In this document: piece by piece, positions 1 to 64,000 of the stretch
Numbering within the stretch: the stretch's first letter is position 1
How the letters are laid out: every line of letters starts with the position of its first letter
Virus record (IMG/VR): IMGVR_UViG_3300028840_008185
Coordinates: 1-64,000 of that record
Reading direction: 5' to 3' (one strand)
DNA: 64,000 bases
Notes under the pieces: generated by a model
Told to the model about the DNA's origin: nothing
The model's database searches: none
The model's input: only the letters and a program-made list of their open reading frames with translations
Made by a program: the position numbers and the translations under genes

Positions 1-321
1 TCATTTCCTTCTCCTTACCTCGGTTGCTATTCCATAAATAGCATTTGGGCCAACCCAACCATTTATGCCGCCTTTGTTATTTCCGATTTGGAATTTTTGC
101 TTGGTTCTGTGGCCCTTCATCGCTTTTATCAGGTGCAAATAAACTCTGCCCTTTACTCTCACTAGCACAATATCGCCCACTTTAAGATTTTCTGGAGAGC
201 ACTTCTCCACCACAACTGTATCGCCGCTATTCACTTTACCCTTCATAGAGTTTCCGTGGGGAGTTATTTCGGCGGAGTAGCCTTTACTTAGCTTGTCTAT
301 CGCGAAGTCTGCCCATCCCAT
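1..321 (-). CDS. S24/S26 peptidase-like protein
   Basis: GNSM...GDTVVV...GDIVLV...YLHLI pattern of the S24/S26 fold. Confidence 0.6.
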   Translation of the reverse strand: MGWADFAIDKLSKGYSAEITPHGNSMKGKVNSGDTVVVEKCSPENLKVGDIVLVRVKGRVYLHLIKAMKGHRTKQKFQIGNNKGGINGWVGPNAIYGIATEVRRRK

Positions 322-471
322 TTTTCACTTCATCTTTCCATTTCCAGCTAATTACAAATCTCATCTTATCGCCAGGCAAAAATTCCACAGTTCTGGTTAT
401 GCTTTTAAAGCCATATAGCTCCATAAGCTTATACCATCCCTCTTCCATGTTCATGGCTTTCTCCTTCCTTG

Positions 472-543
472 TAGCAGTGCCGGGAATTGAACCCGAAGAC
501 GCTAGGATATGAGCCCAGGTCAAGGAAACCACCTTACACTGCC
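472..543 (-). tRNA. tRNA-Met/Ile2 (CAT), atypical D arm
   Basis: GGCAGTG/CACTGCT acceptor, CTGGG-CTCATAT-CCTAG anticodon arm, TTCAATT T loop. Confidence 0.75.
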
Positions 544-1186
544 TTTTATTCTCTATTCATCATACTCATACTCTAAATTCACAAAACAACACTTCATCTG
601 GAAAAGCAGATGTTCGCTCTCCATAGACAAAAACTCGCACACTATATACTCTTTTCCATCATCCTCAACATAAAGATTCCAATACGGACATGGCCTATAG
701 TTTGCTTTTCCATGCTCCCCGAAAAAGCAATGCGGGCCATCTGGTATTAGAAACTTATTCTTTTTCATATCTACAGAGCCATCCCTCTCCGTTAATAAAG
801 TGAATGTGACTATTCCATTTCTCTCCCACTTGTTTGGAAATATTTGTGGGAAGCCAACAAACAACTTCCTTAAAACCATTGCCGTTGGGAGGAACTAACA
901 AAACCGCCCCAGCCATTACTTCAAACTTCCTATTCTTTGGAACAATCCCGGTCTCATAGACCATTTCAATCTTCTGCTGCCTCATTTTCTTTTTTCATCT
1001 CCTCTTTAAAATATTTCTCCAGCTTCTCCGTGAATTCATATGCTGCAACCCCGCGATCAATTTCTTTAATAACCTCGACTATTGTATCATTATCTAAGCC
1101 AAGTATAGCTTCAACTAAATCATCAAGCGGGAACTCAACCGTTAATCTTGTGCGAGTTCTCATTGGAGGCAATCTATATTTAACCA

Positions 1187-2263
1187 TTACTCACCCTTAA
1201 CTGCTTCGTTATACTTCCATATATCCATCTTCTCACAAAAAGCAACCAGCAACTCGACTGTATTCTCCAGGTCATCCAGACTCATCACTTCTGCTGGAGT
1301 GTGCATATATCTCATTGGAACGGATAGATTGGCACAAGCTACGCCGCCTTTAGACAGTGAAATCACATCAGCGTCAGTTCCACTCCACTTGGGCATGGCT
1401 TCCATCTGGACATCTATTCTACACTCTTCAGCCACTTCTACTAAAAAGTCTTTAACGCCCGGATGAGCAACCGATCCAATAGAAATAACTGGGCCTTTCC
1501 CCAGCTTAACATCGCCATGTCTCTCCTTGGAAACATCAGGAAAATCCGTTCCATGTGTTCCATCTATTACTACGGCCACTTCTGGAGCCAGATTATAGGC
1601 ACTCATAGTTGCGCCGTAGGCGCCGTTCTCTTCTTGGATGCTCGCCAAACCATAAACCGTATTTCTAAGCCTGCCACGTTCGTTCAATCTCACCAGAGTC
1701 TCAGCGACACACCAGGCTCCCATTCTATCATCGAAGCCACGACCAACTACGCAATTGTTCATAAGTTCTCTATACTCAGCTTCGAAAACAATGGGATCTC
1801 CAACAGAGATCATCCTAAGAGCATCTTCCTTATCAGCCGCGCCAATATCGATCCACATATCATACATCTTGAGATCTTCCGCTTGTTCGTCTTCAGTCAT
1901 CATATGGGTCGCTTTGCGACCTACAAGCCCATACACAGGGCCCTTTTTGTTATGGATAATTACTCTCTTTGCCGCCACAATTGAAGGATCTACATAACCT
2001 ATAGAACTAAAATATGCATATCCTTCATCATTTATATATTTGACCATAAAGCCAACTTCATCAATATGACCACATAGTAATATTCTGGGATTGCTATTTG
2101 AAAGGCTTCCAGCCGCACTCCCATAAATGTCGCCTCTCAAGAGCGGGATTCCTGCCGAAGATACATAGTCTTTCCAAAGCTTTAGGGCGGGCGCTTCAAA
2201 GCCAGAAGGGCTTGGGGTGTTAATCAACTCTCTCAAAAAATCTAGCGACTTACTTCTGTCCAT
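1187..2263 (-). CDS. M42 family metallo-aminopeptidase
   Basis: GHIDEVG, FDDR, QEE, GTDA and RYMHT metal-ligand motifs. Confidence 0.92.
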   Translation of the reverse strand: MDRSKSLDFLRELINTPSPSGFEAPALKLWKDYVSSAGIPLLRGDIYGSAAGSLSNSNPRILLCGHIDEVGFMVKYINDEGYAYFSSIGYVDPSIVAAKRVIIHNKKGPVYGLVGRKATHMMTEDEQAEDLKMYDMWIDIGAADKEDALRMISVGDPIVFEAEYRELMNNCVVGRGFDDRMGAWCVAETLVRLNERGRLRNTVYGLASIQEENGAYGATMSAYNLAPEVAVVIDGTHGTDFPDVSKERHGDVKLGKGPVISIGSVAHPGVKDFLVEVAEECRIDVQMEAMPKWSGTDADVISLSKGGVACANLSVPMRYMHTPAEVMSLDDLENTVELLVAFCEKMDIWKYNEAVKGE

Positions 2264-2483
2264 CTTCTCTCCCTTCAATTTCTTCCTTCACTTTATCATA
2301 CTTTTCGATAATTCGTTTATACATTTTTTCAGTATTCTTTAATGTATCGGCCACATGTTCCTTTGCTCTCTTAAGATACTCCAACAGGGCCCTTAATTCT
2401 TCTTTCGACTTCTCTCTAATGGGTTTGTCCATATTGGGTTCCACCTCCGGGATAAAGTTACAAGCTTCCACTTTATTCCTTCG

Positions 2484-2555
2484 TACCCCAACCAGGGATC
2501 CAACCTGGACTACTCGGGTAGGAGCCGAGCGCACTATGCATTATGCTATTGGGGC
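2484..2555 (-). tRNA. tRNA-Arg (CCT)
   Basis: cloverleaf; CTCGG-CTCCTAC-CCGAG. Confidence 0.85.
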
Positions 2556-3128
2556 TAATTTATGTAGAGTCACGGCTAAAACAAAGGCGTGTCCCATCTT
2601 CTTCTCGCGACTATTAAGGACATCTTTCATATCCATTCCCAACTTTTTGTGGTTGTATCCATCAAAGTCCCAAAGATACAAGTGGGCGCCGCTTCTATAC
2701 ATCTCAAGCAACCTATCAAACTCTTCCAACTTAACCACTTCATTCGAATATAGAGGTATGTATATCCTTTTCCTTGCTTCTATGTAGTCTAACTTCTCAC
2801 CATCCCAATAACTAAACTCGGGGCTCGCGCCTTTGCTCATCGGGTACCTGACGGCTCTACTATTATTCCAACCATTTATGGCCCATGACCAGTATTCTCC
2901 GTTAGGGTGCCCATTGGGATTCAGGTGCTTCTCATACACCTTGGAAAACTGCCAGCCATTTTCCACATTCTTCGATACGAAAGGGCCATATAGCTTACAG
3001 GGGCCAAGAAAGAACGGACTAAAGGCTTTCGTCCAGTTCGTAGATCTTGATGTCGTGTTTATGAACACAGCATCTTCGGGAATAGGCTCTCTGTCCCGTG
3101 GCCCCACTATCGTAATTCTGCCCGTCAT
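2541..3128 (-). CDS. conserved phage protein, DUF6939-like
   Basis: SPF...VENGWQFSKVY...YIEARKRIYIPLY...LWDFD...GHA pattern, recognised from memory. Confidence 0.5.
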   Translation of the reverse strand: MTGRITIVGPRDREPIPEDAVFINTTSRSTNWTKAFSPFFLGPCKLYGPFVSKNVENGWQFSKVYEKHLNPNGHPNGEYWSWAINGWNNSRAVRYPMSKGASPEFSYWDGEKLDYIEARKRIYIPLYSNEVVKLEEFDRLLEMYRSGAHLYLWDFDGYNHKKLGMDMKDVLNSREKKMGHAFVLAVTLHKLAPIA

Positions 3129-4106
3129 TACTGCTCCAATCCTTCAAGCTCTCTTCTAATTTTTTCCTGTTGCCGCTCCAACTTTCTTTTCTTAGCGGCC
3201 AAACTTCTTTCTTTCTTCTCTGCATCCTTTTGTGCTTTTATGGCCGCCTTGGTAGCCTTAATCTCATCTTTGTTCTCTTTATACCACGCTTGATATTCTT
3301 TTAAACCCTGCTTATACTGCCTAACTCTTTCGTCATATTCTTCTAGTGGTTCCCATTCAGTATAAGTAAACTTTGGCCTGAGTTCCTGTATTACGTAATG
3401 ATACTTAGCCCAATGCTCAGGATACACCTCGGAAAAATCAACCCCCTTGTCCTCAAAGTGTTTCACAACGTCAGCAAGCGAAGGGCTTGGAACTTCTTCG
3501 TAATCACACTCATCTATAATTTCATCGCCATCCTCAGTAAAGACCGGCACTTCCTTGGGCATAGGAAAAAGCTCTATTTCAACCCTTCTTATAATCTTTC
3601 TTCCCTCGGGCTGCTGTGGTCTCTTCCTTAACTCTATCATTTATTTCTCCTAAACTTGCAGTCTAAAGCTTCCTATCATCTTAGGTATATCTTTCAAATC
3701 AAAGTGAGTAATAGACTCTGAAACATTCTCACCCGTGTATTGGTCCTTAAGTATTCCATAACAAGTGGTATGGGTCTTGTGGAGATTCCAAGGGCGCATG
3801 CCCTCTTTGACCCCGACATACTCATAAAGAATCCCGTTGATAGAAAAGAAAATATTGTATTCCAATCTGGCTTTCCAATACTCAAGCTTCAAAACGCCCC
3901 AGCATTCTTGCTCATGACACAAGCCCTCGATTGTAATGTTGCCCTTAAGTTTTTGGGACAAGAAGTATGAACTTAATGGATTAGCCCATTTGAAAATATT
4001 CTCTGGCCCCCATTCTACATTGAACTCCATGAACAATGCGAGTCCGCCGTCGGGCAAAAACCTGTGCGTGCCGGTCATAGTCTCTTTCATCTTAAAGCCA
4101 AACATT

Positions 4107-4907
4107 CTAACTCCTTGCGAGTAGCTTGTTGGTAAGCCACGAAACTGAATCTGCCACTGGTGGCAGAGATCTCATAACAAAACCAATCCTGTTGATAGGA
4201 TTGATCATCTCAACTCTCTTGTTCTTCTCAACTGCTCTTAGTATCTTCTTGGCAACTGACTGCGGCGTATTAGAATAATAAGGTATTAGTTTCATCGACA
4301 TTCTTGCCGCAAAAGTATCGCCCTCAACACCCTTATAAAATGGCGTATCAACCATAAATGGATAGACAGTGCTTACTTTGACCCCATGCTTGGCCAATTC
4401 GAAACTTAGAAGCTCTGACATTGCGCCTAAGGCCACCTTAGTTGTAGCATATGCTCCCCAAGTTGGCAAGCGGAAGAACGCCTGACCGGAGGAAACATTG
4501 ACGATGTGCCCCGAGCCCTGTTCGATCATACCTGGCAGAAATTCGTTGATATGGTAGATTGGACCGAGGAGGTTGACATTTACCAACCTTCTCCACTCAT
4601 AGTGATCCATATCCGCCATTTCTTTGTTGCAGGCCATCCCAGCGTTGTTAATCAAAACGTCTATGCCGCCCCATTCATCCTCGATGTGGGCTCTTACCAT
4701 TTGAATGTCTTTAACAAATTCCACATCACATCTGTAATTATAGACCGTTTTCAGGAACATGGTTTCTAACTCTTTTCGAGCCTCAGAAAGTCTGTCTCTA
4801 TCCTTGTCTGTTATAATCACGGTGGCACCGGCACGAAGGAACTCTTCCGCTAGGCAAAACCCAATGCCGCTTGCGGCTCCTGTTATTAGAACTCTCTTAT
4901 CTTTCAT
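4107..4907 (-). CDS. short-chain dehydrogenase/reductase
   Basis: TGAASGIG, NNAG, YxxxK; start moved downstream of the overlapping tRNA-Cys. Confidence 0.92.
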   Translation of the reverse strand: MKDKRVLITGAASGIGFCLAEEFLRAGATVIITDKDRDRLSEARKELETMFLKTVYNYRCDVEFVKDIQMVRAHIEDEWGGIDVLINNAGMACNKEMADMDHYEWRRLVNVNLLGPIYHINEFLPGMIEQGSGHIVNVSSGQAFFRLPTWGAYATTKVALGAMSELLSFELAKHGVKVSTVYPFMVDTPFYKGVEGDTFAARMSMKLIPYYSNTPQSVAKKILRAVEKNKRVEMINPINRIGFVMRSLPPVADSVSWLTNKLLARS

Positions 4908-4923
4908 CCCTCCTCCTTTTGGG

Positions 4924-4992
4924 AGGCGGCGAGGGGAATTAAACCCGCTCCGCGTGGGGTTGCAATCCACGATGGCCTCAGGCCGCGCCGCC
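4924..4992 (-). tRNA. tRNA-Cys (GCA), reduced D loop
   Basis: GGCGGCG/CGCCGCC-U73, loop TTGCAAC; D arm only GGCC-TGA-GGCC. Confidence 0.65.
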
Positions 4993-5554
4993 TTTAACTC
5001 TTTTTTTCATTAGTTTCTGCATATAGCTAATACCCAACTCATGCCTTATTTTCTCCACGGCGTCATTAAAAAGATCAGCATTACACTTACATGGAGCTGG
5101 CCAACCAGTATCATCGTCGGCTGGGCAACTATTAGAATGAGGCATCGCGGGGATCTCTTCGACCAGCAGTTTTATCCTGCCGATTTTCTCTATCAGTTCT
5201 ATCAGTTTATCATCCATCTAAATTCTCCGCCAATAGCTCATCAAGCTCTTCTTGCATTATAGCTTTAATCCTTTTGCTGACCGTCTTTTCGATCTCTTGC
5301 TTCAGCTTTAGTGCATATTCATGCCACTCTGCTTCGTGATGTGGACACCAGAAGCAATCGTGCTTCCTCTTTGACTTGGCTATAGCCGCCACGTATGAAG
5401 TGGGGCCAAGTCTATCTCTCTCAACAACACATTTCGTATTGCAAACTCTACATTCCATTTCATCCCACTTCCCTGGATCTGGATGGAACACTGTGTATCC
5501 TTTATATAGCGTCATTTTTCCTCCCTTCTTCCTTTCTTCCTTTCTTTCTTCCTG

Positions 5555-5627
5555 AGCCCCCGTCGGGAATCGAACCCGACCCTCTGCCGTACCAAGGCAG
5601 CATCCCAACCATGTGGACCTCGGGGGC
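5555..5627 (-). tRNA. tRNA-Thr (GGT)
   Basis: CTGCC-TTGGTAC-GGCAG; TTCGATT T loop. Confidence 0.85.
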
Positions 5628-6055
5628 GTTATACCACAAACAATAGCACAAGGCAAATTCCTATACTACCAATAAGCATGCCTAGCATAAACCAAAGGGC
5701 TTTGTCGCTAAACATATCAACCTCCGCCTATATGTACCTTTTCTATTAATAGTTGTTTAACTGCCCGTAATTATTCCTCTTCTATGGAGATTTCCACCTT
5801 TTCTTTCCTCAGCGGACACCAGGAAGGTGCTGGAATCACTGAGCTTAGCGTCTGCTTAGCCAAGACGCAGTGTGCTGTTGGTATGTCAAAGTGCCAATGG
5901 CTATGGTGATTCAAATCCCCAAACGGGCAGTCTTTACAGTTCTTTATTTTGATTTCCACTTTCTTCCTCTTTATTTCTTTCTCTTTGTAAATACCTGGTA
6001 GGTTTACTATGATCCCAGAAAAATGGCTGTGTATTCCCATCAAAACCTCTATTCG

Positions 6056-6128
6056 TACCCCCAGCCGGATTTGAACCGGCATCCCTGGATCGAGAATCCA
6101 GGATCCTGAACCGTTAGACGATGGGGGC
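6056..6128 (-). tRNA. tRNA-Glu (CTC)
   Basis: canonical cloverleaf; CTGGA-TTCTCGA-TCCAG. Confidence 0.92.
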
Positions 6129-6136
6129 GGTGAAAC

Positions 6137-6808
6137 TTAATGCGGATAGAACACTACCCGCTTCTCTTTAGGGTCAAAGCAGATCTTACAAGTCGCACAA
6201 GACTCGCTCTTGTCCAACTGCTTCTTGCAAGTAACTTCATCCCAATTGTCACTGATACTTGCGATCCTCATCCATCTCTTTGGCCGAGAATCCATAGTAT
6301 CATCATAGGAGCACATCACATGGAAGTTGCGGATTCTGCTGGACTCCTTGAGAATCTCATACCATCCTTCAATCCGCCACTGCTTTGTATAGCAGAAGAA
6401 GGTGATTTCTTTGTGCTTTCTGGCTATATCCAACCAAGTGCGGAAGTAATCCACGCTGTAGAAGTCTCCGTTTGAGTGGATCCTTACGACGTTGAATCCA
6501 TTTTCAACAATCTTGTCAAGCTCGAACGAGAGCCTCTCCATGAAGGTTTCTGGGTCTAATGTGACCGTAAGCTTGCGATCTATGGATGCTTTCGTGTGCT
6601 TGAACGTCCAGTTGCCTTTCTTGCCGTAGCAATACTTAGCGCACCACGGCGAGGCTCCAGCACAAGTGACCCCAGCAGGAATGTTGAATGTCCAACACTG
6701 AAGCGTCTTGTTCCAGGTTAAAAGATGCAAATACCTGGTAAGGGTTGATGGCTTCAAGCATTTCTTCTTCTTTTGCCTTTTAACTTCTTCCTTCTCCATT
6801 GTCTTCAT
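6137..6808 (-). CDS. Gp88-like Cys-cluster phage protein
   Basis: TC...WC..YCY, RIHSNGDFY, YTK and C-terminal C..C..C. Confidence 0.7.
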   Translation of the reverse strand: MKTMEKEEVKRQKKKKCLKPSTLTRYLHLLTWNKTLQCWTFNIPAGVTCAGASPWCAKYCYGKKGNWTFKHTKASIDRKLTVTLDPETFMERLSFELDKIVENGFNVVRIHSNGDFYSVDYFRTWLDIARKHKEITFFCYTKQWRIEGWYEILKESSRIRNFHVMCSYDDTMDSRPKRWMRIASISDNWDEVTCKKQLDKSESCATCKICFDPKEKRVVFYPH

Positions 6809-7391
6809 CTTCCTTCTCCTTTTCTAAATAAACTCGCAGGCTCTAAGTATTATGATTCCAAACATTCCAACAAGAACTAGCATCCAAATTGCAACAAAGG
6901 TCCAACCAATTGCCCTTGAAAAACGCGGAAACTTTTCATAGATGTGCTGGCAGCCGCGAATAATGCCAAACACAACAAGAGCGAGAGCTATTATAAAGCC
7001 CATCATCATTAGGAACTCTCTGGATTCTTCCGGACTAATCATTCTTCAGCCTTTCTAATACTCTATCAATGACCTTCTGTGCTCTTTTACTTGGCCTCTT
7101 TGTCAAGAAACCTCTTCTCCTGCCCTTGTCGTAAGGAACCGGAGTGGAAAACTGCACTGCGGTTAAGTCCACAACCTTGCCGTTATCTTCTATCCACCAG
7201 TGAGAAGCGCCCTCGTGCTTTAAATTGACCGCATATAATCCGGCGGCTTTGCCGCCTTTCAGGTGATAGTAAGCCTCGCTGGCCACATAACAATGACCTG
7301 CGAGAGGATGAGTTCCACGGAACTGCGGCTTCAGCAGATCTGGCGTTAGAGACTTTACGATAAGCTTCTTGATGTTCATATTTTCCTTTCG

Positions 7392-7471
7392 AGCCGGGTG
7401 GAGGAATCGAACCCCTTGCCTTTCGGCGGCGCCTTACAAGGGCGCTGTCAGCCCAGCCGACATCACCCGGC
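7392..7471 (-). tRNA. tRNA-Thr (TGT), atypical: 8/4 fold with variable-arm hairpin
   Basis: GCCGGGTG/CACCCGGC, GCGCC-CTTGTAA-GGCGC, V arm GCC-GAAA-GGC. Confidence 0.8.
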
Positions 7472-7478
7472 GGTGTTA

Positions 7479-7947
7479 TTGAGAAGATCGATAGGCGGGA
7501 TTCTGTCTAGGGCCATCATTCATCTAGGCCAGCCATTACTGACTAGCTCAAGCCCCCTACCCAATCCTTAATCTGCGAGCAACAGACGGATCTGTTTGGA
7601 GTTGCACCACCTAGAGATTGGCCGTTTCAACCAGACTTAACTGGCTCGTCTCTGTTCCTCTAATCCGGCCCTCACGGGCGATGGGCGTTGCCCACTAAGC
7701 TGCTCTGTGGTGTCCCGACCTTCCTCGTCAAGATTGCTCGTCTCCATAAATTAGTTTGCGTAGAATCTCATATGCCACCTTAGCACACTTTTCTTGGTAA
7801 AGTTCTTTTGCTTTGCAATAAACCTTACCCTCATTTTCAAAGGTTCCCAGAAGCCTATGAAGTTCAACATACGCCCTAATAAGCTCATCCTTCTCTTCGT
7901 AAGTCATGGAGACTCGCTTTCTTGCCGCGATGGCCTAATCTTCTCAA
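7479..7947 (-). ncRNA. rnpB: RNase P RNA, minimal bacterial type, with an ORF-containing P3 insertion
   Basis: CR-I GAGGAAGGTCGGGAC, CR-II ACAGAGA, CR-III TGAAAC, CR-IV AGATGAAT, CR-V ACAGAATCCCGCCTA; P1 TTGAGAAGAT/ATCTTCTCAA; P2 GGCCATC/GATGGCC. Confidence 0.93.
7728..7907 (-). CDS. 59-aa ORF nested in RNase P RNA helix P3 (MTYEEKDELIRAYVELHRLLGTFENEGKVYCKAKELYQEKCAKVAYEILRKLIYGDEQS)
   Basis: uninterrupted ATG..TGA frame filling the P3 insertion; composition like neighbouring phage ORFs; just under the ORF-track cutoff. Confidence 0.7.
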   Translation of the reverse strand: MTYEEKDELIRAYVELHRLLGTFENEGKVYCKAKELYQEKCAKVAYEILRKLIYGDEQS

Positions 7948-8279
7948 CTCTTATAAACTGCAATAATCAAGATTTTACCCCTGATGTGCTTATTGAACTC
8001 TTCCAATTCTTCCGCCGGAATCCAATATTCTTCATGTATGGAACTCCCAACAATATGAGTTTCATATTTGCTTATGAAGTCATCGTCAATCTCAAACTTG
8101 CATACATAACCTACGGCTCCACCCGCAGTGTTCCAATCCCTGGCGATCTGTTCAGCATACTCAAAGTTAGATACAGGATAGAAAAGGGGCTGCCCAGGCA
8201 GCCTGGGCGGGAAAGACCTAAACCTGGATTGAGCGATTTTATTACATTCACTCTCACCAAGCGAGCGATACAAAATCAT
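7944..8279 (-). CDS. conserved small protein of the family often labelled ADP-ribosylation/crystallin J1
   Basis: LYR...FPPRLP.QP.FYPV.N..YA.QIARDWN...HEEYWIPAEELEEFN. Confidence 0.65.
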   Translation of the reverse strand: MILYRSLGESECNKIAQSRFRSFPPRLPGQPLFYPVSNFEYAEQIARDWNTAGGAVGYVCKFEIDDDFISKYETHIVGSSIHEEYWIPAEELEEFNKHIRGKILIIAVYKS

Positions 8280-8551
8280 TAGCCTTTGCTCTCCACAGGA
8301 TCTTCACCATAGGTGTATTCGGCCTGGAACTTGCCGTCTTTCTTATGGACAATCACCTGGCCAAGTTTAGCTTTCTTAGCTGCTTCCTTTGCTCTGGCCA
8401 CAGCCTCAGCCTTCTTGGGAAACTTGCCGTTTGCGATAGTATAGCCCCTTTCCTGCTTCACCTTCCAGCACTTATCCTGATATACTACATGATAGACCTT
8501 TCTACCTTTGCCCTCCAGCACTTCGTATTCCGCGTAATAATTATTTTCCAT
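8279..8551 (-). CDS. DUF2188 family protein
   Basis: YHVV...W.VK...KAEAVARA...VIVHKKDGKFQ..YTYG.DP. Confidence 0.8.
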   Translation of the reverse strand: MENNYYAEYEVLEGKGRKVYHVVYQDKCWKVKQERGYTIANGKFPKKAEAVARAKEAAKKAKLGQVIVHKKDGKFQAEYTYGEDPVESKG

Positions 8552-8895
8552 TTCTTTCTCCTATCCCATAGAGAAGCCGCAAATCTTCTCAAATATTCCT
8601 GGCTTCTCGCATTTTTCAATTTTGTATTCCATCACGCCAATTTCTCGCTCTTGTGAAGCATCTACAGCATACCAAGTTTCTTCTGGCTTCATATAAAACC
8701 CGCTGTGGATTTTTTCTATTAGGGCCACATTGTATTCGCCGTATTCATACATGTCGCCCTCATTGCTTAACACATACCTCTCAGCCTCTTCAAAACTGTT
8801 AAACCAACCCACAGCTCTTTCCTGCTTTACAATACCACTTTGAATCTTAAAAAGCACAATTACATATATATATTCCATTTGTCTTACCTTTCCCG

Positions 8896-8968
8896 AGCCC
8901 CAACCCGGATTCGAACCGAAGACCTCTAGATTACGAAACTAGCGTGCAACCAATAACACTTCTGGGGC
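8896..8968 (-). tRNA. tRNA-Thr (CGT)
   Basis: CTAG-T-TTCGTAA-T-CTAG; TTCGAAT T loop. Confidence 0.8.
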
Positions 8969-8969
8969 C

Positions 8970-9608
8970 CTAAATATCTATTACCGTTACTTCTCTATTC
9001 ACCGGCTTGCAGTAAGCAACGTTCGCAAATATACAACCATCTTTCTCTTTCCTAAAGCCGCCACCAGAATGGACATGGCCATACACATGAACCTTGGGCG
9101 AAAGATCTTCAAGCCTGTCTAGGAGCGCCTCGCTTCCCACATGCTCCGTTCTCTGGTAAGGCACGTCGCCAAACCCGTGAGGAGCGCCATGGGTGATTAG
9201 TATGTCCACATCATCGGGGATGAGGCTATACTTCTCAACCAAGTCTTCCCCATGCCTGGGGAGATCGAATACTCCCATGCCTATAAGACGAGGAACCCAC
9301 GGGGTTCCATAAACCTTAAAGCCTTCTATCTCTATTGAGGCATCCTGCAAATAGGTGCAGGGGAGTTCGCTTATTCTCTTTGGCTCCCTGGCTAAGAAGT
9401 GGTCATGATTCCCACCAACCAAAAGCTTATGCTTGTGAGGCAGGTGTTCTATCCACTTGTAGAAATCCCCAAGAATATCACCGAAAGCCGCCATCTTTTC
9501 CTGGCCAAAATTCAGGAAGTCTCCAGCATGGATAAATATATCGCCGTCAGGAATGTAGGGAATATCCCTATGATCTCCATGCGTGTCGGCTATTGCTACA
9601 ATTCTCAT
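8970..9608 (-). CDS. calcineurin-like metallophosphoesterase
   Basis: DTH, HAGD, GNHD, THG and GHVH motifs. Confidence 0.92.
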   Translation of the reverse strand: MRIVAIADTHGDHRDIPYIPDGDIFIHAGDFLNFGQEKMAAFGDILGDFYKWIEHLPHKHKLLVGGNHDHFLAREPKRISELPCTYLQDASIEIEGFKVYGTPWVPRLIGMGVFDLPRHGEDLVEKYSLIPDDVDILITHGAPHGFGDVPYQRTEHVGSEALLDRLEDLSPKVHVYGHVHSGGGFRKEKDGCIFANVAYCKPVNREVTVIDI

Positions 9609-9623
9609 TTCCTCCTCCGTATG

Positions 9624-9711
9624 TGCCCCCGGTAGGACTCGAACCTACACGCCATATTTCAGGCGCCAGATTTTGAATCTGGTGCGTCTACCAAGATTCC
9701 GCCACGAGGGC
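9624..9711 (-). tRNA. tRNA-Leu (CAA)
   Basis: type II cloverleaf; CCAGA-TTCAAAA-TCTGG. Confidence 0.92.
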
Positions 9712-10194
9712 TTAATTTTCAATTTTCTTTTCGTCAAAAGATCCAGTCTTCGCCAATCGGCCATTTTCATCCGTCATATCTTTGGCCAAAAGAATAGCCT
9801 TTTGAACCAAACCGCCAAACTCTTCAAGCTTCATATGGTTGCCTTCCGAATCAGGCGTAACACTCAAATAAACTTTTTTGGTTGTGGGACTATATCTCAT
9901 CACAACCACTTTGTCTCCGGGAATGATTTGCTCCGATATTTTACACAACGCAGCTCCTTCAGGGCCAAGAACCTTGGGAAGAGCCCCTATGAGTGTTTGG
10001 TTGGTTTCATTGGCCAACTTGAGCGTTTTAAGCAACTCTTCTAATTGCTTAAGATGTTCGTTCTCTTTCTTCAAAAACTCAATCTCTCTTTCCATTATTG
10101 CGCTCTCTGCCTTCATCTGCGCCGTTTCTTCTATCATCGCTTTAGTTTCTTCCATCATTTCTTTTACGCTTTTCTTAGCCATACCTCCTCCTTG

Positions 10195-10267
10195 TGCGGG
10201 CGGGGAGAATTGAACTCCCGCCTCATGGTTGGCAACCATACGTACTAAACCATTATACTACGCCCGC
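10195..10267 (-). tRNA. tRNA-Gly (GCC)
   Basis: GCGGGCG acceptor; loop TTGCCAA. Confidence 0.92.
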
Positions 10268-11478
10268 TGCGTTCATAATATTTCTACCAACCTCTTAGCT
10301 TCTTTCTCAAATATCTCTATGGTCGCTTTGCGACCGCCAGCTTCTTTTTTCAGGAACTCATGAAATTCTTGCTTCTTCTCTTCTGTGTCGAAATGTTTCC
10401 CGTTCGTCTCGTCAAGATTTCCAGAATCAAATCTCTCAAGAGCCTCTTCGAATATGGGATTTGGTCGTATCAGTTCGGATTTATCCTGTATGTAGTGTAG
10501 ATCTTCAAACTTACAATATCCCACACTGTCCCAGCCCATCTTCTTCACCTTGAGTTTCTTACACAGCTCTTTCGCTATAGCATAAGCAAAGGCACTCCCA
10601 GTCTGATCCCAACTAGCATAATCGAAACCCATCACATTTTTCTTAAACTCAACATACAACCCACGCTCTATATCATCTTCTCTCATCGGACACTTGGGCA
10701 CGGGCAAATCGGGAAACCTATCTGCCGGGCAGATTTTCTCAAACCATTCCTTTACTTTCTTAATCTCCCCCTTCTCAAACATTATTAATAAGGTTCCGCT
10801 CATTCTCTCTCCTTTGTCAATAGGGCTCTGTCTCCAAATCCCTACTAATCATTTGGGCAGTAGCTTCAAACATCTGTGGCATCTTTAGCTTCATAATTCT
10901 GTTTGATATAGTTGGTAGAAGATCGTAATGTGGCTCTGACATATGTTCATGGACCTCATAATAATGGTCTAGTGTTCGAATATGATCAACTTCTTTAAGC
11001 TCCAGGTGCTTAGCCACATCAAATAAAGTTTGCTCGCTAACGGCTCTAAGCACATGATTGACAAATCTTTCTTTTGTGATCCATGTAACCATATTAAATA
11101 AAGCTTCCATGAATTCAGCGGACAACTCTACCTCAAAATCTATCTCCCCTGACTCAACCATATCCCAGAGCTTATCTGAAAAGTAGGAATCCACAAGAGA
11201 CTTGGCGTCCCAAAACTTTTTTCTGTATTTCCTCTCGTAAAGATCCCTAGCTGAATAAGTCTCGTCCGCTATATTAATGTCTTTAAGTGCAAGCAATTCT
11301 ACTAAAGTTCTGTGATCATATTCCAAATCTACCACTTCATCAATTCTGAAACTAACATCGTCGCACCAGTTTTCAAAATATTTGTCATAGAAGGGCACAT
11401 CGGCCAAAACACAAACCCGATCTCCATACCTTTCCACAAGATCACTAAATCTAACTACCATTTCTTTCTCCTTTCATG

Positions 11479-11561
11479 CGGAGGATAGACGAATCAAACG
11501 CCCAGCCTCAAAGACCGCCCGAGGGTTCGAGCCTCGTTGGGGATCATCCCCAGTATCCTCC
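11479..11561 (-). tRNA. tRNA-Ser (CGA)
   Basis: GGAGGAT/ATCCTCC-G; CGAGG-CTCGAAC-CCTCG; long V arm; D loop lacks GG. Confidence 0.8.
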
Positions 11562-11987
11562 ATTCTCACTTATCGCTCTGCTCCGGGATCATCTTCCAGA
11601 TCGCCCACCTTAGCTACGTCTCCCATATAATTCTCATATAGACGCCTAAAGTCTTCTCTAAGAGCCCTAATATCTTCGTCATATATGCCGGCTTTGAACT
11701 TCTTGATAATAGCTTGAAGTCGATTACCGGTGTTGCGCCAAGCTCGTTTTTCAGCCTTTTTCCACTTTGTAAGAGGCTTACGTTTACTCATCATCTTCAT
11801 CCCATTCTTCATGAGACAATCCTGCATCAAGAGCTTCCAATCTCTTGTTCATGTCGCGAAACCACTCCCTACTTTTTTCTTGACAAGTCTTCTCAATAAG
11901 CTCAATTCTCCCTATGACCTCATAGCATATTCTCTTAAGCTCCTTGAGTTCTTCAAATTCCACTCTATATGGCATTCTTCCTCCTTA

Positions 11988-12075
11988 TGGCGGAGGGCAC
12001 TGGAATCGAACCAGATGCCTCTCGACACGCACTCGTTAGCAGCGAGGCTAGGGAACACATCCCTATTTACCCTCC
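11988..12075 (-). tRNA. tRNA-Ser (GCT), CCA encoded
   Basis: loop CTGCTAA; long V arm; ends GCCA. Confidence 0.88.
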
Positions 12076-12927
12076 ATTATTCAAACAACCCATAACCAGG
12101 GGTATTCAAATGTCTTCTTTTCTTATCATAGCCGTAAAAGTTGATTGTCGGCATGGGGTTATTAACCACTTTAAGCTCTAGCTCCGGATCTATGATATTG
12201 AGCAGAGCCACCCAAATCAATACAAGATCGTGTGGTATGGGGAGCAACACGTAATCTTCGGAGCCTTTTGCATCGAGAGGATCCTTTTCAATCTCGGACA
12301 AATCCACACCAAGAGCAGTCAATCTCTCCATCCACTTCTTATCTAGTGTGTCTTGCTCATAGTGCTGACACATCTCGCCTATATCAAAACCTAATTCCTT
12401 CTTTGCTTTAAAGTGGGCTTCCCTTACGGCATCTACATCCTTCTTTCCTTCAATCACAAACCATTCACACTTACCGTGCCCATCATTAGACCAATCGCCA
12501 ATAGGAAATCTGTATCTATGCATCCTTGCTCCCTTTTTCTAACTTTTTAACCAATTCAGGATACTTATCCGAAGTTAAATCAAACGGCGAAATATACCAA
12601 AATCCTATTTGGTAGTCGGCATATCCTACCAGCTTCTTTTGCCTATAGATTTTTACATAGGCGTCGTCATTGGTGCGATACTCTATGTAATAGCACAAAG
12701 CGTTCTTAATTCTATATTTCTTGTCGTATGGGATAAAAATATCGGGCGAGGTCGTCATCATAGCATCCTCGAACTCTATGTATGGCCCTCTGTCTCCCAG
12801 AACCACCCTTATATAGCCCTCAGCGACCCTGAGACCGGCTTTTGTGGAGAATACTATGTCCTCTTCGCAAAACTCGGGCAGAATCAGGCGTTCTCTGTAT
12901 CCCTGTCTTATCTCTTCGCTAGTCTTT

Positions 12928-13428
12928 TTAACCATTTGGCCTCTTTTTTAGGAACCAAGCTCTTCCACCGGCAGGGCGATATATACGACTTGATCTAAGG
13001 TGCTTAACAAACTCTTTCCGGCTTACCCAGCCAACCGCCCCAACGCCCTCTCTCCTATAGCCATTAACAGTTTTAAAGCACTTTCCAGATTCACTCTTGC
13101 CTATCACCAGAAAAAAGTGGCCCTTCCACCCATCTATTAGATCAAAACGCCTAAGATTCACTACCGCAGCTCCGCCCGTCTCAAGATGTTTGTCCAACTC
13201 CCCAATATTAAAGTTTCTTCTATACCTTATTACCAAATGTTTTCTGTATGTGAAGAAGGCTCTTGAAAAATCATTAACATTAACGCCGCCTTCCCAGCCA
13301 TCATAGAAACACTTTTCTTTATACTCTTTCACATCTTTATAGGTCTTCTTAAGACCCGCCCATTTCAAAGCATTAAGTATAGCTACAGGGCCACAGGAAT
13401 ATCCTTCCAACTGTTTACAATATCTCAC
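12928..13428 (-). CDS. C39-like cysteine peptidase
   Basis: Q....SCGP.A..N and GHFFLV catalytic segments. Confidence 0.7.
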   Translation of the reverse strand: MRYCKQLEGYSCGPVAILNALKWAGLKKTYKDVKEYKEKCFYDGWEGGVNVNDFSRAFFTYRKHLVIRYRRNFNIGELDKHLETGGAAVVNLRRFDLIDGWKGHFFLVIGKSESGKCFKTVNGYRREGVGAVGWVSRKEFVKHLRSSRIYRPAGGRAWFLKKRPNG

Positions 13429-13442
13429 TTTGTCCTTTCAAG

Positions 13443-13524
13443 CGGAGAGCAGAGCATTCGAAGCCCACGCATTACACGCACATCGGTTTCCAGCCGAGCC
13501 AGGAACCTTTCCTGTTTACTCTCC
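13443..13524 (-). tRNA. tRNA-Ser (GGA)
   Basis: TCGG-CTGGAAA-CCGA; long V arm. Confidence 0.85.
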
Positions 13525-14372
13525 CTAGTTAATAAACACTGAACTTAATTTCAACAGATCATCTATATGCTTATCGTAGCCATTTTTCTTGAGCCACTCT
13601 ACCCATTTCATACTTGGCTTACAGAGTGTATATTTGCTGCCCGAGCGTGTTCTGGCCCTGCCTTCCTCGATGTTGAAATATACAACCATGGAAGTCACAA
13701 TCTTCTCCCCGTCCTCAAATCTGGGATGCTCATATACTCTTCCGCTTAGATGAACTATTTGGATCTCTGGTGCTAGAAACGGACTGTCGATAATAAACAT
13801 CTCCCAATCTTCAAGCTTAGGCATTTCAGCTCCTTATCGTTCGTTAATAGCCTTGCGTCCCCAGAAATGAGCGTGCCACCACGGCTCACGCCGCTTAAAC
13901 TCTTGTAGAGTGTAGACACCGCCAAATGAAAACCTTCCTCTTAAATAGGGCGATGCTATGTCTTTTGCCTCTTTCACAGACGAAGCCTTTACCTTGATGG
14001 GTTCATCATCGAGTCTGTTAGTATTGTTCCTGAGCCACACGATATAGTATCTCACTTATCTTCTCCTAGCACAAGCAGTCACCACGCATTTGGCTTCTGT
14101 ATCACATTTGAGGTTGCAGTCATCTATCGCCTTCCGCTCCGCTTTCTTTCTGCTTGAGCTTTTTCCTGTTCCTTCGCAACTATACTTTGGCTTGTCTGGA
14201 TTCTTAGCCTCGGCTACACAAACCCAAACCCCAGGCGCTGAAGCTTTTGCGTCATCATGGCAAAATTCCAGGAAAGCAGCCCCCACGAAAAAGAAAAGCC
14301 CTACCAAACATGATAAAATAACCCATTTCCTATCCTTCTTTTTCTTTTTGCTCATGTCTTTCTCCTTTCATG

Positions 14373-14459
14373 CGGAGGCGGAGGGAGTCCAACCCCCACG
14401 AGTCATTATCTCCTAACAGTTTTCAAAACTGCGGCCACCGGCAATTGGCTTGCGCCTCC
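14373..14459 (-). tRNA. tRNA-Ser (TGA)
   Basis: CAGT-TTTGAAA-ACTG; long V arm. Confidence 0.85.
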
Positions 14460-14460
14460 A

Positions 14461-14510
14461 TGGAGCCGGCATGGCGGGGTTCCTCGCCCCGGAGGTTCCA
14501 GAGGCCGGCA
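14461..14510 (-). ncRNA. putative mini tRNA-like RNA ending in CCA
   Basis: GCCGGC/GCCGGC stem followed by TCCA, with two internal hairpins. Confidence 0.4.
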
Positions 14511-15401
14511 TAAAATCTAAGCTTGATAATCTATCACTTTCATCTCACCACACAAATAGCAGCCAATTATAGCCAAGCCACTGTGCGTCCCTTTCATTTC
14601 GCCCTTGAAATACCAGGGCGTATCTTTGGGAAGGTCAAACATGAAAGTATGCGTATGCTTACACTTGAAAGCATACCTGTGAATCATCTTGTTAAACCAC
14701 TTGATCCATTTGTGATTGTTTTTCGTGCTGGTTGGAAGTGTCTTAACCCAAAGTGTCCTGGTAAATTCTCTAAACCAATGCTCTTTAACTTCCCTATACA
14801 TATTTAGGTTAAGCATTTCTACTCCAGATCTCTAACCTTCCAGGCATGGCCTCTATAACGAACATAGCAATCATATGGCTTAATATACAGAACGCTGGTT
14901 ACTGAGATTATCCCCTTCTGGACATGGCCAGACAGGTATTGATTAACAGGAAAGGGACCAACTTCCCTCAGGTTGAATATATAACCACATTTTAGCTCTT
15001 TGGGGTCCTTTCCAACGGGAGCACCAGTTGTGTAACTTGACCACGCTACCACCTGTTTATTACTACAATCCTTGGGGTAGTTCTTAGCAAACCTTACCAT
15101 CTGTGCCCTATAAATGCCCGGCTCGATACAATCTGGGTTCTTTACGTCTTGCGTTCCAGCACACCCAATCATCAATAGAGCAGCCAAAATCAATAGAATC
15201 TTCTTCATATCCTTCTCCTAAACCAAATCGGCGTTCTCTTCACGCCAGTTTTCAAAATCTTCCTTGCCGCGCTGATTCCACCAATACATAAAAAGCACAG
15301 CGTCATCATCAGCGCCAAAAGCTAAAAGAATCTCATGCTCATGAACATCGCGCCTTATCTCATCGGGCATGCTCACATGCAACTCTGGGAGCTTCTTCTT
15401 G

Positions 15402-16196
15402 CTACTCATCTACGCCCCTTTCTGTGTGTCTCTCAAGTCCAACAACCTGCTTAATAGAATCTTTCCATTTGACTTTTGGATTATCTTTATATTTCTCGTA
15501 TAGTGCCTTAATGTTTTCATCATTCTGGTGCTCCACTAATTTTCCGCCCCAGTGGAGTTCTAAACCAGTAGCTCCATTTGCCGTCATCCTCTCTATCATG
15601 TTGTTGGCTTTTCCAAGCCAAATCGCATCTGTGAGATAGGGAGAAGTCGCCTCTACAACCCTGTCTATTTTACCATCCAACATTGGCTCAGCCGATACGC
15701 TTGTTTTAAATCCCAACTTGTAGGCCAAGATTAACGAGGCTAAACGCTCGTTGAATGGCGGGGCTCCTGGCTCAAAGAACTTCAAGATTTTGTCCGACGC
15801 CGATCCTATCGTGAATCTAAACAGAATCTTGTCTTTGAAATCCCCAAAAGCACGGCATATTTCACTGATGCACTCGATGTGTGGCTTTGATACTATTAGC
15901 ACATCATTCCCAGATTTTAACATCTTGTAGAGTACTTTAATCCAAACATCCATATTCTCAGGAGAAAGATCGTGGGATGTTGGGAACATAATAGTCCCAT
16001 CCCTTTTCTTATATCCCTTCTCTACGGCCTTCGTATTTACTTCTTCTTCTGCCCAGGTTTCCCTGGTTTTCTTTCCTGACTGTATTGACCTGGCCTTGGC
16101 ATAGCAATAGCGACAGTCGTGTTTGCATCCAAAAATGCAATTTACACTAGAGCTTGCCCATTCCCAAGTGCCTGTGGCATATTTTCTCTTACTCAT
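15402..16196 (-). CDS. radical SAM-type protein (DUF5131/SPL-like)
   Basis: GCKHDCRYCYA CxxxCxxC motif; SAEPML. Confidence 0.8.
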   Translation of the reverse strand: MSKRKYATGTWEWASSSVNCIFGCKHDCRYCYAKARSIQSGKKTRETWAEEEVNTKAVEKGYKKRDGTIMFPTSHDLSPENMDVWIKVLYKMLKSGNDVLIVSKPHIECISEICRAFGDFKDKILFRFTIGSASDKILKFFEPGAPPFNERLASLILAYKLGFKTSVSAEPMLDGKIDRVVEATSPYLTDAIWLGKANNMIERMTANGATGLELHWGGKLVEHQNDENIKALYEKYKDNPKVKWKDSIKQVVGLERHTERGVDE

Positions 16197-17057
16197 TATA
16201 TATCTTCACTTTCTGTTTTCCGGTTATTTTATAGGAGCCATCCAGCTTCCTGCCGCTCCATTTATCTTCTACTTCTTGAAGTGTGTCCATATATGCTTCA
16301 GCCAGTAGACTCTCCGCGTGCTCATGAATCCAAATTATTGGTTCTTGAAGCTTGGTGGCGTAGCCACCGTAGTTCCAGCTCCTATGGGTTAGGTATTCCC
16401 ACATATCGCCGCAGCCATCATTTTCCCCAACGAAGAAGCTATAGATTATGTTCATATAATCTTCAAAATCATATTCGGGCATAGTGAGTTTACTTCCACA
16501 CTCAGCACAGAATTTAGCCTCGTTTCCAAGGGCTTCCTTGCAGCAATCCCTCCAAGGATTCTTCACTCTATAATCTCTTTCTTCTAGTTCGCTCTGAACA
16601 AGCGCAGTGGCAAAATCTTTCATAGCCTCTTCAACCGAATTGAAGCCCCTACTATTGTAGGCAATTACAGAAGCGTTCTTATTAGATTCAACATAACCAG
16701 CTGTCATAATTAAAGTGTGAACTTTTGCAGTCTTCTCTTTCTTTGTTCCAACTTTCTTTTTCTTATTGGCCATTTTTCTCTTTCACTTTTATTATCTTGT
16801 AGTTTGGAAAACACATACACTTTATAATCCCATCAGTTTTGCTGATGTATTTGAAGTTTTCAGAGAACCTCATATTGCCCACACGAACATATTTAGCGTT
16901 TGGGCACGCCTTAAAACATGCTTCTTTTCCATTAACTATTCTATGAGACAGCCAAAATGCCCATACAAAAAGTCCAGCGATCATGAACAACATGCCGAAT
17001 ATAAATGCGTAGCGCAAAATCTTTTTGATCTTTTCCCACATTTCCTTCTCCCTTCCG

Positions 17058-17131
17058 TGGAGCCAGTGGGGCTCGAACCCACAACCTTCTGTCTGCCAGA
17101 CAGATGCTCTCCCAAATTGAGCTATGGCCCC
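17058..17131 (-). tRNA. tRNA-Ala (GGC)
   Basis: GGGGCCA acceptor with G3-U70; loop CTGGCAG. Confidence 0.95.
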
Positions 17132-18564
17132 TCGCATTCACCAATCTTTGTCTGTATTTTCTCTAACATTTCCAATGTATCCAGGAAGTTCTTACTATCC
17201 TCTTCGCTGTCTCGCTCCATCAAACTCACCCTTAGTTGATTTATTCTAATAGCAAGAGCCATCAAAATAATTTTAAGATCCCGTTCGCTTAGCTCTAAAT
17301 TTATCATTTATACTCACCAATTTTGTCTGTCTCTTGACCAAGTTCTTGGAGTTCTTCCATCAATTCCTTATACTCATTGAAATCTTCATCTCTTAAATCT
17401 GCGACTATTCTTCTAACGAAATATCTTGGGCACCTATATTGTAGCCAATCAGCAATTATTTCCAAGGCATCATCAAAATGATAATGTTCCAATACATCTT
17501 CCAAATAAATATTCACTTCCATTTTAATATCCTCTCCAACCCGTAATAAAAGCAATCGCCATATCCCAGCCTCTCTCAGTTGGCTCAAATCTGGCTATTG
17601 GAGATGGATGTTCCCCATCGCAAAAGTGCGGGTCAATTCTATTCATATTGGCCATATCTGTAAGACTCATATTCTCGAAGACTAATATCTTGTCGCCCTC
17701 GTAATTCGTGCAATCAGGATAGTTAATCCAAGCGAGAGCGTATTCTTCCATAATTTCTATCTTCTTAAACTTGAAGTTTCTTGGATTGGGGTTGGGAAGC
17801 TTCTCTTCTTTTGGTGCTGGTGGCTGCTGCTGATTAACCACGATTACTTTTTGTGGCTCATCGCAGGAGCAAGCACTTCTCTGCATCGCTGACTTAAGAC
17901 CCATTTATTTCCCCTTTTTAACAAACCTGTCTTGTTCTGTCCACTGGCTATAATACTTATCCAGTATTTCATTCATCTCTTCGACTATCTCCCTCATCTC
18001 TTCGGCATAGACGGGAATCTTCCAAGACTTATCGAACTTGGGATCGCCAGTATCTAATAATACCTTACCATTCTCTACAACCATATCTGCCGCCGGGCAG
18101 CCGTTGTTTTCTCCGTCATCTCCCAACTGAGTCCACATCCTATAGGCACCATTTATGCTTTTATATCTGCCAGCATATACTTCATGGCCGCCGAGTTCGT
18201 CCCATACGCCGAGGAACCCAGCAGCATGGTTTTCATCCTTTATCTTGCGTTTCCCACCCATCTTTATCTCCTTTAATCAACACAAAGAGGATTTTTACAC
18301 TGAGGGCACGGCTGCCCATCCCACTCCTCAAAGGTTCTAAACTTCATCTTCCAGACCCTCTTGGCCGCATTGAGGAGACTTTTTACTATGTATTGTCTGT
18401 GTGTCTGTGATGGAAAAGGGCCATCTTTGGGAAGCCACACAGCATCCAAATCTTCCGCAAGCAAGTGATCTTTCAACTCTTCAATAGAGGGGAAGGGCCA
18501 ATAACTTTCGCCCCAAAAATCATCCTGATTCCAATTACAATGATGACAGTGTAAAAAGGCCATC

Positions 18565-19725
18565 TTAAATCCTTTCCATGGTTGTGTTTCCATAATCGTC
18601 AATCATCAGCAACTCTGTATCGGGATCTTCGTCCCCCGGCTCTGTGAGCCAGCTTCCAAGATTATATACAGAGATATTATCACCTATTTTTGTAAGTCCA
18701 GACCTATGAGTATGGCCAAATACGAAAGTGAGTTTGTTTTTGTTTTCTTTGTCTGCTTTTAAAACATTAAAGAGCCATCCTTCAACCCTCTCCTGAGTTC
18801 TTTTGGGGTCTTCATGGCGGGCTTTAGAACTTACAACATGGGGTTTGCCCGATATTGTCTTTTTAATTCCCTTGTTTGCCGCCCACTTTACAAAAGCCCG
18901 TTCCCAAGAATCTGGGATGCCTTTGATGATTCCATCGGGCAGAACCTCATCTACACCTTTATCAAGTATTTGTCTTATCAAAGAGTCTTTTCCCTTTTTT
19001 GTGTCAGCATATAGAGCCTCAATGATTCCATTAGAGCCCATACCTTCACCAGTCTCTCCACAAAGCCAGTAGATAAACTCTATCAGAGCGACGTTCATCG
19101 TCGCGACTTTCCCTTCATCAAGTTCTTCTTCCAAAAAGATGCTAAGGATACGAGAGAATAAATTGTATAGCCCTCCAAATAAGTGTCCATGAGTGAAGTA
19201 AAAACTTTGATTGGGAATTCCAAGTCTGTAAGATGGATAGGCAATATCTACCATAACATTCCTACCAACTTCTTCGGTCAAACCATTCGTTAGGAAATGG
19301 GACATCTCTCCTATTCCAACTGTGGGGGTGTATATTCCGCCGCCCCAAGGCCTTCCTCCATCCAACAACGGCCTTATAATGTTCTTCTGCTCGCAGTGTA
19401 GCGACCATATATGATGGTCGTGATTTCCAGGAACATATGCGACCCAAGCGACACTTGGAAGATTCTTGAGCAAATAAGCAAGGTCCAGATATGCTTGGGC
19501 AAAATAGGCCAAGGATAGATCAAGAACATCGCCGCAAAGTATCAACTTGACAGAATCTCCATCGGCAAACTTCTCCACACGCGCTCTGAGCTTGGCCATT
19601 TTGGCATCGGCTTGAGCTTTTTCCTTTTCCATGTTTCCAGGTATGTTGGACAACAGCGAATAACTATCACTCTTATCGTCTGCGTCCTGGCCAAGATGAA
19701 GATCGGACATGGCTATACGTTTCAT
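18565..19725 (-). CDS. metallophosphoesterase (extended)
   Basis: SDLHLG, GD..D, GNHDH, THGH, GHTH; start after the tRNA-Pro. Confidence 0.85.
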   Translation of the reverse strand: MKRIAMSDLHLGQDADDKSDSYSLLSNIPGNMEKEKAQADAKMAKLRARVEKFADGDSVKLILCGDVLDLSLAYFAQAYLDLAYLLKNLPSVAWVAYVPGNHDHHIWSLHCEQKNIIRPLLDGGRPWGGGIYTPTVGIGEMSHFLTNGLTEEVGRNVMVDIAYPSYRLGIPNQSFYFTHGHLFGGLYNLFSRILSIFLEEELDEGKVATMNVALIEFIYWLCGETGEGMGSNGIIEALYADTKKGKDSLIRQILDKGVDEVLPDGIIKGIPDSWERAFVKWAANKGIKKTISGKPHVVSSKARHEDPKRTQERVEGWLFNVLKADKENKNKLTFVFGHTHRSGLTKIGDNISVYNLGSWLTEPGDEDPDTELLMIDDYGNTTMERI

Positions 19726-19743
19726 ACTTTCTCCTTTCTTTTG

Positions 19744-19817
19744 TCTGGAAGGTGGGATTTGAACCCACGCCCTTTCGGCACCCAGCCGAATGCGCTGCCA
19801 GACTGCGCTACTTCCAG
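19744..19817 (-). tRNA. tRNA-Pro (GGG)
   Basis: TTCGG-CTGGGTG-CCGAA. Confidence 0.88.
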
Positions 19818-19822
19818 TTAAG

Positions 19823-19894
19823 ATCCCCCGGCTGGGGTCGAACCAGCGTTTCAAGGTTCAAAGCCTCGTGCCCTAACCACTGGACTACGGGGGA
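19823..19894 (-). tRNA. tRNA-Gln (TTG)
   Basis: loop CTTTGAA; U1-A72. Confidence 0.88.
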
Positions 19895-21934
19895 TTATAT
19901 GTTATTTAACTCCCTTCAAAGAAAGTTTCTTTTCGTCATAATCGGCAACACCAAAATTGTCATGAGATCGTACATACTCCCAAGCTTCACATTTAATCTT
20001 TTTGCCCATCCTACGGACTTTCCTAACGGCAGCTTTGAGCGAACCCAGATGGTTGAAATAGTAGCTCAAATCTCTTGCGCCGAAACCAAACCCAGAACCA
20101 TCAGAACGACCAAGAATATTCTCTATTTCTTCTTGTGTTTTCCAAATATCTCCGCAACAGAAACTTACAACCAAATAATACTTATAGTTCATCTTTCTTC
20201 CTTTCTATCCGTAATTATTCACTCTCCGCTATTTCTATGATTTCCTCAACTTCAACCGCGAAATCCCCCAGGCCATTTTCCCTGAAGAACTTAGCGATAC
20301 TCTCAGCAGAGGCCCTGGAATATCTGTTTCTCAGGGTTTCCAGCTCCGACAACCCAGTATCTATTGCCTCTCTCACCGACCCAAGCAGATGCCTTACATG
20401 ATTAATATATGCTTCCTTGGAGTCTAAGTCAATAACTTCTTGCTCGCTTGGGGAATATTCGAACACACAGTTTGGGTAGTAATCATCAGCGTTGTCTGTG
20501 CCGAACTTCATCCACTCGTGATTATTATGAACACTTACAACAGTCCAGCCAACAAAGTAGTCGTGGGTGTTATAAGAGCCCAGCTGCTTAACATTTATAA
20601 TAGCGAGAGGAGTTGGAGAGAACTTCAAAGTGGTCAGCCTATCATCAATCACCTTTGCTAAACCACCAAAATGAGATCTGTAGCCGTCATCTTCATCTGT
20701 AAGCACTTCAAAAACAAGCGTCTTGCCGTTGTAGCCGAGCTTGAAGTATTGGGCATCAGCTCCATACAACTCATAGCTCAGGTTCAACAACCTATCGTCG
20801 GTTTCCTCGTTGTTGATGTGCTTCATCAGCAATTCCAAAACATCTGGCTCATCAAGCTGGACATTATTCCTTCTAACTCTTGGTCTTCTCATCCCGAATT
20901 TAGCCATTTCCTTCTCCTGTGTTATATGCTTCATAAAAAAGCGCATACCTCAAATTCATGTAAAGCATATGCTCATAAGTTTCGCCGTTTCGTGTGGCCA
21001 TCCTTCTTACAATATCTATGTGCTGATAGGTAGGCATTGCTAAATCCAAATCTTCTTTTATTCTTGGAAAGCGGCGCAATTTTATCATTCATACTCTCCA
21101 TGTATAGTGTCGTAAGCACACATGCGAAAGTCAGGATTAGCAAGGGGCATATAAAGGATGTGCGATGCGCTTGCAAAAATACCCCACAACCCCTTATTCG
21201 CATAATAAATACCCATTTTAGTATCGCCCACCTTTCTGATCTTTATCATCGATCCTCGATGGGGTGCATAGGAACGAGCCTTCCATCTTCATCGTAATCC
21301 TCAAGAAAAGTGTTCATGCTTATTAGCTTGGGGCGCTCATCAGTATTTAGCTCAATGACATACACTTTGTAATTCCAACTCAACCATCGTTTATAGGACT
21401 CAGGTGGTCGTTGCCACGGGGCCCCTGGCCTCATCTGTGCTTCATAGTCAGACCTATAAGCTTCGTATCGCTCCCTAAAACAATCAATTACATCTTGATG
21501 AGATGCAAAGGCACGAGCCGTCTTAATCTTCAGCGGAGATCTCATGCCGTCTTCGCCTAACAGATAAATTCTCATGGAAACTCCTATCTCCATACATACT
21601 TATTCTGCTTCAAATATCTTTTAAACAAACCAACCCTGGTGATTGTGGAAATAATTACCAGGGCAAAAAGTATTCTAAAATGTGGGAGTTTTACGAACTT
21701 TTTAACCCCATGTTCTCCAAATAAATAAACAATAATCAGCTTTGTCCATTTGCATTTTCTAACACTTATTTCCATATCAACTCATTCAAAAGGCTCTGGG
21801 TCCGCCACCTAAGCCTATTCGCCACTGTGATCTCTTTGAATAGCACAAGCTCAATACGCTCCAAAATGCTATGATGAACAACATTACGTAAAGTTTTTAT
21901 TATGTTTCTATCTCTCTTCATTCTTCCTCCAAAG

Positions 21935-22006
21935 CACCCCCACCAGGACTCCAACCCGGATTAATTGGTCCGTAGCCAATCGTGCTATGCATTACACTAT
22001 GGGGGC
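21935..22006 (-). tRNA. tRNA-Arg (ACG)
   Basis: ATTGG-CTACGGA-CCAAT. Confidence 0.85.
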
Positions 22007-22010
22007 TCTG

Positions 22011-22082
22011 TCCTCCGGGGTAGAGTCGAACTACCAATAAGCGCTTATAAGGCGCCCGTTATAACCGTTTAACTACCGGAGG
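22011..22082 (-). tRNA. tRNA-Ile (TAT)
   Basis: GCGC-CTTATAA-GCGC; A73. Confidence 0.88.
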
Positions 22083-22801
22083 AGAGGCGGGCGGGAAGAG
22101 GAGGCAGTAAGGAGGGCTCAAGGCCATTCTCATCCCTTACGGGCTCGTCTTCGCGATTGTAGGAACGCCCGCCATTTCTTTTTTAGATCTGAAATTAGTA
22201 TGGATGGAAGCATGGCTAAAGTAGCTAAGGTCAAAAACGCCATAATAACTGGCTGGCCAAATCTCTCGGGAATAAGATCCACGAGACGAAACAATAGCCT
22301 ACTTATAAACTTGGACAATCTGCTTATCATCACACACCAATATCATTGGATATACATTACCTCTATTCAATTATCAAAGATCTTTTATTTACCAACCACC
22401 CTTTTGTGGGTTGTCTTCAAAGTATTTATCAATTTGAGCTATAGCGTTTTTGATGGCCTTGGTCTCGCCGCTCTCTTCTTTTCTTTCCTTTTCCTCTTTC
22501 AAATAGTTGAAAATAGAGCGGAAGAAACTCTCCCACGTATCATTCATTTTTCCAGGAACCATAATAACTTTGTCTTCGCCCTCAATACCAAAGAGCGTTA
22601 TATATATGGAATTTCCCCTTCCAAGACCCATTTTAACACCAAGCGTAGTTACATCTCGCTCGTCAAGGTGCCAAGCGCTTAGAGGCAGCCGCTGGAGCTT
22701 CCCGAAAAGCTCAACCAAAAGGTCATTCTTGGGATCGTTCTCTTCTCCCCATCTTGCTCTAGCAGCCATTTCATTAATGTCTTCCATCTTTATCTTTCTC
22801 C

Positions 22802-23725
22802 TTACTTTACAACAATTACTTTAAAAGTTTTCTTATCGGCGGCCAGAGCAGCCTTAAGTCTATGGTACCCGTCTATAAGCCTGTATTTCCAGCCACTTTC
22901 CCTATACACTCCTATTGGAAGCCCGTAGTCCTTGTATTTCTCAACCAGGTTTTTATCAAGCCTAACATAGTGGTCAGCATTGGGGACTTCAATATCATCA
23001 AACGACACACCATCAAAGATGCGACAGTCTTCAGCAGACTTCAGGAAATCCAGCAAATACCCATACTCTTCTTCAAGAACAAACCTAAGAGCGTTTAACG
23101 AAGAGCCGTGTACCATATCAGATACAGGATAGACTAGCTCACCACCCTCATATATCACTTTGTCTATCTCTTCGCCATAGTAGCCACTACAAGTCTGCAC
23201 ATAATAGTTATGTCTATCTCTAAGTCCAGAATGCCTAAAGAATCTATCCAAACAATACTCAAGAATCTCTCTGTCTATTTCCAACTTGAAAGGTTTGATC
23301 GCTCTAAGCACTTCTTTGCTCAAACAAGAAGAAACATAATCAATATCAACAGATTCCACTTCCGCTCTTTCTATTCTGCTGCAACCACAATATTCTCCAT
23401 CACACCCAGGAACACAGCGGTTATCATACTCGCAATCAACTTCCACTATGTAATGGAAATCATAATTTCCTATGGCCCGTTTTATATTGTCTTGCAGTCC
23501 AAAGGAAGCTCTATCATGCAATCTGCGAGACGTGTTTCCGGTTGGATGCGTGGTGTTCTTGTAGATCCTGAACTCACGATTGTCAGCCATCTCAGACTTA
23601 ATGCTCTTGCGAAACGCCTTTAGCTTCTCGCCAGATATGCCTTTATGGACAGTTTTTATCTTCTTGCCGCTCTTTAAGGCATATAGATCTACGTCGTATG
23701 AATACTTTAGCTTTACCTTTGCCAT
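22802..23725 (-). CDS. protein with C-terminal ParB/Srx-like domain
   Basis: PIGV...YRLIDGYHRLKAA; start MAKVK downstream of tRNA-Val. Confidence 0.6.
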   Translation of the reverse strand: MAKVKLKYSYDVDLYALKSGKKIKTVHKGISGEKLKAFRKSIKSEMADNREFRIYKNTTHPTGNTSRRLHDRASFGLQDNIKRAIGNYDFHYIVEVDCEYDNRCVPGCDGEYCGCSRIERAEVESVDIDYVSSCLSKEVLRAIKPFKLEIDREILEYCLDRFFRHSGLRDRHNYYVQTCSGYYGEEIDKVIYEGGELVYPVSDMVHGSSLNALRFVLEEEYGYLLDFLKSAEDCRIFDGVSFDDIEVPNADHYVRLDKNLVEKYKDYGLPIGVYRESGWKYRLIDGYHRLKAALAADKKTFKVIVVK

Positions 23726-23841
23726 TTTCCACTTCCTTTGGATCACACTTAATTGACGACCCGCCCAGCTCCTCTTAACCGGTATGGAGCCAACCCAAGG
23801 GTGCCTGGTACCAAACAGAGCCTCTGTCTGAGCGAGTCTTG

Positions 23842-23913
23842 TGGGCCATGCTGGATTTGAACCAGCGACCACTTCCACGTCAAGGAAGCACTCTTCCACT
23901 GAGTTAATGGCCC
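23842..23913 (-). tRNA. tRNA-Val (GAC)
   Basis: CTTCC-TTGACGT-GGAAG. Confidence 0.9.
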
Positions 23914-24419
23914 CCTTTTCTGTTGGCGAGGCGAACCTCTCTACGCATTTCCGCCTCTTCCCAACGCCTTTCTCTGTTGCTGCCATAATCATGATGGCAT
24001 AGAAAACCTTTTTGCATTGCAGAAACGTTCCTACGCTTGCCCTTATCATCAACGGCCACAAAGGTCAAATATGCTTTGCATGCCTGTTTGGAATCACTAA
24101 GAACGTAGTGCATCGGGACATCGGGTTCATGGTCACTTCCAGTGGCAAGCACATGCGACTGAACCAGCACCGTCACGCCGACCTCCATCGATGTATTCCA
24201 AACCCTATTAACCAAAGCTTTCAGGGTAACCAAGTCTCCAACTTGGATTGGCCTCTTGAACTGAATACTATCAACCGAGGCCGTGACAACCGTTCCTACA
24301 AGCCGCTGGGCTGCGATTGCAGCGACCATATCAATCCAACTCATAATCTTGCCGCCAAAACAAGTGCCCAAGTGATTTGCATCTCCAGGCATGACGATCT
24401 CGGTCATTTGAGCTTGCAT
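23904..24419 (-). CDS. acyl-CoA thioesterase (YciA-like hotdog fold)
   Basis: P.DAN.LG..FGG.IM.WID, VTASVD.I.F..PI.VGD, TSMEVGV. Confidence 0.9.
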   Translation of the reverse strand: MQAQMTEIVMPGDANHLGTCFGGKIMSWIDMVAAIAAQRLVGTVVTASVDSIQFKRPIQVGDLVTLKALVNRVWNTSMEVGVTVLVQSHVLATGSDHEPDVPMHYVLSDSKQACKAYLTFVAVDDKGKRRNVSAMQKGFLCHHDYGSNRERRWEEAEMRREVRLANRKGGH

Positions 24420-24428
24420 GTCTTTCTC

Positions 24429-25016
24429 CTATCCACCACAGCTTAAATGAATACCTCTAGAATAATCACTATCATAGCAATATGGACAATACCACTTGGG
24501 AATACTGTATTTGCTACAATCTTCGCCGCAGCCCCAAGTATAGTAATATGGATTCCACTTCACATGAGAGCAATAACCAGTCTCGTCGGCTTTGCTACAA
24601 TCGTAATAGTTTCCTTTACCCAACCAAGCACCCCAACAGATTTCGTTGCCCTTTCTGCACCAAATATCAATGTTTTGCTTAGCGGCGGCTAATGTATATG
24701 GGCCAAGTATTTCGCCAGACTGCTTATCATAAAATACCAGAGTGGGTGTTCCAGGGTGTTGATTGCCGCAACTGGTACTTACTTCCCATTTAATAGTAGC
24801 TCTTTCTATTTTGGTGAAAGGCCCTTCGTACTTGTCTTTCTCAACGATTTCAGGTCTGAGCGGCTCAACAACTCCAATCGGGCCAACAGGCTTTACAGGC
24901 TCTACAGGGTCTACAGCTTCAGGACCGAATTGCTTAACACCAATATTATCGGAAGAATCTACTTCACCACAGCCAAACATAAACAACGCAACCAGCAACA
25001 GAACAACACTCCTCAT
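24429..25016 (-). CDS. Cys-rich putative lipoprotein
   Basis: hydrophobic leader with MFGC lipobox; Cys-rich C-terminus. Confidence 0.5.
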   Translation of the reverse strand: MRSVVLLLVALFMFGCGEVDSSDNIGVKQFGPEAVDPVEPVKPVGPIGVVEPLRPEIVEKDKYEGPFTKIERATIKWEVSTSCGNQHPGTPTLVFYDKQSGEILGPYTLAAAKQNIDIWCRKGNEICWGAWLGKGNYYDCSKADETGYCSHVKWNPYYYTWGCGEDCSKYSIPKWYCPYCYDSDYSRGIHLSCGG

Positions 25017-25452
25017 TTCTTACTCCTTTCCTTGAGGGCCTTTCGCTTGCTTTCAAACAAATCTTTCATATCTGGATAAACGGACACAATCTCTTCTTCA
25101 AACGGACAATTCGCACAGCACTTTGTCCGGTCATCCCTGAGGTTCCTCAGACAGAGCTTAATATGAGTGGAAAGCTTTTTCTTATTCATATCTATTGCTC
25201 GATGTCGTCATATTCGCTTTCTTTTGTCTTTATGTCGCCGTCAATGCTCAAGCCTGTGTGGCCCAATTTCCCAGTATCTACATCAAAATCTCTACTCTCG
25301 TCAATATTGACATTTTCCATGTCCCAAACTTTCGTTTGCTTCTTGCCGTTTTCAAGTTCATATTCCAAAACTAACTTAATGCTTTTTACTTCCCCACTCG
25401 ACTTCTCATTAAGAACCTTACTTACATAGCACATCTGCCTTCTCCTTTCATG

Positions 25453-25527
25453 CTCCGGAGCCAGGATTCGAACCTGGACATCACATAGGGTCAGAGCCTA
25501 CGGCTCTTCCAATTGAGCTACTCCGGA
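25453..25527 (-). tRNA. tRNA-Gln (CTG)
   Basis: GTAGG-CTCTGAC-CCTAT. Confidence 0.9.
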
Positions 25528-26288
25528 ATACGGTCTTTAAACCTCTCATATAACTCTAGGAAGCGCTTATAATCGCGCTCTTCGTCTTTTATTTCTTGCA
25601 TCCTCATTTCGTCATAATACTCATCCACCCACTTTTGAAAGGGGAGTTCCATCTCCTCTTTGATTTCATACACCTTGACATCAAACCTTCTTGCCTCTTC
25701 TGGCGTAATCTTCATGGGTAAGTTGTGTCTTAGGAAATCGCAAATGTATTGATTTACAATGCATTGTGCTTCCGACAATGCTATTTCACGGTTCTCCCAG
25801 ACCTGAGCGCTTTCTAACTCACCCGCATACACTATAACATACGGCATGTCTTTCTCCTTACTCCTCTTCATCTGGCAAGGGACACCAATCAGGAATCTTA
25901 GGCCATCCTGTTGGATTGGGGTTATTGCTATTGCAAATATTCCAATCATCAACTATTCTCTTGCCCGTCTTTCCACAGTCATAACCAGAATCGTAGCTGA
26001 TATTATAGTCAGGGCTGTAGTTCACATAAATACAATCTTCACAGCTGCAAATCACACGGTCAATCTTGATCCTCTTGGTCATCTTCTTACTCCTCCTCCA
26101 AAGGACACCAATCGGGAACTCCACCCAGGGCCATCTTGCCGCTTTCAAGTTCGCTTATCCTTGCTACAACATTGGCCCAAGGATCCCCAAGATTACAGTT
26201 TGGATGCATACAATCCAAAGTCGCTTGATCTTGTCTCAAATACGGGCAATCCGAACAATTCTCTATATACATCACTATCTTCTTCATT

Positions 26289-27587
26289 TTACGATGCTTT
26301 CATGTTGTGTAGTGGCTTCAAAACATTCAATATTTCCGCCGTTTCTGATAAGTTGCTGATGATTTCGTCGCTGTCTTTGTATGCGCCTGGCGCCTCATCC
26401 AATGTGCTTTCACCTACGGAGGTGGAAAATATGCTACTCATCTCATCTTGAAAATCATCCAGCGACAACTTCTTCTTTGCTTGGCTTCTACTCATCTTAC
26501 GGCCTGCTCCATGTGGAGCCGAATAGTTCCAATCCTCATTTCCCTTGCCCACACAAAGCAAAGAGCCTTCTTTCATATTCAACGGAACAATAAACTCTTC
26601 ATCCTCGTGGGCACTAACAGCTCCCTTCCTTATTATCATGTCGTTAAAGTTAATATAGTTGTGTATAGTCTCTAATGTTTTAGACGCTTTCTTAATCCCA
26701 AGGGCTTTCATAACAGCATGGGCAATTGCTTTCCTATTGGCCGCAGCATATCCTTGAGCTAAAATCATACTAAACAAATATCCATACTTATCATCGCCCT
26801 CAAGCCATTCCAAGCCACTTGCTTTTATCTTAACATCAACGCCCAACCTTTCCTTGGCTTTCCTAATCTCTTTCTGCCATTCTTCATTAGGAAGACTTTG
26901 TTTGATGTTATTAATAGCTTCTTTTAAGTCTTCTGTCCTAAGCTTCTTTAATCTTTTCTCTGCTCTCTTTTGCCAGTAATTACATATCTTTAGTCCAAAG
27001 TTTCTTGACCCCGTATGAATAATGAAATAGCTAAGTCCAGATTTTGATTCACAAAACTCAATGAAGTGGTTGCCGCCGCCCAGGGTTCCTAGGCTGCGCT
27101 CTACATATCCTCTGTCGGCATTGACTTGCTTGCACACCTCGCCAAGAAATCTACTATCCATGGTTGGGACATCGCAATTAAACTTGGCCCCAACCTGTCG
27201 AGCCTTATGTCTTAGGTCTTCCCAGTCAATCCAATCGTCAGTTTTGTATTCTTTTGATTCATGTATATCGAAACCAAAAGGCACGGATTGTCTAACCTTG
27301 TGGTCAAGCAACTCGTGATCTATCTCATCAAAAGCATCACCGACTTCACACACAAGCATTCCACAACCAATATCTACGCCAACCACATTTGGAATTACTT
27401 TGTCTCCCAGAGGCATTGTGAAGCCAATAACAGAGCCCTTACCTGCATGAGTGTCTGGCATAATAGCTACTGGATTTGTGAACGCTGGATGGTTGATCAT
27501 GCGTGTGATTTGTGCTACGCATTGTTCTTCAGCGTTGTCTGTGAAAACCGTAGCATCACTATATTTGCCGTAAATTATGAAGCTCAT
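26289..27587 (-). CDS. rtcB: RtcB family RNA ligase
   Basis: MPDTH.G.G..IG, VGVDIGCG, GTLGGGNHFIE, HTGSR, HNY, RKGA, SAPHGAGR, DEAP.AYK. Confidence 0.96.
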   Translation of the reverse strand: MSFIIYGKYSDATVFTDNAEEQCVAQITRMINHPAFTNPVAIMPDTHAGKGSVIGFTMPLGDKVIPNVVGVDIGCGMLVCEVGDAFDEIDHELLDHKVRQSVPFGFDIHESKEYKTDDWIDWEDLRHKARQVGAKFNCDVPTMDSRFLGEVCKQVNADRGYVERSLGTLGGGNHFIEFCESKSGLSYFIIHTGSRNFGLKICNYWQKRAEKRLKKLRTEDLKEAINNIKQSLPNEEWQKEIRKAKERLGVDVKIKASGLEWLEGDDKYGYLFSMILAQGYAAANRKAIAHAVMKALGIKKASKTLETIHNYINFNDMIIRKGAVSAHEDEEFIVPLNMKEGSLLCVGKGNEDWNYSAPHGAGRKMSRSQAKKKLSLDDFQDEMSSIFSTSVGESTLDEAPGAYKDSDEIISNLSETAEILNVLKPLHNMKAS

Positions 27588-27606
27588 TTATAATCCCTTT
27601 CCTCAA

Positions 27607-27679
27607 TACCCCCGGAGGGCAACGATCCCCCAACCTCCTGGTTAAAAGCCAGTTGCTCTGCCAATTGAGCTACGGAGGC
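27607..27679 (-). tRNA. tRNA-Lys (TTT) copy 1
   Basis: loop CTTTTAA; divergent T loop ATCGTTG. Confidence 0.85.
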
Positions 27680-27686
27680 AAGTAAG

Positions 27687-27761
27687 TGCCCCCGGTAGGA
27701 GTCGAACCCACAACTCACGGGGTAAAAGCCCGGTGTGATTAAACCATTTCACCACGGAGGC
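27687..27761 (-). tRNA. tRNA-Lys (TTT) copy 2
   Basis: CGGG-CTTTTAC-CCCG. Confidence 0.88.
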
Positions 27762-28262
27762 ACATGCGTTTATTGCATTTTTGTTTTCGTTTTCGTTTGT
27801 GTTTTCGCATTTTTGCCTCCTTATAACCCATCTGTGCTAATACCTTTCTTTTCAAGATCACGCTTATAATCTGCCTTTTTCCACACAGAGCACAAATAGA
27901 ACTCCATATCAATATCGCGAACGGGCACAAAACTGGGGTAATGATCCCAAACAGTGCAATTGCCAAAATACCGAATCACCTTTTTGGTTTCCTTAGTGCC
28001 CAAAAAAGTTCTTCTAAGCCACCCAGGATGATGAGTAAACTCAATGGTAATTATCCAGTGAAAGTCATCTTCGCTTAATTTCGCTTCCAACACTTTCCTT
28101 GTTGTGGACATTACTCTTCCTTTCCAAGAATAACGTAGGTGCTGTCCTCATACGCACGAACAGAAATAAGTTCCCAGCCGCAACGTATAAGCTCGTCTAT
28201 CTGGTCTCGTTTATCTATCTCTATTCGTATTTTGCGCATATCCCACCTCTCTTTTTGTGATG

Positions 28263-28334
28263 TGAGACCGCCGGGAATCGAACCCGATTCTGCGGGGTAA
28301 GAGCCCGCTGCTTCGCCAGCAAAGCTTCGGTCCC
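28263..28334 (-). tRNA. tRNA-Lys (CTT)
   Basis: GCGGG-CTCTTAC-CCCGC. Confidence 0.88.
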
Positions 28335-28341
28335 ACTTATG

Positions 28342-28719
28342 CTATTTCTTTTTAAACCAACCCCTAATCTTCTTCCTTAGTCTAACTTTTGGAGGATCGA
28401 CAACAGCCGCAACATTATAACGCGCCCATCGTCCATCACCATCTTTCGTAATAATAATCGTGGCTTTGCTCGCTCTACCTTCAAGAAATGGCTCACATGC
28501 TGCCTTTATTTGTTCATATAGCATTGGGCCACACTCAAATCGTTTTGGCTTATTATCATCGTGGTCAAGAATGTTCATAGCGTATCTTTTTACTTCCCTA
28601 TCTTTCCAGATACGATCAACTACTTCAATAGGACAATCACCATCAAGCAAAACTGTAATTATGTTTGTAGGATTTGCTGGCCTATACCATGCTATAACTT
28701 GCTGTTCAATTTCAGCCAT
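28342..28719 (-). CDS. possible truncated gp32-like ssDNA-binding protein
   Basis: KRYAMNILD...K.FECG..LY.QI...IIITK.G.G..ARY.V resembles the gp32-type OB core. Confidence 0.4.
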   Translation of the reverse strand: MAEIEQQVIAWYRPANPTNIITVLLDGDCPIEVVDRIWKDREVKRYAMNILDHDDNKPKRFECGPMLYEQIKAACEPFLEGRASKATIIITKDGDGRWARYNVAAVVDPPKVRLRKKIRGWFKKK

Positions 28720-28734
28720 TTTCTTCCTTCCATA

Positions 28735-28770
28735 AAAAAACCGCCTGAGTTTTTTTCGACCCAGGCGGCA
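28735..28770 (-). terminator. intrinsic terminator
   Basis: CCGCCTGGG/CTCAGGCGG hairpin followed by T6. Confidence 0.75.
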
Positions 28771-29014
28771 TAAAAAAGGAGGTGCGATGATGGTTATAGC
28801 CCGCCTGGATCCCAAGTCTCCTTCTCATCGGCTTTGCCTGCTGGGGTGCAAAGACTATTTAAAGAGACCATAGAACGCACAAATCCCCAGCGACGAATCG
28901 ATGATTCGCTCAATATATGCTGGGGTTGTGTCGTCAGGCGTCTATAAGTTTCCATTTTCCTAACCTCATTGGGATAATCACACATATGATTTTTTATTGA
29001 TAGATTGTTGTAAG

Positions 29015-29055
29015 AAAAAAGTGGCATGGCCATAGAGATCTTCTATGGCCATGCC
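29015..29055 (-). terminator. intrinsic terminator of the TROVE gene
   Basis: GGCATGGCCATAGA/TCTATGGCCATGCC perfect stem, then a T tract. Confidence 0.85.
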
Positions 29056-29086
29056 TATAATCTGGACGGAGAAGGAGAGGCCCAGA

Positions 29087-30817
29087 TTAATAGTTTTCCC
29101 TGATATATTCCAGGGTTGGAAGCACTCTCTCACCCTTTACTTCCTCAACACCCTCAAACATGAGAATCTGCTGGAAAATCTTCTCAGAGAATCCAGCTAC
29201 AACATTGGAACGAGGGTCGCCAGATGGCGCCTGCTGCGTTCCATAGCCCTTAAGGTCGAAGAAGTGAGCGTAGGCCTGAGGGTTGACCTCCCTGCGATAC
29301 TTCGCAAGGAATTCAGCGACACTTCTGTTTCCGCCCGTGTCGTAGCACTGCATATCGGACAGGACCACGATTCTGTCTACGTGGATCTTCTGTTCGAACA
29401 GGTGCTTGAAGACTTCATAGGCGTTTGTTGCCTGACCTCTATAGTTGGCCTTGTAGTTCGCAATCTCGTTCATGTTGGTCACAACCGAGTTGCGCTTGCT
29501 TAGAACTGGCCAAACAGCCTTGTTTCCAAAAGCGGTGACGTAAGATTCGTCAGAACGCTGATGGACCATGGCGGCAAGGATGTTTGCAGTATCCAGCAAC
29601 GTCACACAAGAGCCCTTGGACAATGGGTATTTCATGCTTCCAGAGTTGTCAGAAGCAATGCAAGTTATTCCCGAAAGCTCTGGGATGTTCTCTACCGAAT
29701 GATCAAGAGCAGTCTCAACCGCCTCAACAAGCAGCTGAACAGATCTCTGATCCCAGGAACTTCTGTTACGGTTGGAAGAAGCACTTCCATATCCGCGAAT
29801 CGAAGAGAACCAAGCATTACCAGGGTTCAGGGTTCTGTATAGAGCCATGAACCTAAATGGAAGCTGCTTAGACTTTCTAACAGCCTTAGCGTCTCCGATT
29901 CTCTCCGCAACCATCCTGATGACAGCCAGAGGCATGCCGGCTTCCAAGAAGTTGGCAACGTTACGAATCAGAGCCATATAAGGCATCAGTGGAACAACTG
30001 CTCCCCATACCTCTGGCTTGCTTCCAAACTGGGACACAAGAACTTCCCAAGTAACTGCGGCTTTCTTGGCCAAAGCTGGAATATCCTCAGTCCATAGATT
30101 ACGGGACGTAAGCTCCTTACGAGCCGCGATTACAGGAGTGGCCTTTGGGTTAAGAACCTCTCCAGTAAAGATATAATGGCGTAGCTCTGGAGACAGAGGG
30201 TACCCTTTTCTCCTCTCGCAGAAGCGTAGGAGATCCTTAAAGGATGGGTGTCCCTTTCTGTTATACTTCAAGATTTCATACTCGGACATCTTGGACATTC
30301 TATCAGCAACTCCCTTCTTCAAGGAAGCTGGGAACGCTTTCCAACCGAATAGGTGCTCATAAGCCGCGACAAGCTGAAGCACGTCATCTGCCCTTCTGGA
30401 GATACGAGGCACGTATCTACGGACGAATGGCTTGGTTCCAGCGGAATTTGCAGCCACGGCAAGCATAACCTGAGGCGTAGTTCTCATGTTCATCTCAACA
30501 CGAGCCCAATGCGCCAGAGCAAGCAGATCCTTTGGATTTGGTCCTCTGGCGATCTCTCTACACGCCTCGATAATCTTGACGGCTTGCTCGTCAAGATCCT
30601 CAACGTTATAGTCACCGTCCCTTAGTTTCTTTGGGTCAAGAGTATCTGGGTGATACTTTGGCTCCACGAACAGGGCGGATCCAATTGTAGCCAGCAAGTA
30701 TTCTGCTGGGCTCTCGAAATCAAACGCAAGTCCGCCTGGCCTGTTGGCCGTAGCAGCCTTGTGCTCCCTTAGTGCGTCTTCAAAAGTTCTCTTGTTCTTC
30801 ATTCCTAGCTTCGTCAT
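29087..30817 (-). CDS. rsr: Ro60/Rsr TROVE-domain RNA-binding protein with C-terminal vWA
   Basis: N..GG.AF, AR...NMRT, RADD, LKKG, TWE..S, MPYMALIRN, SKQLPFRF, vWA MIDAS DNSGSM, LSDMQ, GFSEKIF. Confidence 0.95.
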   Translation of the reverse strand: MTKLGMKNKRTFEDALREHKAATANRPGGLAFDFESPAEYLLATIGSALFVEPKYHPDTLDPKKLRDGDYNVEDLDEQAVKIIEACREIARGPNPKDLLALAHWARVEMNMRTTPQVMLAVAANSAGTKPFVRRYVPRISRRADDVLQLVAAYEHLFGWKAFPASLKKGVADRMSKMSEYEILKYNRKGHPSFKDLLRFCERRKGYPLSPELRHYIFTGEVLNPKATPVIAARKELTSRNLWTEDIPALAKKAAVTWEVLVSQFGSKPEVWGAVVPLMPYMALIRNVANFLEAGMPLAVIRMVAERIGDAKAVRKSKQLPFRFMALYRTLNPGNAWFSSIRGYGSASSNRNRSSWDQRSVQLLVEAVETALDHSVENIPELSGITCIASDNSGSMKYPLSKGSCVTLLDTANILAAMVHQRSDESYVTAFGNKAVWPVLSKRNSVVTNMNEIANYKANYRGQATNAYEVFKHLFEQKIHVDRIVVLSDMQCYDTGGNRSVAEFLAKYRREVNPQAYAHFFDLKGYGTQQAPSGDPRSNVVAGFSEKIFQQILMFEGVEEVKGERVLPTLEYIRENY

Positions 30818-30859
30818 CTTCCACCTCCTTGAAAACCTCCGGAATGTAACCGGGGTATG

Positions 30860-31675
30860 TTATTTGCGGCTCTCGTATGACCGCTCTGCTAGTTCTGGCC
30901 CCCTCTTGTAAGTTTTGGGCTCCAGATCCTCAACAACTTCGTCATCACCGAAGTTGAAATCGTCATCTGTTAGTGTCGGCTTGGGCTTATTCATAGCCTT
31001 AAAAGCCTTTTCGTTTTGCTCGTCCAATATGTCAGCCATAGCATTTGCCTTGGCTCTCATAGTGTCTACAACCTCATAACGAACACCGGGCTCCTGAGCC
31101 ACCTTATATTCACCGGTATATTCAAGCAAATCCCTTAATTCTTTGACAGCCGCCTCATAATTCGCCTTTTTTGTATTCTCACGAAAAGCCACAACTGAAT
31201 TACCAGTCGGTATATGAAATACCTTAACGGCCTCACAGTTTCGCAAAACTTCCACTTTGAGGTCCACAGCTTTAATATCGTCCATTTTGAGTCCGCGTTC
31301 TTTTTTGGGCTTCTCATATACGGGCCTATTGTCCCATTTTGAATCGAGCACACCTTCTTCAACCATTTCTTCAAGATGAGCGGCTGCAAATATATTCCAA
31401 ATTGCTTGTGCTGCGTGATCTTCATCTTTCATCTTCAACTGGAACTGTAGTAAATGCCTTATAGCACTATCAATCGCGCGGCAGATGGGAAATCCCTTTT
31501 CCCAATTTCTATCTCCGTGTTTATCGCCGCCCCTTTGATATACTTTAGCCACTCTGAATAGTATGTTTGTCGGGATTAGGTCAAATCTCCCTTTGTCCGT
31601 TGTAGCACTTCTCTTAGCCCCATCCTCATATTCCATCATTTCACAATCATAATCGGTCGTATATTCTTTCGTCAT
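30860..31675 (-). CDS. dATP/dGTP diphosphohydrolase (DUF5664)-like domain fused to a GGQ-less RF-1-like segment
   Basis: KGRFDLIP, G..K.GDRNWEKG, SAIRHL, EDH.A; then DLKVEV...AVKVFHIPTG..V....T...N...A. Confidence 0.75.
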   Translation of the reverse strand: MTKEYTTDYDCEMMEYEDGAKRSATTDKGRFDLIPTNILFRVAKVYQRGGDKHGDRNWEKGFPICRAIDSAIRHLLQFQLKMKDEDHAAQAIWNIFAAAHLEEMVEEGVLDSKWDNRPVYEKPKKERGLKMDDIKAVDLKVEVLRNCEAVKVFHIPTGNSVVAFRENTKKANYEAAVKELRDLLEYTGEYKVAQEPGVRYEVVDTMRAKANAMADILDEQNEKAFKAMNKPKPTLTDDDFNFGDDEVVEDLEPKTYKRGPELAERSYESRK

Positions 31676-31866
31676 CTTCCCCTCAAAACACTTGTAAGGC
31701 GTGAGTAAAACGGATCAGAAAGCCTGAGCAGTCTTGGCCTTATAAGCCTGACCCGAGTTTGAAAAACTTCTGGAGTTCTAAGCATAACTCTTCTAACATA
31801 AAGTATCCCCACTGCACTTCGCCTGTGAAAGGATATTTTAGATTCTATATCCAAGAAACCTCCAAT

Positions 31867-31902
31867 AAAAAAGGCGCCGATGGACGCATTCCAACGACAC
31901 CT
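31867..31902 (-). terminator. intrinsic terminator after Y-like RNA 1
   Basis: AGGTGTCGTTGGA/TCCATCGGCGCCT hairpin followed by a T tract. Confidence 0.75.
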
Positions 31903-31919
31903 GTATAAAGGTAAAGTTT

Positions 31920-31993
31920 GGAACGCAGGAAAGAGTGTCGAGAGCTGGTCTCCTGTGCAAATGAAGTATCCCTCGGCTGGACCTTGCGGTTCC
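31920..31993 (-). ncRNA. Y-like RNA 1 (short, no tRNA cargo)
   Basis: GCAAGGTCCAG..GGATACTTC..TTTCCTGC scaffold with terminal stem; about 1.1 kb from rsr. Confidence 0.75.
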
Positions 31994-32720
31994 TATTTTA
32001 TATTTTGAAGTATTGTCTGCCCCAAAATGTCTTTAAATATGTTTCCATACCTACTCCACCAGTTCCAATACATCCTAAATATTGAGAATGTGGCATAGAA
32101 AATGTCTGCTTGTGCGGACTTAACACCGAACTTAAATGGGCGTCTATCAACTATCTCAGGCATCCCAATCCCATCCTATCGTCAACTTGGCCAATTGCAT
32201 CTCTAACAGATAGGCTCCTGTGCCAAATGAGCCACCTCGGACAAGTTTCAATGGCCCAAGTTTCCCTCTCAAATCCACATTTGGCTGCCATCTGAGCGCT
32301 ATGTAGGCCATAACTTCGTGGCGAGTAGTATATCTTGAGCCCTTGATGATGGTTATTTCAGGCATATGAAACCTTTTCTCACTTGTTCCTCAAGCCACCA
32401 CTGCCCGGTAGACTTCCAATCGGACCAGAAAAAACGTAGTTGGTCAAAATCGACTCTAGAATAATGCCAGGGCACCGCGTAGGCATTGCAAAAACGCCCA
32501 TGTCGTCTTCGACGGTTTATTGGGACAACCTCAAGCGTAGAAATCATCCCCAAGAATCCCATTTTCAAGATACAATCTTACATAATAAGTTAGACTCACG
32601 CTTAATATCCAATCAATAACTCTGAGTGAATCAAGCCCAATTTTTCTGCCATAATAGCTTTCGGGGAAAAAGTCTAATATTCTTGCCTGCCTTTTCTCTA
32701 TAACCATCTTTCACCTTTCG

Positions 32721-32796
32721 AGCGCCTAGAGGGACTCGAACCCTCACGATCAGATTGGAAGTCTGACATGCTAAAACCGTTAAACATCATAGGCGC
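32721..32796 (-). tRNA. tRNA-Gly (TCC)
   Basis: TCAGA-CTTCCAA-TCTGA. Confidence 0.9.
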
Positions 32797-32850
32797 ATTA
32801 CCTACTAATATTACCACATTACCACATATATCGACATTCAGGAGACCACC

Positions 32851-33207
32851 ATGAAAAAAGACAGAGACGACATGATGCTTGACATGATTATAAGCTTAGG
32901 TGCCGAAATAATGCATCTTTCTCCAGAGCAGCAGGAAGAACTGAAAAAGCTGTATCAAGAAAAAGTGGGGCCACTACCTAAAGCCCCAACCCCTCCAGAA
33001 AAACCCGAAGTCCCCGAAACTCCTAAGGAAATAGAATACGAAGGAGAGGTGGTCCTTCATGACGCCAAAGAAATCGATCTAACAGGTGCCGTAGGCACCG
33101 TTAAAGATGTGTTTATGGCTCCCGGCGGCATAACTATGTGTAAGGTGGAGCTTTCTAATCCTAATATTTGGGTCTCTAAAGAAGCTCTAAAGCCCCATAA
33201 AGATTAA
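32851..33207 (+). CDS. hypothetical protein, one of very few real plus-strand genes
   Basis: AGGAG RBS; fills a gap between minus-strand features; Pro/Glu linker and SH3-like C-terminus. Confidence 0.7.
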   Translation: MKKDRDDMMLDMIISLGAEIMHLSPEQQEELKKLYQEKVGPLPKAPTPPEKPEVPETPKEIEYEGEVVLHDAKEIDLTGAVGTVKDVFMAPGGITMCKVELSNPNIWVSKEALKPHKD

Positions 33208-33611
33208 TCTTTCTTCATCTTCACTGTTTCCACCTCATAAGAATATACATTACACTCTGGATCATAGTCATCTGATAATCTTCGGATTACTGTGTATTTC
33301 CCTGGATCAAGCGAATAGGGAACGACCTCTAACAAATCCCCAGCCTTTAATTTAAACCGCCTATCATCTTTCTTAAGTCTTACAATCTTGGACATTATTC
33401 CTTGCCCTTCATACTTTCAAGCTTGGCAATCAAATCGACCAATATGGCCACCCTGCATCCATGATAAAGACCAGCGGAGCCAAATTCCCAATGTTCATCA
33501 AGCCAAGATAGAATTTCATCAATCGCCTTTCCGCGTGCTTTTTTGGCCTCTTCCATCCAGAAACCTATAGCTGCGGCATCACTTTCATGTCTATCCATAT
33601 CTTTCTCCTTG

Positions 33612-33685
33612 CGGAACCGACGAGAGTCGCACTCGCTTTCTCCGCCGTGACAGGGCGGTACCTCCACTACTTCGGCCTCGGCTCC
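33612..33685 (-). tRNA. tRNA-Asp (GTC) copy 1
   Basis: CCGCC-CTGTCAC-GGCGG; G73. Confidence 0.85.
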
Positions 33686-33692
33686 ATTTCTG

Positions 33693-33764
33693 CGGGACCG
33701 ACGGGATTTGAACCCGCGTAACCTTGATCGACAATCAAGTGCATTACCATTATACTACAGCCCC
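33693..33764 (-). tRNA. tRNA-Asp (GTC) copy 2
   Basis: CTTGA-TTGTCGA-TCAAG; G73. Confidence 0.9.
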
Positions 33765-34169
33765 AATATCTTTAACTCTAGCAATAATCTCGCTAGTGCT
33801 TACCAATCCAGGCACATCAGGAACAATTACTAATTCCGCCTTAGTCCCCGCGACACCAACGACACGATCAACCTTTTTGAAACCCTCGTGTTTGAACACC
33901 TTATCAACACTAAACTGTGTGGATATATTCCACAAATCCCCAAGGGTGCTGATTATAAAGGCCGAATCAACTGGATACAGACTATTAACCATGGTCAAAC
34001 GCTCTTGCTCTGGGATGATTGGCCTAGAACTACCCTTGGCCTCTTTGACCATCTTATCACTATCCACGCCGACTATCAGCTTATCACACAACTTCTTACA
34101 ACTTTCAAGATAGACAACATGCCCGAAATGAATAAGATCGAAACATCCGCTTGTGAGTCCCACTATCAT
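33750..34169 (-). CDS. cytidylyltransferase-like (RfaE domain II/TagD family)
   Basis: GCFDLIHFGH (HxGH), LIVGV.SD, RPI..EQER, STS.II. Confidence 0.9.
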   Translation of the reverse strand: MIVGLTSGCFDLIHFGHVVYLESCKKLCDKLIVGVDSDKMVKEAKGSSRPIIPEQERLTMVNSLYPVDSAFIISTLGDLWNISTQFSVDKVFKHEGFKKVDRVVGVAGTKAELVIVPDVPGLVSTSEIIARVKDIGAVV

Positions 34170-34611
34170 TCTTTCAACTCCCTCAAAGTGGCCTTGTTAA
34201 ACATTCTCTCTACCTTGGTTCTATCGCCGCGCACCCATATCTCATCGTCGCTCACGACCTCTGTGACCACGCCAGTCTTTCCGTTAATGGCCTCAAGGAG
34301 CTTCAAGACAGACGAGTGGTGCTTCTTCCTGCCCTTCTTCGTAAGCTCGCCTTTAAGATGGAGGACTACTTTATCGCCTTCTTTCATTTGCCTCTCTTTC
34401 TTTCCATTAGCTTCAGGTCGCCCTGACAGTAAGTTTCCACTTCCCCATTGTTCCATCTAACCTTGGGCATATCACCCCATATCATAGCGACTACTTCGCC
34501 TTCAATTTCATCGCCGGGAGTGTATTTTCCGGTCGGGACACGATTCGATCTGTGTATTACTACATCACCAATCTTGAAAAATATGTCTTGCATTTTTCTC
34601 CTTTCAAAAAT

Positions 34612-34724
34612 AAGCCAGGAATAAACGCGCTGGGGTTAACTACTGGAATTGAACCAGCTTAGTTTCGTTATCAGCGAAATGCATTACCATAATGCGAAGT
34701 ATCCCAATCGCTGGACCTTGGCTT
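34612..34724 (-). ncRNA. Y-like RNA 2 carrying an unpermuted tRNA-Ile(GAT)-like D/anticodon/T body
   Basis: scaffold + GCAT-TATGGTA-ATGC, TTTCG-CTGATAA-CGAAA, GCTGG-TTCAATT-CCAGT. Confidence 0.8.
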
Positions 34725-34787
34725 GTTTCGTGGAACTAAAAAGTTTTGCATCGACAGCAAAATCTATCAATATCTTGATATTATTAG

Positions 34788-34860
34788 TGGAGTCGGAGGG
34801 ACTCGAACCCTCGCTCTCTTGGTTGCAAGCCAAGTGTTTTCCCAGTTAAACTACGACCCC
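34788..34860 (-). tRNA. tRNA-Ala (TGC)
   Basis: G3-U70; CTTGG-CTTGCAA-CCAAG. Confidence 0.93.
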
Positions 34861-34874
34861 AGAAAGGAGATATT

Positions 34875-35405
34875 ATGAAAACTACTACTAAAAATTGCCT
34901 AAATTGCGAACAAGAGTTTCAAGCCAGATTGAGTGAAATCCGTCGTGGCAACGGCAAATTCTGCTCCACCTCTTGCTCTTCCAAATATGCCGCAAAACAA
35001 AGGCCACCAAAAGAACCCAACTGTGAATGTGCCCTGTGTGGCAAGAAGTTCTATAAAAAACCATATAGCCTGACCAAATCCAAAAGTGGTTTGTTTTTCT
35101 GCTGCCGTGCTCACAAAGATGCCGCTCAGCGCATAGGTGGAATTGAAGAAATCATGCCACCACATTACGGGGCTGGCGTTTACGGAGATAGTAAGGCCTA
35201 CAGAAAAATAGCCTTTGCTCACTATTCACATAAATGTTGCCACTGCGGATATAATGAACATCCAGAAATACTTCAAGTCCACCATAAGGACAGAGATCAC
35301 AAGAATAACGATATTTCCAACCTCGAAGTGCTCTGCCCAACCTGCCACACTTGGCAACATTATTTAACCCAATCTGGGCTGTATAACGCAATGAAAAAGA
35401 CTTAA
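34875..35405 (+). CDS. HNH endonuclease with N-terminal Zn fingers (probable homing endonuclease)
   Basis: two C..C...F...FCS..C repeats; C..CG...LQVHHKD.D..NN...NL.VLCPTCH. Confidence 0.88.
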   Translation: MKTTTKNCLNCEQEFQARLSEIRRGNGKFCSTSCSSKYAAKQRPPKEPNCECALCGKKFYKKPYSLTKSKSGLFFCCRAHKDAAQRIGGIEEIMPPHYGAGVYGDSKAYRKIAFAHYSHKCCHCGYNEHPEILQVHHKDRDHKNNDISNLEVLCPTCHTWQHYLTQSGLYNAMKKT

Positions 35406-37025
35406 TCTTCTCTATCCACAATAAAAGCAGCAGTTAATATTTCATACAACTCAGAGGCATTTCTCGAAACCCAACACTCTTTTTCAAAATCATATTTAAG
35501 ATTTATAGCCTTCCGCCAATTTATTTGTGCTCGCATTTCAACACAGCCCCTTACTTGTTTTTAACCTTCATTTTTCTTATCCCTGCGAAGTTGGCGAAGT
35601 TCTGATTGCACCTCTTCCAGTTCCTCAAGCAACTCTTTTCTACGGCCAGACTCGATAGGCAAAGCAAGTGCTTCACATATCTCATATTTTTCGTCTTCTA
35701 GGTGCCGCATACGCTCTTCGTGAGTAACAGCCTTCTTCTCACCATGCTCATCCATTCCTTCAAAAGGCTCTTTGCCGCTCATTAAATTTCCAAGCACTTC
35801 AGCCACAATCTTAGCGGATTCCGTTCCAGGATTGTCCCCAAAATCCAGCTCGGTCTTGAGATTCTCGGAGCCACAAAACTTACAGACTTCATGTTTTCTT
35901 TTCTCGGCTTCTAGTTCTTCTGGTTTCAAGAACATAAAAGTCTTGCGCCCCGTCCACGAATATGACTTCTTACAATCCGGACATCTGGAAATATACCATT
36001 CCATCTGATCTTCCTTTCTTACTTACCACCAAATTGTATCTCATTATTGAGTATAGCTCCCGTAAAAGAATCAACCCATACCGTATACATCAAGCCCGCG
36101 TTTGGACAACCTTCTTTGCCAGTGACCGTTATGTTCCAAACTGATCCCTCCAACCTGGCCTCAACTTTTTCCTCATACGGACCAAAAGAGGTTTCAAAGT
36201 ATTTCTTAGCAGCTTTTGCCGCTTCGTCAAGTTTAATCGGGATCATTTTACTCCAAAAGAGAATCAATGCGCTTGTCTATCAAAGCGTTAAAGTAAGCAT
36301 CATACATCTTTTTCAAGCGCTTCTTTTGCCCAACCGTGGTAGGGAAAACAAAATTCTGCGCATGTAAGTCTCCATCTTTACATATGTAGATTGTCCTATC
36401 TAGCCTCTCCGTGACCAACAGACATGCGGTATAGCAGAATATCCTCCAGTCTTCTTTTTTCAAGGATTCCAACTTATCTATGAGCTTATCTATTTTTACG
36501 GTTTGTTTATTTTGCTCCGGGGCCTTTTTAGCAGTTGGACAGGCCATCAAAAATATTGCAGTAAGCAATACCAACAGAATCTTTCTCATTCTATTCTTCT
36601 TTCTCTTCACAATTTACGCCATGAAGCTCGCAGGAATGCTCCAAATCACCCATATCACGATACACAATGCCGTTCTGCTCCATGCAACAAACGGCCATAG
36701 CCGCAATCTTCCTTATGGCATGTAGAGCATCCACATCACAAAGGGGCGCGGCTTTGCGGCATACAACGTCCTCAGCTTCCTTCAAGTAGTTCTGCATGAA
36801 AAGAATCCACTCGGGGACTGTATGCTTTCCTCTGCTGGCAGCGTTGCCCCATAGACGATCCTGATATTCTCTTTCCTTACGAATAGCTTCAAGCGCCTTC
36901 TCCATTGCTCCCATTCTCTTCTCTTCCATCAATTCCTCCAAATCCGGCAAATGTTCATCTAAAACCTGCTCTTCTAGAGGCCTATCATCTTTCTCAAAAA
37001 TAGTCACACCTTTCTCCTTTCCAAG

Positions 37026-37097
37026 GGTGTCCGACGGAAGTCGAATCCGCACCGATAGGGACACAACCTATCATGCTGCCGTTACACTACGGACACC
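37026..37097 (-). tRNA. tRNA-His (GTG) copy 1
   Basis: G-1/C73; ATAGG-TTGTGTC-CCTAT. Confidence 0.9.
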
Positions 37098-37102
37098 ATA
37101 AG

Positions 37103-37175
37103 GGTGATCGACGGGATTTGAACCAGCAATTACCTGATTCACAGTCAGGCAGCCTACCGTTGGCCTACGATCACC
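37103..37175 (-). tRNA. tRNA-His (GTG) copy 2
   Basis: G-1/C73; CCTGA-CTGTGAA-TCAGG. Confidence 0.9.
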
Positions 37176-37905
37176 ATAATATTTCTTCATACTCAAAAGC
37201 CCATCTTAAAACATAAATACCGGCAGCAAACCAGCTTCCACTTATGCTCTTATTAAACTTATCTCTAAAGCCGGCATAATGCACAAAAGTATTGAAACTA
37301 ATTGTGAGCCCTGGACTACGAAGTTCTATCATAACTTAATCTCTACATAATTGGGGATTGGCCTTGACCACAAATAAAACAACAACTCACGCCAAAGGAT
37401 ACTATTAATGATGTGCCGAGATTCATTTGTGAGAGACTGTAAAATCTCGCTTACATTCCCTATGAAACATTCGCCCGGAAAAATGGCCGTTGGGTGTCTT
37501 AACTCTATCATCATATCTTATCGAGCAGATCTAATGTCTTTCTAATCGGCTCCCTTTTGTGTATGCCTTTGGAGTATGAGCATTCCAGTCTTTTCCAGAA
37601 TCTCTGAAGCTCTAGCTTGAGTTCCCAGGGCAGATGTATGTAGGCTCTGTCTATGAACAAGTTGCCACTACGCGATACGCCCACATCGATGTCGCCATCT
37701 TCAAAGTAGAAAGTGGACTCGTAATATCTACGCTTCCACTTATCAACGGGGATCCCCTGTATCCTGGCCACCAATCTTTCTGCTGAAGTATCGGGGCATT
37801 TTAACTCTTCTCGTTGGCTATGAGCGCAGCCAATCAAGAAGCTCATTAGCATGGCAAACACTAATAAAACTTTCATTCCTTACCTTCTCTTTCTCTCCAA
37901 AAATA

Positions 37906-38029
37906 AACCAGGAAAAGTGATAAGGGCAAAACCCTTCCCCCTTAATTTGGGGGAGCCAGGAGTCGAACCTGAGCTGACATGATCTGTTTTACGGACAGTA
38001 TGAAGTATCCCTATATCTGGACCTTGGTT
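37906..38029 (-). ncRNA. Y-like RNA 3 with permuted cargo (anticodon arm GTA, T arm, loop-closed acceptor)
   Basis: scaffold + CTGT-CCGTAAA-ACAG, CAGG-TTCGACT-CCTG, TCCCCC-AAATTAA-GGGGGA. Confidence 0.8.
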
Positions 38030-38031
38030 CG

Positions 38032-38103
38032 TGGAACCCCCCGGACTTGAACCGGGACTGAGAGATTTTCAGTCTCCTGTGCTACCAATTACACCAGGGC
38101 TCC
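38032..38103 (-). tRNA. tRNA-Phe (GAA)
   Basis: GAGA-CTGAAAA-TCTC. Confidence 0.92.
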
Positions 38104-38670
38104 TAATGGGTAGTTACCTACCCAGGTTCTGTAAAGTTTATATATTCTGGCTCATAAAGAATAGTGCCGTCTGTTTTCTGCAAACCGGAAAGAACAAATT
38201 TGCGCTGCTTTCCATCAACACAGTCAACCATATAGTAGGTATGCCAGCCGAGCCTCTCCTTCACAACAGTGCCCGCATATGATTTCTTGTGGCCAGACTC
38301 GTCTTTCATCCACCATCTGATATAGTGTCCTACTTTTGGGGCTGCCATTTTCCTTACTTACCTTTTCTTTGTTTAGATAATTCTTCAGCAATTTCATCTG
38401 CTTTAGCAACCAGTTCATCTGGCGATGTGCTTAGATCGCCATACCCACTTGTGCTATACCCTATAAGCTGCATCAGTTGAGTATAATCACCCTCACCAAA
38501 CATGCCTTGGGCATTCATTACGGCAAGATCATTGAGATTTAATTTACCAGTATCTAAAAGCATACGAACAATCTTATTCTCTTTGAACCTAATAACTTTG
38601 CCTGTTTCGTCCCAGCCGATTGGCTGCATTGGGTGTTCAAGATCTTTCGTGTTCATTCTTTCTCCTTTCG

Positions 38671-38758
38671 CTCCAGGGGAGGGCCTCGAACCCCCAATCG
38701 TGCCTTGCGGCTTCATACGTTAACAGCGTACCGGCTTCCCTACTTTGCCTACCCTGGA
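38671..38758 (-). tRNA. tRNA-Asn (GTT) with long variable arm
   Basis: TCCAGGG/CCCTGGA-G; loop CTGTTAA; V region GAAGCC-GCAA-GGCACGATT. Confidence 0.85.
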
Positions 38759-38764
38759 ATACTG

Positions 38765-38838
38765 AGGGCCGTGTGAGAATCGAACTCACCTCCTGCTGGT
38801 TAACAGCCAGCCGCAATACCCAGACATGCCAACGACCC
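38765..38838 (-). tRNA. tRNA-Asn (GTT), atypical acceptor
   Basis: GCTGG-CTGTTAA-CCAGC; GGGTCGT/ACGGCCC, no G73. Confidence 0.8.
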
Positions 38839-39639
38839 CACTTTTTAACCTTCCTCAAACTTCTTCTTCAGCCTCTCGTATTCTTTACGCTCATGTTCTT
38901 TGGCTTGAATATCATATCTCTTATTCTTCTTCTCTATCTCTTTCCGCCACTCATTACACAAGTCTGTAAAACTAACAGAATCGAAAAGCACCTCGTTAAC
39001 TTCATATACAGTGATTCTAAGAGTACCTTTCAAATATTCAAAGTCATGATCATGGAACAATGAATCCTCAATCATATGGTCAGTGCCCGTATCGTCATCG
39101 TGCGCCAAGCTTATCATCGCCCTTCTCATTTCCTCTCGCGAATCAAACGGACCAACGAACTCGGTCACTTCTCTGTGCGGCTTGAACGTGAACGCATATT
39201 TCATTATCTTACCTTTCTAAACTTGAAACTCATCAAAATATTCCAAATCTGACTGTGTAAATCCCAACGGCTAATAAAATTGCGGCTCGTCTCATCATCA
39301 AAGTGATACTCAGTTATACCATTTAGCATGAGAGCTTGTGCAATATACATCCCTCTGGCATTTGTCTTCACAGCCTTAATCATATTGCTGCACATCTTTC
39401 AAGCTGTTGTTCTCTCCGACACTTGAAATCATTTCCATCTTCACAAAATCAAACCATCTTAGCCTCTGGTCACACAACCCATCGAACGCGGACCATTTGG
39501 CGAAGATAGGCATGAGCAGATCGAACGCATCATACATCTCCAGAACAGCACCAACAACACGCGCTTCTCTAATCGCTTTACAAAAATCATGATAGTCTTT
39601 AAGCTCTATCTTCATCTTCTTGCCCTTCCAAACATGCTC

Positions 39640-40068
39640 TTACTGAGTCTCGGAATGAGTTCTTACTCGATGACAATTAGCACACACTAATTCACATTTC
39701 CCAATTTCTTTCAACAACCTTTCCTTAGACCAACCAAGATGAACGGCCCTAGCTATTTCTTTCTCTTTCTCACCGGACACATGATCAAAATCCATAACAT
39801 AATGAGGAAATCTTTGTGCGCAGTCTGTGCAGGGCTTATCTTTCAATCCAATAATAAACTCCCTAAGGTTTTTTCTCCTTTTTTTAACCGCCCTCACTAT
39901 TGTATTTCTTCTTTTAACATTTTCCTTATATTCCGATCTATAATACTCCGACACACATTCTTTACACTGCTTTCTGTGGCCCGACCTGTTGCTCTTCTTT
40001 TTGTGAAAACTGGCTATATCCAAAGTTCGGCCACATATTGTACATGTTTGTTCCATATTTCCTTTCAT
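39640..40068 (-). CDS. HNH endonuclease (DFDH type)
   Basis: C..C...F...CKEC; PC.DC...MDFDH...EI.KCELVCANCHRVRT. Confidence 0.88.
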   Translation of the reverse strand: MKGNMEQTCTICGRTLDIASFHKKKSNRSGHRKQCKECVSEYYRSEYKENVKRRNTIVRAVKKRRKNLREFIIGLKDKPCTDCAQRFPHYVMDFDHVSGEKEKEIARAVHLGWSKERLLKEIGKCELVCANCHRVRTHSETQ

Positions 40069-40073
40069 ATCGG

Positions 40074-40144
40074 TACTCCAGGGCAGACTCGAACTGCCAT
40101 TTTTCGGTTATCAGCCGAATGTATTACCGTTATACGACCGGAGT
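40074..40144 (-). tRNA. tRNA-Ile (GAT)
   Basis: TTCGG-CTGATAA-CCGAA. Confidence 0.9.
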
Positions 40145-40843
40145 CTGTTTATATCTTTCCCATATCTGCGTGTATAGTTTGCCAGCCTCTTGAGCGAACG
40201 AGTATGTTCGTTTGATATAAGAAATGCAGACGAACGCCAATAATGCCTATCACTTGCAGATCGGTTTTGGTATGGATTACATTTTTGCGCGTCAGCTGCG
40301 GCTTTCTATCTGTTATTTCCATTCATGACTCTCCACATCATGCGCAACTCTAGTTCTAATCCAATCGGCCATTACCCATCTATGACCGTTTATCCTTCGC
40401 ATTGCAGGCTGGATGGCCATAATTATTTCCCATGTTATTATCGTCGTGTTCTTACTCTTCCATATCAGCTCAATTTCCATAGGTCTTCCTTAAGTCTTAT
40501 TTTCCACGGACCAAAAAGAGGCCACATATTAACGTGGTGCATTTCTATTGTATTTATTCTACACATTACAGTCAGCACAGCCGAAAAAATAAAACCCAAA
40601 TCGGTTGGTTTTGGCCTTACTTCATCCTTTCTGCGATTTACAAGTTCCATGAATCTTCTCTGTCCGGATTGTGTTTGTAGTATGGAAAATATTCCCTGAG
40701 GGCACGCGGCATAGATCCACCAAAACCAATTTCTATAGTAGTCAGTAATCTCCAGTATCCATCTTTAACGGCATACCCATACATGGCATAATCAGCTTCA
40801 TCTTTGATTATGTTCTTAATTTCCATATCTTCCTCAAAAAACT

Positions 40844-41027
40844 GGCCAGGAAAAGGGCGCAAAGAGAAGCTGTCCCTCATTCGGGACGCACTCCCCAAAG
40901 GTGGGAACCAGACAACCAGGTGGGATGGGGTCATCTGGCCCCCAGCGAGCCACTGATGGGCTCGCAAGGTTTATCGTGGGGAACGCAGGAGTCAAACCTG
41001 AAGTATCTCTTTACTTGGACCTTGGCT
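40844..41027 (-). ncRNA. Y-like RNA 4 (T arm, acceptor stem with ~80-nt insert, D arm)
   Basis: scaffold + CAGG-TTTGACT-CCTG, CGTTCCCCA/TGGGGAGTG, GTCCC-GAATGA-GGGAC. Confidence 0.8.
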
Positions 41028-41213
41028 CAATTTTCTTAATTCTTTTACTTATTTGTCTTACAAAAACCATACACGAGAGTCTCTCATTAAGGGTATCCCA
41101 GACACTATCGAAAGCTTTAAAGTGGATAAAGTCGTCAACACCTCTATATGAGCGTATTACCTTGATACTCTTCATTATTATTCTTCCACCAAAAATATCG
41201 ACATTTGCGGGAC

Positions 41214-41282
41214 TCACTCCCGCGCGGATAGGCAGCCTTTCTTACAACGCCTAACGTTCGTAGAAGGCAACATCCATTTCAT
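41214..41282 (-). CDS. 22-aa peptide MKWMLPSTNVRRCKKGCLSARE
   Basis: GAGGTGG RBS coupled to the upstream stop; GC hairpin over its stop codon. Confidence 0.45.
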   Translation of the reverse strand: MKWMLPSTNVRRCKKGCLSARE

Positions 41283-41290
41283 ATCCCACC

Positions 41291-41581
41291 TCAGTTTAAG
41301 TTTATCTTAATTCCGTCATCTCCAAATATCTGGCATAAAACATAAGAAGTTCCAGAAGATAGGCAGCCGAACAGAAAACTTCCTACGACCACATTGGGGA
41401 ACAGTTGAAGTCCACAAAACCAGAACCCCAAGAAAACTGCTATTCCAGCCCAGAATCCCATGCACATCGAACAATGAAAGAACTTTGCTTTGGGTCTAAT
41501 TGGTTCAAGAATATGGCCATGAACTAATATCTGCGTAAGGCCATAACATATCAAAACAAATAGCATAGTCCAGCCGACCAC
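41291..41581 (-). CDS. DUF1360-like membrane protein
   Basis: TM segments with FHC.MCMGFW motif. Confidence 0.65.
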   Translation of the reverse strand: MVGWTMLFVLICYGLTQILVHGHILEPIRPKAKFFHCSMCMGFWAGIAVFLGFWFCGLQLFPNVVVGSFLFGCLSSGTSYVLCQIFGDDGIKINLN

Positions 41582-41601
41582 TTAATTCTCCTTTCTGGGT
41601 T

Positions 41602-41677
41602 GGATAAGCAGGGAAGATTGCAAGAAGAGTTTCCTGTTGGTTGGTAGAAGTATCTTCTTACTGGACCTTGCTTACCC
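41602..41677 (-). ncRNA. Y-like RNA 5 (short, no tRNA cargo)
   Basis: AGCAAGGTCCAG..AGATACTTC..TTCCCTGCT scaffold. Confidence 0.75.
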
Positions 41678-41679
41678 GG

Positions 41680-41751
41680 CAGGGGCGACAGGATTCGAAC
41701 CCGCGCCTTACGGTTTTGGAGACCGCTGTGCTCCCGTTACACCACGCCCCT
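41680..41751 (-). tRNA. tRNA-Trp (CCA)
   Basis: CGGT-CTCCAAA-ACCG; G73. Confidence 0.93.
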
Positions 41752-42100
41752 ATTTGTTGTATTTCTTTTTAAGTCTTTCAAGCTCAGCCAACTCTTCCGC
41801 TTCCTTAGCGGCCTTCTGTCTTTCTACTTCTTTTATTCTTATAGCACTCCACCATTCATCCACGGGCAAAGATGTTGGGGCAGCAGCTATGGTCATGGCT
41901 TCCAAGTCACACAGGTTTCTATCATATTCACAGCCATAGGAATAGTTTTCAATAAAATATGCTCTCGCTTTAACTTGTGCTTCTGCAAAATCCCTGGCTT
42001 CTATAATCTTAAAGTTAATCCCACAACCAATAGTATAATCACAACCTTCGCCACGCTGTTTGAGTATAATTACATATCTCATCTTTCTTCCTTTCTGTTG

Positions 42101-42184
42101 AACCCCCTGGAGGAATCGAACCTCTTCGCCTCCACCCAACGTGCAAGGCGCGGGTTTAGAAGACCCGTGTCGGGATCAGGGGGC
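42101..42184 (-). tRNA. D-armless 8/4 tRNA-like RNA, anticodon TCT (Arg)
   Basis: GCCCCCTG/CAGGGGGT, CGGGT-CTTCTAA-ACCCG, ~26-nt V region, GAGG-TTCGATT-CCTC. Confidence 0.75.
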
Positions 42185-42188
42185 TTAG

Positions 42189-42272
42189 AACTCCCTGGAG
42201 GAATTGAACCTCTATACCTTACACCAAGCGTTTAGAGGATGGGTTCGTAGCCCATGGCCGGGGTCAGGGAGC
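42189..42272 (-). tRNA. D-armless 8/4 tRNA-like RNA, anticodon ACG (Arg)
   Basis: GCTCCCTG/CAGGGAGT, ATGGG-CTACGAA-CCCAT, ~26-nt V region, GAGG-TTCAATT-CCTC. Confidence 0.75.
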
Positions 42273-42273
42273 T

Positions 42274-42960
42274 TTAATTTTCTTCATAATCTTCCAATGC
42301 CTCTTTGGCAGCCGACTTTACTCCTCCACTTGAATCAGATTCAGCCACCTTTTCGAGGTGCTTTCTAACAGAATTGCTTTCAATCACAGACTCAAGTCCG
42401 TATATCGCTCCTTCTCTGGCAAGAGCGTGAGGATGCCTGAGAAGCGGCAGGAGCGTCTTTTCCTTCTCAATCGGATGCAACTCCGACTTTCCTAGTACCT
42501 CGGCAACAAAAGTGAGATGGCCTGGTCCAAGCGTTTCGCTCTTAATCCATCTCGACAACTTTTCCGGATCCTCTTCCGCCATCTCCTCAAAATTATCTTC
42601 GCTGGGCTTGGGCCAACTTTCTCTTCTCAGTGGGCAGTGGCCCGGCGGACAAAACAAACTGTCATTTTCAATATGAATCTCAGTTCCAGTCCACTCGCAG
42701 TGTTCCTCTGGCTTCTCATAAGAGCACTCATAGCAACACTCGGGAATCTTTACACTTATTTTGTCGCCCTGGTATGGTCTAACTCCTGAAACATCTTTCT
42801 CTTTGTAGGACATACTTTCACTGTCCCACCACTTAATCCATATCATCCAGCCTTCAGTATCTTCTTTATCGATCTCATATATCGTGCCAATCCTACCTGT
42901 AGCTCCTACAACACTAAGACCAACCTTAAGTTTATCCTCTGGAAGCTCCGAAAGTTTCAT
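42274..42960 (-). CDS. multidomain protein with Cys finger and C-terminal HEAT-like repeats
   Basis: LLPLL.HP.AL.REGAIYGL...D.S.GVK.AA.EAL. Confidence 0.55.
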   Translation of the reverse strand: MKLSELPEDKLKVGLSVVGATGRIGTIYEIDKEDTEGWMIWIKWWDSESMSYKEKDVSGVRPYQGDKISVKIPECCYECSYEKPEEHCEWTGTEIHIENDSLFCPPGHCPLRRESWPKPSEDNFEEMAEEDPEKLSRWIKSETLGPGHLTFVAEVLGKSELHPIEKEKTLLPLLRHPHALAREGAIYGLESVIESNSVRKHLEKVAESDSSGGVKSAAKEALEDYEEN

Positions 42961-44094
42961 GTTTAATCTCTATTTCTTTCATCGAAATCTTCTAGCGTAG
43001 GGTTAAAAAACACATGGTCGGGAACATACTCCCGCTCTATGCTCAACTCATCCCACCAAAACAAAGGAGAGTTCTTTCTATAGACCTGATTCTTCTTTGG
43101 ATTCTTTAGCCTACAGCTCCTTATGAAACTCTTGCACTGCATTTCGGTGGAGAACACGGCGATGCACCTTCTCACCGCTCCGTTGCGGCCATAGAGAAAG
43201 AACGGCCTCTTATCGTTATCTCCCTCCAACCAAGTTATTCTATCGTCCAGCCAACTAACGTCTGCCTTCAAATCGTCAATATCATTCATCTTTTTCTAAC
43301 TCTCTCATGCGTTCTTTTATTTTGTATGCAGCCCAAGAATCCATAGTGCAGGCGCTAATAAGGGCACTTACCTTTTCTTTGAGCAGTTCCCACCGAGTTT
43401 CTAATTTTCTCGCCTTCTCTATCGCTTCATCTCGCTCCCTCAGGAGTTTTTCTAACAGCTCTTCGCTCATATTCTTACTGCTCCTTCAACCCAAATAAAA
43501 ATAACGGTCGGTAAAAGTCTACTTTCAAAATCAAACATCCAGTCATAAATCGGGAATAGGTTGTTGGCTTTGAAGTATTCTCTTGCATGCCTAGAGCGTA
43601 TTTCCATCCGTCACTTTCCCCTATACCTATCATAGAGTCTTCCGCATGTGCAACATTTCCAGATGCCCGTGGGATTCACAAGCACCCAATTTTTAGCTCC
43701 ACACTTACATCTTGGGAGTTTTATCTTATACATAATCTTCCTCTGGAGGGAAACCATCAAGTATAATCCTAATGTGATTATTTTTAAGAGGGCATCCATC
43801 AGCGACTTCATTACTTCTATCTTCGGGTTCTGGTATTGGTCTAATGACCTTTGTTCCAGGAGCATGGCATCTGAATTGATAGTCTCCGCCGATATATTCA
43901 TCTACACAAAACGGACAATCCATACAGCTCTTAATCACTTTGTCACTACATTTTGGCTCTGGGTCTCTGAAACCAATCATATACATTCTCCTATGCAATA
44001 TCCCATAAAGAGAATTATAAATGGCATCGCGACAAAAAGAATTATCAAATGAGCCGTGTAGTCTCTTTTCTTACTCATACAAATTTCCTTTCTG

Positions 44095-44165
44095 TGGGCA
44101 ATGAGGGAATCGAACCCCCTTTTCTTGGATGTAAGCCAAGCGTGCTACCAGTCTACTAATCGCCC
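44095..44165 (-). tRNA. tRNA-Val (TAC)
   Basis: CTTGG-CTTACAT-CCAAG. Confidence 0.88.
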
Positions 44166-44440
44166 ACTACTTCTTCTAATACTTCTCCATCTTCATCTAT
44201 AACGGTGTCGCCCTTGGTTTGATTACAGTCTCTACAGAGAAGCTGAAGATTCTTAAGGTCTTCACCTCCACCAGCACTCCTGGGAATAATATGATCCACT
44301 GTAGCCTGTTCTGGTGCCAGATGTTCTAGCGTGACAGTGCATCCACAATTCGCACAAACTCCTCTGTGTTTCTTAATAAGTGCTTTGACGCGCCACCTTC
44401 TCTTGCCCTTCCATCTTCCAGCTTTCTTGTATTTTCCCAT
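44156..44440 (-). CDS. small HNH endonuclease
   Basis: CANCG...TVDHIIPRSAGG...NLQLLC..CN..KG. Confidence 0.92.
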   Translation of the reverse strand: MGKYKKAGRWKGKRRWRVKALIKKHRGVCANCGCTVTLEHLAPEQATVDHIIPRSAGGGEDLKNLQLLCRDCNQTKGDTVIDEDGEVLEEVVGD

Positions 44441-44455
44441 GGTCTATCCCTTTCG

Positions 44456-44537
44456 TGGGCGAGGAGAGATTCGAACTCTCAATCCCGAAGGCCACGGTTT
44501 CTAAGACCGTGATGTATACCAGTTCCAACACTCGCCC
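44456..44537 (-). tRNA. tRNA-Leu (TAG)
   Basis: ACGGT-CTTAGAA-ACCGT; type II. Confidence 0.92.
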
Positions 44538-44540
44538 TTG

Positions 44541-44615
44541 TGACCCTGACGGGGCTCGAACCCGCTAATCACCGATTTGAAAGACCGGCAGCTCGCCCTC
44601 TTCGCCTTCAGGGTC
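44541..44615 (-). tRNA. tRNA-Glu (TTC)
   Basis: CCGGT-CTTTCAA-ATCGG. Confidence 0.85.
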
Positions 44616-44617
44616 TA

Positions 44618-45574
44618 TTAAACTATACGAGTATAACCACAACTCGGACATACAAATCTAGAACATGCTGCTTGATTTGCTATGTATGATGGGCTGTCCA
44701 TATCTGGAATTACATGATAATGACTTGGATGCTTCCAGAAGAAATGCTCAACATAACAGAAAGAACAATCACACTCATAACAATCCGTTGCAGCAGTCAT
44801 CTTAATAACAAAACCATCAAATCTGTCTATCTCTCTAAACTTTATTTTGCTATAATTCCTTTTCTCGGCATACTCAATACAAGCCCGAGTTTTGCTATTT
44901 ACATTGGGAACTTTAAACCAGCACTCTCCTTCATCGCTCCAGCAGTCGGGGCTAAACCAATCACAATCGCCGCAGATTTTCGTGAATATATTTCCCAGAT
45001 AGTCTTGCATCTGCCTTGCTGCATTTCCTCTATGACTTACTGAGTTCTTCTGCTCCTCACTCATCTCCGCAAAAGTCATACCAACTGGAGCATAATAGAA
45101 TATGCTATCGTATTGAACTTGTGGCTTCGGCTCTCCTCTTGCCTCTTTTAGCAACTCACCATTACAAACTCCGGTGAAGCAAATAGGGTTTTCTAGAAAA
45201 TCGGGATCGGCTAAGACCATGCAGGTTACAAACTGAGCTTCTCTATGCTCAATCCCCTCCATCTTCTTGAGAATGAAGTTTCTTTTCTCTTCGTCTGTGA
45301 CGTCTTCTCCTGCGCATCTTGCTGATATTACGCCGGGGTAACCGCTGAGAGCGCGAATGCTCATGCCACTATCGTCAGCTATGGCTGGAAGACCAGTATG
45401 TTCAGCAGCGTAGCGAGCCTTGAGCACAGCATTTTCTTCAAATGTCTCGCCAATTTCTTCCACATCTTCAAGATCGAAATTGGAGATCGGAATGAACTCT
45501 ACGCCATCTACTTCCAGAAGCTCCTGTAATTCTTGAAGCTTGCCGGGATTTCTAGTCGCTAGAACTATCTTCAT
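44618..45574 (-). CDS. rdgB: RdgB/HAM1 non-canonical purine NTP pyrophosphatase with Cys-rich C-terminal extension
   Basis: ATRNPGKL.E, TFEENA..KA, ADDSG, PGV.SAR, TFAEM...KN.VSHRG. Confidence 0.92.
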   Translation of the reverse strand: MKIVLATRNPGKLQELQELLEVDGVEFIPISNFDLEDVEEIGETFEENAVLKARYAAEHTGLPAIADDSGMSIRALSGYPGVISARCAGEDVTDEEKRNFILKKMEGIEHREAQFVTCMVLADPDFLENPICFTGVCNGELLKEARGEPKPQVQYDSIFYYAPVGMTFAEMSEEQKNSVSHRGNAARQMQDYLGNIFTKICGDCDWFSPDCWSDEGECWFKVPNVNSKTRACIEYAEKRNYSKIKFREIDRFDGFVIKMTAATDCYECDCSFCYVEHFFWKHPSHYHVIPDMDSPSYIANQAACSRFVCPSCGYTRIV

Positions 45575-45892
45575 TTTCAAGCCTCTCCAGTTCTTCTTCA
45601 AGTTCGGGGATCCGCTCTGCCTGTTTGACGGCATAAGCCAGCTGCTCTCTTACGCAACAAAGCTCGCACCAATTAGATGACCAGCCGTGCGACCAGGCTA
45701 GTGCTCCACCTTCTCCAACCCATTCCATTGTAGCATTTCTTTCGCCACAGTTCTCGCACACTATCTCTTCGATCTTTTTATGGTTGGGACAATATTCATC
45801 GGAACATATATATCCCTCTCCTTTGGGGCTAATAACCATTAAAGCTCTGCATTCTTCACAGAAGATAGACATTCTTTCTCCTTTCTTTTTAG

Positions 45893-45966
45893 TCGGGGTG
45901 AGAGGATTTGAACCTCCGATGTCTTGCTCCCAAAGCAAGCGCCTTACCAGACTAGGCCACACCCCG
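45893..45966 (-). tRNA. tRNA-Pro (TGG) copy 1
   Basis: CTTGC-TTTGGGA-GCAAG. Confidence 0.93.
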
Positions 45967-46788
45967 TTAGAACTTCAAATGGTAATACAAATATGGGCCG
46001 TGGGCCCATTTCTCCTTTTCCTTAACAAACTCATGCCTAAACTTCGAATAGGTTATTTTGTGCCCAACCATAAAGTTTATGCGCTTGCTAATCTCGATCT
46101 TTTGCATCAAGCACACATCAACAGCGCCCCATCTTCGCGGAATACAAATATGAAACTTAAACCAGTCAGGCAACTTGCGCCACTTGGAACTAAAGCACCA
46201 CCCAGTTGTCTTTGTCCAACTCTTAGCTACAAACCTCTGGAAATATCCGGGCTTAGCATAAGCTGTGCTGGGCAACAAGAGCAGCAGTAGAATGATCAAG
46301 ACAACATATCTCATATAAACTCAAGTAAGATCCCTAATCATATTTAGTATATCCGTAAGAGCCATTTGTTTGCCCAGGCATCGCGCGGCGTGCTCAAGAT
46401 GTTCGGCCTGTTTTGGCATCCTATCTGCACTTTTGGCCCACTCTTCAGCCCTTTCTTGTTCTCTTCTGGCATCGTCAAACATCCGCTTGATTTTGTCTCT
46501 GATTCTTTCTATTCTGTTCTCTGTGCCCTTGCCATCGAACAAGGGAACAATCTTTTGTTGGAAACACACCGGGCATACATCAAAGTCGTACTTAATATAC
46601 CGACCGCCTATAATCAAGTTGGCATTCACTTGTGTTCTTTCATGGTCGCCATCATAATCATTCCAAATGCCTTTTCGCGGATCATAGGTTTCTTTTTTAT
46701 CGCAACCATCACAAGCTATACTCTTAATCTCTTTCTTCATAATCTCTTGCTTGATGTCTTCACCTTCTATCATGGCTTCATCCTTTCG

Positions 46789-46865
46789 TCTGGGAGGTGG
46801 GATTTGAACCCACGTACTCTGCCGTCCAAGGGCAGCGAGGGAAGCGCAGACTCCTCTACTCCCAG
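46789..46865 (-). tRNA. tRNA-Pro (TGG) copy 2
   Basis: CTGCC-CTTGGAC-GGCAG. Confidence 0.85.
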
Positions 46866-47066
46866 TTAAGCAACACACCCACTTTCAAATTCCTCAAGTA
46901 GGTTTTCTACAACATCCATTCTTCCATTTTCTATCCAATACATAGCCGACTTATTATCAAAGGCCCAGTTGGGCTGCATAAGCCACTTGGCTACTTCTTG
47001 TGAATCATTACCAAGAAAATCATGGAGCTTCTCAACTATTCGAATAAACGTATCTCTGTCGCCCAT
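46866..47066 (-). CDS. MbcA/ParS/Xre antitoxin C-terminal domain-like protein
   Basis: WL..PN.AF...S....I..G....V..LL. Confidence 0.6.
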   Translation of the reverse strand: MGDRDTFIRIVEKLHDFLGNDSQEVAKWLMQPNWAFDNKSAMYWIENGRMDVVENLLEEFESGCVA

Positions 47067-47873
47067 TTATATCTCCAAGGTTCCTGAGTCCAAGGGCACG
47101 ATATTCCATTCCATCTCTTTATCGAAATCGGCCTTATAATATTTGCACTCACAACAATAAGCTCCATCCCAGGTTATATCACATCTGTCTTGCAGCGGAT
47201 TATCAAAACTGGGAATATGAGCGCTCTTCCTGTGCCCACATTTGGGACATTTCGTAGTATCACGCATCTCGTATTCTATCATTACGCCATCCCTGGTTTC
47301 CAGTTGGGTTCTCTGTTTTCCAGAAAAGCCTTCGCGTGCTCTTCGCTTATGAAATCCTTAATCTTACCGTCGGGCCAAGTGAGACGAGCCATATACAACC
47401 TGTAGATCTTCTCGTCTTTTACAATAAACCTAGATGTCTCTACTCTCTTCATTTCTGGCTTCATTGTTTTAATCCTTTATGATTACAATCGTTCGTTTGC
47501 CTTTTCTTGGCTTACCTTTGACCGGCTTGGCTCCTGTGGGATTGATGTAGTATCCACCTCGATTACCTTCATCTACCCACTCACCCTTATCGCAACCACA
47601 CACAAGAACAGGGCCATCTCCACAGCGCCCATCGTAATAGGCTGCTTCACCGCAAACGCTACAAACCCATTCAGACATCAGTTCTCTTCTCCTTCTTTGA
47701 AGACCTGTGCCTTCTCATCTATGGTCTTTCTCACCGCTTTCTTCATAGCCTCAAGAGCTTGCTCATAAGTCATACGGCCAGTCTTCATAGCTTCTCGTAG
47801 CTCTTTGGCCAACTCTCCAAGTTCGGGAGAGTAAACGAAAGTAACATCACTCATCTTACCTGCTTTCTAAAAA

Positions 47874-48028
47874 GGAACCGTATCGGGAATGTGCGCAAAG
47901 AGTCCTGTTGTGATTTTCACCACACGCCCGTAAGAGTGGGCGTGCCTGGATTCGAACCAGGAGTCTATTGAATTAGAGTCAATTGTGTTTTCCGAAGTAT
48001 CTCCCTACTATGACCTCGATCTGGTTCC
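47874..48028 (-). ncRNA. Y-like RNA 6 carrying a complete D-loop-permuted tRNA with CTA (amber) anticodon
   Basis: scaffold + GGAAAACAC-A-ATTGA-CTCTAAT-TCAAT-AGACT-CCTGG-TTCGAAT-CCAGG-CACGCCC-A, linker CTCTTAC, GGGCGTG-TG-GTGAAAATC. Confidence 0.85.
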
Positions 48029-48930
48029 AACTCTATGTTAAGCATTCACTTAAGGCTGCTAGTAAGACCAACAATACAACCAATCCTAAACCAGCCATTA
48101 CTGCATATTTAACAAAATTACGAAATGAAATACCACTTCCATATTCTAATTCTATGAACTTATCAGCCGCTTTCTCCATTTCGTCGGCTTCAAAAGTTTC
48201 TATGGGCATAGGACAAAGCTCAAATCTGGTTCCATCATTATACACATCTATCTGGTGGTTCTTACAAACAGACCAACTAGATGGCTCCTGATTCTTAAGT
48301 TCAAGTAAATCAGTTTCCTTGTCCCACAAGTAAGCACATTGAACTGTATATTTACTACCATAGACGATGTGTTTCTCTTTAAGTTGGGCTATAATCTTAT
48401 CTCTATCCATCAATTCCACCCAAACATTACTGTAGCTATTAGCAGATACATCAAATAACCAACAACAGCGCCGCCAAGTATGTACGGCGAAAGTTCAGCG
48501 AGTTTCTTAAGTCTGTCCATTATCTTCCTCGTATTTTGCCTTGAGTCGCTCAAGTTGGGCTCTTTCTCTTGCCTCTTGTTCCGCGAGTCTTTTCCGCTCT
48601 TTCTCTTCTTCTTTCTTTGCTGCGGCCTCGTTTCTTAGCCTTATGGCCTCTTCCTCTTTGACCACCCAATCATCGTCCCACAAATAAGAGAGCGGAAAAC
48701 TGACATGCTCGTAATCTGTATTACATCGAAAAGAAAAGTAAAAGGTGGCGTCTATTTGGTCATCTTCAATTTCAACTTCATCGGGATGCCACTCATCAGT
48801 AATAATACCACGAGCTATAGCTACCTCTGTAGCGATCCTTTCTGCTTCAACCATCACCTTCTTGTATTTAAGCACTGCTTCTACAACTGCTTCTCTATCC
48901 ATTTCTTCCATGTTCCCACCTTTCTGAAAA

Positions 48931-49063
48931 TTATCCAGGAATAAACGGCCAGGGAGAAAAATTCGCCCACCATAAAGCGGTGGGCCCTGGATTTGAACCA
49001 GGTCATTGAAGATTGGAAGTTTCAATTCATCCGAAGTATCCCTAATACCTTGACCTTGGATAA
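48931..49063 (-). ncRNA. Y-like RNA 7 carrying D-loop-permuted tRNA-like cargo (TCC-like loop)
   Basis: scaffold + bulged arm around CTTCCAA, CCTGG-TTCAAAT-CCAGG, GCCCACC-GCTTTAT-GGTGGGC. Confidence 0.8.
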
Positions 49064-49064
49064 G

Positions 49065-49148
49065 TGGAGCCGGGTGGAATCGAACCACCAATGCCCGAAG
49101 GCCACAGGGTTACAGCCTGCTAAGCACACCACACTGCTCAACGACTCC
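49065..49148 (-). tRNA. tRNA-Tyr (GTA)
   Basis: GCAGG-CTGTAAC-CCTGT; type II. Confidence 0.9.
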
Positions 49149-49168
49149 ATATTAAGTTTTGATGAAAC

Positions 49169-49403
49169 AAGCCAGGAAAAATCGACAGAGTTTAATCATC
49201 CGTGTCCTACCACTGGACTACCGCTCGGTAATGGCGTCGGGGTTATGAACCCCTGAATACACCGTGCGTGGTAAGCCGTGTCATTACCCTTTGGACTCGC
49301 ACGGGATTCCCAGACATCTGGTTGCCTTGTCGAGCGGCCAGGAATCGAACCTGGGCTACGGGCTCCGCATGCCAGAAGTATCTCTCGTCTGTAACCGTGG
49401 CTT
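49169..49403 (-). ncRNA. Y-like RNA 8 (anticodon-loop-permuted tRNA, ~110-nt structured insert in the acceptor loop)
   Basis: scaffold + CCAGG-TTCGATT-CCTGG-CCGCTCG-A ... CGAGCGG-TA-GTCC-AGTGGTA-GGAC. Confidence 0.8.
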
Positions 49404-49406
49404 TCG

Positions 49407-49480
49407 AGCGGGCAACGGAATCGAACCGTCGTGATTGGGGACATGAGCCCCAATTGGGAGCGCCTCCATCGCAAGCCCGA
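49407..49480 (-). tRNA. degenerate tRNA-Met (CAT)-like
   Basis: TGGGG-CTCATGT-CCCCA with a good T arm, but only 5 acceptor pairs and an odd D region. Confidence 0.5.
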
Positions 49481-50579
49481 AAAGCTCTACGACGAGACTA
49501 CCAACACCCTACCCGCACAATCATCCACTATTCAAAAATCCATAGTGGACCAAAACATTAATGATTCCAAACACTCCAATTAGAAGGAATGCTCCCTTGA
49601 TAAGAGTATCGGGCCAGCTACTCTTGGTCCAAATCGCAAACAAAATCAAGAACATGGCTGTGCTCAAAATTAAGTAAACGCCTAACATTGTCTTCCTTTC
49701 TATAATTACCGAACACCAAAAATATCGACATTTGATATTAAGTTCCCGATAATACGAACTTTAAAGCTTCACGATGAAAGAGCGAAAAAAGTCGATTCTC
49801 CCCCTCTACACGCGTGATTTTTAATCTTGTGGTTCCTGCCCCTTACCCAATTCGGCAGAGACCATATCTTTCAGGGTCAAATGTTCAGGGCTAATCTGTC
49901 TCAAGGGCAATATGCTCAACCTAAAAGTGACTCCACCCTCTAGCTCAAACCATCTTCCGAAAGCATACATAGAAACGGGCTTGAAATGGTATGCACTACT
50001 TATTGTTGCTATTTCCATTATTTAGTCTCCCAAACAGCAATCCACACTTGAGCCTCTAATATGTGGATGACGGAGTAAACAGAATCCAAATCGAAGATAA
50101 ATTCGTCCCAAATATCAATAGCGCCCTGTCTTATCATCTCGTCTCTAATACTATTAAGCATACGATCAGACTCTTTAAGCTCTATCATAAGCTTTCCAAA
50201 CATCCTTTACTACAGCATTCTGTAATTGATGATATAACATAAGAGAATTGGCATACAATTTTCGCAGCATAGCGGGATTTCTATATTTCAGCCCCATCAT
50301 TACATCCAAAATAAAGTTTCTATTAATGCTTCTAGGTTCCACCCTTCTTCTCCCTAATTTCTTTGTTCAATTGACGAATCCTAAGCAAAGGCAGCACAAG
50401 CTCAAAGTGTTCCACATACGCCATGGCCACTTTGTTGGCGATCTCTCCTATGGCCGTCTGAGCAGAATACTTAAACTCTTCAGGAATAAAGTCTTTTGGC
50501 CAATGGCCATTGTAAGAATAATACCTAAGAGCTTCCATATGTTTTTCGTCATATGGATCAAACCACTCATGAAAGTGTT

Positions 50580-51884
50580 TCATACCTGCTCCCATACATC
50601 CATGATGTCTATAATTTGTTCTCTCGCTGGGCCAACGCCTATGAAAGCGATTGGTATTCCAAGCTCGAAACCTATAAAATCAATATACTTTTTTGCCTCT
50701 TCTGGCAAATCTTCGAACTTGCGGGCTCCAGAAATATCACACTTCCAGCCAGGAAGCGTTTTGTAAATTGGCTTCATTCCCGACAAATCAGTGGGTAGAA
50801 CATGTCTGTTTCTCTGTTTTCCATATCCAACACAGACTCTAATCTCATCGAAATCATCGAGCACATCCAGCTTGGTGATGGCCAGATGTGTGGTCCCATT
50901 AATTCTACAACTATGGAATAACGGCACCAAGTCCAGCCAACCACAATCTCTTGGCCTACCAGTTGTGGTTCCATACTCATGACCTCTACCTCTGATCATC
51001 TCTCCGCTGGCGTCAGTCAAAACGGTTGGAAAGGGCCCTGCACCAACGCGAGTGGTGTATGCTTTGAAGACACCAACAACATCTCTAATCTTCGTAGGGC
51101 CAACTCCAGAGCCCGTACAGGCTGCTCCAGCGACAGGGTTAGAAGAGGTCACGAAGGGATAGGTGCCGTGGTCTATGTCAAGCAGAGCACCTTGCGCTCC
51201 TTCAAATAGCACATTGCGATCATACAAATAATTGTTGATTAGAACAGAAGTATCATTGTCTATGTAGCTCTCAAAGAACTTGGTGAAGCTCTTAATCCAA
51301 GGGGCAAGCTCCTCTGCTCTTCTCATAAGGAAATTGTTCTCAAGGAGGTGAAGCTCAACTTTCTTCTTAAGCTCTTCGTAGGGAAGCAGCATGTCCATCA
51401 TCCTGATTCCACATCTCAGTGCCTTATCTTTATATGCTTGGCTTATCCCCTTGCCGGTTGTGCCTATCTTGTTTCCTTTCCTTCTGTTTTCAGACAACTG
51501 CTCCAACTCTCTGTGAGTGGGCAGGATCATATGTGCCTGGCCAGATATACGGAAGTTCTTAGGCAGCGGGAGGCCGCCTGGAATGGGCCTTCCTCGATTG
51601 TTTATATTCATGAAACTCAAAAGCTCTGCTCTCAAGCCCTCCGGATCAATCACCATCCCATTCCCCAGGACACAAATAAAGTCTCTGTTTCCAAGTGCAT
51701 ACTGAACAATTCCAGACGGAATGTGATGCAACTTGTAAGTCTTTTCACCCACTACGACCGTGTGGCCTGCGTTCGGGCCACCGGCAAAACGAACGACCAT
51801 ATTAGCATCTTTGGCCAAATAATCAATAACTTTTCCCTTGCCTTCATCTCCAAATTGTAATCCTACTACTACGGTTCCAGGCAC
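50580..51884 (-). CDS. purA: adenylosuccinate synthetase
   Basis: GLQFGDEGKGK, GGPNAGHT, IGTTGKGI, EGAQG, GTYPFVTSS, EYGTTTGRPR. Confidence 0.96.
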   Translation of the reverse strand: MPGTVVVGLQFGDEGKGKVIDYLAKDANMVVRFAGGPNAGHTVVVGEKTYKLHHIPSGIVQYALGNRDFICVLGNGMVIDPEGLRAELLSFMNINNRGRPIPGGLPLPKNFRISGQAHMILPTHRELEQLSENRRKGNKIGTTGKGISQAYKDKALRCGIRMMDMLLPYEELKKKVELHLLENNFLMRRAEELAPWIKSFTKFFESYIDNDTSVLINNYLYDRNVLFEGAQGALLDIDHGTYPFVTSSNPVAGAACTGSGVGPTKIRDVVGVFKAYTTRVGAGPFPTVLTDASGEMIRGRGHEYGTTTGRPRDCGWLDLVPLFHSCRINGTTHLAITKLDVLDDFDEIRVCVGYGKQRNRHVLPTDLSGMKPIYKTLPGWKCDISGARKFEDLPEEAKKYIDFIGFELGIPIAFIGVGPAREQIIDIMDVWEQV

Positions 51885-51917
51885 TATCCATCCTCAACTT
51901 TCTGTTGTTTATTCTAA

Positions 51918-52328
51918 TTACACATTTTCTAGGAGCCTTGCTATTTCCATATGGCCATTTTCTTTGGCCATCTGATATGCTTCACCGCTTTTTACAGCGC
52001 CGTGCTTCAACAGCGTTCTTACTGTGTCCATATGTCCAAACTCAGCAGCCCAGACAATCGCACAGTCTTGAGCAGCATGAACATCTGCTCCAGCTTCCAG
52101 GAGAGTTTTTACCACCTTGTTGTGGCCATATAGGGATGCATAGCGCAGGGCATATCCAGCACGCTGATTAACATCTACTTCACCAGCCAGTTCTTTAATA
52201 GCAACATCCAGCCCAGTATGAGCAGCAAGACGAAACATCGCGTCTTTATCACCCATATCAAAATCTCTTCCATTCAGGGCATAGAACTCTTCTAACTGTT
52301 TATCAGATTCATAATGATTTCCACACAT
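51918..52328 (-). CDS. ankyrin-repeat protein
   Basis: ALRYASLYGH..VVK.LLEAGADV repeats. Confidence 0.85.
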   Translation of the reverse strand: MCGNHYESDKQLEEFYALNGRDFDMGDKDAMFRLAAHTGLDVAIKELAGEVDVNQRAGYALRYASLYGHNKVVKTLLEAGADVHAAQDCAIVWAAEFGHMDTVRTLLKHGAVKSGEAYQMAKENGHMEIARLLENV

Positions 52329-52840
52329 TTTTGTACACTCTGTTCCTTTGTCTTTAAGACCAAATCTGGGCTTTTAGGTTTTTCATATGGAGCATCCACT
52401 CCCGTAAGCCCTTTTATTACTCCAGCTTTATGTTTGGCATACAGACCCTTCGGGTCTCGTTTCGCACATTCTTCCACGGGACAGTCCAGATAAACTTCAA
52501 TGAATGGAACTTTAGCTGATTGCCTTGCCTCATCACGCATCTCCACATACGGAGATATGAAGGCACAAATAACAACCGCGCCCAAGTCAGCCAAGATGTT
52601 GGCGACCTCATAGGCGCGGCGTATGTTTTCATTTCTGTCTTCTTCGCTTAGACCAAGGTTAGAATTGAGCCCACTCCTTAGAACATCTCCGTCGAGAACA
52701 TAGCTCAAGATGCCTTCGTGATGTAAATATTCATCGAGCGCTCGGGCTATGGTTGTCTTACCAGAACCACTCAACCCCGTGATCCAAATGATTTTGCTTT
52801 TTTGTCCAACAAGATCTTCGCGTTCTTCCCGCTTTATCAT
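52292..52840 (-). CDS. cysC: adenylyl-sulfate kinase
   Basis: WITGLSGSGKTT, LDGD.LR.GL, DR.ENIRR, ISPY, RDPKGLY, TGVDAPYE.P. Confidence 0.95.
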   Translation of the reverse strand: MIKREEREDLVGQKSKIIWITGLSGSGKTTIARALDEYLHHEGILSYVLDGDVLRSGLNSNLGLSEEDRNENIRRAYEVANILADLGAVVICAFISPYVEMRDEARQSAKVPFIEVYLDCPVEECAKRDPKGLYAKHKAGVIKGLTGVDAPYEKPKSPDLVLKTKEQSVQKCVEIIMNLINS

Positions 52841-52993
52841 TTATTTTTCGCCCAACTGTCTAATTTTCTTAAGAGCAACCTTACCGAGTTCCCACAAAAA
52901 TACACCTGCGGGAAGACCTACAAGCAAACCCCAAAGAAAGCTCATTTAAACACCTCCATTAAATATCTATAATAATGGAAGAATATTGATAGA

Positions 52994-53296
52994 TCAGCCT
53001 GCTCTCCCTCTGTTCCTACTATCCTTAGCCCTTTTGGCTTTCTGGACTGCGCCAAAAGGTCTTCTCTTAACCCACTTTATATACTTAACAAATCTCTCAT
53101 CAGCCATTATAGCTTCGTAAGTATTGATTTCCGTTTCCAATAGTTTGTTGCTGAACAGAGCATGTAGCTGGCGGTGACAGTCTCTACAAATGCCCACCGT
53201 ATCCAAGCCACCACGACTTCGCGGAACTAAGTGATGTTCTGTAAGTTCCGGCACTTCTCTTTCACACAACGGACAAACCTTATCATCATTAGTCAT
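52994..53296 (-). CDS. HNH-like protein (YisB-like)
   Basis: CPLCER...TEHHLVPRSRGG...CRDCHRQLH. Confidence 0.8.
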   Translation of the reverse strand: MTNDDKVCPLCEREVPELTEHHLVPRSRGGLDTVGICRDCHRQLHALFSNKLLETEINTYEAIMADERFVKYIKWVKRRPFGAVQKAKRAKDSRNRGRAG

Positions 53297-53930
53297 GGCC
53301 AATCGCATCAAGCTGTCTCTCAACACCCTGCTTACTTCTGTAGGCAAGATAAGCAACCAAACCAGAAATCATAGCCAACCATATAGCGCCGTTCATTAGC
53401 GAAAGTATAAGGCCACAACCAGCAAGAACATAAGACACTATAGCTGAGACGTTGATCGCCTTTCTGTATCCAACAAAAGAAGCAAGGACGCCATTTAGGA
53501 TCCTGCCACCGTCCATAGGATAGGCGGGAATGAGATTGAAGAAACAAATGGCTATATTAAATACAAGGAACATTACAACATAATAGTTTGCGGTAAAAAG
53601 AAAGAAGGGTAGTGTAAAGGTCGCCAGGAAAAAGGAAGCTACTGGCCCAGCAATCCCCATCCATGCTTCCTTTTGAGGCTCCGCAAGGTTCATCTTTCCA
53701 AGCACCGCTAAGCCGCCAAACGCATGAACCAGAACATACTTCGGCTCGATGCCCTGCCTTATGGCTTCATAGACGTGCCCATACTCATGGAATAGTAGGC
53801 AAGCCAAAAGCATTACCCAATAAAGGAGTCCAACGGAGCCAAGATTGAGCACAAATAAAAGCGGCAGAATGAGCGCAGACCAGTGAAGTCTTAATGGAAC
53901 TTTGAATGTTTGTTTCAAAAGATTAATCAT
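53289..53930 (-). CDS. M50 site-2 intramembrane protease
   Basis: HEYGH, AGP and FNLIPAYPMDGG. Confidence 0.93.
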   Translation of the reverse strand: MINLLKQTFKVPLRLHWSALILPLLFVLNLGSVGLLYWVMLLACLLFHEYGHVYEAIRQGIEPKYVLVHAFGGLAVLGKMNLAEPQKEAWMGIAGPVASFFLATFTLPFFLFTANYYVVMFLVFNIAICFFNLIPAYPMDGGRILNGVLASFVGYRKAINVSAIVSYVLAGCGLILSLMNGAIWLAMISGLVAYLAYRSKQGVERQLDAIGHD

Positions 53931-54849
53931 CTTCCTTCTCTTTCTTCTGTTCTTCGTAGCCATCTGCTTCCATGATCATAGCGGGGACATCGAGCTGTTT
54001 AACCACAGCAAACAGCGCGGTTTTCTTTCCACTTACATCCGCGCCCGAAGCGAAGTTATGGCCGCCACCACCGAGTATCGTAGCTATGGCAGCAAGATTG
54101 CCGCTTTCTTTCAGGTGCTTATTAGAGGTTCTCAACCTTGCCTTGTGATTTCCATCAACAAGACAGACATTCTCGGAGTATCTAAACAAGGTGTCCATAA
54201 TCTCCGACACAACCACAGGATCTTTCTCGTCAACTTCAGCGATAAGAAAGCCGTTCCTACACTTGTGTAGCTTGGCATTTTTGAGACCTATAAGAGCCTG
54301 CATATATCGAGTTGGCCTAATTGAAGATAGAATTTCCTCTGCTCTTTCATCTCCCACTTTTAGTTTCTTTGCAACAGTTAGAACTTCGTTCCAAGAGCGC
54401 ATAAAGAAAGTGTCCGTGTATAGGCCAACCAATAGCACATCGTCTATAATACCGAAATCTAAAACGAGTGCGGCTGCTACTGAACATCTATCCAGGACAT
54501 AGATCTTCTTCCTGGTGCTGTGATCTTCTTTGCGCGTAATATGATGATCGATATTAATAATGGGGGCACCAACCTCAAAACCTATTCGGTCTGCTGTGGG
54601 CGCACAGTCTAAAACTATAGTTTGTTCCACCCAATCGGGAATGTCTTCAACCAAATCGCACTCGGGCAAAATCCAAGCCAAGTGCTCGGGAGCAGAGCCC
54701 GCAACTTTAGCTACAGCCTTTTTACCATTGGCATGCAGATAATTTATTACGGCTTTAATTGAAGACAAAGAATCCCCATCGGGATCCACATGGCCGACAA
54801 CCAGAGAATCCTTAATGGGGAGTTTGTATTTAGACATGACTTTCTCCAA
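53923..54849 (-). CDS. DHH family phosphoesterase (NrnA-like)
   Basis: H..PDGDS, LD, IDHH, TDT and GGGH..ASG. Confidence 0.9.
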   Translation of the reverse strand: MEKVMSKYKLPIKDSLVVGHVDPDGDSLSSIKAVINYLHANGKKAVAKVAGSAPEHLAWILPECDLVEDIPDWVEQTIVLDCAPTADRIGFEVGAPIINIDHHITRKEDHSTRKKIYVLDRCSVAAALVLDFGIIDDVLLVGLYTDTFFMRSWNEVLTVAKKLKVGDERAEEILSSIRPTRYMQALIGLKNAKLHKCRNGFLIAEVDEKDPVVVSEIMDTLFRYSENVCLVDGNHKARLRTSNKHLKESGNLAAIATILGGGGHNFASGADVSGKKTALFAVVKQLDVPAMIMEADGYEEQKKEKEDD

Positions 54850-54856
54850 TACAGAC

Positions 54857-55132
54857 TTAGGCTTGGCTAAGGAGCGCTCTAACTTGAGCTAGAGAGGCTC
54901 TTCCAGTAAGCCTGTCCACCACCTCTTCCCCTTTAACCAAGATAAGGGTGGGAATTGATCTGACTTTATATTCTCTTGCAGAATCGGGATCTTCATCAAC
55001 ATTCACATCCACCAACTCTATATCTATTCCATCTACAGCAGCTTCAACTGTTGGCTTCATAGCTGTGCAAGGGACGCACCAGGGTGCCCAGAACTTAAGC
55101 AATTTGGCCTTTCCGTTGCCGTTTTTATTCAT
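54857..55132 (-). CDS. thioredoxin
   Basis: FWAPWCVPC and VRSIPTL. Confidence 0.92.
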   Translation of the reverse strand: MNKNGNGKAKLLKFWAPWCVPCTAMKPTVEAAVDGIDIELVDVNVDEDPDSAREYKVRSIPTLILVKGEEVVDRLTGRASLAQVRALLSQA

Positions 55133-55517
55133 TATTTTCGCCTCCGCAAAAAACAAATACACACTTATTATCTAATTATTGATAGAATTAGAACCTTTAT
55201 TTCACCAATAAAATCAGGACTTTGTGTCTTCTTTGCTTGTGTAGGTTTTTCCTATACTCGGTATTGGTTCTTTGCCTCTTCTTTCTAACCTTGGTATATC
55301 TTTTTTATAGCGTTGCTTCTTACTTCTTCTACTTTTGAACTTGCCCTCACCTCTCAGCGGACACTTTTCGCACTCGTTCATGTCTCTATCTTCTGAGCAC
55401 ACTGGGCACTCAGCGAATACTAGTCCATGATGCCAGAGCACATAGGGAGATTCTGGGCAGTAGAACTTTGATTTTCTTGTGGCCATTCTTGGTCTTCGGC
55501 TACTAGCCGACTTTTTC

Positions 55518-56027
55518 TTATCTTTTGCCATGACATTTCTTCCATTTTTTCCCGCTGCCGCAGGGACATTTATCATTCCTCTTAATCTTACCCTTACCAG
55601 CCACGCGATCAGTGATTAGCATATTCTCCAGGTGATCAATCTCATGCTGTATAGCTATAGCAGCAAGGCCCGTAGCAATGAAACCAGCGGGATGAAGATC
55701 ATCTTTTACGAACACCTCTCTGTATCTATTCGTATTTATTTGTTTACCAGGCATACTCAGGCAACCTTCGCCCTTATGGATGAAGCTGCCCCATTGATCC
55801 ACCATAACAGGATTCACAAGATCCAGATTCTCGTCATCATCATTTTCGTGTTTGATTCTGACAATGGCAACCTTCTTGTTTATTCCTATCTGGTTTGCAG
55901 CAAGGCCAATTCCAGGCGCCTTAGACTCGACAAGCTCTCTTTCTAATTTCTTAATTATTTCTTGAGCTTCCTCTGCCGACGCCTTTTCGTTTTTCTTTCG
56001 TAGTTCGGAAGTGTCTGTGATTATCAT
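55518..56027 (-). CDS. def: peptide deformylase with C-terminal SEC-C motif
   Basis: GIGLAANQ, EGCLS, QHEIDHL; RND.CPCGSGKKWKKCH. Confidence 0.95.
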   Translation of the reverse strand: MIITDTSELRKKNEKASAEEAQEIIKKLERELVESKAPGIGLAANQIGINKKVAIVRIKHENDDDENLDLVNPVMVDQWGSFIHKGEGCLSMPGKQINTNRYREVFVKDDLHPAGFIATGLAAIAIQHEIDHLENMLITDRVAGKGKIKRNDKCPCGSGKKWKKCHGKR

Positions 56028-56545
56028 TTTTCCTCATTTTGGGGGTTCAACAGCAGCACGATGGATCTGCCATCGCTCTTAGCAGTATCGTAAATAGCAT
56101 AGCTGGCCGTAACTAAATCAAGAAATCTTTCGAGTAGCGCCTTACCAGTTTCATACATATGCGCTTGCTCCCTCCCCTTGAACTTCACAACCAACTTCAC
56201 TTTATTTCCGGCTTTAAGAAATTTATCAACTTGTTTGGCCCGATATGTTAGGTCATTAGTTCCGGTAGTAGGGCGAAAGTTAATTTCTTTCATGACTTTC
56301 TTATGATGCGTGTTTTTCTTAATCTTTTTGGTTTGCTCGTATTTCCACTTGCCGTAGTCCATAATGCGACAAACAGAGCCGCTTTTTCCTTGATTTACTT
56401 CAACCAAGTCAAGGTCGGCATCTTCGGCCATCTTCAACGCATCTCTAATAGGAACGCTTCCTAGGTTATTTCCGTCTTGGTCAATTAGAAGAACTTGTGA
56501 AGCACGAATATTCTGGTTAATACAAGCACCTACATTGTCTCTCAT
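56024..56545 (-). CDS. infC: translation initiation factor IF-3
   Basis: IN..IR...V.LID..G.NLG, LDLVEV, CRIMDYGK.KY, FL..G.KVK....F.GRE. Confidence 0.95.
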   Translation of the reverse strand: MRDNVGACINQNIRASQVLLIDQDGNNLGSVPIRDALKMAEDADLDLVEVNQGKSGSVCRIMDYGKWKYEQTKKIKKNTHHKKVMKEINFRPTTGTNDLTYRAKQVDKFLKAGNKVKLVVKFKGREQAHMYETGKALLERFLDLVTASYAIYDTAKSDGRSIVLLLNPQNEEK

Positions 56546-57516
56546 TACTTATTTTTCCTCCGGGCACATAAGATTGATTGTTTGACTGGCAATTATAGAG
56601 GGCGGGGTAGAATAGACATCATTGTTTCTATTCTGAACAACTTGTCTGAAATGAGTCTCCAATAGATTTTTTGGATCTTCACACATATGCTTTGCCCGCC
56701 TAATTAATTCGGGAGAATACTTTGTGTTTGGTGGATTGGTAAACACACGGAACCCACCCATTTCTGTTTGACCTGGATAGAACATCACTTCTCTGTCTAT
56801 ACCATTCTCTTTTATTTTCCAACAAAGTCGCTCGTGTGTTCTGGAACTTAGAAGTAGGAATCCTATGATAAAACTATTCTTATTTACTCTTTTAATTCCT
56901 GGAATCAAATAGAACGGGAAGATATTATGTCTGGGAGCACTGAATACAATTTCTCTTTGTGTATTGTTGAAAGAGGCCGCGAACTTAAACGGGGAGCCAA
57001 CCGGTCTGAATGTAGTAATATTATTCGTATCAAGCATGATAAGTTCTGGCTTCCCTACATTTATCGGCTTTTCCTTGGGGGCAGATTTACGAGGTGGCTC
57101 AACACCAATCTGCTCAATCTCTTCATCTCCAAAGATATTCTTAAGGCCCTCTTCTACATCACTTAGCTCGGCTCTCTTGCGAGCAATAACACGATTTCTT
57201 TCAATAACAAACACAAGAGGCCTCTTGAAAAAGACCGTTTTCTTGAGAATGCCGGCAGGGATTCTTATACGGCCACCACTAACCAAAGTAAGCCCGGCGG
57301 TATTCAATCCCTCATCATTAGCATATACGCACACCCCTATATCTTCAATAGTTATATATGCTTTATTAATTCTTTCCCAGCCCATTGCGTGAACTACAAA
57401 CTGCGGAATCTCTACGCGCCCATCTGCTTTTGGAAAAACGCTGACTCCACAGTTGTGTATCTTAACGCCTAATCTTGCTGCTTCTTTCGTATATTCGTTC
57501 ATTCTCTCTCCCTACG

Positions 57517-57548
57517 AAAAAAGCCCGACCCTTAGCGAGTCGGGCTTT
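57517..57548. terminator. intrinsic terminator after groEL
   Basis: AAAGCCCGAC/GTCGGGCTTT hairpin with A/T tracts. Confidence 0.8.
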
Positions 57549-57567
57549 AGATATGTAAGCAACAAGC

Positions 57568-59245
<1,678 letters not shown>

Positions 59246-59469
59246 GTGTTTTTTATCTTGGAGCAAAAGAAACTTCAGCTTTCCACATGTCGGGAGGATC
59301 TCTGTAGTAAGATATTGAATCTACTTTATATCTTGTGGTCTCATCGCCACTGAGAAGGATGAGATAATCTCCATCCCTGATTCCGTGGCCCCAACCCATC
59401 ATCCTGCCGTAGAGACCACCAGCGATTGGCTCAAAGGTATAGTCATGGCCCCAATATCTTTCGGTATAG

Positions 59470-59976
59470 TCATGCGTCTTTCTCTTCAATGATCCCTCGC
59501 TTCCATGCGATTTTTCTGAAGATAAAGCGGTCCTTAACTTTGTGAATAATTTCCCAACCTTGGAATAAATTGCAGACAGCATCGGTGGTATATTTATACG
59601 CTTTCTTCGCGGGATAAAGTTCCACGAATAAATAACAACCAGGGGCAGCCATCCTTTCTATCTCACTAGCAAGATGAGCCTTTTCTGGTTTGTTCAAAAA
59701 ACACAACACATAATTACACAAAATCAAACCCACACTTCTATCAAAAACCGGAACTTTTTCTTTTCCCAAATCCACTTGGAATCCAAAGTCTCCAGCTTTA
59801 TCAAACGGACTTATCTTCTTAAATCCAAGTTCCTTCAAATAGTTAGTATTCCTGAGATTCCCGCAGCCCAAATCAACCGCTAAGACATCTCTGGAGATGT
59901 CGAGATCGGGAAGATGCTTCCTCAGATAAGGCGTAGCTCTCTTCCCGTCTCCACATCTAATTGGCTTAAAAGCCAT
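59470..59976 (-). CDS. class I SAM-dependent methyltransferase
   Basis: VDLGCGN.RN motif I; LILCNYVL.FL. Confidence 0.8.
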   Translation of the reverse strand: MAFKPIRCGDGKRATPYLRKHLPDLDISRDVLAVDLGCGNLRNTNYLKELGFKKISPFDKAGDFGFQVDLGKEKVPVFDRSVGLILCNYVLCFLNKPEKAHLASEIERMAAPGCYLFVELYPAKKAYKYTTDAVCNLFQGWEIIHKVKDRFIFRKIAWKRGIIEEKDA

Positions 59977-59987
59977 TTATTCTCCTT

Positions 59988-61118
59988 TTAGAAACAAAAG
60001 GTTGAGGTTGGGGCAGGCGGCGGAGCTGGATGGTTCGCACACTCAACCTCAATCCTATCAGCAAAACGACTCAGCTTTCTGGAGAGTCCATAAGTAACTC
60101 GCCAGCCAGCATTCACGGAAGCCATCTTGGTCAAGCGAAGTCGCCCGTCGCTATTAATATACATGGTTCCCACAACATTTTCGCCCTGAACCACACTGGT
60201 CTTCATGATAATTTTGTCTCTATTAAGAATGGCATAGACGGCATTACCAGCAGTCCAACCCATGCGCGGAACCCAACCAGCAGGAACTTCCACACGACCT
60301 TCATATGTAGTCTCTCGATCAGCAGTGTCCAGCAGCCCATCATTACTGGTAGGTGCGGCAACAGGAGTGGTATTCACAACCCTCGGTGCTGAAGCAGTCA
60401 CATCGCTACTGGAAGGCATATCCTGCTTCGCTGCAAGCGCATTGTCAAAGGCCTTCTGAGCATCGCTCTTATTTGCCAAGGCACTGTCGAAAGCCTGTTG
60501 GGCATCGTCGGGATCTGGATCAAATTTTACGGGAGAATAGTCATCGTCATCCGCATCGGCAGCAGGAGCGGGAGTAGCAACCGGAATAATAGCAATCTGG
60601 TTCAGCTTATCATAAGAGTCCGGATCTACTGACTGATGATGATACAAGAAAGCGTTAGTCGTTTGTCCGTTATTCAAGGTAACGGAAATCAAAGTTCTCG
60701 AATAACCAAAGAAATCAAGCTCGCCGTCCATATAGGCCTGACGAACAACCGGAGCAATTTGCCTGTGGCGAGTATCTGCGAACCCTTCCTGCTTCACTCT
60801 GTTGCTTACATCCAAGCTAGTAAAAGACACCACGTCATCGCAAAGATCGCTAATTACATCCAATACCTTCGTTTTCAAATCCATTTCTTCCTCCTCTTTC
60901 TCTTTTGTGAAAAAGTCTCCATAACCGTCAAATAGGTTATGCTTAATGCAAAAATTATCAAAGCTGTTTGGCTTAAATACTATATCTTGCCAGTCTGGAA
61001 GGCCATAGCCATCCAAGTCTTTGTAGTCTTTTTCCGCAACTAGGGGCTCATCTTTTCCAAAAACCTTATCCCAATTCTCCTTGTATTTCCTTGATGTGTA
61101 AAATATCTTTATCGTCAT
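59988..61118 (-). CDS. hypothetical protein with low-complexity linker and short DA..AFD.ALA.K duplication
   Basis: long ORF with RBS; no family recognised. Confidence 0.6.
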   Translation of the reverse strand: MTIKIFYTSRKYKENWDKVFGKDEPLVAEKDYKDLDGYGLPDWQDIVFKPNSFDNFCIKHNLFDGYGDFFTKEKEEEEMDLKTKVLDVISDLCDDVVSFTSLDVSNRVKQEGFADTRHRQIAPVVRQAYMDGELDFFGYSRTLISVTLNNGQTTNAFLYHHQSVDPDSYDKLNQIAIIPVATPAPAADADDDDYSPVKFDPDPDDAQQAFDSALANKSDAQKAFDNALAAKQDMPSSSDVTASAPRVVNTTPVAAPTSNDGLLDTADRETTYEGRVEVPAGWVPRMGWTAGNAVYAILNRDKIIMKTSVVQGENVVGTMYINSDGRLRLTKMASVNAGWRVTYGLSRKLSRFADRIEVECANHPAPPPAPTSTFCF

Positions 61119-61413
61119 GGGTTCATACTCCCGACATTCACCACCCTTTTAGACATAAGGGAATCGCTCCCATTTGGATGCTCAATGGTGACTAAATCTA
61201 CTTCTACTGTTTGCGTCATTACATTACCATTAATATCAAACTGAACAAGCCCGCTATTATCAAAGACAATCTGTTCAGCCTCAAGACTTACAAGATTAAT
61301 CTTGATAATTCCTCTCATCATGTCCCCATTTTTATCGTAGCCTTTAATCCTAAGACCAAAAGGATTTTGATCGGCCATCAATATAATGGATGTATCTTGG
61401 TCTGTTATTACCA

Positions 61414-62916
61414 TTACATATTCGCCTGAAACTCCACAATATATCTAAGCCTATGTTGCTGGCCTGGGCCAGAAGAGGCATAGGTCATATTTTCGGAGTT
61501 GTAAAGGCCACCATATCCTCGGTTGCTAGGAACAGCATAAACACTATGCGTGCCCCTCGGAGGCTCTCTAAAGAACTGAGAGCTGGTGACGATATGTGGC
61601 TTGCCTACAATCACATCTTCCAAAAACATAAAGACTCTATCGTTCTGGGTCTTTCCAGACCAGAAAGCTCCTCTACACCCACAATAATTCATGGACTTAG
61701 AACTACTCTCGGCGTGATAGAGCGCATCACCAAACATCGACCCAGTATGAACGGCGCCAGATGGCCTGATCAAGAGACCTCTTGAAATGATGCCCACCAT
61801 GTTCTGGGGACGCGTCCCGTGCCAAAGTGGCCACACATTAGCTTGCGTAAAGAGTTTCCGTTCGTCAGTTTGTAGATCAGGGCGTTGTAGTGTGGTGAAT
61901 CTTGGCTTCTCGCCCTTACCCTTAACCTGTCTCGCAACTCTAGTGAGCGTATCGTTGAAATGATCACTTTCCTTATTCCTCTCAAGACTAAAGATATTGT
62001 AGAGCTTTATCTTTCCTAAGAACTGGTGGTTGGATGCGCGAGTCTCAAACAACAGCTTCGTAATCCACTGCCCAGTCGGGCTCTTGGGATCTATCCAGTC
62101 TAATTCCGCATTCAATTTCTTATACTGGTCATCAATAGCACTTCCCTTACCTAGCACAGATGCAACATTTTTGGCGTCCAAGAAGGTGTCCAAAGTGTCA
62201 TGTTTCTCCATGATCTTGTCTATGGTATCCAACCTTAGGGATGCCGGGTCAATCTTGTGTGGAAGCACATGAGGAATAAGGCTATAGAACTGACTGGTTA
62301 GTTGGTCATATTCGCTGGAACCAGACTTAGTTTTGGCATTAACTCTGGATTTACAATCATCCAGAACCGCTCGTCCCTTATCAATCTGCTCTTTCGTCAA
62401 TTGTCCAAGGGGACACTTCAGCGTCATTGTGATAAACTGGCCGGTTGTCCCAAACCAACCAGACACCATGCGGACCACTTCTGGGTGCAAAGATGAGCTG
62501 CCATCAGCTTGCTTGATCTTTCCCTTAACTTTAAGCCCCGTCATGGGCTTCTTGATTTCCTTGGCTCCCTGTGAGCCAACATCCGTAATAGCCAGATCCA
62601 CTTCTCTATAGGGATTTCTCTTTCTGTCCCTTTTCTTTCTAACTAGCGACTCATAGTCGCTTATACAGGCTGATTCGGATTGATAGTATCTGTGTTCCGT
62701 CGTGGGATTTTTGGCTCCAACTCTTCCATACATCGTCATGATTCTGGCCTTACCGTTTGCAGCAACCTGAATCTCAGCATGATAGAACTTGTTATTGTTC
62801 TTTGCAACGTCGGTGCAATTCCCTTCCCACCTTTTCGTGACCTTGAAAGTAGATGGAAAGTTGGGCTGCTTGGCATCGCCAGCCTTCCAAGCCTTCACCT
62901 TCATAGATGCGCCCAT
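61414..62916 (-). CDS. PARP-like ADP-ribosyltransferase (WGR-like + regulatory + catalytic domains)
   Basis: NNNKFY...YGRVG; PLGQL...LTSQFYSLIPH; LWHGT, GSMFG.ALY.A..SSKS.NY, E, RLRYIVEF. Confidence 0.9.
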   Translation of the reverse strand: MGASMKVKAWKAGDAKQPNFPSTFKVTKRWEGNCTDVAKNNNKFYHAEIQVAANGKARIMTMYGRVGAKNPTTEHRYYQSESACISDYESLVRKKRDRKRNPYREVDLAITDVGSQGAKEIKKPMTGLKVKGKIKQADGSSSLHPEVVRMVSGWFGTTGQFITMTLKCPLGQLTKEQIDKGRAVLDDCKSRVNAKTKSGSSEYDQLTSQFYSLIPHVLPHKIDPASLRLDTIDKIMEKHDTLDTFLDAKNVASVLGKGSAIDDQYKKLNAELDWIDPKSPTGQWITKLLFETRASNHQFLGKIKLYNIFSLERNKESDHFNDTLTRVARQVKGKGEKPRFTTLQRPDLQTDERKLFTQANVWPLWHGTRPQNMVGIISRGLLIRPSGAVHTGSMFGDALYHAESSSKSMNYCGCRGAFWSGKTQNDRVFMFLEDVIVGKPHIVTSSQFFREPPRGTHSVYAVPSNRGYGGLYNSENMTYASSGPGQQHRLRYIVEFQANM

Positions 62917-63211
62917 AGCTCCTCCTATACTAACGCTTTCAAAAATTCAATGTGAGCCTCAAGTCTCTCATGTCTTCTGCTGCCGGGAGCAATTCCCTGT
63001 AGCTTATCAATAGGCTCTTTCTTTTTACCCTTCAATTTCCACCGCTTCTTACCCTCGTTGAACCTAGCTAGCAGCTTATTAAGTTTCTTCTCGCACCTGC
63101 GAATCTCCGTTTTAATTCTGCGAATTCTGTTGCTGGCCTCATTGCGAATCTTCAGCTTGCCAGAACTAGACTTGCCCTTCGTCTTTCCTGCTACCATTGT
63201 TTCCCTCCAAT

Positions 63212-63245
63212 AAAAAAGGATACACCAACATCGGTGTATCCTTTT
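63212..63245. terminator. bidirectional intrinsic terminator
   Basis: AAAAGGATACACC/GGTGTATCCTTTT. Confidence 0.8.
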
Positions 63246-63270
63246 AAGGTTTGTATGTATTCGTTTTAGA

Positions 63271-63942
63271 TTATAGGAATTTCCTTATCTCTTCTAAGCC
63301 GACTGCGTAGTTTCCACCTGGAATCAGCATCGAGGAAAAAACCGACATTCTAAGATAAGAGATGCTGTCTACAACACCAACCAGCTCCCCTCTCTCATTG
63401 AACACGCCGCCGCCAGAATTTCCAAAGAATACATCGGCGGTGAATCTGTAAGTCAAGCGTTTGGGCTTTTCCTCCCAAACAAAATTGCTTAGGTTGCCCT
63501 TGGTCACTGTAGATTTAACGCTCATCGGAGTTCCAATGGCCCACACAGTATCTCCTATGTTAGGAGATTTTGTCGCCACTCTAACGTATGGGCCATCGCT
63601 TACCTCTTTCGCATAACCCATTAGTAAGGCTAAATCCTTTTTCTCATCTAACTTAACCACCTTCATCGGTTTGATGGCGCTACTATAGGTAAAAGTAATG
63701 TGTATGGCCTTCTTTCTTTTCTGCATGCTTTTTATCACATGGGCGGAAGTTATTACCATCATATAATCGCCACCCTTGTTCCAAATAATCGTTCCACTGC
63801 CGGAAGATTTTCCGACATTGTTAGTAACGGAAACGCTCGAAAAATACATATCTTCAATTTTTTGATTTACGAAACCAGAACGATTAAAGGTGTAGCAGCT
63901 AGCTAAGAATAGGCAAAGAATAAGTGCTAAGATTTTTTTCAT
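63271..63942 (-). CDS. trypsin-like serine protease, probable lipoprotein
   Basis: TSAH, DLALL, GNSGG triad; LASC lipobox. Confidence 0.9.
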   Translation of the reverse strand: MKKILALILCLFLASCYTFNRSGFVNQKIEDMYFSSVSVTNNVGKSSGSGTIIWNKGGDYMMVITSAHVIKSMQKRKKAIHITFTYSSAIKPMKVVKLDEKKDLALLMGYAKEVSDGPYVRVATKSPNIGDTVWAIGTPMSVKSTVTKGNLSNFVWEEKPKRLTYRFTADVFFGNSGGGVFNERGELVGVVDSISYLRMSVFSSMLIPGGNYAVGLEEIRKFL

Positions 63943-64000
63943 AGATTTTTAAAGAAACCCTCCTTATCGATTCTCTTAATCCATCGAGCAGCGAATCTGT

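Follow-up and report, generated by a model that had tools for sequence, protein, structure and literature searches.

A selected protein gene nested in helix P3 of a reduced RNase P RNA

Helix P3 of a reduced bacterial type-A RNase P RNA (Rfam RF00010; 7948–7478, minus strand) encloses a protein gene of 59 codons in the window, by which we mean the whole 64,000-nt stretch of DNA analysed here (positions 1–64,000 of virus record IMGVR_UViG_3300028840_008185). The ribozyme architecture is complete, comprising P1–P5, P7–P12, P15–P18, CR-I to CR-V and the bulged U of P4, with catalysis inferred from it; the ORF is a genuine gene whose protein is under purifying selection, with translation again inferred. 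Diverged phages have inherited the same nested layout. On balance we favour, as the best explanation, a selected gene nested in P3 of an RNA that would serve alternately as message or ribozyme, a reading whose catalytic and translational halves both remain inferences.

The source contig is 318 kb long, and an identical stretch lies on ~452 kb contigs of other assemblies. Rfam and ARAGORN identify 35 tRNA genes in the window, all on the minus strand and interspersed with small ORFs, a layout from which the window is likely to be part of a huge phage; neighbouring genes match phage families GP88 and PHROG 12251. Upstream of the ribozyme is a gene for a 111-residue protein (7944–8279, minus strand; 90% amino-acid identity to its copy in a diverged phage, L183), whose UGA stop (7946–7944) falls inside P1. 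Downstream, an 81-nt tRNA-Thr(UGU) (7391–7471, minus strand; ARAGORN) begins 6 nt past P1, and homologues of this tRNA come after the module in the related loci L183, L184 and L188. A promoter/terminator scan found no promoter- or terminator-like site between the 111-residue gene and the ribozyme. Because no promoter-like site lies upstream and the 111-residue gene stops inside P1, the module is probably polycistronic.

The ribozyme core and its closing helices

The RNaseP_bact_a covariance model matches 7476–7745 (minus strand) with 145.8 bits (E 7e-45; the RF00010 gathering score is 100 bits) over model positions 1–367, and aligns CR-I to CR-V. CR-I and the 5′ strand of P4 (GAGGAAGGUCGGGAC) occupy 7712–7726 (minus strand) in the cmscan alignment, with a bulged U at 7718; here AGG[U]CGGGA (7721–7713) pairs with UCCCGCCU at 7500–7493, keeping the conserved bulge, and, set against the Rfam consensus, three of the P4 pairs show compensatory changes of both bases. 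The same alignment assigns P5, P7–P12 and CR-II/CR-III to 7590–7711 (minus strand), with the CR-II/III motif pair at 7658–7616 and a short P12. The remainder (7478–7589, minus strand; cmscan, complementarity and MFE) holds reduced P15–P17, P18 with a GUAA loop (7547–7528), J18/2, the P2 3′ strand, CR-V and the P4 3′ strand (7506–7491) and the P1 3′ strand. Across the whole window at gathering thresholds, Rfam reports only RNase P and tRNAs and no intron family, and INPHARED contains nothing resembling this RNase P RNA.

The core is minimal, as the preliminary description had held on finding P13/P14 and P19 not evident: in the cmscan alignment the 44 model positions of P13/P14 have shrunk to 1 nt and the P19 insert is absent. 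P13/P14 are usual in type A, and reduced natural type-A RNase P RNAs exist. L15 is without its usual GG(U) motif, the 5′ side of the P15/P16 loop reading AAACAG with a single G (cmscan alignment); the L15 GGU motif pairs with the tRNA 3′-CCA. With both the L15 GG and P13/P14 missing, it is possible that activity is weak or dependent on protein.

The strands that close the RNA lie far from this core, with P1, P2 and the 5′ side of P3 ~200 nt upstream of CR-I. cmscan puts model positions 1–43 (P1–P3) on the final ORF codons and flags many non-standard pairs there; we located P1 and P2 by maximal-helix scoring, an earlier 6-mer heuristic having been too noisy. The P1 5′ strand GUUGAGAAGAUU (7937–7948, minus strand) forms 12 bp, 2 of them G-U, with 7489–7478, and the P2 5′ strand GGCCAUCG (7928–7935, minus strand) forms 8 bp with 7518–7511. 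When the 800 nt upstream were shuffled, the combined P1 and P2 match of 20 bp was reached in 3 of 1000 shuffles. An unconstrained MFE fold of 7476–7950 recovers P1, P2 and both stems of P3. Among phage RNase P clades (the window, L009, L027, L050, L077, L071 and L068) the P1/P2 sequences vary, and complementarity to the respective 3′ strands is kept in each.

P3 is an irregular helix of ~24 bp that encloses the ORF (7907–7728). Its 5′ half (7904–7927, minus strand; pair table and MFE) runs from an outer segment (7927–7920) through a loop (7919–7914) to an inner segment (7913–7904), and includes a weak SD-like AAGAAAG and the AUG. The 3′ half (7726–7749, minus strand; pair table), with inner (7749–7740), loop (7739–7734) and outer (7733–7726) segments, doubles as codons 53–59 and the UGA stop (7730–7728). 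Seven of the eight positions in the outer stem (7927–7920/7733–7726) are paired, with a conserved G·A mismatch; the internal loop is 6 × 6 with two G-C pairs in its centre; and the 10-bp inner stem (7913–7904/7749–7740) holds the AUG (7907–7905). The 3′ strand of the outer stem contains the UGA, one base short of GAGGAAGGUC. All sequence statements of the preliminary description, namely five conserved regions, distant P1/P2, the P3 stems, a 59-codon ORF and the placement of its AUG and UGA, therefore held. The RNaseP_bact_a alignment placed the core, and the position given for the insert, between P2 and CR-I, is upheld by complementarity and folding. The central reading, an RNase P RNA with a coding ORF nested in P3, is supported, and the presence of both activities on one RNA is inferred.

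A conserved gene and an inherited nested layout

The gene (7728–7907, minus strand) is identified by its codon usage, homologues and dN/dS, and encodes an acidic, putative two-helix hairpin of no known family. A codon log-odds model trained on the window's 52 long genes gives it 0.453 bits per codon in frame, compared with −0.15 and −1.27 in the shifted frames; the in-frame value exceeds those of 93% of true gene windows read in frame, of all spurious small ORFs (104/104) and of every off-frame window. An exhaustive HMMER search identified a homologue of 59 residues (P0002, 59% identity), and a profile search a further four (P0004–P0007). The third HMMER match, P0003, is a 1307-residue repeat protein and was judged spurious. 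The homologues measure 55–59 residues, apart from one truncated copy of 46, and are distributed over five other phage lineages; their contigs come from other samples and represent different phages, with flanking genes changed at 50–62% of synonymous sites relative to the window. A word-based protein search with the ORF alone returned only the ORF itself, and an IMG/VR related-locus search using the ORF, its 111-residue neighbour and a two-sequence profile returned only the source contig.

Comparison with the L183 copy reveals 61 nucleotide differences over 177 sites without an indel, retaining 35 of 59 amino acids (pS 0.69, pN 0.26, dN/dS 0.17); interior codons 4–51 give similar values (pS 0.68, pN 0.30). 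When 61 substitutions are placed at random the frame stays open in 5.6% of trials, and the observed amino-acid identity was reached in none of 20000 neutral simulations. Across five full-length copies pN is well below pS in all ten pairs, and dN/dS is 0.05–0.21 where dS can be estimated. No copy among the five carries an indel. Close strains (L084–L086, L040 and L064), which have an identical ORF and an unchanged module at ≥99.9% identity, were rejected as uninformative for selection tests.

AlphaFold (AF2, five-sequence alignment) predicts a hairpin of two helices, H3–23 and H32–54, with a pLDDT of 80. Searches of Pfam, PHROGs, PDB sequences and Foldseek (PDB, BFVD) gave no significant match for the protein, and at E ≤ 1 there was no match to Ribonuclease_P or any other Pfam family. 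The protein and all its homologues are acidic (pI 4.5–5.4). Folding energy of the ORF interior is unremarkable (z = −1.4).

At least two further diverged phages, L183 and L189, have the order P1-P2-P3[ORF]-CR-I. L183 is syntenic (DUF2188, the 111-residue gene, ORF, core, tRNA, YunG and GP88), and its P1–P3 5′ strand, the 42 nt that begin with P1 and end immediately ahead of the AUG, matches the window at 41 positions; the L183 P3 5′ half has one wobble-compatible change, and beyond it come the ORF, its register unchanged, and the core. In L189, whose contig stops beyond CR-I, an identical 5′ strand precedes an ORF of 56% identity and a CR-I that is intact; the upstream gene differs (a 61-residue membrane protein), yet it too stops at a UGA inside P1. 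The ribozyme core is identical between the window and L183 in 213 of 252 alignment columns (~88% without gap columns), whereas synonymous sites of neighbouring genes are 50–69% changed over the same distance. Core and 5′ strand are thus far more conserved than neutral sites, which argues that selection has acted on the ribozyme with the ORF in place. In P12, CCAG/CUGG of the window corresponds to CUUG/CAAG in L183, a double compensatory change. The P3 pairs are kept in all three nested lineages, with paired positions varying only in wobble-compatible ways and loop positions freely; this pattern may reflect structure, but the changes are one-sided wobbles without a double compensatory pair and do not amount to proof by covariation.

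Within the family the window protein is the outlier, identical to the others at 30–32 of 55 positions, while those share 42–49 of 55 with one another. Since nesting occurs on both sides of this split, it is most simply ancestral to the family as sampled; we infer that this is likely the case and that L184, L188 and L190 represent later losses.

The relatives form a graded series. The L183 core scores only 90.2 bits: in CR-I, UC is replaced by A, eliminating the P4 bulged U, and there are 4-nt deletions in both P18 and J18/2, although this locus is a single Logan contig and sequence error is possible. L184–L187 keep the 5′ strands and the ORF (L184 still has the P3 inner stem), and the core sequence immediately beyond GAGGAA, as far as the P15 region, has given way to a 95-residue ORF, with the CR-I remnant placed as its SD; the 3′ third persists (P17 loop, P18, J18/2, P2′, P4′ and P1′; Rfam, 43.7 bits). 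L190 has mutated 5′ strands and a truncated ORF. In L188 there is no RNase P RNA and the gene is free-standing (55 residues, ending ...LLYG), its ATG occupying the position of the ATG of the 111-residue gene at the DUF2188 stop. The more distant L191 and L192, whose 111-residue gene is 77% identical, have ~60 nt and then tRNA-Thr, with neither ribozyme nor ORF. The ORF persists wherever the module exists. Damage to the ribozyme, or its absence, in relatives shows that this phage group can dispense with it, and it could conceivably already be inactive in the window. As relatives keep the gene after loss of the RNase P RNA, we infer that the protein probably functions independently of the ribozyme. 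The suggestion made from the sequence alone that the peptide is an RnpA-like cofactor is consequently unsupported: the protein is acidic, where RnpA is strongly basic and bears an RNR motif, has no Ribonuclease_P match and is kept where the RNase P RNA is disrupted or deleted.

Insertions into P3 are not confined to this family. A metagenome scan with CR-II/CR-III motifs gave 51 loci. Most of these are of two kinds: GC-rich RNase P RNAs, where P3 spans 23–28 nt, and reduced, phage-like RNAs located in tRNA arrays, where it spans 15–41 nt. A sister clade (L068, L052 and L051; L070 and L078 are truncated) has a P3 span of 146 nt that is structured and non-coding: indels shift the frame, no frame is free of stops, and a helix shows compensatory change, GUUAAC/GUUAAC becoming GUCAAC/GUUGAC. 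Its cores score 139–148 bits to RF00010; a promoter-like TTGACT/TAAAAT lies just upstream, and there is no flanking tRNA. This non-coding expansion indicates that P3 tolerates inserts. Among these reduced RNase P RNAs, large P3 inserts thus arose at least twice, one of them being non-coding and another coding. The alternative raised in the preliminary description, that an ORF cassette invaded a tolerant loop, also fits, given the free-standing L188 homologue and the sister-clade expansion. Of 99 loci from a viral scan with a J18/2–CR-V pattern, none had a CR-I motif upstream besides the already-known L014 and L019; a 17-mer CR-II scan gave five chance matches, one new true RNase P RNA and two already known.

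Message or ribozyme: a proposed mechanism and its rivals

The start site is weak and is predicted to be buried in the finished RNA. SD pairing is −4.4 kcal/mol, within the weakest quarter of the phage's genes, whose median is −6.65, and the stop of the upstream gene precedes the AUG by 37 nt. In partition-function folding the AUG is unpaired with a probability no higher than 0.005 in the full RNA; in nascent RNAs this probability is mostly 0.5–0.99. The AUG and SD-like element are predicted to be >99% paired in the complete RNA and largely open until the P3 3′ strand appears ~170 nt later. The proposal that folding hides the start codon is supported to this extent, by thermodynamic prediction only.

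In the mechanism we propose, the module would be transcribed inside a long tRNA/mRNA polycistron, and the AUG of the nascent RNA would stay open for ~170 nt of transcription. Ribosomes would load through the weak SD, perhaps re-initiating after termination 37 nt upstream. Once the P3 3′ strand had been made and the RNA was free of ribosomes, the ~24-bp P3 would shut, burying the SD-like element and the AUG; P1, P2 and P4 would then form, and the molecule would work as RNase P RNA, presumably with host RnpA. Translation would keep P1 and P3 open, and folding would close the start site. RNase P cleavage at the 5′ end of tRNA-Thr would trim and define the 3′ side of the ribozyme transcript. Each molecule would be either message or ribozyme at any moment, perhaps message first and ribozyme afterwards, or only one of the two. 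A bolder reading, that ribosome traffic on the nested and upstream genes decides which transcripts become active RNase P, we regard as unlikely; were it true, the phage would couple the maturation of 35 tRNAs to the translational status of its infected host cell, and no trans-acting ribozyme would have been known before whose assembly is controlled by translating a gene within its own helix.

The most serious rival is a relic ribozyme, which remains possible. Here the RNA would no longer be catalytic, the small gene and the tRNA would be the functional parts, and the P1/P2/P3 pairing would serve as a clamp that stabilises the message or controls its translation. Relatives with a lesioned (L183), half-replaced (L184) or missing core (L188 and L191) favour this view, as do the persistence of the ORF wherever the module exists and the missing L15 GG. 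Against it, the catalytic-core features of the window are all intact, with compensatory P4 pairs and a score well over the gathering threshold; the core is still ~88% identical to that of L183 despite 50–69% synonymous change, and P12 co-varies. Such constraint would not be expected of a clamp that requires only end pairings. An intervening-sequence model, in which the P3 stem is an RNase III-type site, the ORF is excised as a separate mRNA in the manner of 23S rRNA intervening sequences and a two-piece ribozyme remains, appears unlikely. In its favour, the P3 stem borders the ORF exactly and resembles known RNase III substrates in length and internal-loop pattern; RNase P RNA pieced together from fragments is also active in vitro, and here P1, P2 and the basal part of P3 would keep the two pieces joined. 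However, the AUG and stop lie within the stems, so that a cut there would harm the message, and the window has no Rfam intron family at gathering thresholds.

Two further objections are all but excluded. A non-coding structural expansion of P3 with a fortuitous frame could draw on the 146-nt expansion of the sister clade, the weak SD and the 5.6% of simulations that keep the frame open. This is effectively refuted by dN/dS values of 0.05–0.21 without an indel, the 0/20000 simulations, frame-specific codon usage, the free-standing L188 gene with its own start context and the ordinary folding of the interior (z = −1.4). An assembly chimera joining the ORF into the ribozyme must be considered, metagenomic contigs being the sole source of sequence, but the same junctions are seen at ≥99.9% identity in independent JGI, ENA and Logan assemblies and are repeated in diverged relatives from other samples. 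We therefore retain, as the best of these readings, a selected gene in P3 of an RNA that may be message or ribozyme by turns.

Significance and comparison with known systems

RNase P RNA is one of two universal ribozymes, with an architecture catalogued over forty years, and to our knowledge no conserved, selected protein gene has been described inside one of its helices. The literature searched held no report of a phage-encoded RNase P RNA or of a coding insert in RNase P RNA, and a survey of huge phages (PMC7162821) mentions tmRNA but not RNase P. The present locus adds RNase P RNA to the translation-related genes of huge phages, beside tRNAs and tmRNA, and demonstrates that the core can remain under selection while P3 holds an insert of at least 180 nt. 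It may also be a naturally occurring case of competition between translation and ribozyme folding on a single RNA, as inferred here, while the series of relatives with intact, lesioned, half-replaced and deleted cores constitutes an evolutionary experiment on the dispensability of phage-borne RNase P.

With bacterial type-A RNase P RNA the window RNA shares CR-I to CR-V, the P4 bulged U, closure by P1/P2, P8/P9, P10–P12, P15–P18 and a GNRA L18. It differs in being phage-encoded within a tRNA/ORF polycistron, in lacking P13/P14 and the L15 GG, and in its ~24-bp P3 with a 180-nt protein gene at the tip. The sister clade L068/L052/L051 has its insert at the same position, between P2 and CR-I, in a similarly reduced core, but that insert is non-coding.

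The concept itself has analogues in intron-ribozyme ORFs, rRNA intervening sequences with ORFs and dual-function RNAs. Group I and II intron ribozymes loop out ORFs, for example the homing-endonuclease genes in phage T4 introns, and resemble our system in having a gene in a peripheral ribozyme helix, a start region in a hairpin and competition between folding and translation, the last only proposed here. Unlike them, the window RNA has no splice-site context and no Rfam intron match, RNase P acts in trans on tRNAs, and the acidic 59-residue hairpin belongs to no nuclease or maturase family. Insertions with ORFs are also found in rRNA genes, as in CPR rRNA (PMC11270868); like the intervening sequences of 23S rRNA, ours is a coding insert at the helix tip of an essential structured RNA with a long flanking stem, but the host is RNase P RNA and the protein has no Pfam similarity to the IVS protein family. 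Dual-function RNAs include tmRNA and small RNAs of the SgrS/SgrT and RNAIII/hld type, and the window RNA similarly combines a structured-RNA activity, here putative, with a short ORF on one transcript. It is set apart from these by a catalytic core, its catalysis being inferred, and by an ORF that is enclosed by the ribozyme's own closing helices.

Damaged and replaced ribozymes in the relatives

The RNase P core of L183, a contig from a diverged relative, spans 1537–1778 and has a P4 helix without the universally conserved bulged U (UC to A), together with 4-nt deletions in both P18 and the J18/2 junction; the compensatory P12 is nonetheless kept. These lesions point either to an inactivation that happened very recently or to an error in the contig. 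The relative L184 (1224–1511; likewise L185–L187) carries a 95-aa ORF, unmatched in Pfam, in place of the RNase P RNA from CR-I through P15. A CR-I remnant, GAGGAA, is positioned where the Shine–Dalgarno sequence of this ORF would be, and the ribozyme's 3′ third retains about 90% similarity to its counterpart in the window. Downstream of the truncated homologue of the P3-nested ORF in L190, the sequence (300–452) reads like a gene for an NlpC/P60-type cell-wall hydrolase; this passage is either a recombination junction or the product of a chimeric contig. The sister clade with the non-coding P3 expansion shows a further variation: at the P19 position, between the 3′ strands of P2 and P4, L052 (about 1860–1910) and L051 (about 470–525, oriented) have an additional hairpin, roughly 45 nt long, that is absent from L068.

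Elements and genes beside the module

The adjacent tRNA-Thr(UGU) (window 7391–7471, minus strand, 81 nt) has an apparent long variable arm, unusual for Thr; it is called by ARAGORN but is not among the tRNAs that Rfam reports at the gathering threshold. Counterparts at the same place in relatives measure 71–92 nt (L183, 1780–1850; L184, 1614–1705). In the relative L188, the expected ribozyme site (1676–1765) is occupied by a tRNA-like element, roughly 90 nt long, whose ends are complementary and which scores only weakly against the Rfam tRNA-Sec model (30.6 bits, below threshold).

On the other flank, a 111-aa gene (window 7944–8279, minus strand) ends inside P1. It has neither a Pfam nor a PHROG match and belongs to a large unnamed family (2237 hits, mostly bacterial, from cyanobacteria and Acidobacteriota), within which one UniRef name reads 'ADP-ribosylation/crystallin J1'. 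In one close strain (L085/L040), a 2-nt deletion at window 9209–9210 splits a 212-aa metallophosphatase gene into ORFs of 165 aa and 56 aa.

RNase P RNA genes in other viruses

Dense tRNA arrays on other viral contigs (IMG/VR, up to 279 kb) also enclose RNase P RNA genes, scoring 136–295 bits to RF00010 (L004, L009, L011 (=L006), L014 (=L025), L015, L026 and L027), with a tmRNA nearby in L015 and L026. We found no paper on phage-borne RNase P RNA in the literature searched; its carriage appears to be widespread among tRNA-rich large phages. The deposited jumbo-phage genome of Microcystis phage MaAM05 (MW495066.1, 274 kb), with no feature annotated in the region concerned, holds a full-length RNase P RNA (L199 1465–1864, equivalent to about 115284–115683 of MW495066.1; 251.8 bits).

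What the first reader, a model, noticed from the sequence alone, without database searches (positions are those of the whole stretch)
34612..34724. Y-like RNA 2 appears to have captured a tRNA-Ile(GAU) body at a UC microhomology
Seen: the cargo (UC-GCAU-UAUGGUA-AUGC-A-UUUCG-CUGAUAA-CGAAA...) parallels the free tRNA-Ile(GAU) at 40074-40144 (UC-GUAU-AACGGUA-AUAC-A-UUCGG-CUGAUAA-CCGAA). The tRNA U8-C9 coincides with the end of GAUACUUC, and the acceptor stem is replaced by the scaffold, so this RNA cannot be charged. Copy 6 also joins at a UC shared with its tRNA. Inference: cargo is acquired repeatedly at one fixed scaffold site, giving an unchargeable RNA that displays an intact anticodon loop, as a decoy would.
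Basis: partly seen in the sequence, partly recalled or inferred. Interest (0 to 1): 0.65.

Follow-up and report, generated by a model that had tools for sequence, protein, structure and literature searches.

The report
Phage Y RNA carrying tRNA-shaped body
A giant marine phage encodes, beside its Ro60 and RtcB RNA-repair genes, eight Y RNA paralogues, and this one carries an almost complete but unchargeable tRNA body with an intact anticodon arm; that is a conserved new layout of the known tRNA-mimicking Y RNAs, not a recent capture of the phage's tRNA-Ile gene.

Summary
The sequence observation holds. Window 34612-34724 (- strand) is a 113-nt RNA in which two covarying stems (S1, S2) enclose a tRNA body in native order: 3 bp of acceptor stem, U8-C9, D arm, anticodon arm with loop CUGAUAA, and T arm. 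Rfam's tRNA model scores it 41.4 bits over positions 5-66.

It is one of eight scaffold copies upstream of, and on the same strand as, a Ro60 orthologue (29087-30817) and RtcB (26289-27587). Related members align end to end to Rfam YrlA. The RNA is therefore a Y RNA of the YrlA kind.

Capture from the resident tRNA-Ile(GAU) is not supported:
- The resemblance is 27/35, mostly the 7-nt loop. Without the loop, tRNA-Asp is about as close.
- The T arm is unrelated to tRNA-Ile.
- Three homologues in two other metagenome contigs share the architecture, with 16 of 33 pairs changed on both sides, and carry UAU or UAA.
- GAUACUUC is a conserved family motif, not a junction scar.
- The claim about copy 6 fails.

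Scaffold and body similarities are discordant between homologues (p about 4e-4 in opposite directions). That supports module exchange among paralogues.

A role as a Ro60-bound tRNA mimic, either a decoy for anticodon nucleases or a tether, is inferred and not shown. Verdict: new variant of a known kind.

The parts
34612..34724 (-). Whole Y RNA paralogue 'c2' (113 nt): S1, internal loop, S2, then tRNA-like body
   Evidence: Sequence. MFE fold gives S1/S2 plus three hairpins, -32.8 kcal/mol, z -2.5. Rfam tRNA 41.4 bits.
34716..34724 (-). S1 5' strand, AAGCC(A)AGG. It pairs with 34612-34619 (CCUGGCUU).
   Evidence: Helix 1 of A4 has 4 of 9 pairs changed on both sides.
34711..34717 (-). GGUCCAG, the presumed Ro60-contact motif (compare metazoan GGUCCGA). 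It faces the U-rich 3' loop GUUUAUU at 34620-34626.
   Evidence: Present in the scaffold copies. The resemblance to the motifs described in PMC4201824 is by sequence only.
34703..34711 (-). S2 5' strand, GCG(A)UUGGG. It pairs with 34627-34634.
   Evidence: Helix 2 of A4 is 100% paired, with 5 of 7 pairs changed on both sides.
34696..34703 (-). Conserved family motif GAUACUUC. Here ACU forms acceptor positions 5-7 and UC falls on U8-C9.
   Evidence: Alignments to tRNA models. The motif is present in the family members found in Ro60-encoding contigs and occurs as GUUACCUC in Bxz1.
34681..34695 (-). D arm, GCAU UAUGGUA AUGC (G18 G19 present; U at position 14)
   Evidence: Compensatory GUGU/ACAC in L175.
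34663..34679 (-). Anticodon arm, UUUCG CUGAUAA CGAAA. Anticodon GAU is at 34670-34672.
   Evidence: Stem pairs 52-62 and 53-61 of A4 are changed on both sides in homologues.
34642..34658 (-). T arm, GCUGG UUCAAUU CCAGU. It is followed by AGU (34639-34641), which pairs with ACU of the motif.
34605..34611 (-). U-run (AUUUUUG) after S1, then RBS and ATG of a 69-aa ORF (34384-34593)
   Evidence: The same arrangement follows most copies.
29087..30817 (-). Ro60 orthologue, 576 aa
   Evidence: Pfam TROVE 3.8e-34 and vWA_Ro60 8.5e-9. tblastn hits 'Ro-like RNA binding protein' of phages.
26289..27587 (-). RtcB RNA ligase, 432 aa
   Evidence: Pfam RtcB 3.3e-66.
31917..31993 (-). Copy c1, short-loop Y RNA
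37895..38031 (-). Copy c3: hairpin with loop CCGUAAA, T arm, closed 6-bp hairpin
40840..41030 (-). Copy c4: T arm directly after the motif, then a large inserted domain
41600..41675 (-). Copy c5, short-loop Y RNA directly after tRNA-Trp. It is the likely positional counterpart of c2-type L128b and L175.
47870..48029 (-). Copy c6: anticodon-like arm (CUCUAAU), T arm, closed 7-bp acceptor-like hairpin, mini D arm
48935..49062 (-). Copy c7: T arm, then closed 7-8-bp hairpin
49165..49405 (-). Copy c8, YrlA-type order: T arm, acceptor-like stem with large insert, UA, canonical D arm
40072..40144 (-). Genuine tRNA-Ile(GAU), the comparison partner

Best explanation
What it is: a non-coding Y RNA of the bacterial/phage YrlA kind, one of eight paralogues that this giant marine phage encodes inside its tRNA array next to its own Ro60 and RtcB genes.

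Structure: the two ends pair (S1), then comes an internal loop carrying GGUCCAG opposite a U-rich strand, then a second stem (S2). This is the presumed Ro60-binding module. The second module is a tRNA-shaped body in native order: D arm, anticodon arm with a 7-nt loop showing GAU, and T arm. Its acceptor stem is reduced to 3 bp and runs on into S2.

Consequence of that structure: as encoded, the RNA has no free CCA end and cannot be aminoacylated.

Origin: it belongs to a conserved subfamily found in related phages. It is not a recent copy of the resident tRNA-Ile gene. Bodies and scaffolds appear to have been exchanged among paralogues.

Inferred mechanism (not shown): phage Ro60 binds the scaffold, and the L-shaped body with its exposed anticodon loop engages a tRNA-recognising factor. 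The likeliest role is competition with tRNAs for a host anticodon nuclease. Alternatively it tethers Ro60, or a nuclease or ligase recruited by Ro60, to tRNA-handling machinery, as part of a phage tRNA damage-control locus.
For: Shown:
- tRNA-like body without a full acceptor stem: Rfam tRNA 41.4 bits over positions 5-66, own tRNA model 44.6 bits, no ARAGORN call.
- Eight scaffold copies and no more in the genome. All fold as S1, loop, S2, cargo.
- Ro60 orthologue 3.8 kb downstream on the same strand, and RtcB 1.5 kb beyond it. This mirrors the Salmonella rsr-yrlBA-rtcBA operon (PMC7790460).
- The same scaffold motif lies upstream of Ro60 genes in many of the 35 IMG/VR Ro60 loci.
- Rfam YrlA aligns end to end to one member, L090:9400-9539, at 39.5 bits.
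- Bxz1 YrlA carries GUUACCUC at the same place.
- Three homologues of the c2 type: L175:1143-1213 (52.8 bits), L128:5707-5777 (51.9) and L128:3690-3755 (21.8).
- On their alignment 93.8% of cells pair, 16 of 33 pairs are changed on both sides, 0 of 500 shuffles reach this, and slid controls reach at most 51.5%. Each of the four folds alone into the same shape.
- Discordant scaffold and body identity: L175-L128b 48/55 versus 34/60 (p 4e-4), and c2-L128a 26/56 versus 47/60 (p 5e-4).

From the literature:
- Y RNAs are two-module RNAs with a Ro60 site plus an effector site. YrlA mimics tRNA (PMC4201824; 10.1101/312249).
- A competitive-inhibitor role against an anticodon nuclease has been proposed for YrlA (PMC7790460).
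Against: - No expression or end-mapping data exist. The DNA is known only from sediment and seawater metagenomes, and no RNA runs hold it.
- Ro60 binding is inferred from position and motif only.
- The motif is GGUCCAG, not the YrlA GNCGAAN0-1G, and the Rfam YrlA model does not score c2 itself.
- The anticodon is not conserved among homologues (GAU, UAU, UAA, UAA). That weakens any model needing a specific anticodon.
- c2 has U instead of A at position 14, which would break the U8-A14 tertiary pair.
- Covariation rests on four sequences from three sources.
Confidence: 0.62

Rival explanations
1. One reading: a Y-like scaffold recently captured the body of the resident tRNA-Ile(GAU) gene by recombination at a UC microhomology.
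For: - Positions 8-43 match tRNA-Ile(GAU) at 27/35, above every tRNA-tRNA pair in the genome.
- U8-C9 occurs in only 3 of 40 tRNAs, tRNA-Ile(GAU) among them.
- tRNA-Ile(GAU) is also the top match for homologues L175 and L128a (0.74 each). An old tRNA-Ile-like donor for the whole subfamily therefore remains possible.
Against: - Without the 7-nt loop, Ile (0.71) is not separable from Asp (0.68).
- Two of the five anticodon-stem pairs differ on both sides.
- The T arm is unrelated to tRNA-Ile.
- c2 is closer to L128a (28/35) than to tRNA-Ile.
- The architecture is conserved in other phage contigs with other anticodons.
- The UC belongs to a motif conserved in members that have no tRNA body at all.
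Confidence: 0.1
2. It is a cis-acting processing or termination element, not a free RNP. In this reading a tRNA-like punctuation structure with a terminator-like stem and U-run separates upstream tRNAs from the downstream small ORF and guides RNase P, Z or E cleavage.
For: - Most copies sit between a tRNA and an RBS plus ATG.
- Most end in a U-run right after S1.
- The phage encodes its own RNase P RNA.
Against: - The scaffold motif is tied to Ro60 genes across dozens of unrelated contigs, always on the Ro60 strand.
- A family member aligns to YrlA.
- The conserved internal loop and G(A/U)UACUUC are not needed for a terminator.
- The two roles are not mutually exclusive.
Confidence: 0.12
3. 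It is a tRNA precursor. The leader and trailer pair, RNase P and a 3' nuclease release a tRNA-sized molecule, CCA is added, and the product decodes or is charged, as reported for cleavage and CCA addition of M. smegmatis YrlA.
For: - ARAGORN calls the homologues L175:1142-1213 tRNA-Ile(UAU) and L128:5707-5778 tRNA-Leu(UAA). They have 5 contiguous acceptor pairs.
- The genome encodes RNase P RNA and two CCA-adding-type nucleotidyltransferase domains.
- There is a precedent in PMC4201824.
Against: - In c2 only 3 acceptor pairs form, and positions 2-4 are mismatched.
- No CCA is encoded.
- The helix continues for 8 more pairs into S2.
- A 'Leu' anticodon sits on a class I body with a 4-nt variable loop in L128.
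- The anticodon drifts by point changes.
Confidence: 0.08
4. It is a decaying tRNA pseudogene that lies by chance inside an inverted repeat.
For: A14 is replaced by U, and the acceptor stem is lost.
Against: - Compensatory changes keep all helices in four homologues.
- The flanking stems belong to an eight-copy family with a conserved motif.
Confidence: 0.02

Closest known systems
YrlA Y RNAs (Rfam RF02553; Chen et al. 2014, PMC4201824; Wang et al. 2018, 10.1101/312249)
   Same: - Encoded close to a Ro60 orthologue on the same strand, and here also near RtcB.
- Two modules: a terminal stem with a Ro-type motif, and a tRNA-like module with canonical T and D arms.
- A conserved UA-containing motif follows the second stem.
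- Other members of the same family have the YrlA order (window c8, c6; L090, L097, L140, L113). L090 aligns end to end to the YrlA model.
   Different: - The tRNA-like module of c2 is in native order (D, anticodon arm, T) and joins the scaffold through the acceptor position.
- It keeps a 7-nt anticodon loop, which YrlA lacks, and it has no closed acceptor hairpin.
- The Rfam YrlA model does not score it.
- Its motif is GGUCCAG, not GNCGAAN0-1G.
Deinococcus radiodurans Yrn1 (as described in PMC4201824)
   Same: It has the same orientation. The Ro60 stem takes the place of the acceptor stem, and an 'anticodon arm' with a 5-bp stem lies before the T-like arm.
   Different: - Yrn1 has a 6-nt loop, no clear D arm and no V region.
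- c2 has a full D arm and a canonical 7-nt loop.
The phage's own tRNA-Ile(GAU), window 40072-40144
   Same: U8-C9, A26 and an identical loop CUGAUAA. Identity is 27/35 in positions 8-43.
   Different: - c2 has no 7-bp acceptor stem and no free 3' end.
- Two anticodon-stem pairs are changed on both sides.
- The T arm is unrelated.
- c2 has U14.
Thermus phage phiLo Ro60 with Yrl1/Yrl2 (PMC12135203)
   Same: A phage-encoded Ro60 with Y-like RNAs just upstream. A counter-defence role was suggested.
   Different: - The phiLo RNAs were picked by a CGAA motif, and no tRNA-like body is described for them.
- I found no clear G(A/U)UACUUC scaffold upstream of phiLo Ro60. There is a single TTACTTC with no obvious scaffold.

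Membership tests
YrlA-type bacterial/phage Y RNA | Encoded within about 4 kb of a Ro60 (TROVE) gene, on the same strand | tested here: met
   The 3' end of c2 at 34612 is 3.8 kb from the Ro60 start at 30817, on the same strand. c1 is 1.1 kb away.
YrlA-type bacterial/phage Y RNA | Score at or above the Rfam RF02553 gathering threshold (69 bits) | tested here: not met
   No YrlA hit on c2 even at E up to 10 on 156 nt. The only YrlA hit in the window is a tandem tRNA-Lys false positive at 33.2 bits. The relative L090:9400-9539 aligns over 1-114/114 but at only 39.5 bits.
YrlA-type bacterial/phage Y RNA | 5' motif GNCGAAN0-1G | tested here: not met
   c2 has AAGGUCCAG, closer to metazoan GGUCCGA. 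Some relatives have GGCGAAG (L073).
YrlA-type bacterial/phage Y RNA | Second module with tRNA-like T and D arms able to form the elbow | tested here: met
   T loop UUCAAUU and D loop with GG. Rfam tRNA 41.4 bits. Covariation in the D and T stems.
YrlA-type bacterial/phage Y RNA | Permuted order: T arm, closed acceptor-like hairpin, UA, D arm, with no anticodon loop | tested here: not met
   c2 has D, anticodon arm, T, and no hairpin after the T arm. The order is met by c8, c6, L090, L097 and L140.
YrlA-type bacterial/phage Y RNA | Bound by Ro60 | not testable with these tools
   Needs RIP or EMSA.
Functional tRNA | 7-bp acceptor stem with a free 3' end for CCA | tested here: not met
   Only positions 5-7/64-66 pair, and the strands continue into S2 and S1. 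There is no ARAGORN call.
Functional tRNA | D, anticodon and T arms with a 7-nt anticodon loop (U33, purine 37) | tested here: met
Copy of the resident tRNA-Ile(GAU) | Similarity to tRNA-Ile(GAU) over the whole body, clearly above other tRNAs | tested here: not met
   The excess is confined to the anticodon arm. Without the loop, Ile scores 0.71 and Asp 0.68. The T arm matches His and Val best.

The most novel reading that the evidence does not exclude
The arm just 5' of the T arm in this phage Y RNA family may be a true anticodon display. Loops are 7 nt and have a U33-like base in 12 of 13 examples and an A37-like base in 12 of 13, with a free-varying triplet: GAU, UAU, UAA, CUA, GUA, GAA, GCU, UGU. 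On this reading the eight paralogues form a panel of Ro60-bound, unchargeable tRNA look-alikes. Each would be tuned by point mutation and module swapping to a particular host anticodon nuclease, as a decoy, or to a particular broken tRNA, as a guide for Ro60/RtcB repair. The native-order c2 type and the circularly permuted L085 type would then also be living intermediates of the proposed origin of Y RNAs from tRNA transcripts.
Probability: 0.17. Interest if true: 0.85.

Novelty: new variant of a known kind. Interest (0 to 1): 0.62.

Why it matters
- Y RNAs that mimic tRNA are known, but their partners and purpose are not. The described YrlA type lacks an anticodon loop.
- A conserved subfamily presents a complete tRNA shape with a canonical anticodon loop. 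It sits in a phage locus with Ro60, RtcB, an RNase P RNA and 35 tRNAs in the window (40 in the genome). This gives a concrete, testable handle on the proposal that these RNAs compete with tRNAs for anticodon nucleases or steer Ro60 to tRNA-handling enzymes.
- The family shows three topologies of one set of parts: native order, YrlA order and open-acceptor permutation. It also shows signs of module exchange. Both bear on the proposed origin of Y RNAs from tRNA transcripts.
- Practical point: tRNA finders call some of these RNAs tRNAs, which inflates phage tRNA counts and codon-usage inferences.

Tried and rejected
- Megablast of 12 kb against GenBank phages gave no match.
- The viral contigs pattern scan gave 68 hits, of which only L004 was a real relative. 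The rest were coding-sequence chance hits.
- The genome contigs pattern scan gave 120 rows, all GC-rich chance matches with no real member.
- The genome search on the record behind L004 failed because the record is not held.
- The Rfam YrlA model did not hit c2 or two short L073 members.
- The sigma-70 promoter scan found no more sites than in shuffles (29 versus 30.1), so it was uninformative.
- Sequencing runs: only DNA metagenomes hold the stretch, so expression could not be tested. Laid contigs showed no variation inside c2. The roughly 90% relative in X4 stops at 34509.
- Cognate versus non-cognate stem energies across 47 candidate members favour cognate partners (S2 -9.9 versus -3.9 kcal/mol; S1 -12.7 versus -4.9). 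The 3' partners had been chosen by energy, so I do not count this as independent evidence.
- A pairing partner for GAUACU common to all copies was sought by eye and not found. It pairs with AGU(U/A)AAC only in the c2 type and with GUAUC in L004a.
- MAFFT alignment of short copies misplaced the 3' arm, so no family-wide covariance model of the scaffold was built.

Full report
**1. What is in the sequence**

On the - strand, 34724 to 34612 reads AAGCCAAGGUCCAGCGAUUGGGAUACUUC, then GCAU UAUGGUA AUGC, A, UUUCG CUGAUAA CGAAA, CUAA, GCUGG UUCAAUU CCAGU, AGUUAAC, and finally CCCAGCGC GUUUAUU CCUGGCUU.

- Rfam's tRNA model matches 34639-34700 at 41.4 bits (gathering 29; E 2.3e-5 for the 64-kb window), but only over model positions 5-66.
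- A model built from 28 of this phage's own tRNAs (A3, R1) gives 44.6 bits.
- In both alignments ACU of GAUACUUC pairs with AGU after the T arm, and the last two letters fall on U8 and C9.
- ARAGORN finds 35 tRNAs in the window, all on the - strand, but not this one.
- The MFE fold has a terminal stem S1 with a bulged A, an asymmetric internal loop (UCCA opposite GUUUAUU), a second stem S2, and a three-hairpin cloverleaf.

**2. The scaffold is a repeated family next to Ro60 and RtcB**

- The held genome is one 318,373-bp virus record, 45.8% GC and CheckV 79% complete. Stretches identical to it lie on a 452,599-bp metagenome contig.
- The DNA occurs in marine sediment and seawater metagenomes.
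- An HMM of the 5' arm finds exactly eight copies, all between 31.9 and 49.4 kb on the - strand.
- All eight fold as S1, loop, S2, cargo. Several begin a few bases after a genuine tRNA, and most end in a U-run followed by the RBS of a small ORF.
- Just downstream on the same strand lie a 576-aa Ro60 orthologue (TROVE 3.8e-34, Ro60 vWA 8.5e-9) and a 432-aa RtcB (3.3e-66).
- This is the gene set of the Salmonella rsr-yrlBA-rtcBA RNA-repair operon (PMC7790460).

The label 'Y-like RNA' is therefore well founded. Ro60 binding itself remains an inference.

**3. The family is a divergent branch of YrlA**

- Thirty-five IMG/VR loci encode relatives of this Ro60. Many carry one to five elements upstream of Ro60 on its strand with the same plan: S1, a short purine-rich loop ending in YAG, an 8-bp S2, G(A/U/C)UACUUC, a variable insert, the S2 partner, CGAYWAUU, and the S1 partner.
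- Long members have the published YrlA order of T arm, closed acceptor-like hairpin, UA, D arm (L090:9419, L097:9756; also L140, L113 and window c8).
- The Rfam YrlA model aligns to L090:9400-9539 over all 114 positions at 39.5 bits. That is below the threshold of 69. Its consensus 'CUA' falls on the UAC of the motif.
- Mycobacteriophage Bxz1, a phage in which YrlA was described, has GGUUACCUC at the same place upstream of its Ro gene.
- GAUACUUC is therefore a conserved core motif of the family. It probably contains the conserved UA reported in 10.1101/312249. It is not a scar of capture.
- Different members use the motif differently. It forms acceptor 5-7 plus U8-C9 in c2, part of the T stem in c4, part of a small stem in L087 and Bxz1, and loop in c1 and c5.

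**4. Is the body a captured tRNA-Ile(GAU)?**

- In positions 8-43 the body matches the resident tRNA-Ile(GAU) at 27/35. That is higher than any of the 780 tRNA-tRNA pairs in the genome (maximum 0.76, mean 0.527, sd 0.069). U8-C9 is shared by only 3 of 40 tRNAs.
- The seven loop bases supply much of this. Without them Ile scores 0.71 and Asp 0.68.
- Two of the five anticodon-stem pairs differ on both sides.
- The D arm is slightly closer to tRNA-Asp (15/18 against 14/18), and the T arm is closest to tRNA-His and tRNA-Val (15/17).
- A metagenome scan followed by the tRNA model found three more RNAs with the same architecture, each inside the same scaffold:
  - L175:1143-1213, 52.8 bits, loop CUUAUAA.
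  - L128:5707-5777, 51.9 bits, loop CUUAAAA.
  - L128:3690-3755, 21.8 bits, loop CUUAAAA.
- c2 is closer to L128a (28/35) than to tRNA-Ile.
- On the four-sequence alignment A4, 93.8% of cells form standard pairs and 16 of 33 pairs are changed on both sides. No shuffle out of 500 reaches this, and slid controls reach at most 51.5% paired and 3 pairs.
- Each of the four folds alone into the same shape.

c2 is therefore a member of an inherited, structurally constrained subfamily whose 'anticodon' drifts by point changes (GAU, UAU, UAA). tRNA-Ile(GAU) is also the best tRNA match of L175 and L128a (0.74 each). An old tRNA-Ile-like contribution to the D and anticodon half cannot be excluded. A recent capture from the resident gene is not supported.

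**5. Copy 6**

- The tRNA model aligns its anticodon-like arm (AUUGA CUCUAAU UCAAU), variable region, T arm and the 5' strand of the following hairpin. The 'D arm' columns do not pair, and the UC is not at positions 8-9.
- The genome has no tRNA(CUA), and no resident tRNA resembles the arm (13/19).
- After the T arm, copy 6 has a closed 7-bp hairpin and a mini D arm, which is the YrlA order.

**6. Module exchange**

- L175 and L128b both follow a tRNA-Trp and have very similar scaffolds (48/55), but their bodies are dissimilar (34/60).
- c2 and L128a have dissimilar scaffolds (26/56; 7/36 at the variable positions) but similar bodies (47/60).
- The two contrasts go in opposite directions, with Fisher p of 4e-4 and 5e-4. 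A single rate difference between scaffold and body cannot explain them.
- In the window, the element after tRNA-Trp is the short-loop c5. A homologue of the ORF downstream of c5 also lies about 0.9 kb downstream of L128b.

This speaks for exchange, loss or gain of bodies between paralogous scaffolds. The sample is small: four sequences with short arms.

**7. Mechanism**

Shown:
- An RNA gene family with conserved stems.
- A tRNA-shaped module that, as encoded, lacks a free acceptor end.
- Linkage to Ro60 and RtcB.

From established knowledge:
- Y RNAs bind Ro60 through the terminal stem and use the other module to bind an effector (PMC4201824).
- YrlA folds like tRNA (10.1101/312249).
- RtcB reseals RNAs ending in 2',3'-cyclic phosphate, such as tRNAs cut in the anticodon loop. 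The authors of PMC7790460 suggested that YrlA may act as a competitive inhibitor of the anticodon nuclease.
- A phage Ro60 with Y-like RNAs can recruit host PNPase (PMC12135203).

Inferred:
- c2 binds the phage Ro60 and presents a full L-shape with an exposed anticodon loop to a tRNA-recognising factor.
- I rate a decoy or competitor role as somewhat more likely than a pure tether role. Across the family the arm before the T arm keeps a 7-nt loop with a U33-like base in 12 of 13 examples and an A37-like base in 12 of 13, while the middle triplet varies.
- That pattern is what a displayed anticodon loop would keep. The drift of the triplet argues against one fixed target.

**8. Rivals**

- Recent capture from the resident tRNA-Ile gene (see section 4).
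- A cis-acting processing or terminator element. The U-run, RBS context and phage RNase P RNA favour it. The tie to Ro60 and the YrlA homology speak against it as the sole role.
- A pre-tRNA that is cut and CCA-tailed. ARAGORN calls two homologues tRNAs, and M. smegmatis YrlA is a precedent. Against it, c2 has only 3 acceptor pairs.
- A decaying pseudogene, which the covariation contradicts.

**9. Verdict**

The RNA is a Y RNA of the YrlA kind with a previously undescribed native-order tRNA module that retains the anticodon arm. D. radiodurans Yrn1 is the nearest precedent for this orientation. The specific capture story is not supported, module exchange is partly supported, and the decoy function is plausible but untested. 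It is a new variant of a known kind and of moderate to high interest for Y RNA and phage-defence biology.

Noticed in passing
window 7476-7745 (-): A bacterial class A RNase P RNA (145.8 bits, gathering 100) is encoded by this phage. It is only about 270 nt long and lies directly next to an 81-nt tRNA-Thr(UGU) at 7391-7471.
   Followed up: no
window 26289-27587 (-) and 29087-30817 (-): RtcB ligase and Ro60 lie 1.5 kb apart on one strand with three tRNA-Lys genes between them. This is a phage version of the bacterial rsr / Y RNA / rtcB repair locus. Two CCA-adding-type nucleotidyltransferase domains lie elsewhere in the genome (G000 105043-105405 and 203310-203741).
   Followed up: partly
L085:783-907 (+) (IMGVR_UViG_3300033149_007137): A circularly permuted relative. 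It has an open 7-bp acceptor stem, UA and a D arm. The Y scaffold then forms a closed hairpin where the anticodon arm should be, followed by GUUACUUC, a small arm with loop CUGAUAA, and a T arm. The tRNA model gives 48.6 bits; MFE is -51.3 kcal/mol, z -4.3. It looks like a tRNA with a Ro60-binding arm.
   Followed up: partly
L175:1142-1213 and L128:5707-5778: ARAGORN annotates these scaffold-embedded c2-type RNAs as tRNA-Ile(UAU) and tRNA-Leu(UAA). Phage tRNA counts may therefore include Y RNAs.
   Followed up: yes
window 27651-27719 (-): The only Rfam YrlA hit in the window (33.2 bits) spans the junction of two tandem tRNA-Lys genes: the T arm of one and the D arm of the next. This is the dimeric-tRNA false positive that the YrlA authors warned about, and it illustrates their dimeric-tRNA origin model.
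   Followed up: partly
window 33612-33685 (-): A tRNA-like sequence scored by Rfam (44 bits) and by the phage tRNA model (42 bits) that ARAGORN does not call. Its anticodon and status were not examined.
   Followed up: no
window 14374-14459, 11992-12075, 42101-42185 (-): Weak, sub-threshold matches to the tRNA-Sec model (33-36 bits against 47), about 85 nt each. They may be long-arm tRNA-like RNAs or further odd tRNA relatives.
   Followed up: no
window 30860-31675 (-): The 271-aa ORF between Ro60 and copy c1 has a dATP/dGTP diphosphohydrolase N-terminal domain (2.1e-16) and a weak, sub-threshold RF-1/peptidyl-tRNA-hydrolase-like match (0.0042).
   Followed up: no
L131, L139, L178 (Ga0180437_10000007, 452,599 bp): Stretches identical to the window's genome lie on a 452.6-kb metagenome contig. 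The 318-kb record is probably an incomplete piece of a much larger phage genome.
   Followed up: partly
family-wide: window c2, c3, c6; L175, L128, L176:9414, L183:1195, L113:1684, L087:9778, L071:9519, L198 (Bxz1): The hairpin just 5' of the T arm nearly always has a 7-nt loop of the form C/A-U-N-N-N-A-A, like an anticodon loop. The triplets seen are GAU (four times), UAA, UAU, CUA, GUA, GAA, GCU, UGU and UGC.
   Followed up: partly

What the first reader, a model, noticed from the sequence alone, without database searches (positions are those of the whole stretch)
42101..42272. Tandem D-armless, 8/4-fold tRNA-like RNAs with giant variable arms (UCU, ACG)
Seen: both have an 8-bp acceptor, a 4-bp T stem (GAGG/CCUC), a 9-nt pyrimidine-rich strand replacing the D arm, a perfect anticodon arm and a ~26-nt variable region. 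The shared architecture despite divergent sequence argues against decay. In the UCU copy the D-replacement CCCGAC can pair with GUUGGG in the V-arm loop; a weaker CCGG/UUGG match exists in the ACG copy. This suggests a pseudoknot that substitutes for the D stem. Established: 8/4 allo-tRNAs with long V arms can be charged with Ser; ArgRS normally reads A20 in the D loop, which is missing here. Inference: mistranslating tRNAs, nuclease-resistant tRNAs or decoys.
Basis: partly seen in the sequence, partly recalled or inferred. Interest (0 to 1): 0.75.

Follow-up and report, generated by a model that had tools for sequence, protein, structure and literature searches.

The report
Phage tRNAs with a pseudoknot replacing the D arm
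The two tandem RNAs belong to a widespread, so far unannotated class of phage and mobile-array tRNAs (mostly tRNA-Arg UCU) in which the D arm is replaced by a covariation-proven pseudoknot, which contradicts the view that all bacterial-world tRNAs are cloverleaves.

Summary
Two 84-nt genes lie on the minus strand of a 318-kb jumbo-phage record, 4 nt apart: ACG at 42272-42189 and UCU at 42184-42101. Standard tRNA finders miss both. Each has an 8-bp acceptor, a 4-bp T stem, a canonical anticodon arm and no D arm.

About 120 distinct relatives exist in viral contigs, in more than 340 GenBank phage records (Vibrio, Acinetobacter, E. coli Av-05 and others, all listed ones unannotated) and in bacterial tRNA arrays.

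Across 111 sequences, the strand that replaces the D arm pairs with a segment of the long variable region (helix P: 97.7% paired, all five pairs compensatory). A second helix (V) crosses helix P, forming a pseudoknot.

Members lie inside tRNA clusters on the same strand (558 of 563 neighbouring tRNAs). They fill the UCU slot that canonical genes leave empty, and most encode CCA.

The best reading is a functional, cognately charged tRNA with a rewired core. Why the core is rewired is unknown; evasion of tRNA-targeting factors is a possibility. Charging has not been shown and expression only weakly.

The parts
42189..42272 (-). Copy 1: 84-nt D-arm-less 8/4 tRNA gene with anticodon ACG (Arg). No CCA is encoded.
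   Evidence: Element map. R1 covariance model gives 72.1 bits, E = 1.3e-16. It lacks the family's GGA element and its helix P has one C.U mismatch.
42101..42184 (-). Copy 2: 84-nt D-arm-less 8/4 tRNA gene with anticodon UCU (Arg, AGA). No CCA is encoded.
   Evidence: Element map. R1 gives 86.8 bits, E = 1.1e-20. The minimum-energy fold gives the acceptor, anticodon, V and T stems with z = -2.6.
42177..42184 (-). Copy 2 acceptor 5' strand. It pairs with 42102-42109 (8 bp); the discriminator U is at 42101.
   Evidence: Across the family the 8-bp acceptor is 99.2% paired and all 8 pairs covary.
42169..42174 (-). Copy 2 helix P 5' strand (CCCGAC), which takes the place of the D arm.
   Evidence: It pairs with 42135-42140. 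Across the family helix P is 97.7% paired and 5 of 5 pairs are compensatory.
42151..42167 (-). Copy 2 anticodon arm: 5-bp stem and CUUCUAA loop, with the anticodon at 42158-42160.
   Evidence: Across the family the anticodon stem is 98.4% paired and all pairs covary. The loop is CUUCUAA in 99 of 101 UCU members.
42147..42150 (-). Copy 2 V-stem 5' strand (CGCC). It pairs with 42127-42130, and the stem can extend to 6 bp.
   Evidence: The V-stem core covaries (GC/AU/CG and GC/AU/UA/CG/UG). The swapped-strand null was reached in 0 of 2000 permutations.
42135..42140 (-). Copy 2 helix P 3' strand (GUUGGG). It lies inside the V hairpin loop, which makes the fold a pseudoknot.
42131..42134 (-). Copy 2 UGGA element between helix P and the V-stem 3' strand; proposed equivalent of G18, G19 and A20.
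   Evidence: The GG is at least 90% conserved in 111 sequences. The following A is at least 90% conserved in the 45-sequence subgroup. The proposed role is an inference.
42110..42124 (-). Copy 2 T arm: 4-bp stem GAGG/CCUC with loop UUCGAUU.
   Evidence: Across the family the T stem is 98% paired, and the second pair varies among AU, GU and GC.
42257..42262 (-). Copy 1 helix P 5' strand (CCCGGC). It pairs with 42224-42229 (GCUUGG), 5 of 6 pairs.
42239..42255 (-). Copy 1 anticodon arm: stem AUGGG/CCCAU and loop CUACGAA, with the anticodon at 42246-42248.
42198..42212 (-). Copy 1 T arm: stem GAGG/CCUC with loop UUCAAUU.

Best explanation
These are genuine elongator tRNA genes of a previously undescribed structural class.

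Structure (shown by covariation):
- The acceptor/T minihelix is 8 + 4 bp, which gives the normal total of 12.
- The anticodon arm and T loop are canonical.
- The D arm is absent.
- Two nucleotides after the acceptor stem, a C-rich strand (P5') runs straight into the anticodon stem. It pairs with a segment (P3') located 3' of the anticodon arm.
- The nucleotides just after the anticodon stem (V5') pair with those just before the T stem (V3').
- P and V therefore interlock as a pseudoknot.

Three-dimensional model (inferred):
- Helix P stacks on the anticodon stem like a D stem with inverted strand connectivity. That would keep the anticodon-to-corner distance at 5 + 1 + 5 layers.
- The conserved GGA after P3' would play the part of G18, G19 and A20: the two G contacting the T loop, and the A offering ArgRS its D-loop determinant.

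Function (inferred from context):
- The RNA is transcribed with the surrounding tRNA cluster.
- It is trimmed by RNase P and 3' nucleases, and it receives CCA. Most relatives encode CCA; here it would be added by a nucleotidyltransferase.
- It is charged with the amino acid of its anticodon (Arg for UCU, ACG and CCU) and decodes AGA, the commonest Arg codon of this phage.

The selective reason for the rewired core is unknown. One plausible idea is escape from factors that recognise the canonical D arm or elbow.
For: Structure:
- MAFFT alignment of 111 distinct members: helix P 97.7% paired with 5/5 compensatory pairs; anticodon stem 98.4%; T stem 98.2%. Slid controls fall to 35-55%.
- 45-sequence subgroup: 8-bp acceptor 99.2% paired with 8/8 pairs covarying; V-stem core covaries.
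- Swapped-strand null reached in 0 of 2000 permutations for both P and V.

tRNA identity and function:
- 79 of 101 UCU members encode CCA right after a discriminator base.
- 558 of 563 tRNA genes within 2 kb are on the same strand, and the median gap to the nearest tRNA is 60 nt.
- A canonical tRNA with the same anticodon co-occurs in only 3 of 87 viral and 0 of 34 bacterial loci.
- Five complete 20-amino-acid arrays have Arg TCG, GCG or CCT but never TCT. Array L046 lacks a canonical Tyr gene and has a GUA member.
- Acinetobacter phage fHyAci03, Vibrio phage GRLPWR and E. coli phage Av-05 each have one member (78-82 bits) and no class-I UCU tRNA anywhere in the genome.
- In the few non-Arg members examined, the discriminator fits the cognate rule: A for GUA (2 members) and UAU (1), G for CCA (1).
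- In the window phage, AGA is 39% of Arg codons, none of the 40 tRNA genes encodes CCA, and a CCA-type nucleotidyltransferase is present.
- Contigs from soil metatranscriptome libraries cover a bacterial member at a depth like the neighbouring tRNA-Met.
Against: - There is no direct evidence of a mature RNA, of CCA addition or of aminoacylation. The RNA-library evidence is contig-level, and DNA carry-over cannot be excluded.
- No RNA run was listed for the window itself.
- This phage also has canonical Arg(ACG) at 21934-22006 and Arg(UCU) at 149083-149159, so both copies are redundant here.
- The discriminator is U in 45 of 101 UCU members, whereas bacterial tRNA-Arg normally has A or G at position 73 (PMC9976931).
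- The GGA is also present in most Tyr and Trp members, so it is not Arg-specific.
- Copy 1 lacks GGA, and its minimum-energy fold is an alternative structure.
- In Pyrinomonadaceae the RNA was found in only about 10 of 81 genomes, so no cell lineage is shown to depend on it.
Confidence: 0.7

Rival explanations
1. The RNA is a tRNA mimic with a non-translational role, for example a decoy or inhibitor for a tRNA-targeting host defence nuclease or toxin, or a regulatory RNA. It keeps a tRNA-like outline but is not used on the ribosome.
For: In the window phage both anticodons are already covered by canonical genes. The same gene block carries RtcB, Ro60/TROVE and an RNase P RNA, which suggests a conflict over tRNA integrity. 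In bacteria the RNA is accessory. Mukai et al. found that some irregular allo-tRNAs were inactive in translation and associated with toxin-antitoxin loci (PMC5389517).
Against: A decoy has no need for a perfectly canonical anticodon loop together with a 12-bp acceptor/T helix, an encoded CCA and discriminators that match cognate rules. It would also not be expected to be the only UCU-bearing gene in complete tRNA arrays and in three cultured phages.
Confidence: 0.15
2. The RNA is an allo-tRNA-like missense tRNA. SerRS would charge it through the long variable region, and it would insert Ser at Arg codons.
For: It has 8/4 geometry and a long variable region, as in allo-tRNAs that insert Ser in E. 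coli (PMC5389517). The window phage has no tRNA-Ser among its 40 tRNAs, and it has another 8/4 tRNA (Thr UGU) with a V hairpin. SerRS ignores the anticodon (PMC9976931).
Against: Allo-tRNA anticodons cover 35 codons, whereas here 101 of 109 are UCU and the rest are few. G73, a serine determinant, occurs in only 29% of UCU members. The V stem is short (3-5 bp) and its loop is tied up in helix P, so it would not project like a class-II arm. Members fill the empty Arg-UCU slot in arrays that already have Ser genes, and Av-05 has three tRNA-Ser genes beside its member.
Confidence: 0.08
3. The two copies are decaying tRNA pseudogenes or chance tRNA-like sequence.
For: Standard detectors do not call them. 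Copy 1 has a mismatch in helix P, lacks GGA and folds differently at minimum energy.
Against: About 120 distinct homologues show compensatory changes in all five helices. The two copies score 72 and 87 bits against the family model. Copy 1 alone could still be a weakened member.
Confidence: 0.02

Closest known systems
(8/4) allo-tRNAs and (8/4) tRNA-Ser/His of bacteria and phages (Mukai et al. 2017, PMC5389517)
   Same: 8-bp acceptor plus 4-bp T stem (12 bp in total). Long variable region. Found in phage tRNA clusters and in Acidobacteria. Missed by standard tRNA finders. The same phage carries an 8/4 Thr(UGU) gene that still has a D arm.
   Different: Allo-tRNAs keep a Sec-like D stem-loop (long stem with a tetraloop) and a free V arm, and they carry very diverse anticodons. 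This family has no D hairpin, its V loop is pseudoknotted to the 5' strand, and its anticodons are almost all UCU.
tRNA-Sec (Rfam RF01852)
   Same: Extended acceptor stem and long variable region. Copy 2 gets a weak match of 33.5 bits.
   Different: The score is below the gathering threshold of 47. tRNA-Sec has a 13-bp 8/5 acceptor/T branch, a 6-bp D stem and a UCA anticodon; none of these is present here.
D-arm-lacking mitochondrial tRNAs, e.g. metazoan mt-tRNA-Ser(GCU) and Ascaris mt-tRNA-Ser(UCU) (PMC7609411, PMC9427863)
   Same: There is no D hairpin, and a short connector follows the acceptor stem. They are functional in translation despite the loss.
   Different: The mitochondrial forms are miniaturised, degenerate and flexible, and they work with co-adapted enzymes. 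This family is longer than a normal tRNA (81-89 nt), G+C-rich, and replaces the arm with a new base-paired structure. It lives in bacteria and phages.
Class II tRNAs (Ser, Leu, bacterial Tyr)
   Same: A long extra region between the anticodon and T arms that contains a stem. A few family members carry the Tyr anticodon GUA.
   Different: Class II tRNAs have a normal D arm and a 7/5 acceptor/T split, and their variable arm is a free hairpin.
Pseudoknotted viral tRNA-like structures (plant virus 3' TLS) and the tRNA-like module of bacterial Y RNA (YrlA)
   Same: Both mimic tRNA with a non-cloverleaf fold. A Ro60/TROVE gene lies in the same window.
   Different: In a TLS the pseudoknot builds the acceptor stem at the 3' end of an mRNA. 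YrlA has no anticodon arm and its ends form the Ro60-binding stem. Here the ends form a normal acceptor stem with CCA, and the anticodon arm is canonical.

Membership tests
Canonical tRNA (Rfam RF00005 / cloverleaf) | Score at or above the family threshold, or detection by tRNA finders | tested here: not met
   There is no RF00005 hit at gathering threshold or at E up to 10. ARAGORN finds nothing credible. The GenBank record for phage fHyAci03, annotated with tRNAscan-SE 2.0 and ARAGORN, has no feature there.
Canonical tRNA (Rfam RF00005 / cloverleaf) | D stem-loop between the acceptor and anticodon arms | tested here: not met
   Only 8-9 nt separate the two arms, and they pair with a distant segment instead.
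Canonical tRNA (Rfam RF00005 / cloverleaf) | 12-bp acceptor/T branch, 7-nt anticodon loop with U33 and a purine at 37, T loop UUCRAnY, discriminator followed by CCA | tested here: met
   The branch is 8 + 4 bp and covaries. The loop is CUUCUAA in 99 of 101 UCU members, the T loop is UUCRAUU in 105 of 109, and CCA is encoded in 79 of 101.
Canonical tRNA (functional definition) | Aminoacylated and used by the ribosome | not testable with these tools
   There is only contextual evidence and weak RNA-library coverage.
allo-tRNA (Mukai 2017) | 8/4 or 9/3 acceptor/T composition | tested here: met
   The 8/4 split is supported by covariation of the 8th acceptor pair (GC 40, AU 3, UA 1). A 9/3 register does not fit, because the first T pair is G-C in 42 of 45 sequences and position 9 is mostly U or C.
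allo-tRNA (Mukai 2017) | Sec-like D arm (long stem with a tetraloop) | tested here: not met
   There is no D hairpin. The paper's text describes a D stem-loop for allo-tRNAs. Its supplementary sequences are not held, so a direct sequence comparison was impossible.
allo-tRNA (Mukai 2017) | Highly diverse anticodons and Ser (or Ala) identity | tested here: not met
   Anticodon diversity is not met: 101 of 109 members are UCU. Ser identity could not be tested, and G73 occurs in only 29% of UCU members.
tRNA-Sec (RF01852) | Score at or above 47 bits, UCA anticodon, 13-bp branch, 6-bp D stem | tested here: not met
   The score is 33.5 bits, the anticodon is UCU, the branch is 12 bp, and there is no D stem.
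Mitochondrial-type D-armless tRNA | Loss of the D arm with a short unpaired replacement loop and reduced size | tested here: not met
   The replacement strand is base-paired (helix P), and the RNA is 81-89 nt without CCA. ARAGORN in mitochondrial mode gives only a spurious call on the opposite strand.
Bacterial Y RNA (YrlA) | The ends form a Ro60-binding stem, and the tRNA-like module lacks an anticodon arm | tested here: not met
   The ends form an acceptor stem followed by a discriminator and CCA, and a canonical anticodon arm is present.

The most novel reading that the evidence does not exclude
The rewired core is an adaptation in the conflict over tRNAs. Replacing the D arm and elbow-side core with a pseudoknot, while keeping the anticodon loop, the 12-bp branch and a GGA mimic of G18, G19 and A20, would leave the tRNA usable by ArgRS, EF-Tu and the ribosome. 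At the same time it would no longer be recognised by a host tRNA-targeting nuclease or toxin, or by the phage's own machinery for degrading host tRNA. That would be immune evasion by changing the tRNA's fold rather than its sequence. It would explain why the RNA travels with phages and mobile tRNA arrays, and why this phage keeps it next to RtcB.
Probability: 0.25. Interest if true: 0.92.

Novelty: new variant of a known kind. Interest (0 to 1): 0.86.

Why it matters
[quoted passage not shown] In the searched literature, D-arm loss is treated as a mitochondrial peculiarity (PMC7609411).

This work finds a natural, G+C-rich, covariation-supported alternative tRNA core that is common in phages of Vibrio, Acinetobacter, E. 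coli, Aeromonas and Salmonella, and in bacterial tRNA arrays. It is missing from the annotation of every listed GenBank record.

If it is charged and used:
- it means many phage genomes are missing their tRNA-Arg(UCU) in annotation, which affects codon-usage and host-range inference;
- it offers a new orthogonal scaffold for tRNA engineering;
- it makes the question of what the D arm is for directly testable in cultivable phage-host pairs.

Tried and rejected
- ARAGORN in standard, relaxed and mitochondrial modes gave nothing or spurious calls.
- Single-sequence folding reproduces the architecture for copy 2 but not for copy 1 (z = -1.35), so it was not used as evidence for copy 1.
- A distant BLAST of the 6-kb neighbourhood against GenBank phages found only ordinary tRNA matches and no close relative of this phage.
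- No RNA run was listed for the window.
- I tested whether the RNA is the sole UCU decoder of an Acidobacteriota genome. The result is inconclusive, because the recovered tRNA set also lacked Phe and Lys(UUU) outside the array and is therefore incomplete.
- I tested whether it is a core, vertically inherited gene of Pyrinomonadaceae. This is rejected: about 10 of 81 sampled genomes have it. The search used strict filters, so this is 'not found in those searched', not 'absent'.
- My first pattern for canonical UCU tRNAs was too strict at T-loop position 59. I repeated it with a relaxed pattern. The three raw matches in Av-05 are not tRNAs by ARAGORN.
- A 9/3 register and a 7/5 register were both rejected on pair counts.
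- I considered reading the UCU hairpin as a D arm and the V hairpin as the anticodon arm. This is rejected because the V loop is 15-20 nt, while the UCU loop is a canonical 7-nt loop.
- The GGA as an Arg-specific A20 mimic is not specific, because most Tyr and Trp members also have GGA.
- The supplementary sequences of Mukai et al. are not held, so overlap with their '(9/3) allo-tRNA UCU/CCU' or 'missing nucleotides 9-11' sequences could not be checked.
- Complex prediction (RNA with ArgRS) was not run, because it gives no verdict for RNA and would not separate ArgRS from SerRS.

Full report
**What is in the window.** The window is the first 64 kb of a 318-kb IMG/VR virus record, estimated 79% complete and flagged as provirus. 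It is a dense minus-strand block holding 35 of the genome's 40 ARAGORN tRNA genes, an RNase P RNA, and many small ORFs. The larger genes in it include RtcB, a Ro60/TROVE protein, a Ham1 NTPase, GroEL, an adenylosuccinate-synthetase homologue and a PARP-like protein.

The finding fills the gap between a 228-aa ORF (stop at 42274) and a 110-aa ORF (start at 42082). It has no promoter-like or terminator-like site of its own.

Read on the minus strand there are two 84-nt units separated by 4 nt: copy 1 at 42272..42189 (loop CUACGAA, anticodon ACG) and copy 2 at 42184..42101 (loop CUUCUAA, anticodon UCU). Each has an 8-bp acceptor beginning with G1.U72, a 9-nt C-rich strand, a perfect 5-bp anticodon stem, 26 nt of 'variable' region, a 4-bp GAGG/CCUC T stem with a UUCRAUU loop, and a U discriminator.

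ARAGORN and the Rfam tRNA model do not call either copy. Copy 2 gets only a sub-threshold tRNA-Sec match. These are the only two such genes in the 318-kb record.

**A large family.** I first scanned IMG/VR contigs for the shared T-arm plus 3'-acceptor motif. That gave 26 loci, 23 of which had the same odd layout, and ARAGORN called none of those 23. To avoid circularity I then scanned with two other anchors: the UCU loop plus only the T loop, and the GGA element plus the T arm with no anticodon constraint.

A covariance model (R1) run over all fetched loci recovered about 120 distinct members at 44-101 bits. A scan of one genome per prokaryotic species found members in Pyrinomonadaceae and other Acidobacteriota, Verrucomicrobiales, Vibrio, Hydrogenophaga, Spirabiliibacterium and a Mycobacterium MAG.

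BLAST against GenBank phages found more than 340 matching records: Vibrio 304, Acinetobacter 32, and also Escherichia phage Av-05, Aeromonas AhSzw-1, Salmonella Arash and the 440-kb Salicola phage SCTP-2. In every listed record the site is unannotated or lies under a 'hypothetical protein'. That includes a record annotated with tRNAscan-SE 2.0 and ARAGORN.

**The structure is shown by covariation.** All counts below come from sequence-only MAFFT alignments.
- In the alignment of 111 distinct members, the C-rich strand after the acceptor pairs with a segment inside the variable region (helix P) in 97.7% of cells.
- All five helix-P pairs show changes on both sides, for example CG 44, GU 25, GC 16, UA 16, AU 9 at one position.
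- That is as good as the anticodon stem, at 98.4%.
- Sliding the partner by 1-3 columns drops pairing to 35-55%, and no shuffle reaches the observed scores (first seen on 23 sequences).
- In a 45-sequence subgroup where linker lengths agree, the 8-bp acceptor is 99.2% paired with all eight pairs covarying. This establishes the 8/4 split against 7/5 or 9/3.
- In the same subgroup, a second helix (V) joins the nucleotides right after the anticodon stem to those 2-3 nt before the T stem. It covaries at two positions around an invariant C-G.
- An independent test compared each sequence's own strands with strands swapped between sequences. For both P and V, 0 of 2000 permutations reached the observed score. 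There were 59 distinct strand pairs for P and 51 for V.

The strand order is P5', anticodon arm, V5', A-rich linker, P3', (A/U)GGA, V3'.

In copy 2, P is CCCGAC/GUUGGG and V is CGCC/GGCG, extendable to 6 bp. In copy 1, P is CCCGGC/GCUUGG with one C.U mismatch and V is CCU/AGG, and the GGA is missing.

**How it probably folds (inference).** The 8 + 4 branch keeps the 12 bp that EF-Tu reads (PMC5389517). P5' is continuous with the 5' strand of the anticodon stem through one nucleotide, usually A. So P can stack on the anticodon stem as the D stem does, giving 5 + 1 + 5 layers against 5 + 1 + 4 in a normal tRNA.

Compared with a cloverleaf, the strand that leads into the anticodon stem now comes directly from the acceptor. 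Its partner, followed by a D-loop-like GGA, has moved to the 3' side of the anticodon arm.

The GG is at least 90% conserved in all 111 sequences, and the T loop is canonical. A G18/G19-type elbow contact is therefore the simplest reading.

**What it does.**
- Members sit in tRNA clusters. 84 of 122 instances have a tRNA within 2 kb, 558 of 563 such neighbours are on the same strand, and the median gap to the nearest one is 60 nt.
- 79 of 101 UCU members encode CCA after the discriminator.
- A canonical tRNA with the same anticodon is almost never present in the same locus: 3 of 87 viral loci and 0 of 34 bacterial loci.
- In five arrays that contain all 20 amino acids, the canonical Arg genes carry TCG, GCG or CCT and never TCT. 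In the 30-gene viral array L046 the canonical Tyr gene is missing and a GUA member is present.
- In an Acidobacteriota genome, the member sits between tRNA-Met and tRNA-Thr inside a 24-gene array.
- Acinetobacter phage fHyAci03, Vibrio phage GRLPWR and E. coli phage Av-05 each have one member and no class-I-spaced UCU tRNA anywhere in the genome. Av-05 has three ordinary tRNA-Ser genes in the same cluster.
- Anticodons in the 109-member core set are overwhelmingly UCU (101), with ACG (3), GUA (2), and one each of CCU, CCA and UAU. In the few non-Arg members the discriminator fits the cognate rule: A for GUA and UAU, G for CCA (identity rules from PMC9976931).

Together these points argue for cognate tRNAs, chiefly tRNA-Arg(UCU), rather than Ser-charged missense tRNAs.

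In the window phage, AGA is the commonest Arg codon at 39%. None of its 40 tRNA genes encodes CCA, so the lack of CCA in the two copies is simply this genome's style. A CCA-type nucleotidyltransferase is encoded at about 105 kb, and no ArgRS was found.

**Limits.**
- Nothing here shows charging.
- The only expression evidence is that short contigs from soil and rhizosphere metatranscriptome libraries cover a bacterial member at a depth similar to the adjacent tRNA-Met, and that some contigs break exactly at its 5' boundary. DNA carry-over cannot be excluded.
- In this phage both copies duplicate canonical Arg genes.
- U73 is common among UCU members, although bacterial tRNA-Arg normally has A or G at position 73.
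- The GGA is not Arg-specific.
- In Pyrinomonadaceae the RNA is accessory, found in about 10 of 81 sampled genomes. It therefore behaves as cargo of mobile tRNA arrays and phages, not as a core cellular gene.
- Copy 1 may be a weakened member.

**Comparison with what is known.** The nearest described relatives are the 8/4 allo-tRNAs and 8/4 phage tRNA-Ser/His of Mukai et al. Those keep a Sec-like D stem-loop and have very diverse anticodons.

In the searched literature, D-arm loss is otherwise known only from mitochondria. A 2024 paper states that all known bacterial tRNAs are cloverleaves (PMC11551756). Rfam 15 has no matching family.

I therefore rate this as a new structural variant of a known kind (tRNA). 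It is widespread and unannotated.

**Why the core is rewired** is open. The neighbouring RtcB, Ro60 and RNase P RNA, and the known arms race over tRNAs, make evasion of D-arm or elbow-dependent tRNA-targeting factors an attractive hypothesis. It is untested.

Noticed in passing
window 7476-7745 (-): A bacterial class-A RNase P RNA (145.8 bits) is encoded in this phage record. It is compact: 270 nt matched against a 367-position model. It lies immediately upstream of a tRNA gene. A phage-borne RNase P RNA is unusual.
   Followed up: no
window 7391-7471 (-): The gene that ARAGORN calls tRNA-Thr(UGU), 81 nt, is itself an 8/4 tRNA with a D arm and a GCC-GAAA-GGC variable hairpin, so it is allo-tRNA-like. 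R1 gives it 33 bits. It is a possible evolutionary link to the D-arm-less family.
   Followed up: partly
window 38670-38758 (-): A tRNA-Asn(GUU) of 89 nt with a long variable arm sits 5 nt from a normal 75-nt tRNA-Asn(GUU). A class-II-like Asn tRNA is abnormal.
   Followed up: no
whole record G000: The 40-tRNA set has no tRNA-Ser and no tRNA-Cys, although it has duplicates of Lys, His, Asn, Pro, Met and Glu. Rfam also calls tRNAs at 33612-33685 and 34639-34700 that ARAGORN misses.
   Followed up: no
window 26289-27587 (-) and 29087-30817 (-): An RtcB RNA ligase and a Ro60/TROVE protein with a vWA domain lie inside the tRNA block. Ro60 normally partners a Y RNA, but Rfam called none, so an unrecognised Y-like RNA may be nearby.
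   Followed up: no
window 50580-51884 (-): An adenylosuccinate-synthetase homologue (Pfam 511 bits) matches best to the PHROG annotated as 2-aminooxy adenylosuccinate synthetase (PurZ-like). This hints at a modified-purine (Z-base) genome, or simply at a PurA.
   Followed up: no
window 61414-62916 (-): A 500-aa protein has WGR, PARP regulatory and PARP catalytic domains, which is a eukaryote-like PARP architecture in a phage.
   Followed up: no
L077:2889-2968(-), L088:5900-5979(+), L118:3308-3386(-), also L028, L032, L067, L119, L135, L174, L121: A second D-arm-less design ('variant B') has a 7/5 acceptor/T split and UA at positions 8-9. A 5-nt strand pairs with a segment shortly after the anticodon arm (ACC/GGU, CCC/GGG, GCC/GGC), followed by a conserved UAAYUGGA, with no V stem. 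The anticodons are again mostly Arg (UCU, ACG).
   Followed up: partly
L242:1603-1691(-), L254:2137-2226(-), L306:843-932(+), L255:2978-3067(-): In Verrucomicrobiales arrays, a second family-like gene with a GUA (Tyr) anticodon and A73-CCA lies about 1 kb from the UCU member. Its T loop is aberrant (UGCGAUU, AGCGUUA, AGCAUUA) and its T stem is GUGG/CCAC.
   Followed up: no
family-wide: Half of the UCU members (50 of 101) begin with a G1.U72 wobble and another 18 with A1-U72. A subgroup has an A.C or A.A mismatch at the 8th acceptor pair. The significance is unknown.
   Followed up: no
window, 3' flanks of several tRNA genes: At least six tRNA genes (Thr 7391, Gly 32720, Asn 38670, Leu 44455, Pro 46788, Met 49406) are followed directly by GAAAGG. 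This may be a shared ribosome-binding site for downstream ORFs or a processing signal.
   Followed up: no

What the first reader, a model, noticed from the sequence alone, without database searches (positions are those of the whole stretch)
47874..48028. Complete circularly permuted amber-suppressor tRNA hidden inside a Y-like RNA
Seen: the 3' part of a tRNA comes first (47993-47937: GGAAAACAC, anticodon arm AUUGA-CUCUAAU-UCAAU, perfect T arm, CACGCCC-A). A 7-nt linker follows, then the 5' part (47929-47912: GGGCGUG-UG-GUGAAAAUC). Joining at the shared UC gives a normal cloverleaf with D arm GUG-AAAAUCGGAAAA-CAC, a 7/7 Watson-Crick acceptor and anticodon CUA. Established: permuted tRNA genes occur in some algae and archaea and mature by ligation plus RNase P/Z cleavage; two-piece tmRNAs are a bacterial analogue. 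Inference: the phage RNase P could open the acceptor linker to give a chargeable two-piece tRNA with a Ro handle in its D loop, or RtcB could seal the D loop to release a mature UAG suppressor. Either route would give conditional stop-codon readthrough that standard tRNA finders miss.
Basis: partly seen in the sequence, partly recalled or inferred. Interest (0 to 1): 0.9.

Follow-up and report, generated by a model that had tools for sequence, protein, structure and literature searches.

The report
Phage Y RNA with rearranged tRNA shape
This is a small non-coding RNA of a giant phage. It folds like a complete tRNA whose parts are in a rearranged order and which carries a handle for the Ro60 protein, but its "anticodon" changes between related phages, so it is a tRNA look-alike and not a hidden stop-codon suppressor.

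Summary
They are more than chance. Four orthologues (75-85% identical) keep the proposed cloverleaf with nine compensatory base-pair changes. One of these lies in the long-range 3-bp D stem, and the competing local D hairpin is not conserved. The structural reading is therefore supported: a tRNA-shaped module with a closed 7-bp acceptor stem, a full anticodon-like arm, and the Y RNA stem inserted in the D loop.

It belongs to the known world of tRNA-mimicking bacterial and phage Y RNAs (YrlA class). It shares their GAUACUUC motif, T arm and closed acceptor hairpin, and it is one of at least eight Y-like paralogues in a phage of at least 452 kb that also encodes Ro60 (Rsr), RtcB and an RNase P RNA. 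The break in the D loop is a topology I did not find described.

The functional claim is not supported. The anticodon positions read CUA, UUA, GAU and UUA in the four orthologues. TAG ends 26 of 105 ORFs in the window. TAA is the commonest stop in the relatives that carry UUA. Two relatives lack the RNA altogether. RNase P opening of the acceptor loop is plausible by precedent (M. smegmatis YrlA), but decoding is unlikely.

The parts
47869..48028 (-). Whole Y-like RNA, from the first base of the terminal stem to the end of the U run
   Evidence: CM R2 match at 47867-48030, 183.5 bits. Orthologues align end to end.
48017..48028 (-). Terminal stem, 5' strand (GGAACC, AG, AUCG). Together with the following AGGUCAUAGU, this is the presumed Ro60/Rsr-binding module.
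   Evidence: Helix 1: 10 pairs, 3 with compensatory changes, 92.5% paired. UCGAGGUCAUAGU is invariant in the 4 orthologues.
47874..47885 (-). Terminal stem, 3' strand (CGAU, AC, GGUUCC), followed by U5 at 47869-47873
   Evidence: All window paralogues end the same way, with a U run.
48001..48008 (-). Second stem, 5' strand (GUAGGGAG)
   Evidence: Helix 2: 8 pairs, 100% paired, changes only G-U/A-U.
47895..47902 (-). Second stem, 3' strand (CUCUUUGC)
   Evidence: CUCUUU recurs in the 3' module of the window paralogues.
47994..48003 (-). GAGAUACUUC, the YrlA-family signature motif. It contains the conserved UA that kinks the stem in the Salmonella YrlA crystal structure.
   Evidence: Eight minus-strand copies in the window. 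Invariant GATACTTC in 27 canonical phage YrlA. UA kink: bioRxiv 10.1101/312249.
47985..47993 (-). D-loop 3' part GGAAAA (G18/G19-like GG) and D-stem 3' strand CAC
   Evidence: GG and AAA are conserved and the base after GG is variable. CAC becomes CUC in L206 together with GUG to GAG (pair 46/122).
47967..47983 (-). Anticodon-like arm: 5-bp stem AUUGA/UCAAU, 7-nt loop CUCUAAU, 'anticodon' CUA at 47974-47976
   Evidence: The stem is conserved. U33 and A37 are invariant. The triplet is CUA/UUA/GAU/UUA in the orthologues.
47962..47966 (-). Variable loop AGACU. Its last U is conserved and could pair with an A at position 15 (Levitt-type pair).
   Evidence: The pairing itself is an inference from tRNA numbering.
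47945..47961 (-). T arm CCUGG-UUCGAAU-CCAGG
   Evidence: Helix 5: 2 compensatory pairs, 100% paired.
47937..47944 (-). Acceptor 3' strand CACGCCC plus discriminator-like A
   Evidence: Helix 6: 7 pairs, 3 compensatory, 100% paired. The A is conserved in all four.
47930..47936 (-). Linker CUCUUAC that closes the acceptor stem. Its 3' end is the predicted RNase P site (before G 47929).
   Evidence: The loop (discriminator-like A plus linker) is 8, 17, 7 and 6 nt in T, O1, O5 and O2 and is not conserved in sequence. The cleavage site is an inference from M. smegmatis YrlA (PMC4201824).
47923..47929 (-). Acceptor 5' strand GGGCGUG
   Evidence: helix 6.
47903..47922 (-). U8-G9-like UG, D-stem 5' strand GUG (47918-47920), and an A-rich D-loop 5' part that leads back to the Y stem
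   Evidence: UG, GNG and AAAA are conserved in all orthologues. The local hairpin GUGA-AAA-UCAC (47920-47910) is favoured by ViennaRNA but is not conserved.
29087..30817 (-). rsr (Ro60 homologue: TROVE plus vWA domains), the presumed protein partner
   Evidence: Pfam TROVE 3.8e-34, vWA_Ro60 8.5e-09.
26289..27587 (-). rtcB RNA ligase gene (context)
   Evidence: Pfam RtcB 3.3e-66.
7476..7745 (-). Phage-encoded RNase P RNA, class A (context: candidate enzyme for opening the acceptor loop)
   Evidence: Rfam RF00010, 145.8 bits, E 7e-45.

Best explanation
The element is a roughly 155-nt phage Y RNA related to the YrlA class.

Structure (supported by covariation):
- Its 5' and 3' ends pair into a long bulged stem of the kind Ro60 proteins bind. 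The phage encodes a Ro60 homologue, Rsr.
- The rest folds into a complete tRNA-shaped module: a T arm, a closed 7-bp acceptor stem, a canonical anticodon-like arm, and a D stem made of two distant strands.
- The Y stem therefore emerges from the D loop near the elbow.

Function (inferred from what is known of Y RNAs):
- The stem holds Rsr while the tRNA-shaped module is presented to proteins or ribozymes that recognise tRNA shape, such as RNase P, the CCA-adding enzyme, modification enzymes or RNA repair enzymes. This would tether or gate Rsr within the phage's tRNA, RNA-repair and processing programme.
- The acceptor loop may be opened by RNase P, as in M. smegmatis YrlA.
- The anticodon triplet itself is not under conserved selection, so the RNA most likely is not a decoder.

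Likely origin (inferred): a tandem pair of tRNA genes or a dimeric tRNA transcript, with the 3' two-thirds of one copy, a spacer, and the 5' third of the next, fused to a Y RNA stem.
For: - Sequence and coordinates.
- Covariation on four orthologues (75-85% identity) supports every helix, including the long-range D stem: 97.4% paired, 9 compensatory pairs, 0/500 shuffles. The local D hairpin is not conserved.
- Nucleotides that make tRNA tertiary contacts are conserved: U8, the A run at 14-15, GG, A21-like A, U48, the T loop, and A73.
- Y RNA family features: the GAUACUUC motif is shared with 27 canonical phage YrlA. There are eight paralogues in the window with common 5' and 3' modules and U-run ends. 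The canonical-YrlA CM R1 hits the target's T arm plus acceptor hairpin at 22.3 bits, E 8e-5, and hits paralogue 49172-49410 full length at 38.4 bits.
- Rsr, RtcB and RNase P RNA lie in the same tRNA island.
- Precedent (PMC4201824): YrlA RNAs are tRNA mimics with a closed acceptor stem, and the 7-bp version is cut by RNase P and receives CCA.
- Dimeric-tRNA origin model: bioRxiv 10.1101/312249. The window's own tRNA-Lys tandem junction scores 50.6 bits with the YrlA model.
- Anticodon positions vary: CUA, UUA, GAU, UUA.
Against: - No expression, Rsr binding or processing data exist for this RNA.
- It lies 17 kb from rsr, not next to it.
- The Ro-binding consensus GNCGAAN0-1G is matched only approximately (AUCGAGG).
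- The D-stem covariation rests on one double substitution in a 3-bp stem.
- Nearest-neighbour thermodynamics prefer the local hairpin: -46.7 vs -43.4 kcal/mol, pair probability 0.7 vs 0.012.
- Three of the four orthologues carry nonsense anticodons (YUA). This is unusual: none of the 20 robust calls among other viral YrlA-like RNAs was a nonsense anticodon. The explanation leaves it unexplained.
- Two relatives lack the RNA, so whatever it does is dispensable in some genomes.
Confidence: 0.72

Rival explanations
1. After RNase P opens the acceptor loop, or RtcB seals the D loop, the RNA becomes a chargeable tRNA that reads UAG and gives conditional stop-codon read-through.
For: - In silico joining gives an ARAGORN tRNA(cta) with a 7-bp acceptor, A73, U33 and A37.
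- The tRNA fold is under selection.
- The 7-bp acceptor is kept in all orthologues.
- M. smegmatis YrlA is cleaved by RNase P and gets CCA, and its authors raised possible aminoacylation (PMC4201824).
- The phage has its own RNase P RNA and RtcB.
- Three of four orthologues have nonsense anticodons, CUA or UUA.
Against: - The ortholog in L216 has GAU in an otherwise identical arm, so the triplet is not conserved.
- TAG ends 26 of 105 ORFs in the window, including the ORF immediately upstream. The two same-frame TAG junctions separate unrelated proteins with their own starts.
- TAA is the commonest stop where the loop reads UUA.
- No 3' CCA is encoded.
- No bulge-helix-bulge or other cleavage signal flanks the D-loop junction. 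RtcB needs cyclic-phosphate and 5'-OH ends, and nothing visible here would produce them.
- A two-piece form would carry about 80 nt plus Ro60 at the elbow, which the ribosome and RNase P contact (established structural knowledge; the consequence is an inference).
- Two relatives lack the RNA.
Confidence: 0.04
2. An ordinary YrlA fold. The D arm is the local hairpin GUGA-AAA-UCAC after the acceptor hairpin, the AUUGA hairpin is the YrlA 'V' stem-loop, and the upstream GGAAAACAC is only a linker. Nothing is topologically new.
For: - ViennaRNA prefers the local hairpin.
- All 27 canonical phage YrlA have a local D arm after the acceptor hairpin.
- Joining at position 26 also yields an ARAGORN tRNA.
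- Many canonical YrlA have a V hairpin with a 7-nt anticodon-like loop.
Against: - The local hairpin is lost in L206 (GAG followed by no complement) and needs a wobble pair in L205 and L216. It is 66.7% paired with gaps.
- The long-range pairing is 100% paired and has a compensatory change.
- The local loop would have 3-5 nt and no GG to contact the T loop, whereas the upstream GG is conserved.
- CM R1 does not align a D arm in the target.
Confidence: 0.1
3. A decoy or sensor for enzymes that act on anticodon loops, for example host tRNA-cleaving defence nucleases. Rsr and RtcB would handle the damaged RNA, and the triplet would change as the target changes.
For: - The anticodon-loop shape is kept (U33, A37, 7 nt, 5-bp stem) while the triplet changes completely in one lineage.
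- Across viral YrlA-like RNAs, many hairpins at this position have loops of the form CU-NNN-AA with many different triplets.
- The RNA co-occurs with rtcB, rsr and about 35 tRNA genes.
- In Salmonella the rsr-yrlBA-rtcBA operon responds to damaged tRNAs (PMC7790460, abstract).
Against: - This is purely inferential.
- CUA and UUA match no normal cellular tRNA, which makes them poor decoys.
- No nuclease or immunity gene was identified next to the RNA.
Confidence: 0.1
4. A tRNA-like punctuation or terminator element. Its only role would be to direct RNase P/Z cleavage or termination between the upstream ORF (48033-48419) and the downstream ORF (47678-47854).
For: - It starts 5 nt after the upstream stop codon and ends in a stem plus U5, 14 nt before the next start codon.
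- Five of the paralogues directly follow tRNA genes.
Against: - Punctuation would not require a conserved anticodon-like arm, tertiary-contact nucleotides, the GAUACUUC motif or a long bulged terminal stem.
- The terminator scan found no canonical terminator here.
Confidence: 0.05

Closest known systems
YrlA-class bacterial and phage Y RNAs (S. Typhimurium, M. smegmatis; Chen et al. 2014, PMC4201824; Wang et al. 2018, bioRxiv 10.1101/312249)
   Same: - The ends pair into a Ro60-binding-type stem.
- The GAUAC(UUC) motif is conserved.
- The T arm is followed directly by a closed acceptor-like hairpin.
- The module mimics tRNA and keeps the tertiary-contact nucleotides.
- It is found in genomes that encode Ro60, often with RtcB.
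- The 7-bp acceptor matches the M. smegmatis RNA that RNase P cleaves.
   Different: - There is no local D stem-loop. The D stem is formed between strands about 65 nt apart, so the Ro module emerges from the D loop and not from the 'anticodon stem'.
- A complete 5-bp/7-nt anticodon-like arm is present. The Salmonella structure is described as lacking an anticodon loop.
- The RNA lies 17 kb from rsr.
- The canonical YrlA covariance model aligns only the T arm plus acceptor hairpin.
Deinococcus radiodurans Yrn1
   Same: A Y RNA with partial tRNA mimicry that includes a possible anticodon-like arm (PMC4201824).
   Different: Yrn1 keeps the natural D-anticodon-T order, with the Ro stem in the acceptor position. 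In the window this matches paralogue 34615-34734, not the target. The Yrn1 loop has 6 nt.
Circularly permuted tRNA genes of Cyanidioschyzon merolae and some archaea (from my own knowledge, not checked in the library)
   Same: The 3' portion of the cloverleaf is encoded upstream of the 5' portion, and the acceptor ends are joined by a short linker that RNase P and tRNase Z would remove.
   Different: - Those genes yield real tRNAs through a circular intermediate. A bulge-helix-bulge motif is cut by the splicing endonuclease and the ends are ligated.
- Here the other junction is a conserved 80-nt Y RNA stem with no such motif, the organisms lack that endonuclease, and the anticodon is not conserved.
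Two-piece (permuted) tmRNA of alphaproteobacteria and cyanobacteria (from my own knowledge)
   Same: A permuted gene order gives a tRNA-like domain assembled from two strands after processing.
   Different: tmRNA has a free CCA end, is charged with alanine through G3-U70, has no anticodon arm, and works with SmpB. None of these features is present here.
Junction of tandem tRNA genes (dimeric tRNA transcripts)
   Same: The order is the same: T arm, acceptor 3' strand, spacer, acceptor 5' strand, D region. The window's tRNA-Lys/tRNA-Lys junction scores 50.6 bits with the YrlA model. This fits the proposed dimeric-tRNA origin of YrlA.
   Different: The target lacks the 5' acceptor strand of the first copy and everything after the D region of the second copy. 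These are replaced by the Y RNA stem, and the whole unit is conserved as one structure.

Membership tests
YrlA-class Y RNA | Encoded in a genome with, and usually next to, a Ro60 (rsr) gene | tested here: inconclusive
   rsr is present at 29087-30817, but 17 kb from the target. Another paralogue (31925-32000) lies about 1.1 kb from rsr.
YrlA-class Y RNA | 5' and 3' ends pair into a long stem that carries the Ro-binding motif GNCGAAN0-1G on the 5' strand | tested here: inconclusive
   The stem is present and covaries (helix 1: 3 compensatory pairs). The motif is only approximate (AUCGAGG), although UCGAGGUCAUAGU is invariant in the four orthologues.
YrlA-class Y RNA | Conserved GAUAC motif (UA kink) 5' of the variable region | tested here: met
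   GAGAUACUUC at 48003-47994. It is invariant in the orthologues and in 27 canonical phage YrlA.
YrlA-class Y RNA | tRNA-like T arm followed directly by a closed acceptor-like stem-loop | tested here: met
   R1 positions 57-93, 22.3 bits, E 8e-5; 5 compensatory pairs in the two helices.
YrlA-class Y RNA | Local D stem-loop with a conserved GG-containing loop 3' of the acceptor hairpin | tested here: not met
   R1 aligns no D arm. The local hairpin has a 3-5 nt loop without GG and is not conserved. A long-range D stem replaces it.
YrlA-class Y RNA | Bound by Ro60/Rsr in vivo | not testable with these tools
   Needs immunoprecipitation of tagged Rsr.
Functional (suppressor) tRNA | Cloverleaf with a 7-bp acceptor, D, anticodon and T arms, and conserved tertiary nucleotides | tested here: met
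   Met only after in silico permutation: ARAGORN calls tRNA(cta). Covariation and conserved U8, GG, U48 and T loop.
Functional (suppressor) tRNA | Free 5' end at G1 and a 3' CCA end | not testable with these tools
   The acceptor is closed by a 6-17 nt loop (A plus linker) and no CCA is encoded. Free ends would need RNase P, trimming and CCA addition, as shown for M. smegmatis YrlA.
Functional (suppressor) tRNA | Anticodon conserved among orthologues | tested here: not met
   CUA, UUA, GAU, UUA in window, L205, L216, L206.
Functional (suppressor) tRNA | The genome shows dependence on, or tolerance of, read-through: the cognate stop is depleted, or genes carry in-frame stops | tested here: not met
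   Stops in the window: TAA 56, TAG 26, TGA 23 of 105 ORFs, with no TAG-split genes. TAA is the commonest stop in relatives with UUA. Only 64 kb of at least 452 kb was examined.
Permuted tRNA gene (algal/archaeal type) | 3' part of the tRNA encoded upstream of the 5' part, with a short linker across the acceptor ends | tested here: met
Permuted tRNA gene (algal/archaeal type) | Bulge-helix-bulge motif at the other junction, for endonuclease cleavage and ligation into a circle | tested here: not met
   By inspection of the covariation-supported structure. The junction is a long conserved stem system with a single 4-nt AUAC bulge. There is no 3-4-3 bulge-helix-bulge.

The most novel reading that the evidence does not exclude
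After RNase P opens the acceptor loop and CCA is added (as shown for M. smegmatis YrlA), the RNA is a two-piece, chargeable tRNA that carries Ro60 on its elbow and acts at stop codons. Three of the four known orthologues carry nonsense anticodons (CUA, UUA, UUA), which none of the other viral YrlA-like RNAs examined do. On this reading the phage would couple Ro60 or RNA repair to translation termination, or would conditionally read through stops.
Probability: 0.05. Interest if true: 0.9.

Novelty: new variant of a known kind. Interest (0 to 1): 0.55.

Why it matters
Y RNAs that mimic tRNA are known, but what their tRNA-shaped part binds is still an open question.

- This phage lineage offers a version in which the whole cloverleaf is kept, including an anticodon-like arm, and the Ro60 handle is moved into the D loop. 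That shows which parts of the tRNA shape are under selection: the elbow contacts, a 7-bp acceptor, and a U-turn loop, but not the triplet.
- The host genome is an unusually rich system. It has at least eight Y RNA paralogues with different tRNA-like modules, its own Ro60, RtcB and RNase P RNA, and about 35 tRNAs.
- This makes it a good place to test how Ro60-Y RNA particles connect to tRNA processing and repair during infection, and to test the dimeric-tRNA origin model of Y RNAs.
- It is also a warning that a perfect-looking suppressor cloverleaf can be a structural mimic.

Tried and rejected
**Database searches for the RNA and its relatives**
- Rfam, at gathering and E-value thresholds, gave only a sub-threshold tRNA hit. 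Rfam also fails to recognise canonical YrlA, so the absence of a hit is uninformative.
- Megablast against GenBank phages found nothing. A distant search found only a 60-nt match to the YrlA of Streptomyces phage Faust.
- Neighbouring proteins PurA and Ham1 and the 128-aa ORF, used as queries in IMG/VR, found only the source contig.
- The metagenome pattern scan found only the same phage on a 452.6-kb contig.
- Scans with the family's 5' motif found nothing new in viral contigs or GTDB genomes.
- A profile search with the upstream ORF family added no members.
- Rsr homologues in GenBank phages are all below 31% identity, so there is no known close relative.

**Origin and alternative roles**
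- I compared the tRNA-like part with the 36 window tRNAs to find a donor. None is clearly closest. The best match is a 9-nt identity to the D region of tRNA-Ala(UGC).
- attP-type tRNA fragment: rejected, because the 3' part covaries with the downstream 5' part and no integrase context was seen.
- Decayed tRNA pseudogene: rejected, because of the compensatory changes.
- Recoded (TAG-reassigned) genome: no sign in the window. The remaining roughly 390 kb could not be read.
- Promoter and terminator scan: one weak promoter-like site inside the upstream ORF and no canonical terminator.

**A revised view and a technical error**
- My own early favourite, the local D hairpin as in canonical YrlA, was overturned by the orthologues.
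- One CM search call failed because it had too many sources. As a result, loci L003-L110 were not searched with model R2.
Full report
**1. The observation**

- Terminal stem: GGAACC (48028-48023) pairs with GGUUCC (47879-47874) and is followed by U5.
- In order between the two strands:
  - GGAAAA-CAC (47993-47985) and A (47984)
  - a 5-bp/7-nt hairpin AUUGA-CUCUAAU-UCAAU (47983-47967)
  - AGACU
  - a perfect T arm (47961-47945)
  - CACGCCC-A (47944-47937)
  - a 7-nt linker
  - GGGCGUG-UG-GUG-AAAAUC (47929-47912).

ARAGORN finds 35 tRNAs in the window but nothing here. The Rfam tRNA model aligns 48005-47937 at 24.8 bits, below its threshold of 29. When the two pieces are joined in silico, ARAGORN calls a 7-bp-acceptor tRNA with anticodon CUA.

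**2. Surroundings**

- The window is the first 64 kb of IMG/VR contig 3300028840_008185 (318 kb). The same phage occurs on a 452.6-kb contig and in several other samples with an identical RNA.
- Almost every long ORF (22 of the 23 of at least 200 aa) and all tRNAs lie on the minus strand.
- The region is a tRNA and RNA-metabolism island: 35 tRNAs, a class A RNase P RNA (7476-7745, 145.8 bits), a Ro60 homologue Rsr (29087-30817) and RtcB (26289-27587).
- No close relative exists in GenBank phages. Rsr homologues there are all below 31% identical.

**3. A family of Y-like RNAs**

The motif G(A/G)GAUACUUC occurs eight times on the minus strand. Each copy sits in an RNA with three shared features:
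- a 5' module (A)CCAAGGUCCAG-N4-5-GRGAUACUUC, which in the target reads ACCAGAUCGAGGUCAUAGUAGGGAGAUACUUC
- a 3' module CUCUUU...UUCCUGG that pairs with the 5' module
- a U run at the end.

Their middle parts differ.
- Two are short (31925-32000 and 41607-41684).
- One has D, anticodon-like (GAU) and T arms in the natural order, without an acceptor (34615-34734).
- One is a canonical YrlA with a 102-nt insert in the acceptor loop (49172-49410).
- Three have an anticodon-like hairpin, a T arm and a closed hairpin: 37897-38033, 48924-49065 and the target.

Five of the eight directly follow a tRNA gene.

**4. Relation to known Y RNAs**

I scanned viral contigs with GATACTTC, a gap, and a T loop. 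This returned over 100 loci. About 60 of them have the YrlA layout described by Chen et al. 2014 (PMC4201824): the motif, a variable region, a T arm, a closed acceptor-like hairpin, and then a local D arm of the form UAGCUCAGUUGGUAGAGC.

A covariance model built from 27 of these (R1) gave the following in the window:
- the tandem tRNA-Lys junction: 50.6 bits (the dimeric-tRNA false positive that Chen et al. warned of)
- paralogue 49172-49410, full length: 38.4 bits
- the target, T arm plus acceptor hairpin only: 22.3 bits, E 8e-5.

The published work also establishes three relevant points.
- YrlA is a close structural tRNA mimic with a closed acceptor stem (bioRxiv 10.1101/312249).
- M. smegmatis YrlA, which has a 7-bp acceptor stem, is cleaved by RNase P in vitro, and is cleaved and receives CCA in vivo.
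- A dimeric-tRNA origin has been proposed for YrlA.

'Permuted tRNA inside a Y RNA' is therefore the known architecture of this class.

I also found that the hairpin before the T arm in many viral YrlA-like RNAs has a 7-nt loop of the form CU-NNN-AA. Of 55 such RNAs, 42 become ARAGORN-detectable tRNAs when un-permuted at position 26. Twenty give a robust call (at least 20 of the 56 joins tried), and these carry many different sense anticodons: Pro, Thr, Lys, Gly, Asn, Ala, Gln, Arg, Ile, Cys, Glu.

**5. Orthologues and the fold**

Homologues of the flanking small ORFs (69-83% amino-acid identity) led to syntenic contigs. The same intergenic position holds orthologues of the RNA:
- L205:3299-3467
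- L216:1795-1958
- L206:5376-5535
- a truncated copy in L214.

Two relatives (L212, L220) have no RNA there. The four full sequences are 75-85% identical.

- 97.4% of cells paired (shuffles 90.4 +/- 1.5)
- 9 pairs with compensatory changes (shuffles 3.1 +/- 1.4)
- 0 of 500 shuffles reaching either value
- slid controls at 32-52% paired.

By helix:

| Helix | Compensatory pairs | Note |
|---|---|---|
| Acceptor stem | 3 | 7 bp in all four; loop (A plus linker) 6, 7, 8 or 17 nt, unconserved |
| T stem | 2 | |
| Terminal stem | 3 | |
| Long-range D stem (47985-47987 with 47918-47920) | 1 | GUG/CAC in three, GAG/CUC in L206 |

I initially preferred the rival local hairpin GUGA-AAA-UCAC, and ViennaRNA favours it (-46.7 vs -43.4 kcal/mol). 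It is paired in only 66.7% of cells and is lost in L206.

The conserved unpaired bases match tRNA tertiary positions: U8-G9, the A run after the D-stem 5' strand, GG then a variable base then AAA before the D-stem 3' strand, A26, U33, A37, the last U of the variable loop, the T loop, and the discriminator-like A. UUC of the family motif can pair with G(G/A)A before the second stem. The Y module would then be a helix inserted into the variable part of the D loop.

It differs from canonical YrlA, where the D arm is local and the Ro module continues from the anticodon-stem position.

**6. The anticodon and the suppressor idea**

The 7-nt loops are:

| Sequence | Loop | Triplet |
|---|---|---|
| Target | CUCUAAU | CUA |
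| L205 | GUUUAAA | UUA |
| L216 | GUGAUAA | GAU |
| L206 | AUUUAAA | UUA |

- U33 and A37 are invariant. The triplet is not: L216 differs from L205 at all three anticodon positions while the rest of the arm is identical.
- In the window, 105 minus-strand ORFs end in TAA 56, TAG 26 and TGA 23 times. The ORF that ends 5 nt before the RNA uses TAG. Most extensions past TAG are short (23 of 26 are 43 aa or less).
- The two extensions that run into a following ORF in the same frame join unrelated proteins, each with its own start. One pairs a Cys-rich secreted protein with a thioesterase-like protein. The other pairs a 72-aa ORF with a complete GP88 domain.
- In the relatives, TAA is the commonest stop even where the loop reads UUA.
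- No CCA is encoded. No bulge-helix-bulge or other signal suggests excision of the Y module, and RtcB needs ends that nothing here is seen to make.

One observation remains odd and unexplained. Three of four orthologues carry nonsense anticodons. These are not independent events, however, and a single C/U change links CUA and UUA. I put the suppressor reading at about 4-5%.

**7. Most likely mechanism**

- Shown: a conserved, structured RNA with a Y RNA-type terminal stem, the YrlA signature motif, and a complete tRNA-shaped module in a new permuted topology.
- Inferred from the family: the stem binds the phage Rsr. The tRNA-shaped module recruits or occupies a tRNA-recognising partner, which ties Rsr to tRNA processing or repair during infection.
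- Plausible by precedent: RNase P, host or phage-encoded, cuts before G 47929, followed by trimming and CCA addition.
- Likely origin: a tandem tRNA junction fused to a Y stem.
- Dispensability in two relatives fits an accessory role.

**8. Limits**

- There are only four orthologues, and one double substitution supports the D stem.
- There are no expression or binding data, and the host is unknown.
- Only 64 kb of the genome was read for stop-codon usage.
- Loci L003-L110 were not searched with model R2, because one call failed.

**9. Verdict**

This is a new topological variant of a known kind (a YrlA-class, tRNA-mimicking Y RNA). It is of moderate to good interest, mainly as part of an unusually rich phage Ro60/Y RNA system.

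Noticed in passing
window minus strand: 31925-32000, 34615-34734, 37897-38033, 40832-41037, 41592-41684, 47869-48028, 48924-49065, 49172-49410: There are at least eight paralogous Y-like RNAs in one phage. They share 5' and 3' modules and have different tRNA-like inserts. Five start right after a tRNA gene, which suggests release by tRNA processing.
   Followed up: partly
window 7476-7745 (-): The phage encodes a class A RNase P RNA (145.8 bits). At about 270 nt it is shorter than the 367-position model, and several helices are deleted.
   Followed up: no
window 49172-49410 (-): This is a canonical YrlA (full-length match to the CM built from 27 phage YrlA, 38.4 bits). It carries a 102-nt insertion in the loop that closes the acceptor stem.
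   Followed up: partly
window 34615-34734 (-): This Y-like RNA has a tRNA part in the natural order: a D arm, an anticodon-like arm with GAU, and a T arm. The Y stem stands in place of the acceptor stem, as proposed for Deinococcus Yrn1. Rfam calls 34639-34700 a partial tRNA (41.4 bits).
   Followed up: partly
viral loci L090-L203 (e.g. L100:2291-2430, L137, L176:147-285): In many viral YrlA-like RNAs the 'V' hairpin is a 5-bp/7-nt anticodon-arm look-alike with loops of the form CU-NNN-AA. When un-permuted at position 26, 42 of 55 are called tRNAs by ARAGORN, with many different sense anticodons.
   Followed up: partly
window 27645-27714 (-): The junction of the two tandem tRNA-Lys(UUU) genes is the best hit of the YrlA covariance model (50.6 bits). 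This illustrates the proposed dimeric-tRNA origin of YrlA.
   Followed up: yes
L212:900-1020 and L220:560-640: Two related phage contigs keep the flanking genes but lack the RNA entirely, so the element has been lost or replaced in some lineages.
   Followed up: partly
window 33612-33685 (-): Rfam calls a tRNA here (44 bits) that ARAGORN does not report. It lies directly downstream of tRNA-Asp.
   Followed up: no
window 61414-62916 (-), 57568-59181 (-), 50580-51884 (-), 44618-45634 (-): The phage has unusual cargo: a PARP-like protein (WGR, PARP regulatory and catalytic domains), a Cpn60 chaperonin, adenylosuccinate synthetase, and a long Ham1-family protein.
   Followed up: no
window 24419-24431 and 6808-6826 (-): Two ORF pairs are separated only by a TAG in the same frame (25016-24429 / 24419-23904 and 7042-6824 / 6808-6137). 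The partners look unrelated and the downstream ORFs have their own starts, so this is probably coincidence.
   Followed up: partly
L068:10683-10705 region (IMGVR_UViG_3300037067_020703, 244 kb): A second large phage contig carries a minimal Y-like RNA with the same GGUCCAG...GGGAUACUUC module, followed by a tRNA. It may be a distant relative of this phage group.
   Followed up: no
window 47993-47983 vs 47920-47908 (-): GGAAAACACAA and GUGAAAAUCACAA form an imperfect direct repeat. This fits two copies of the same tRNA D region, but the sequence is A-rich and I did not test its significance.
   Followed up: no
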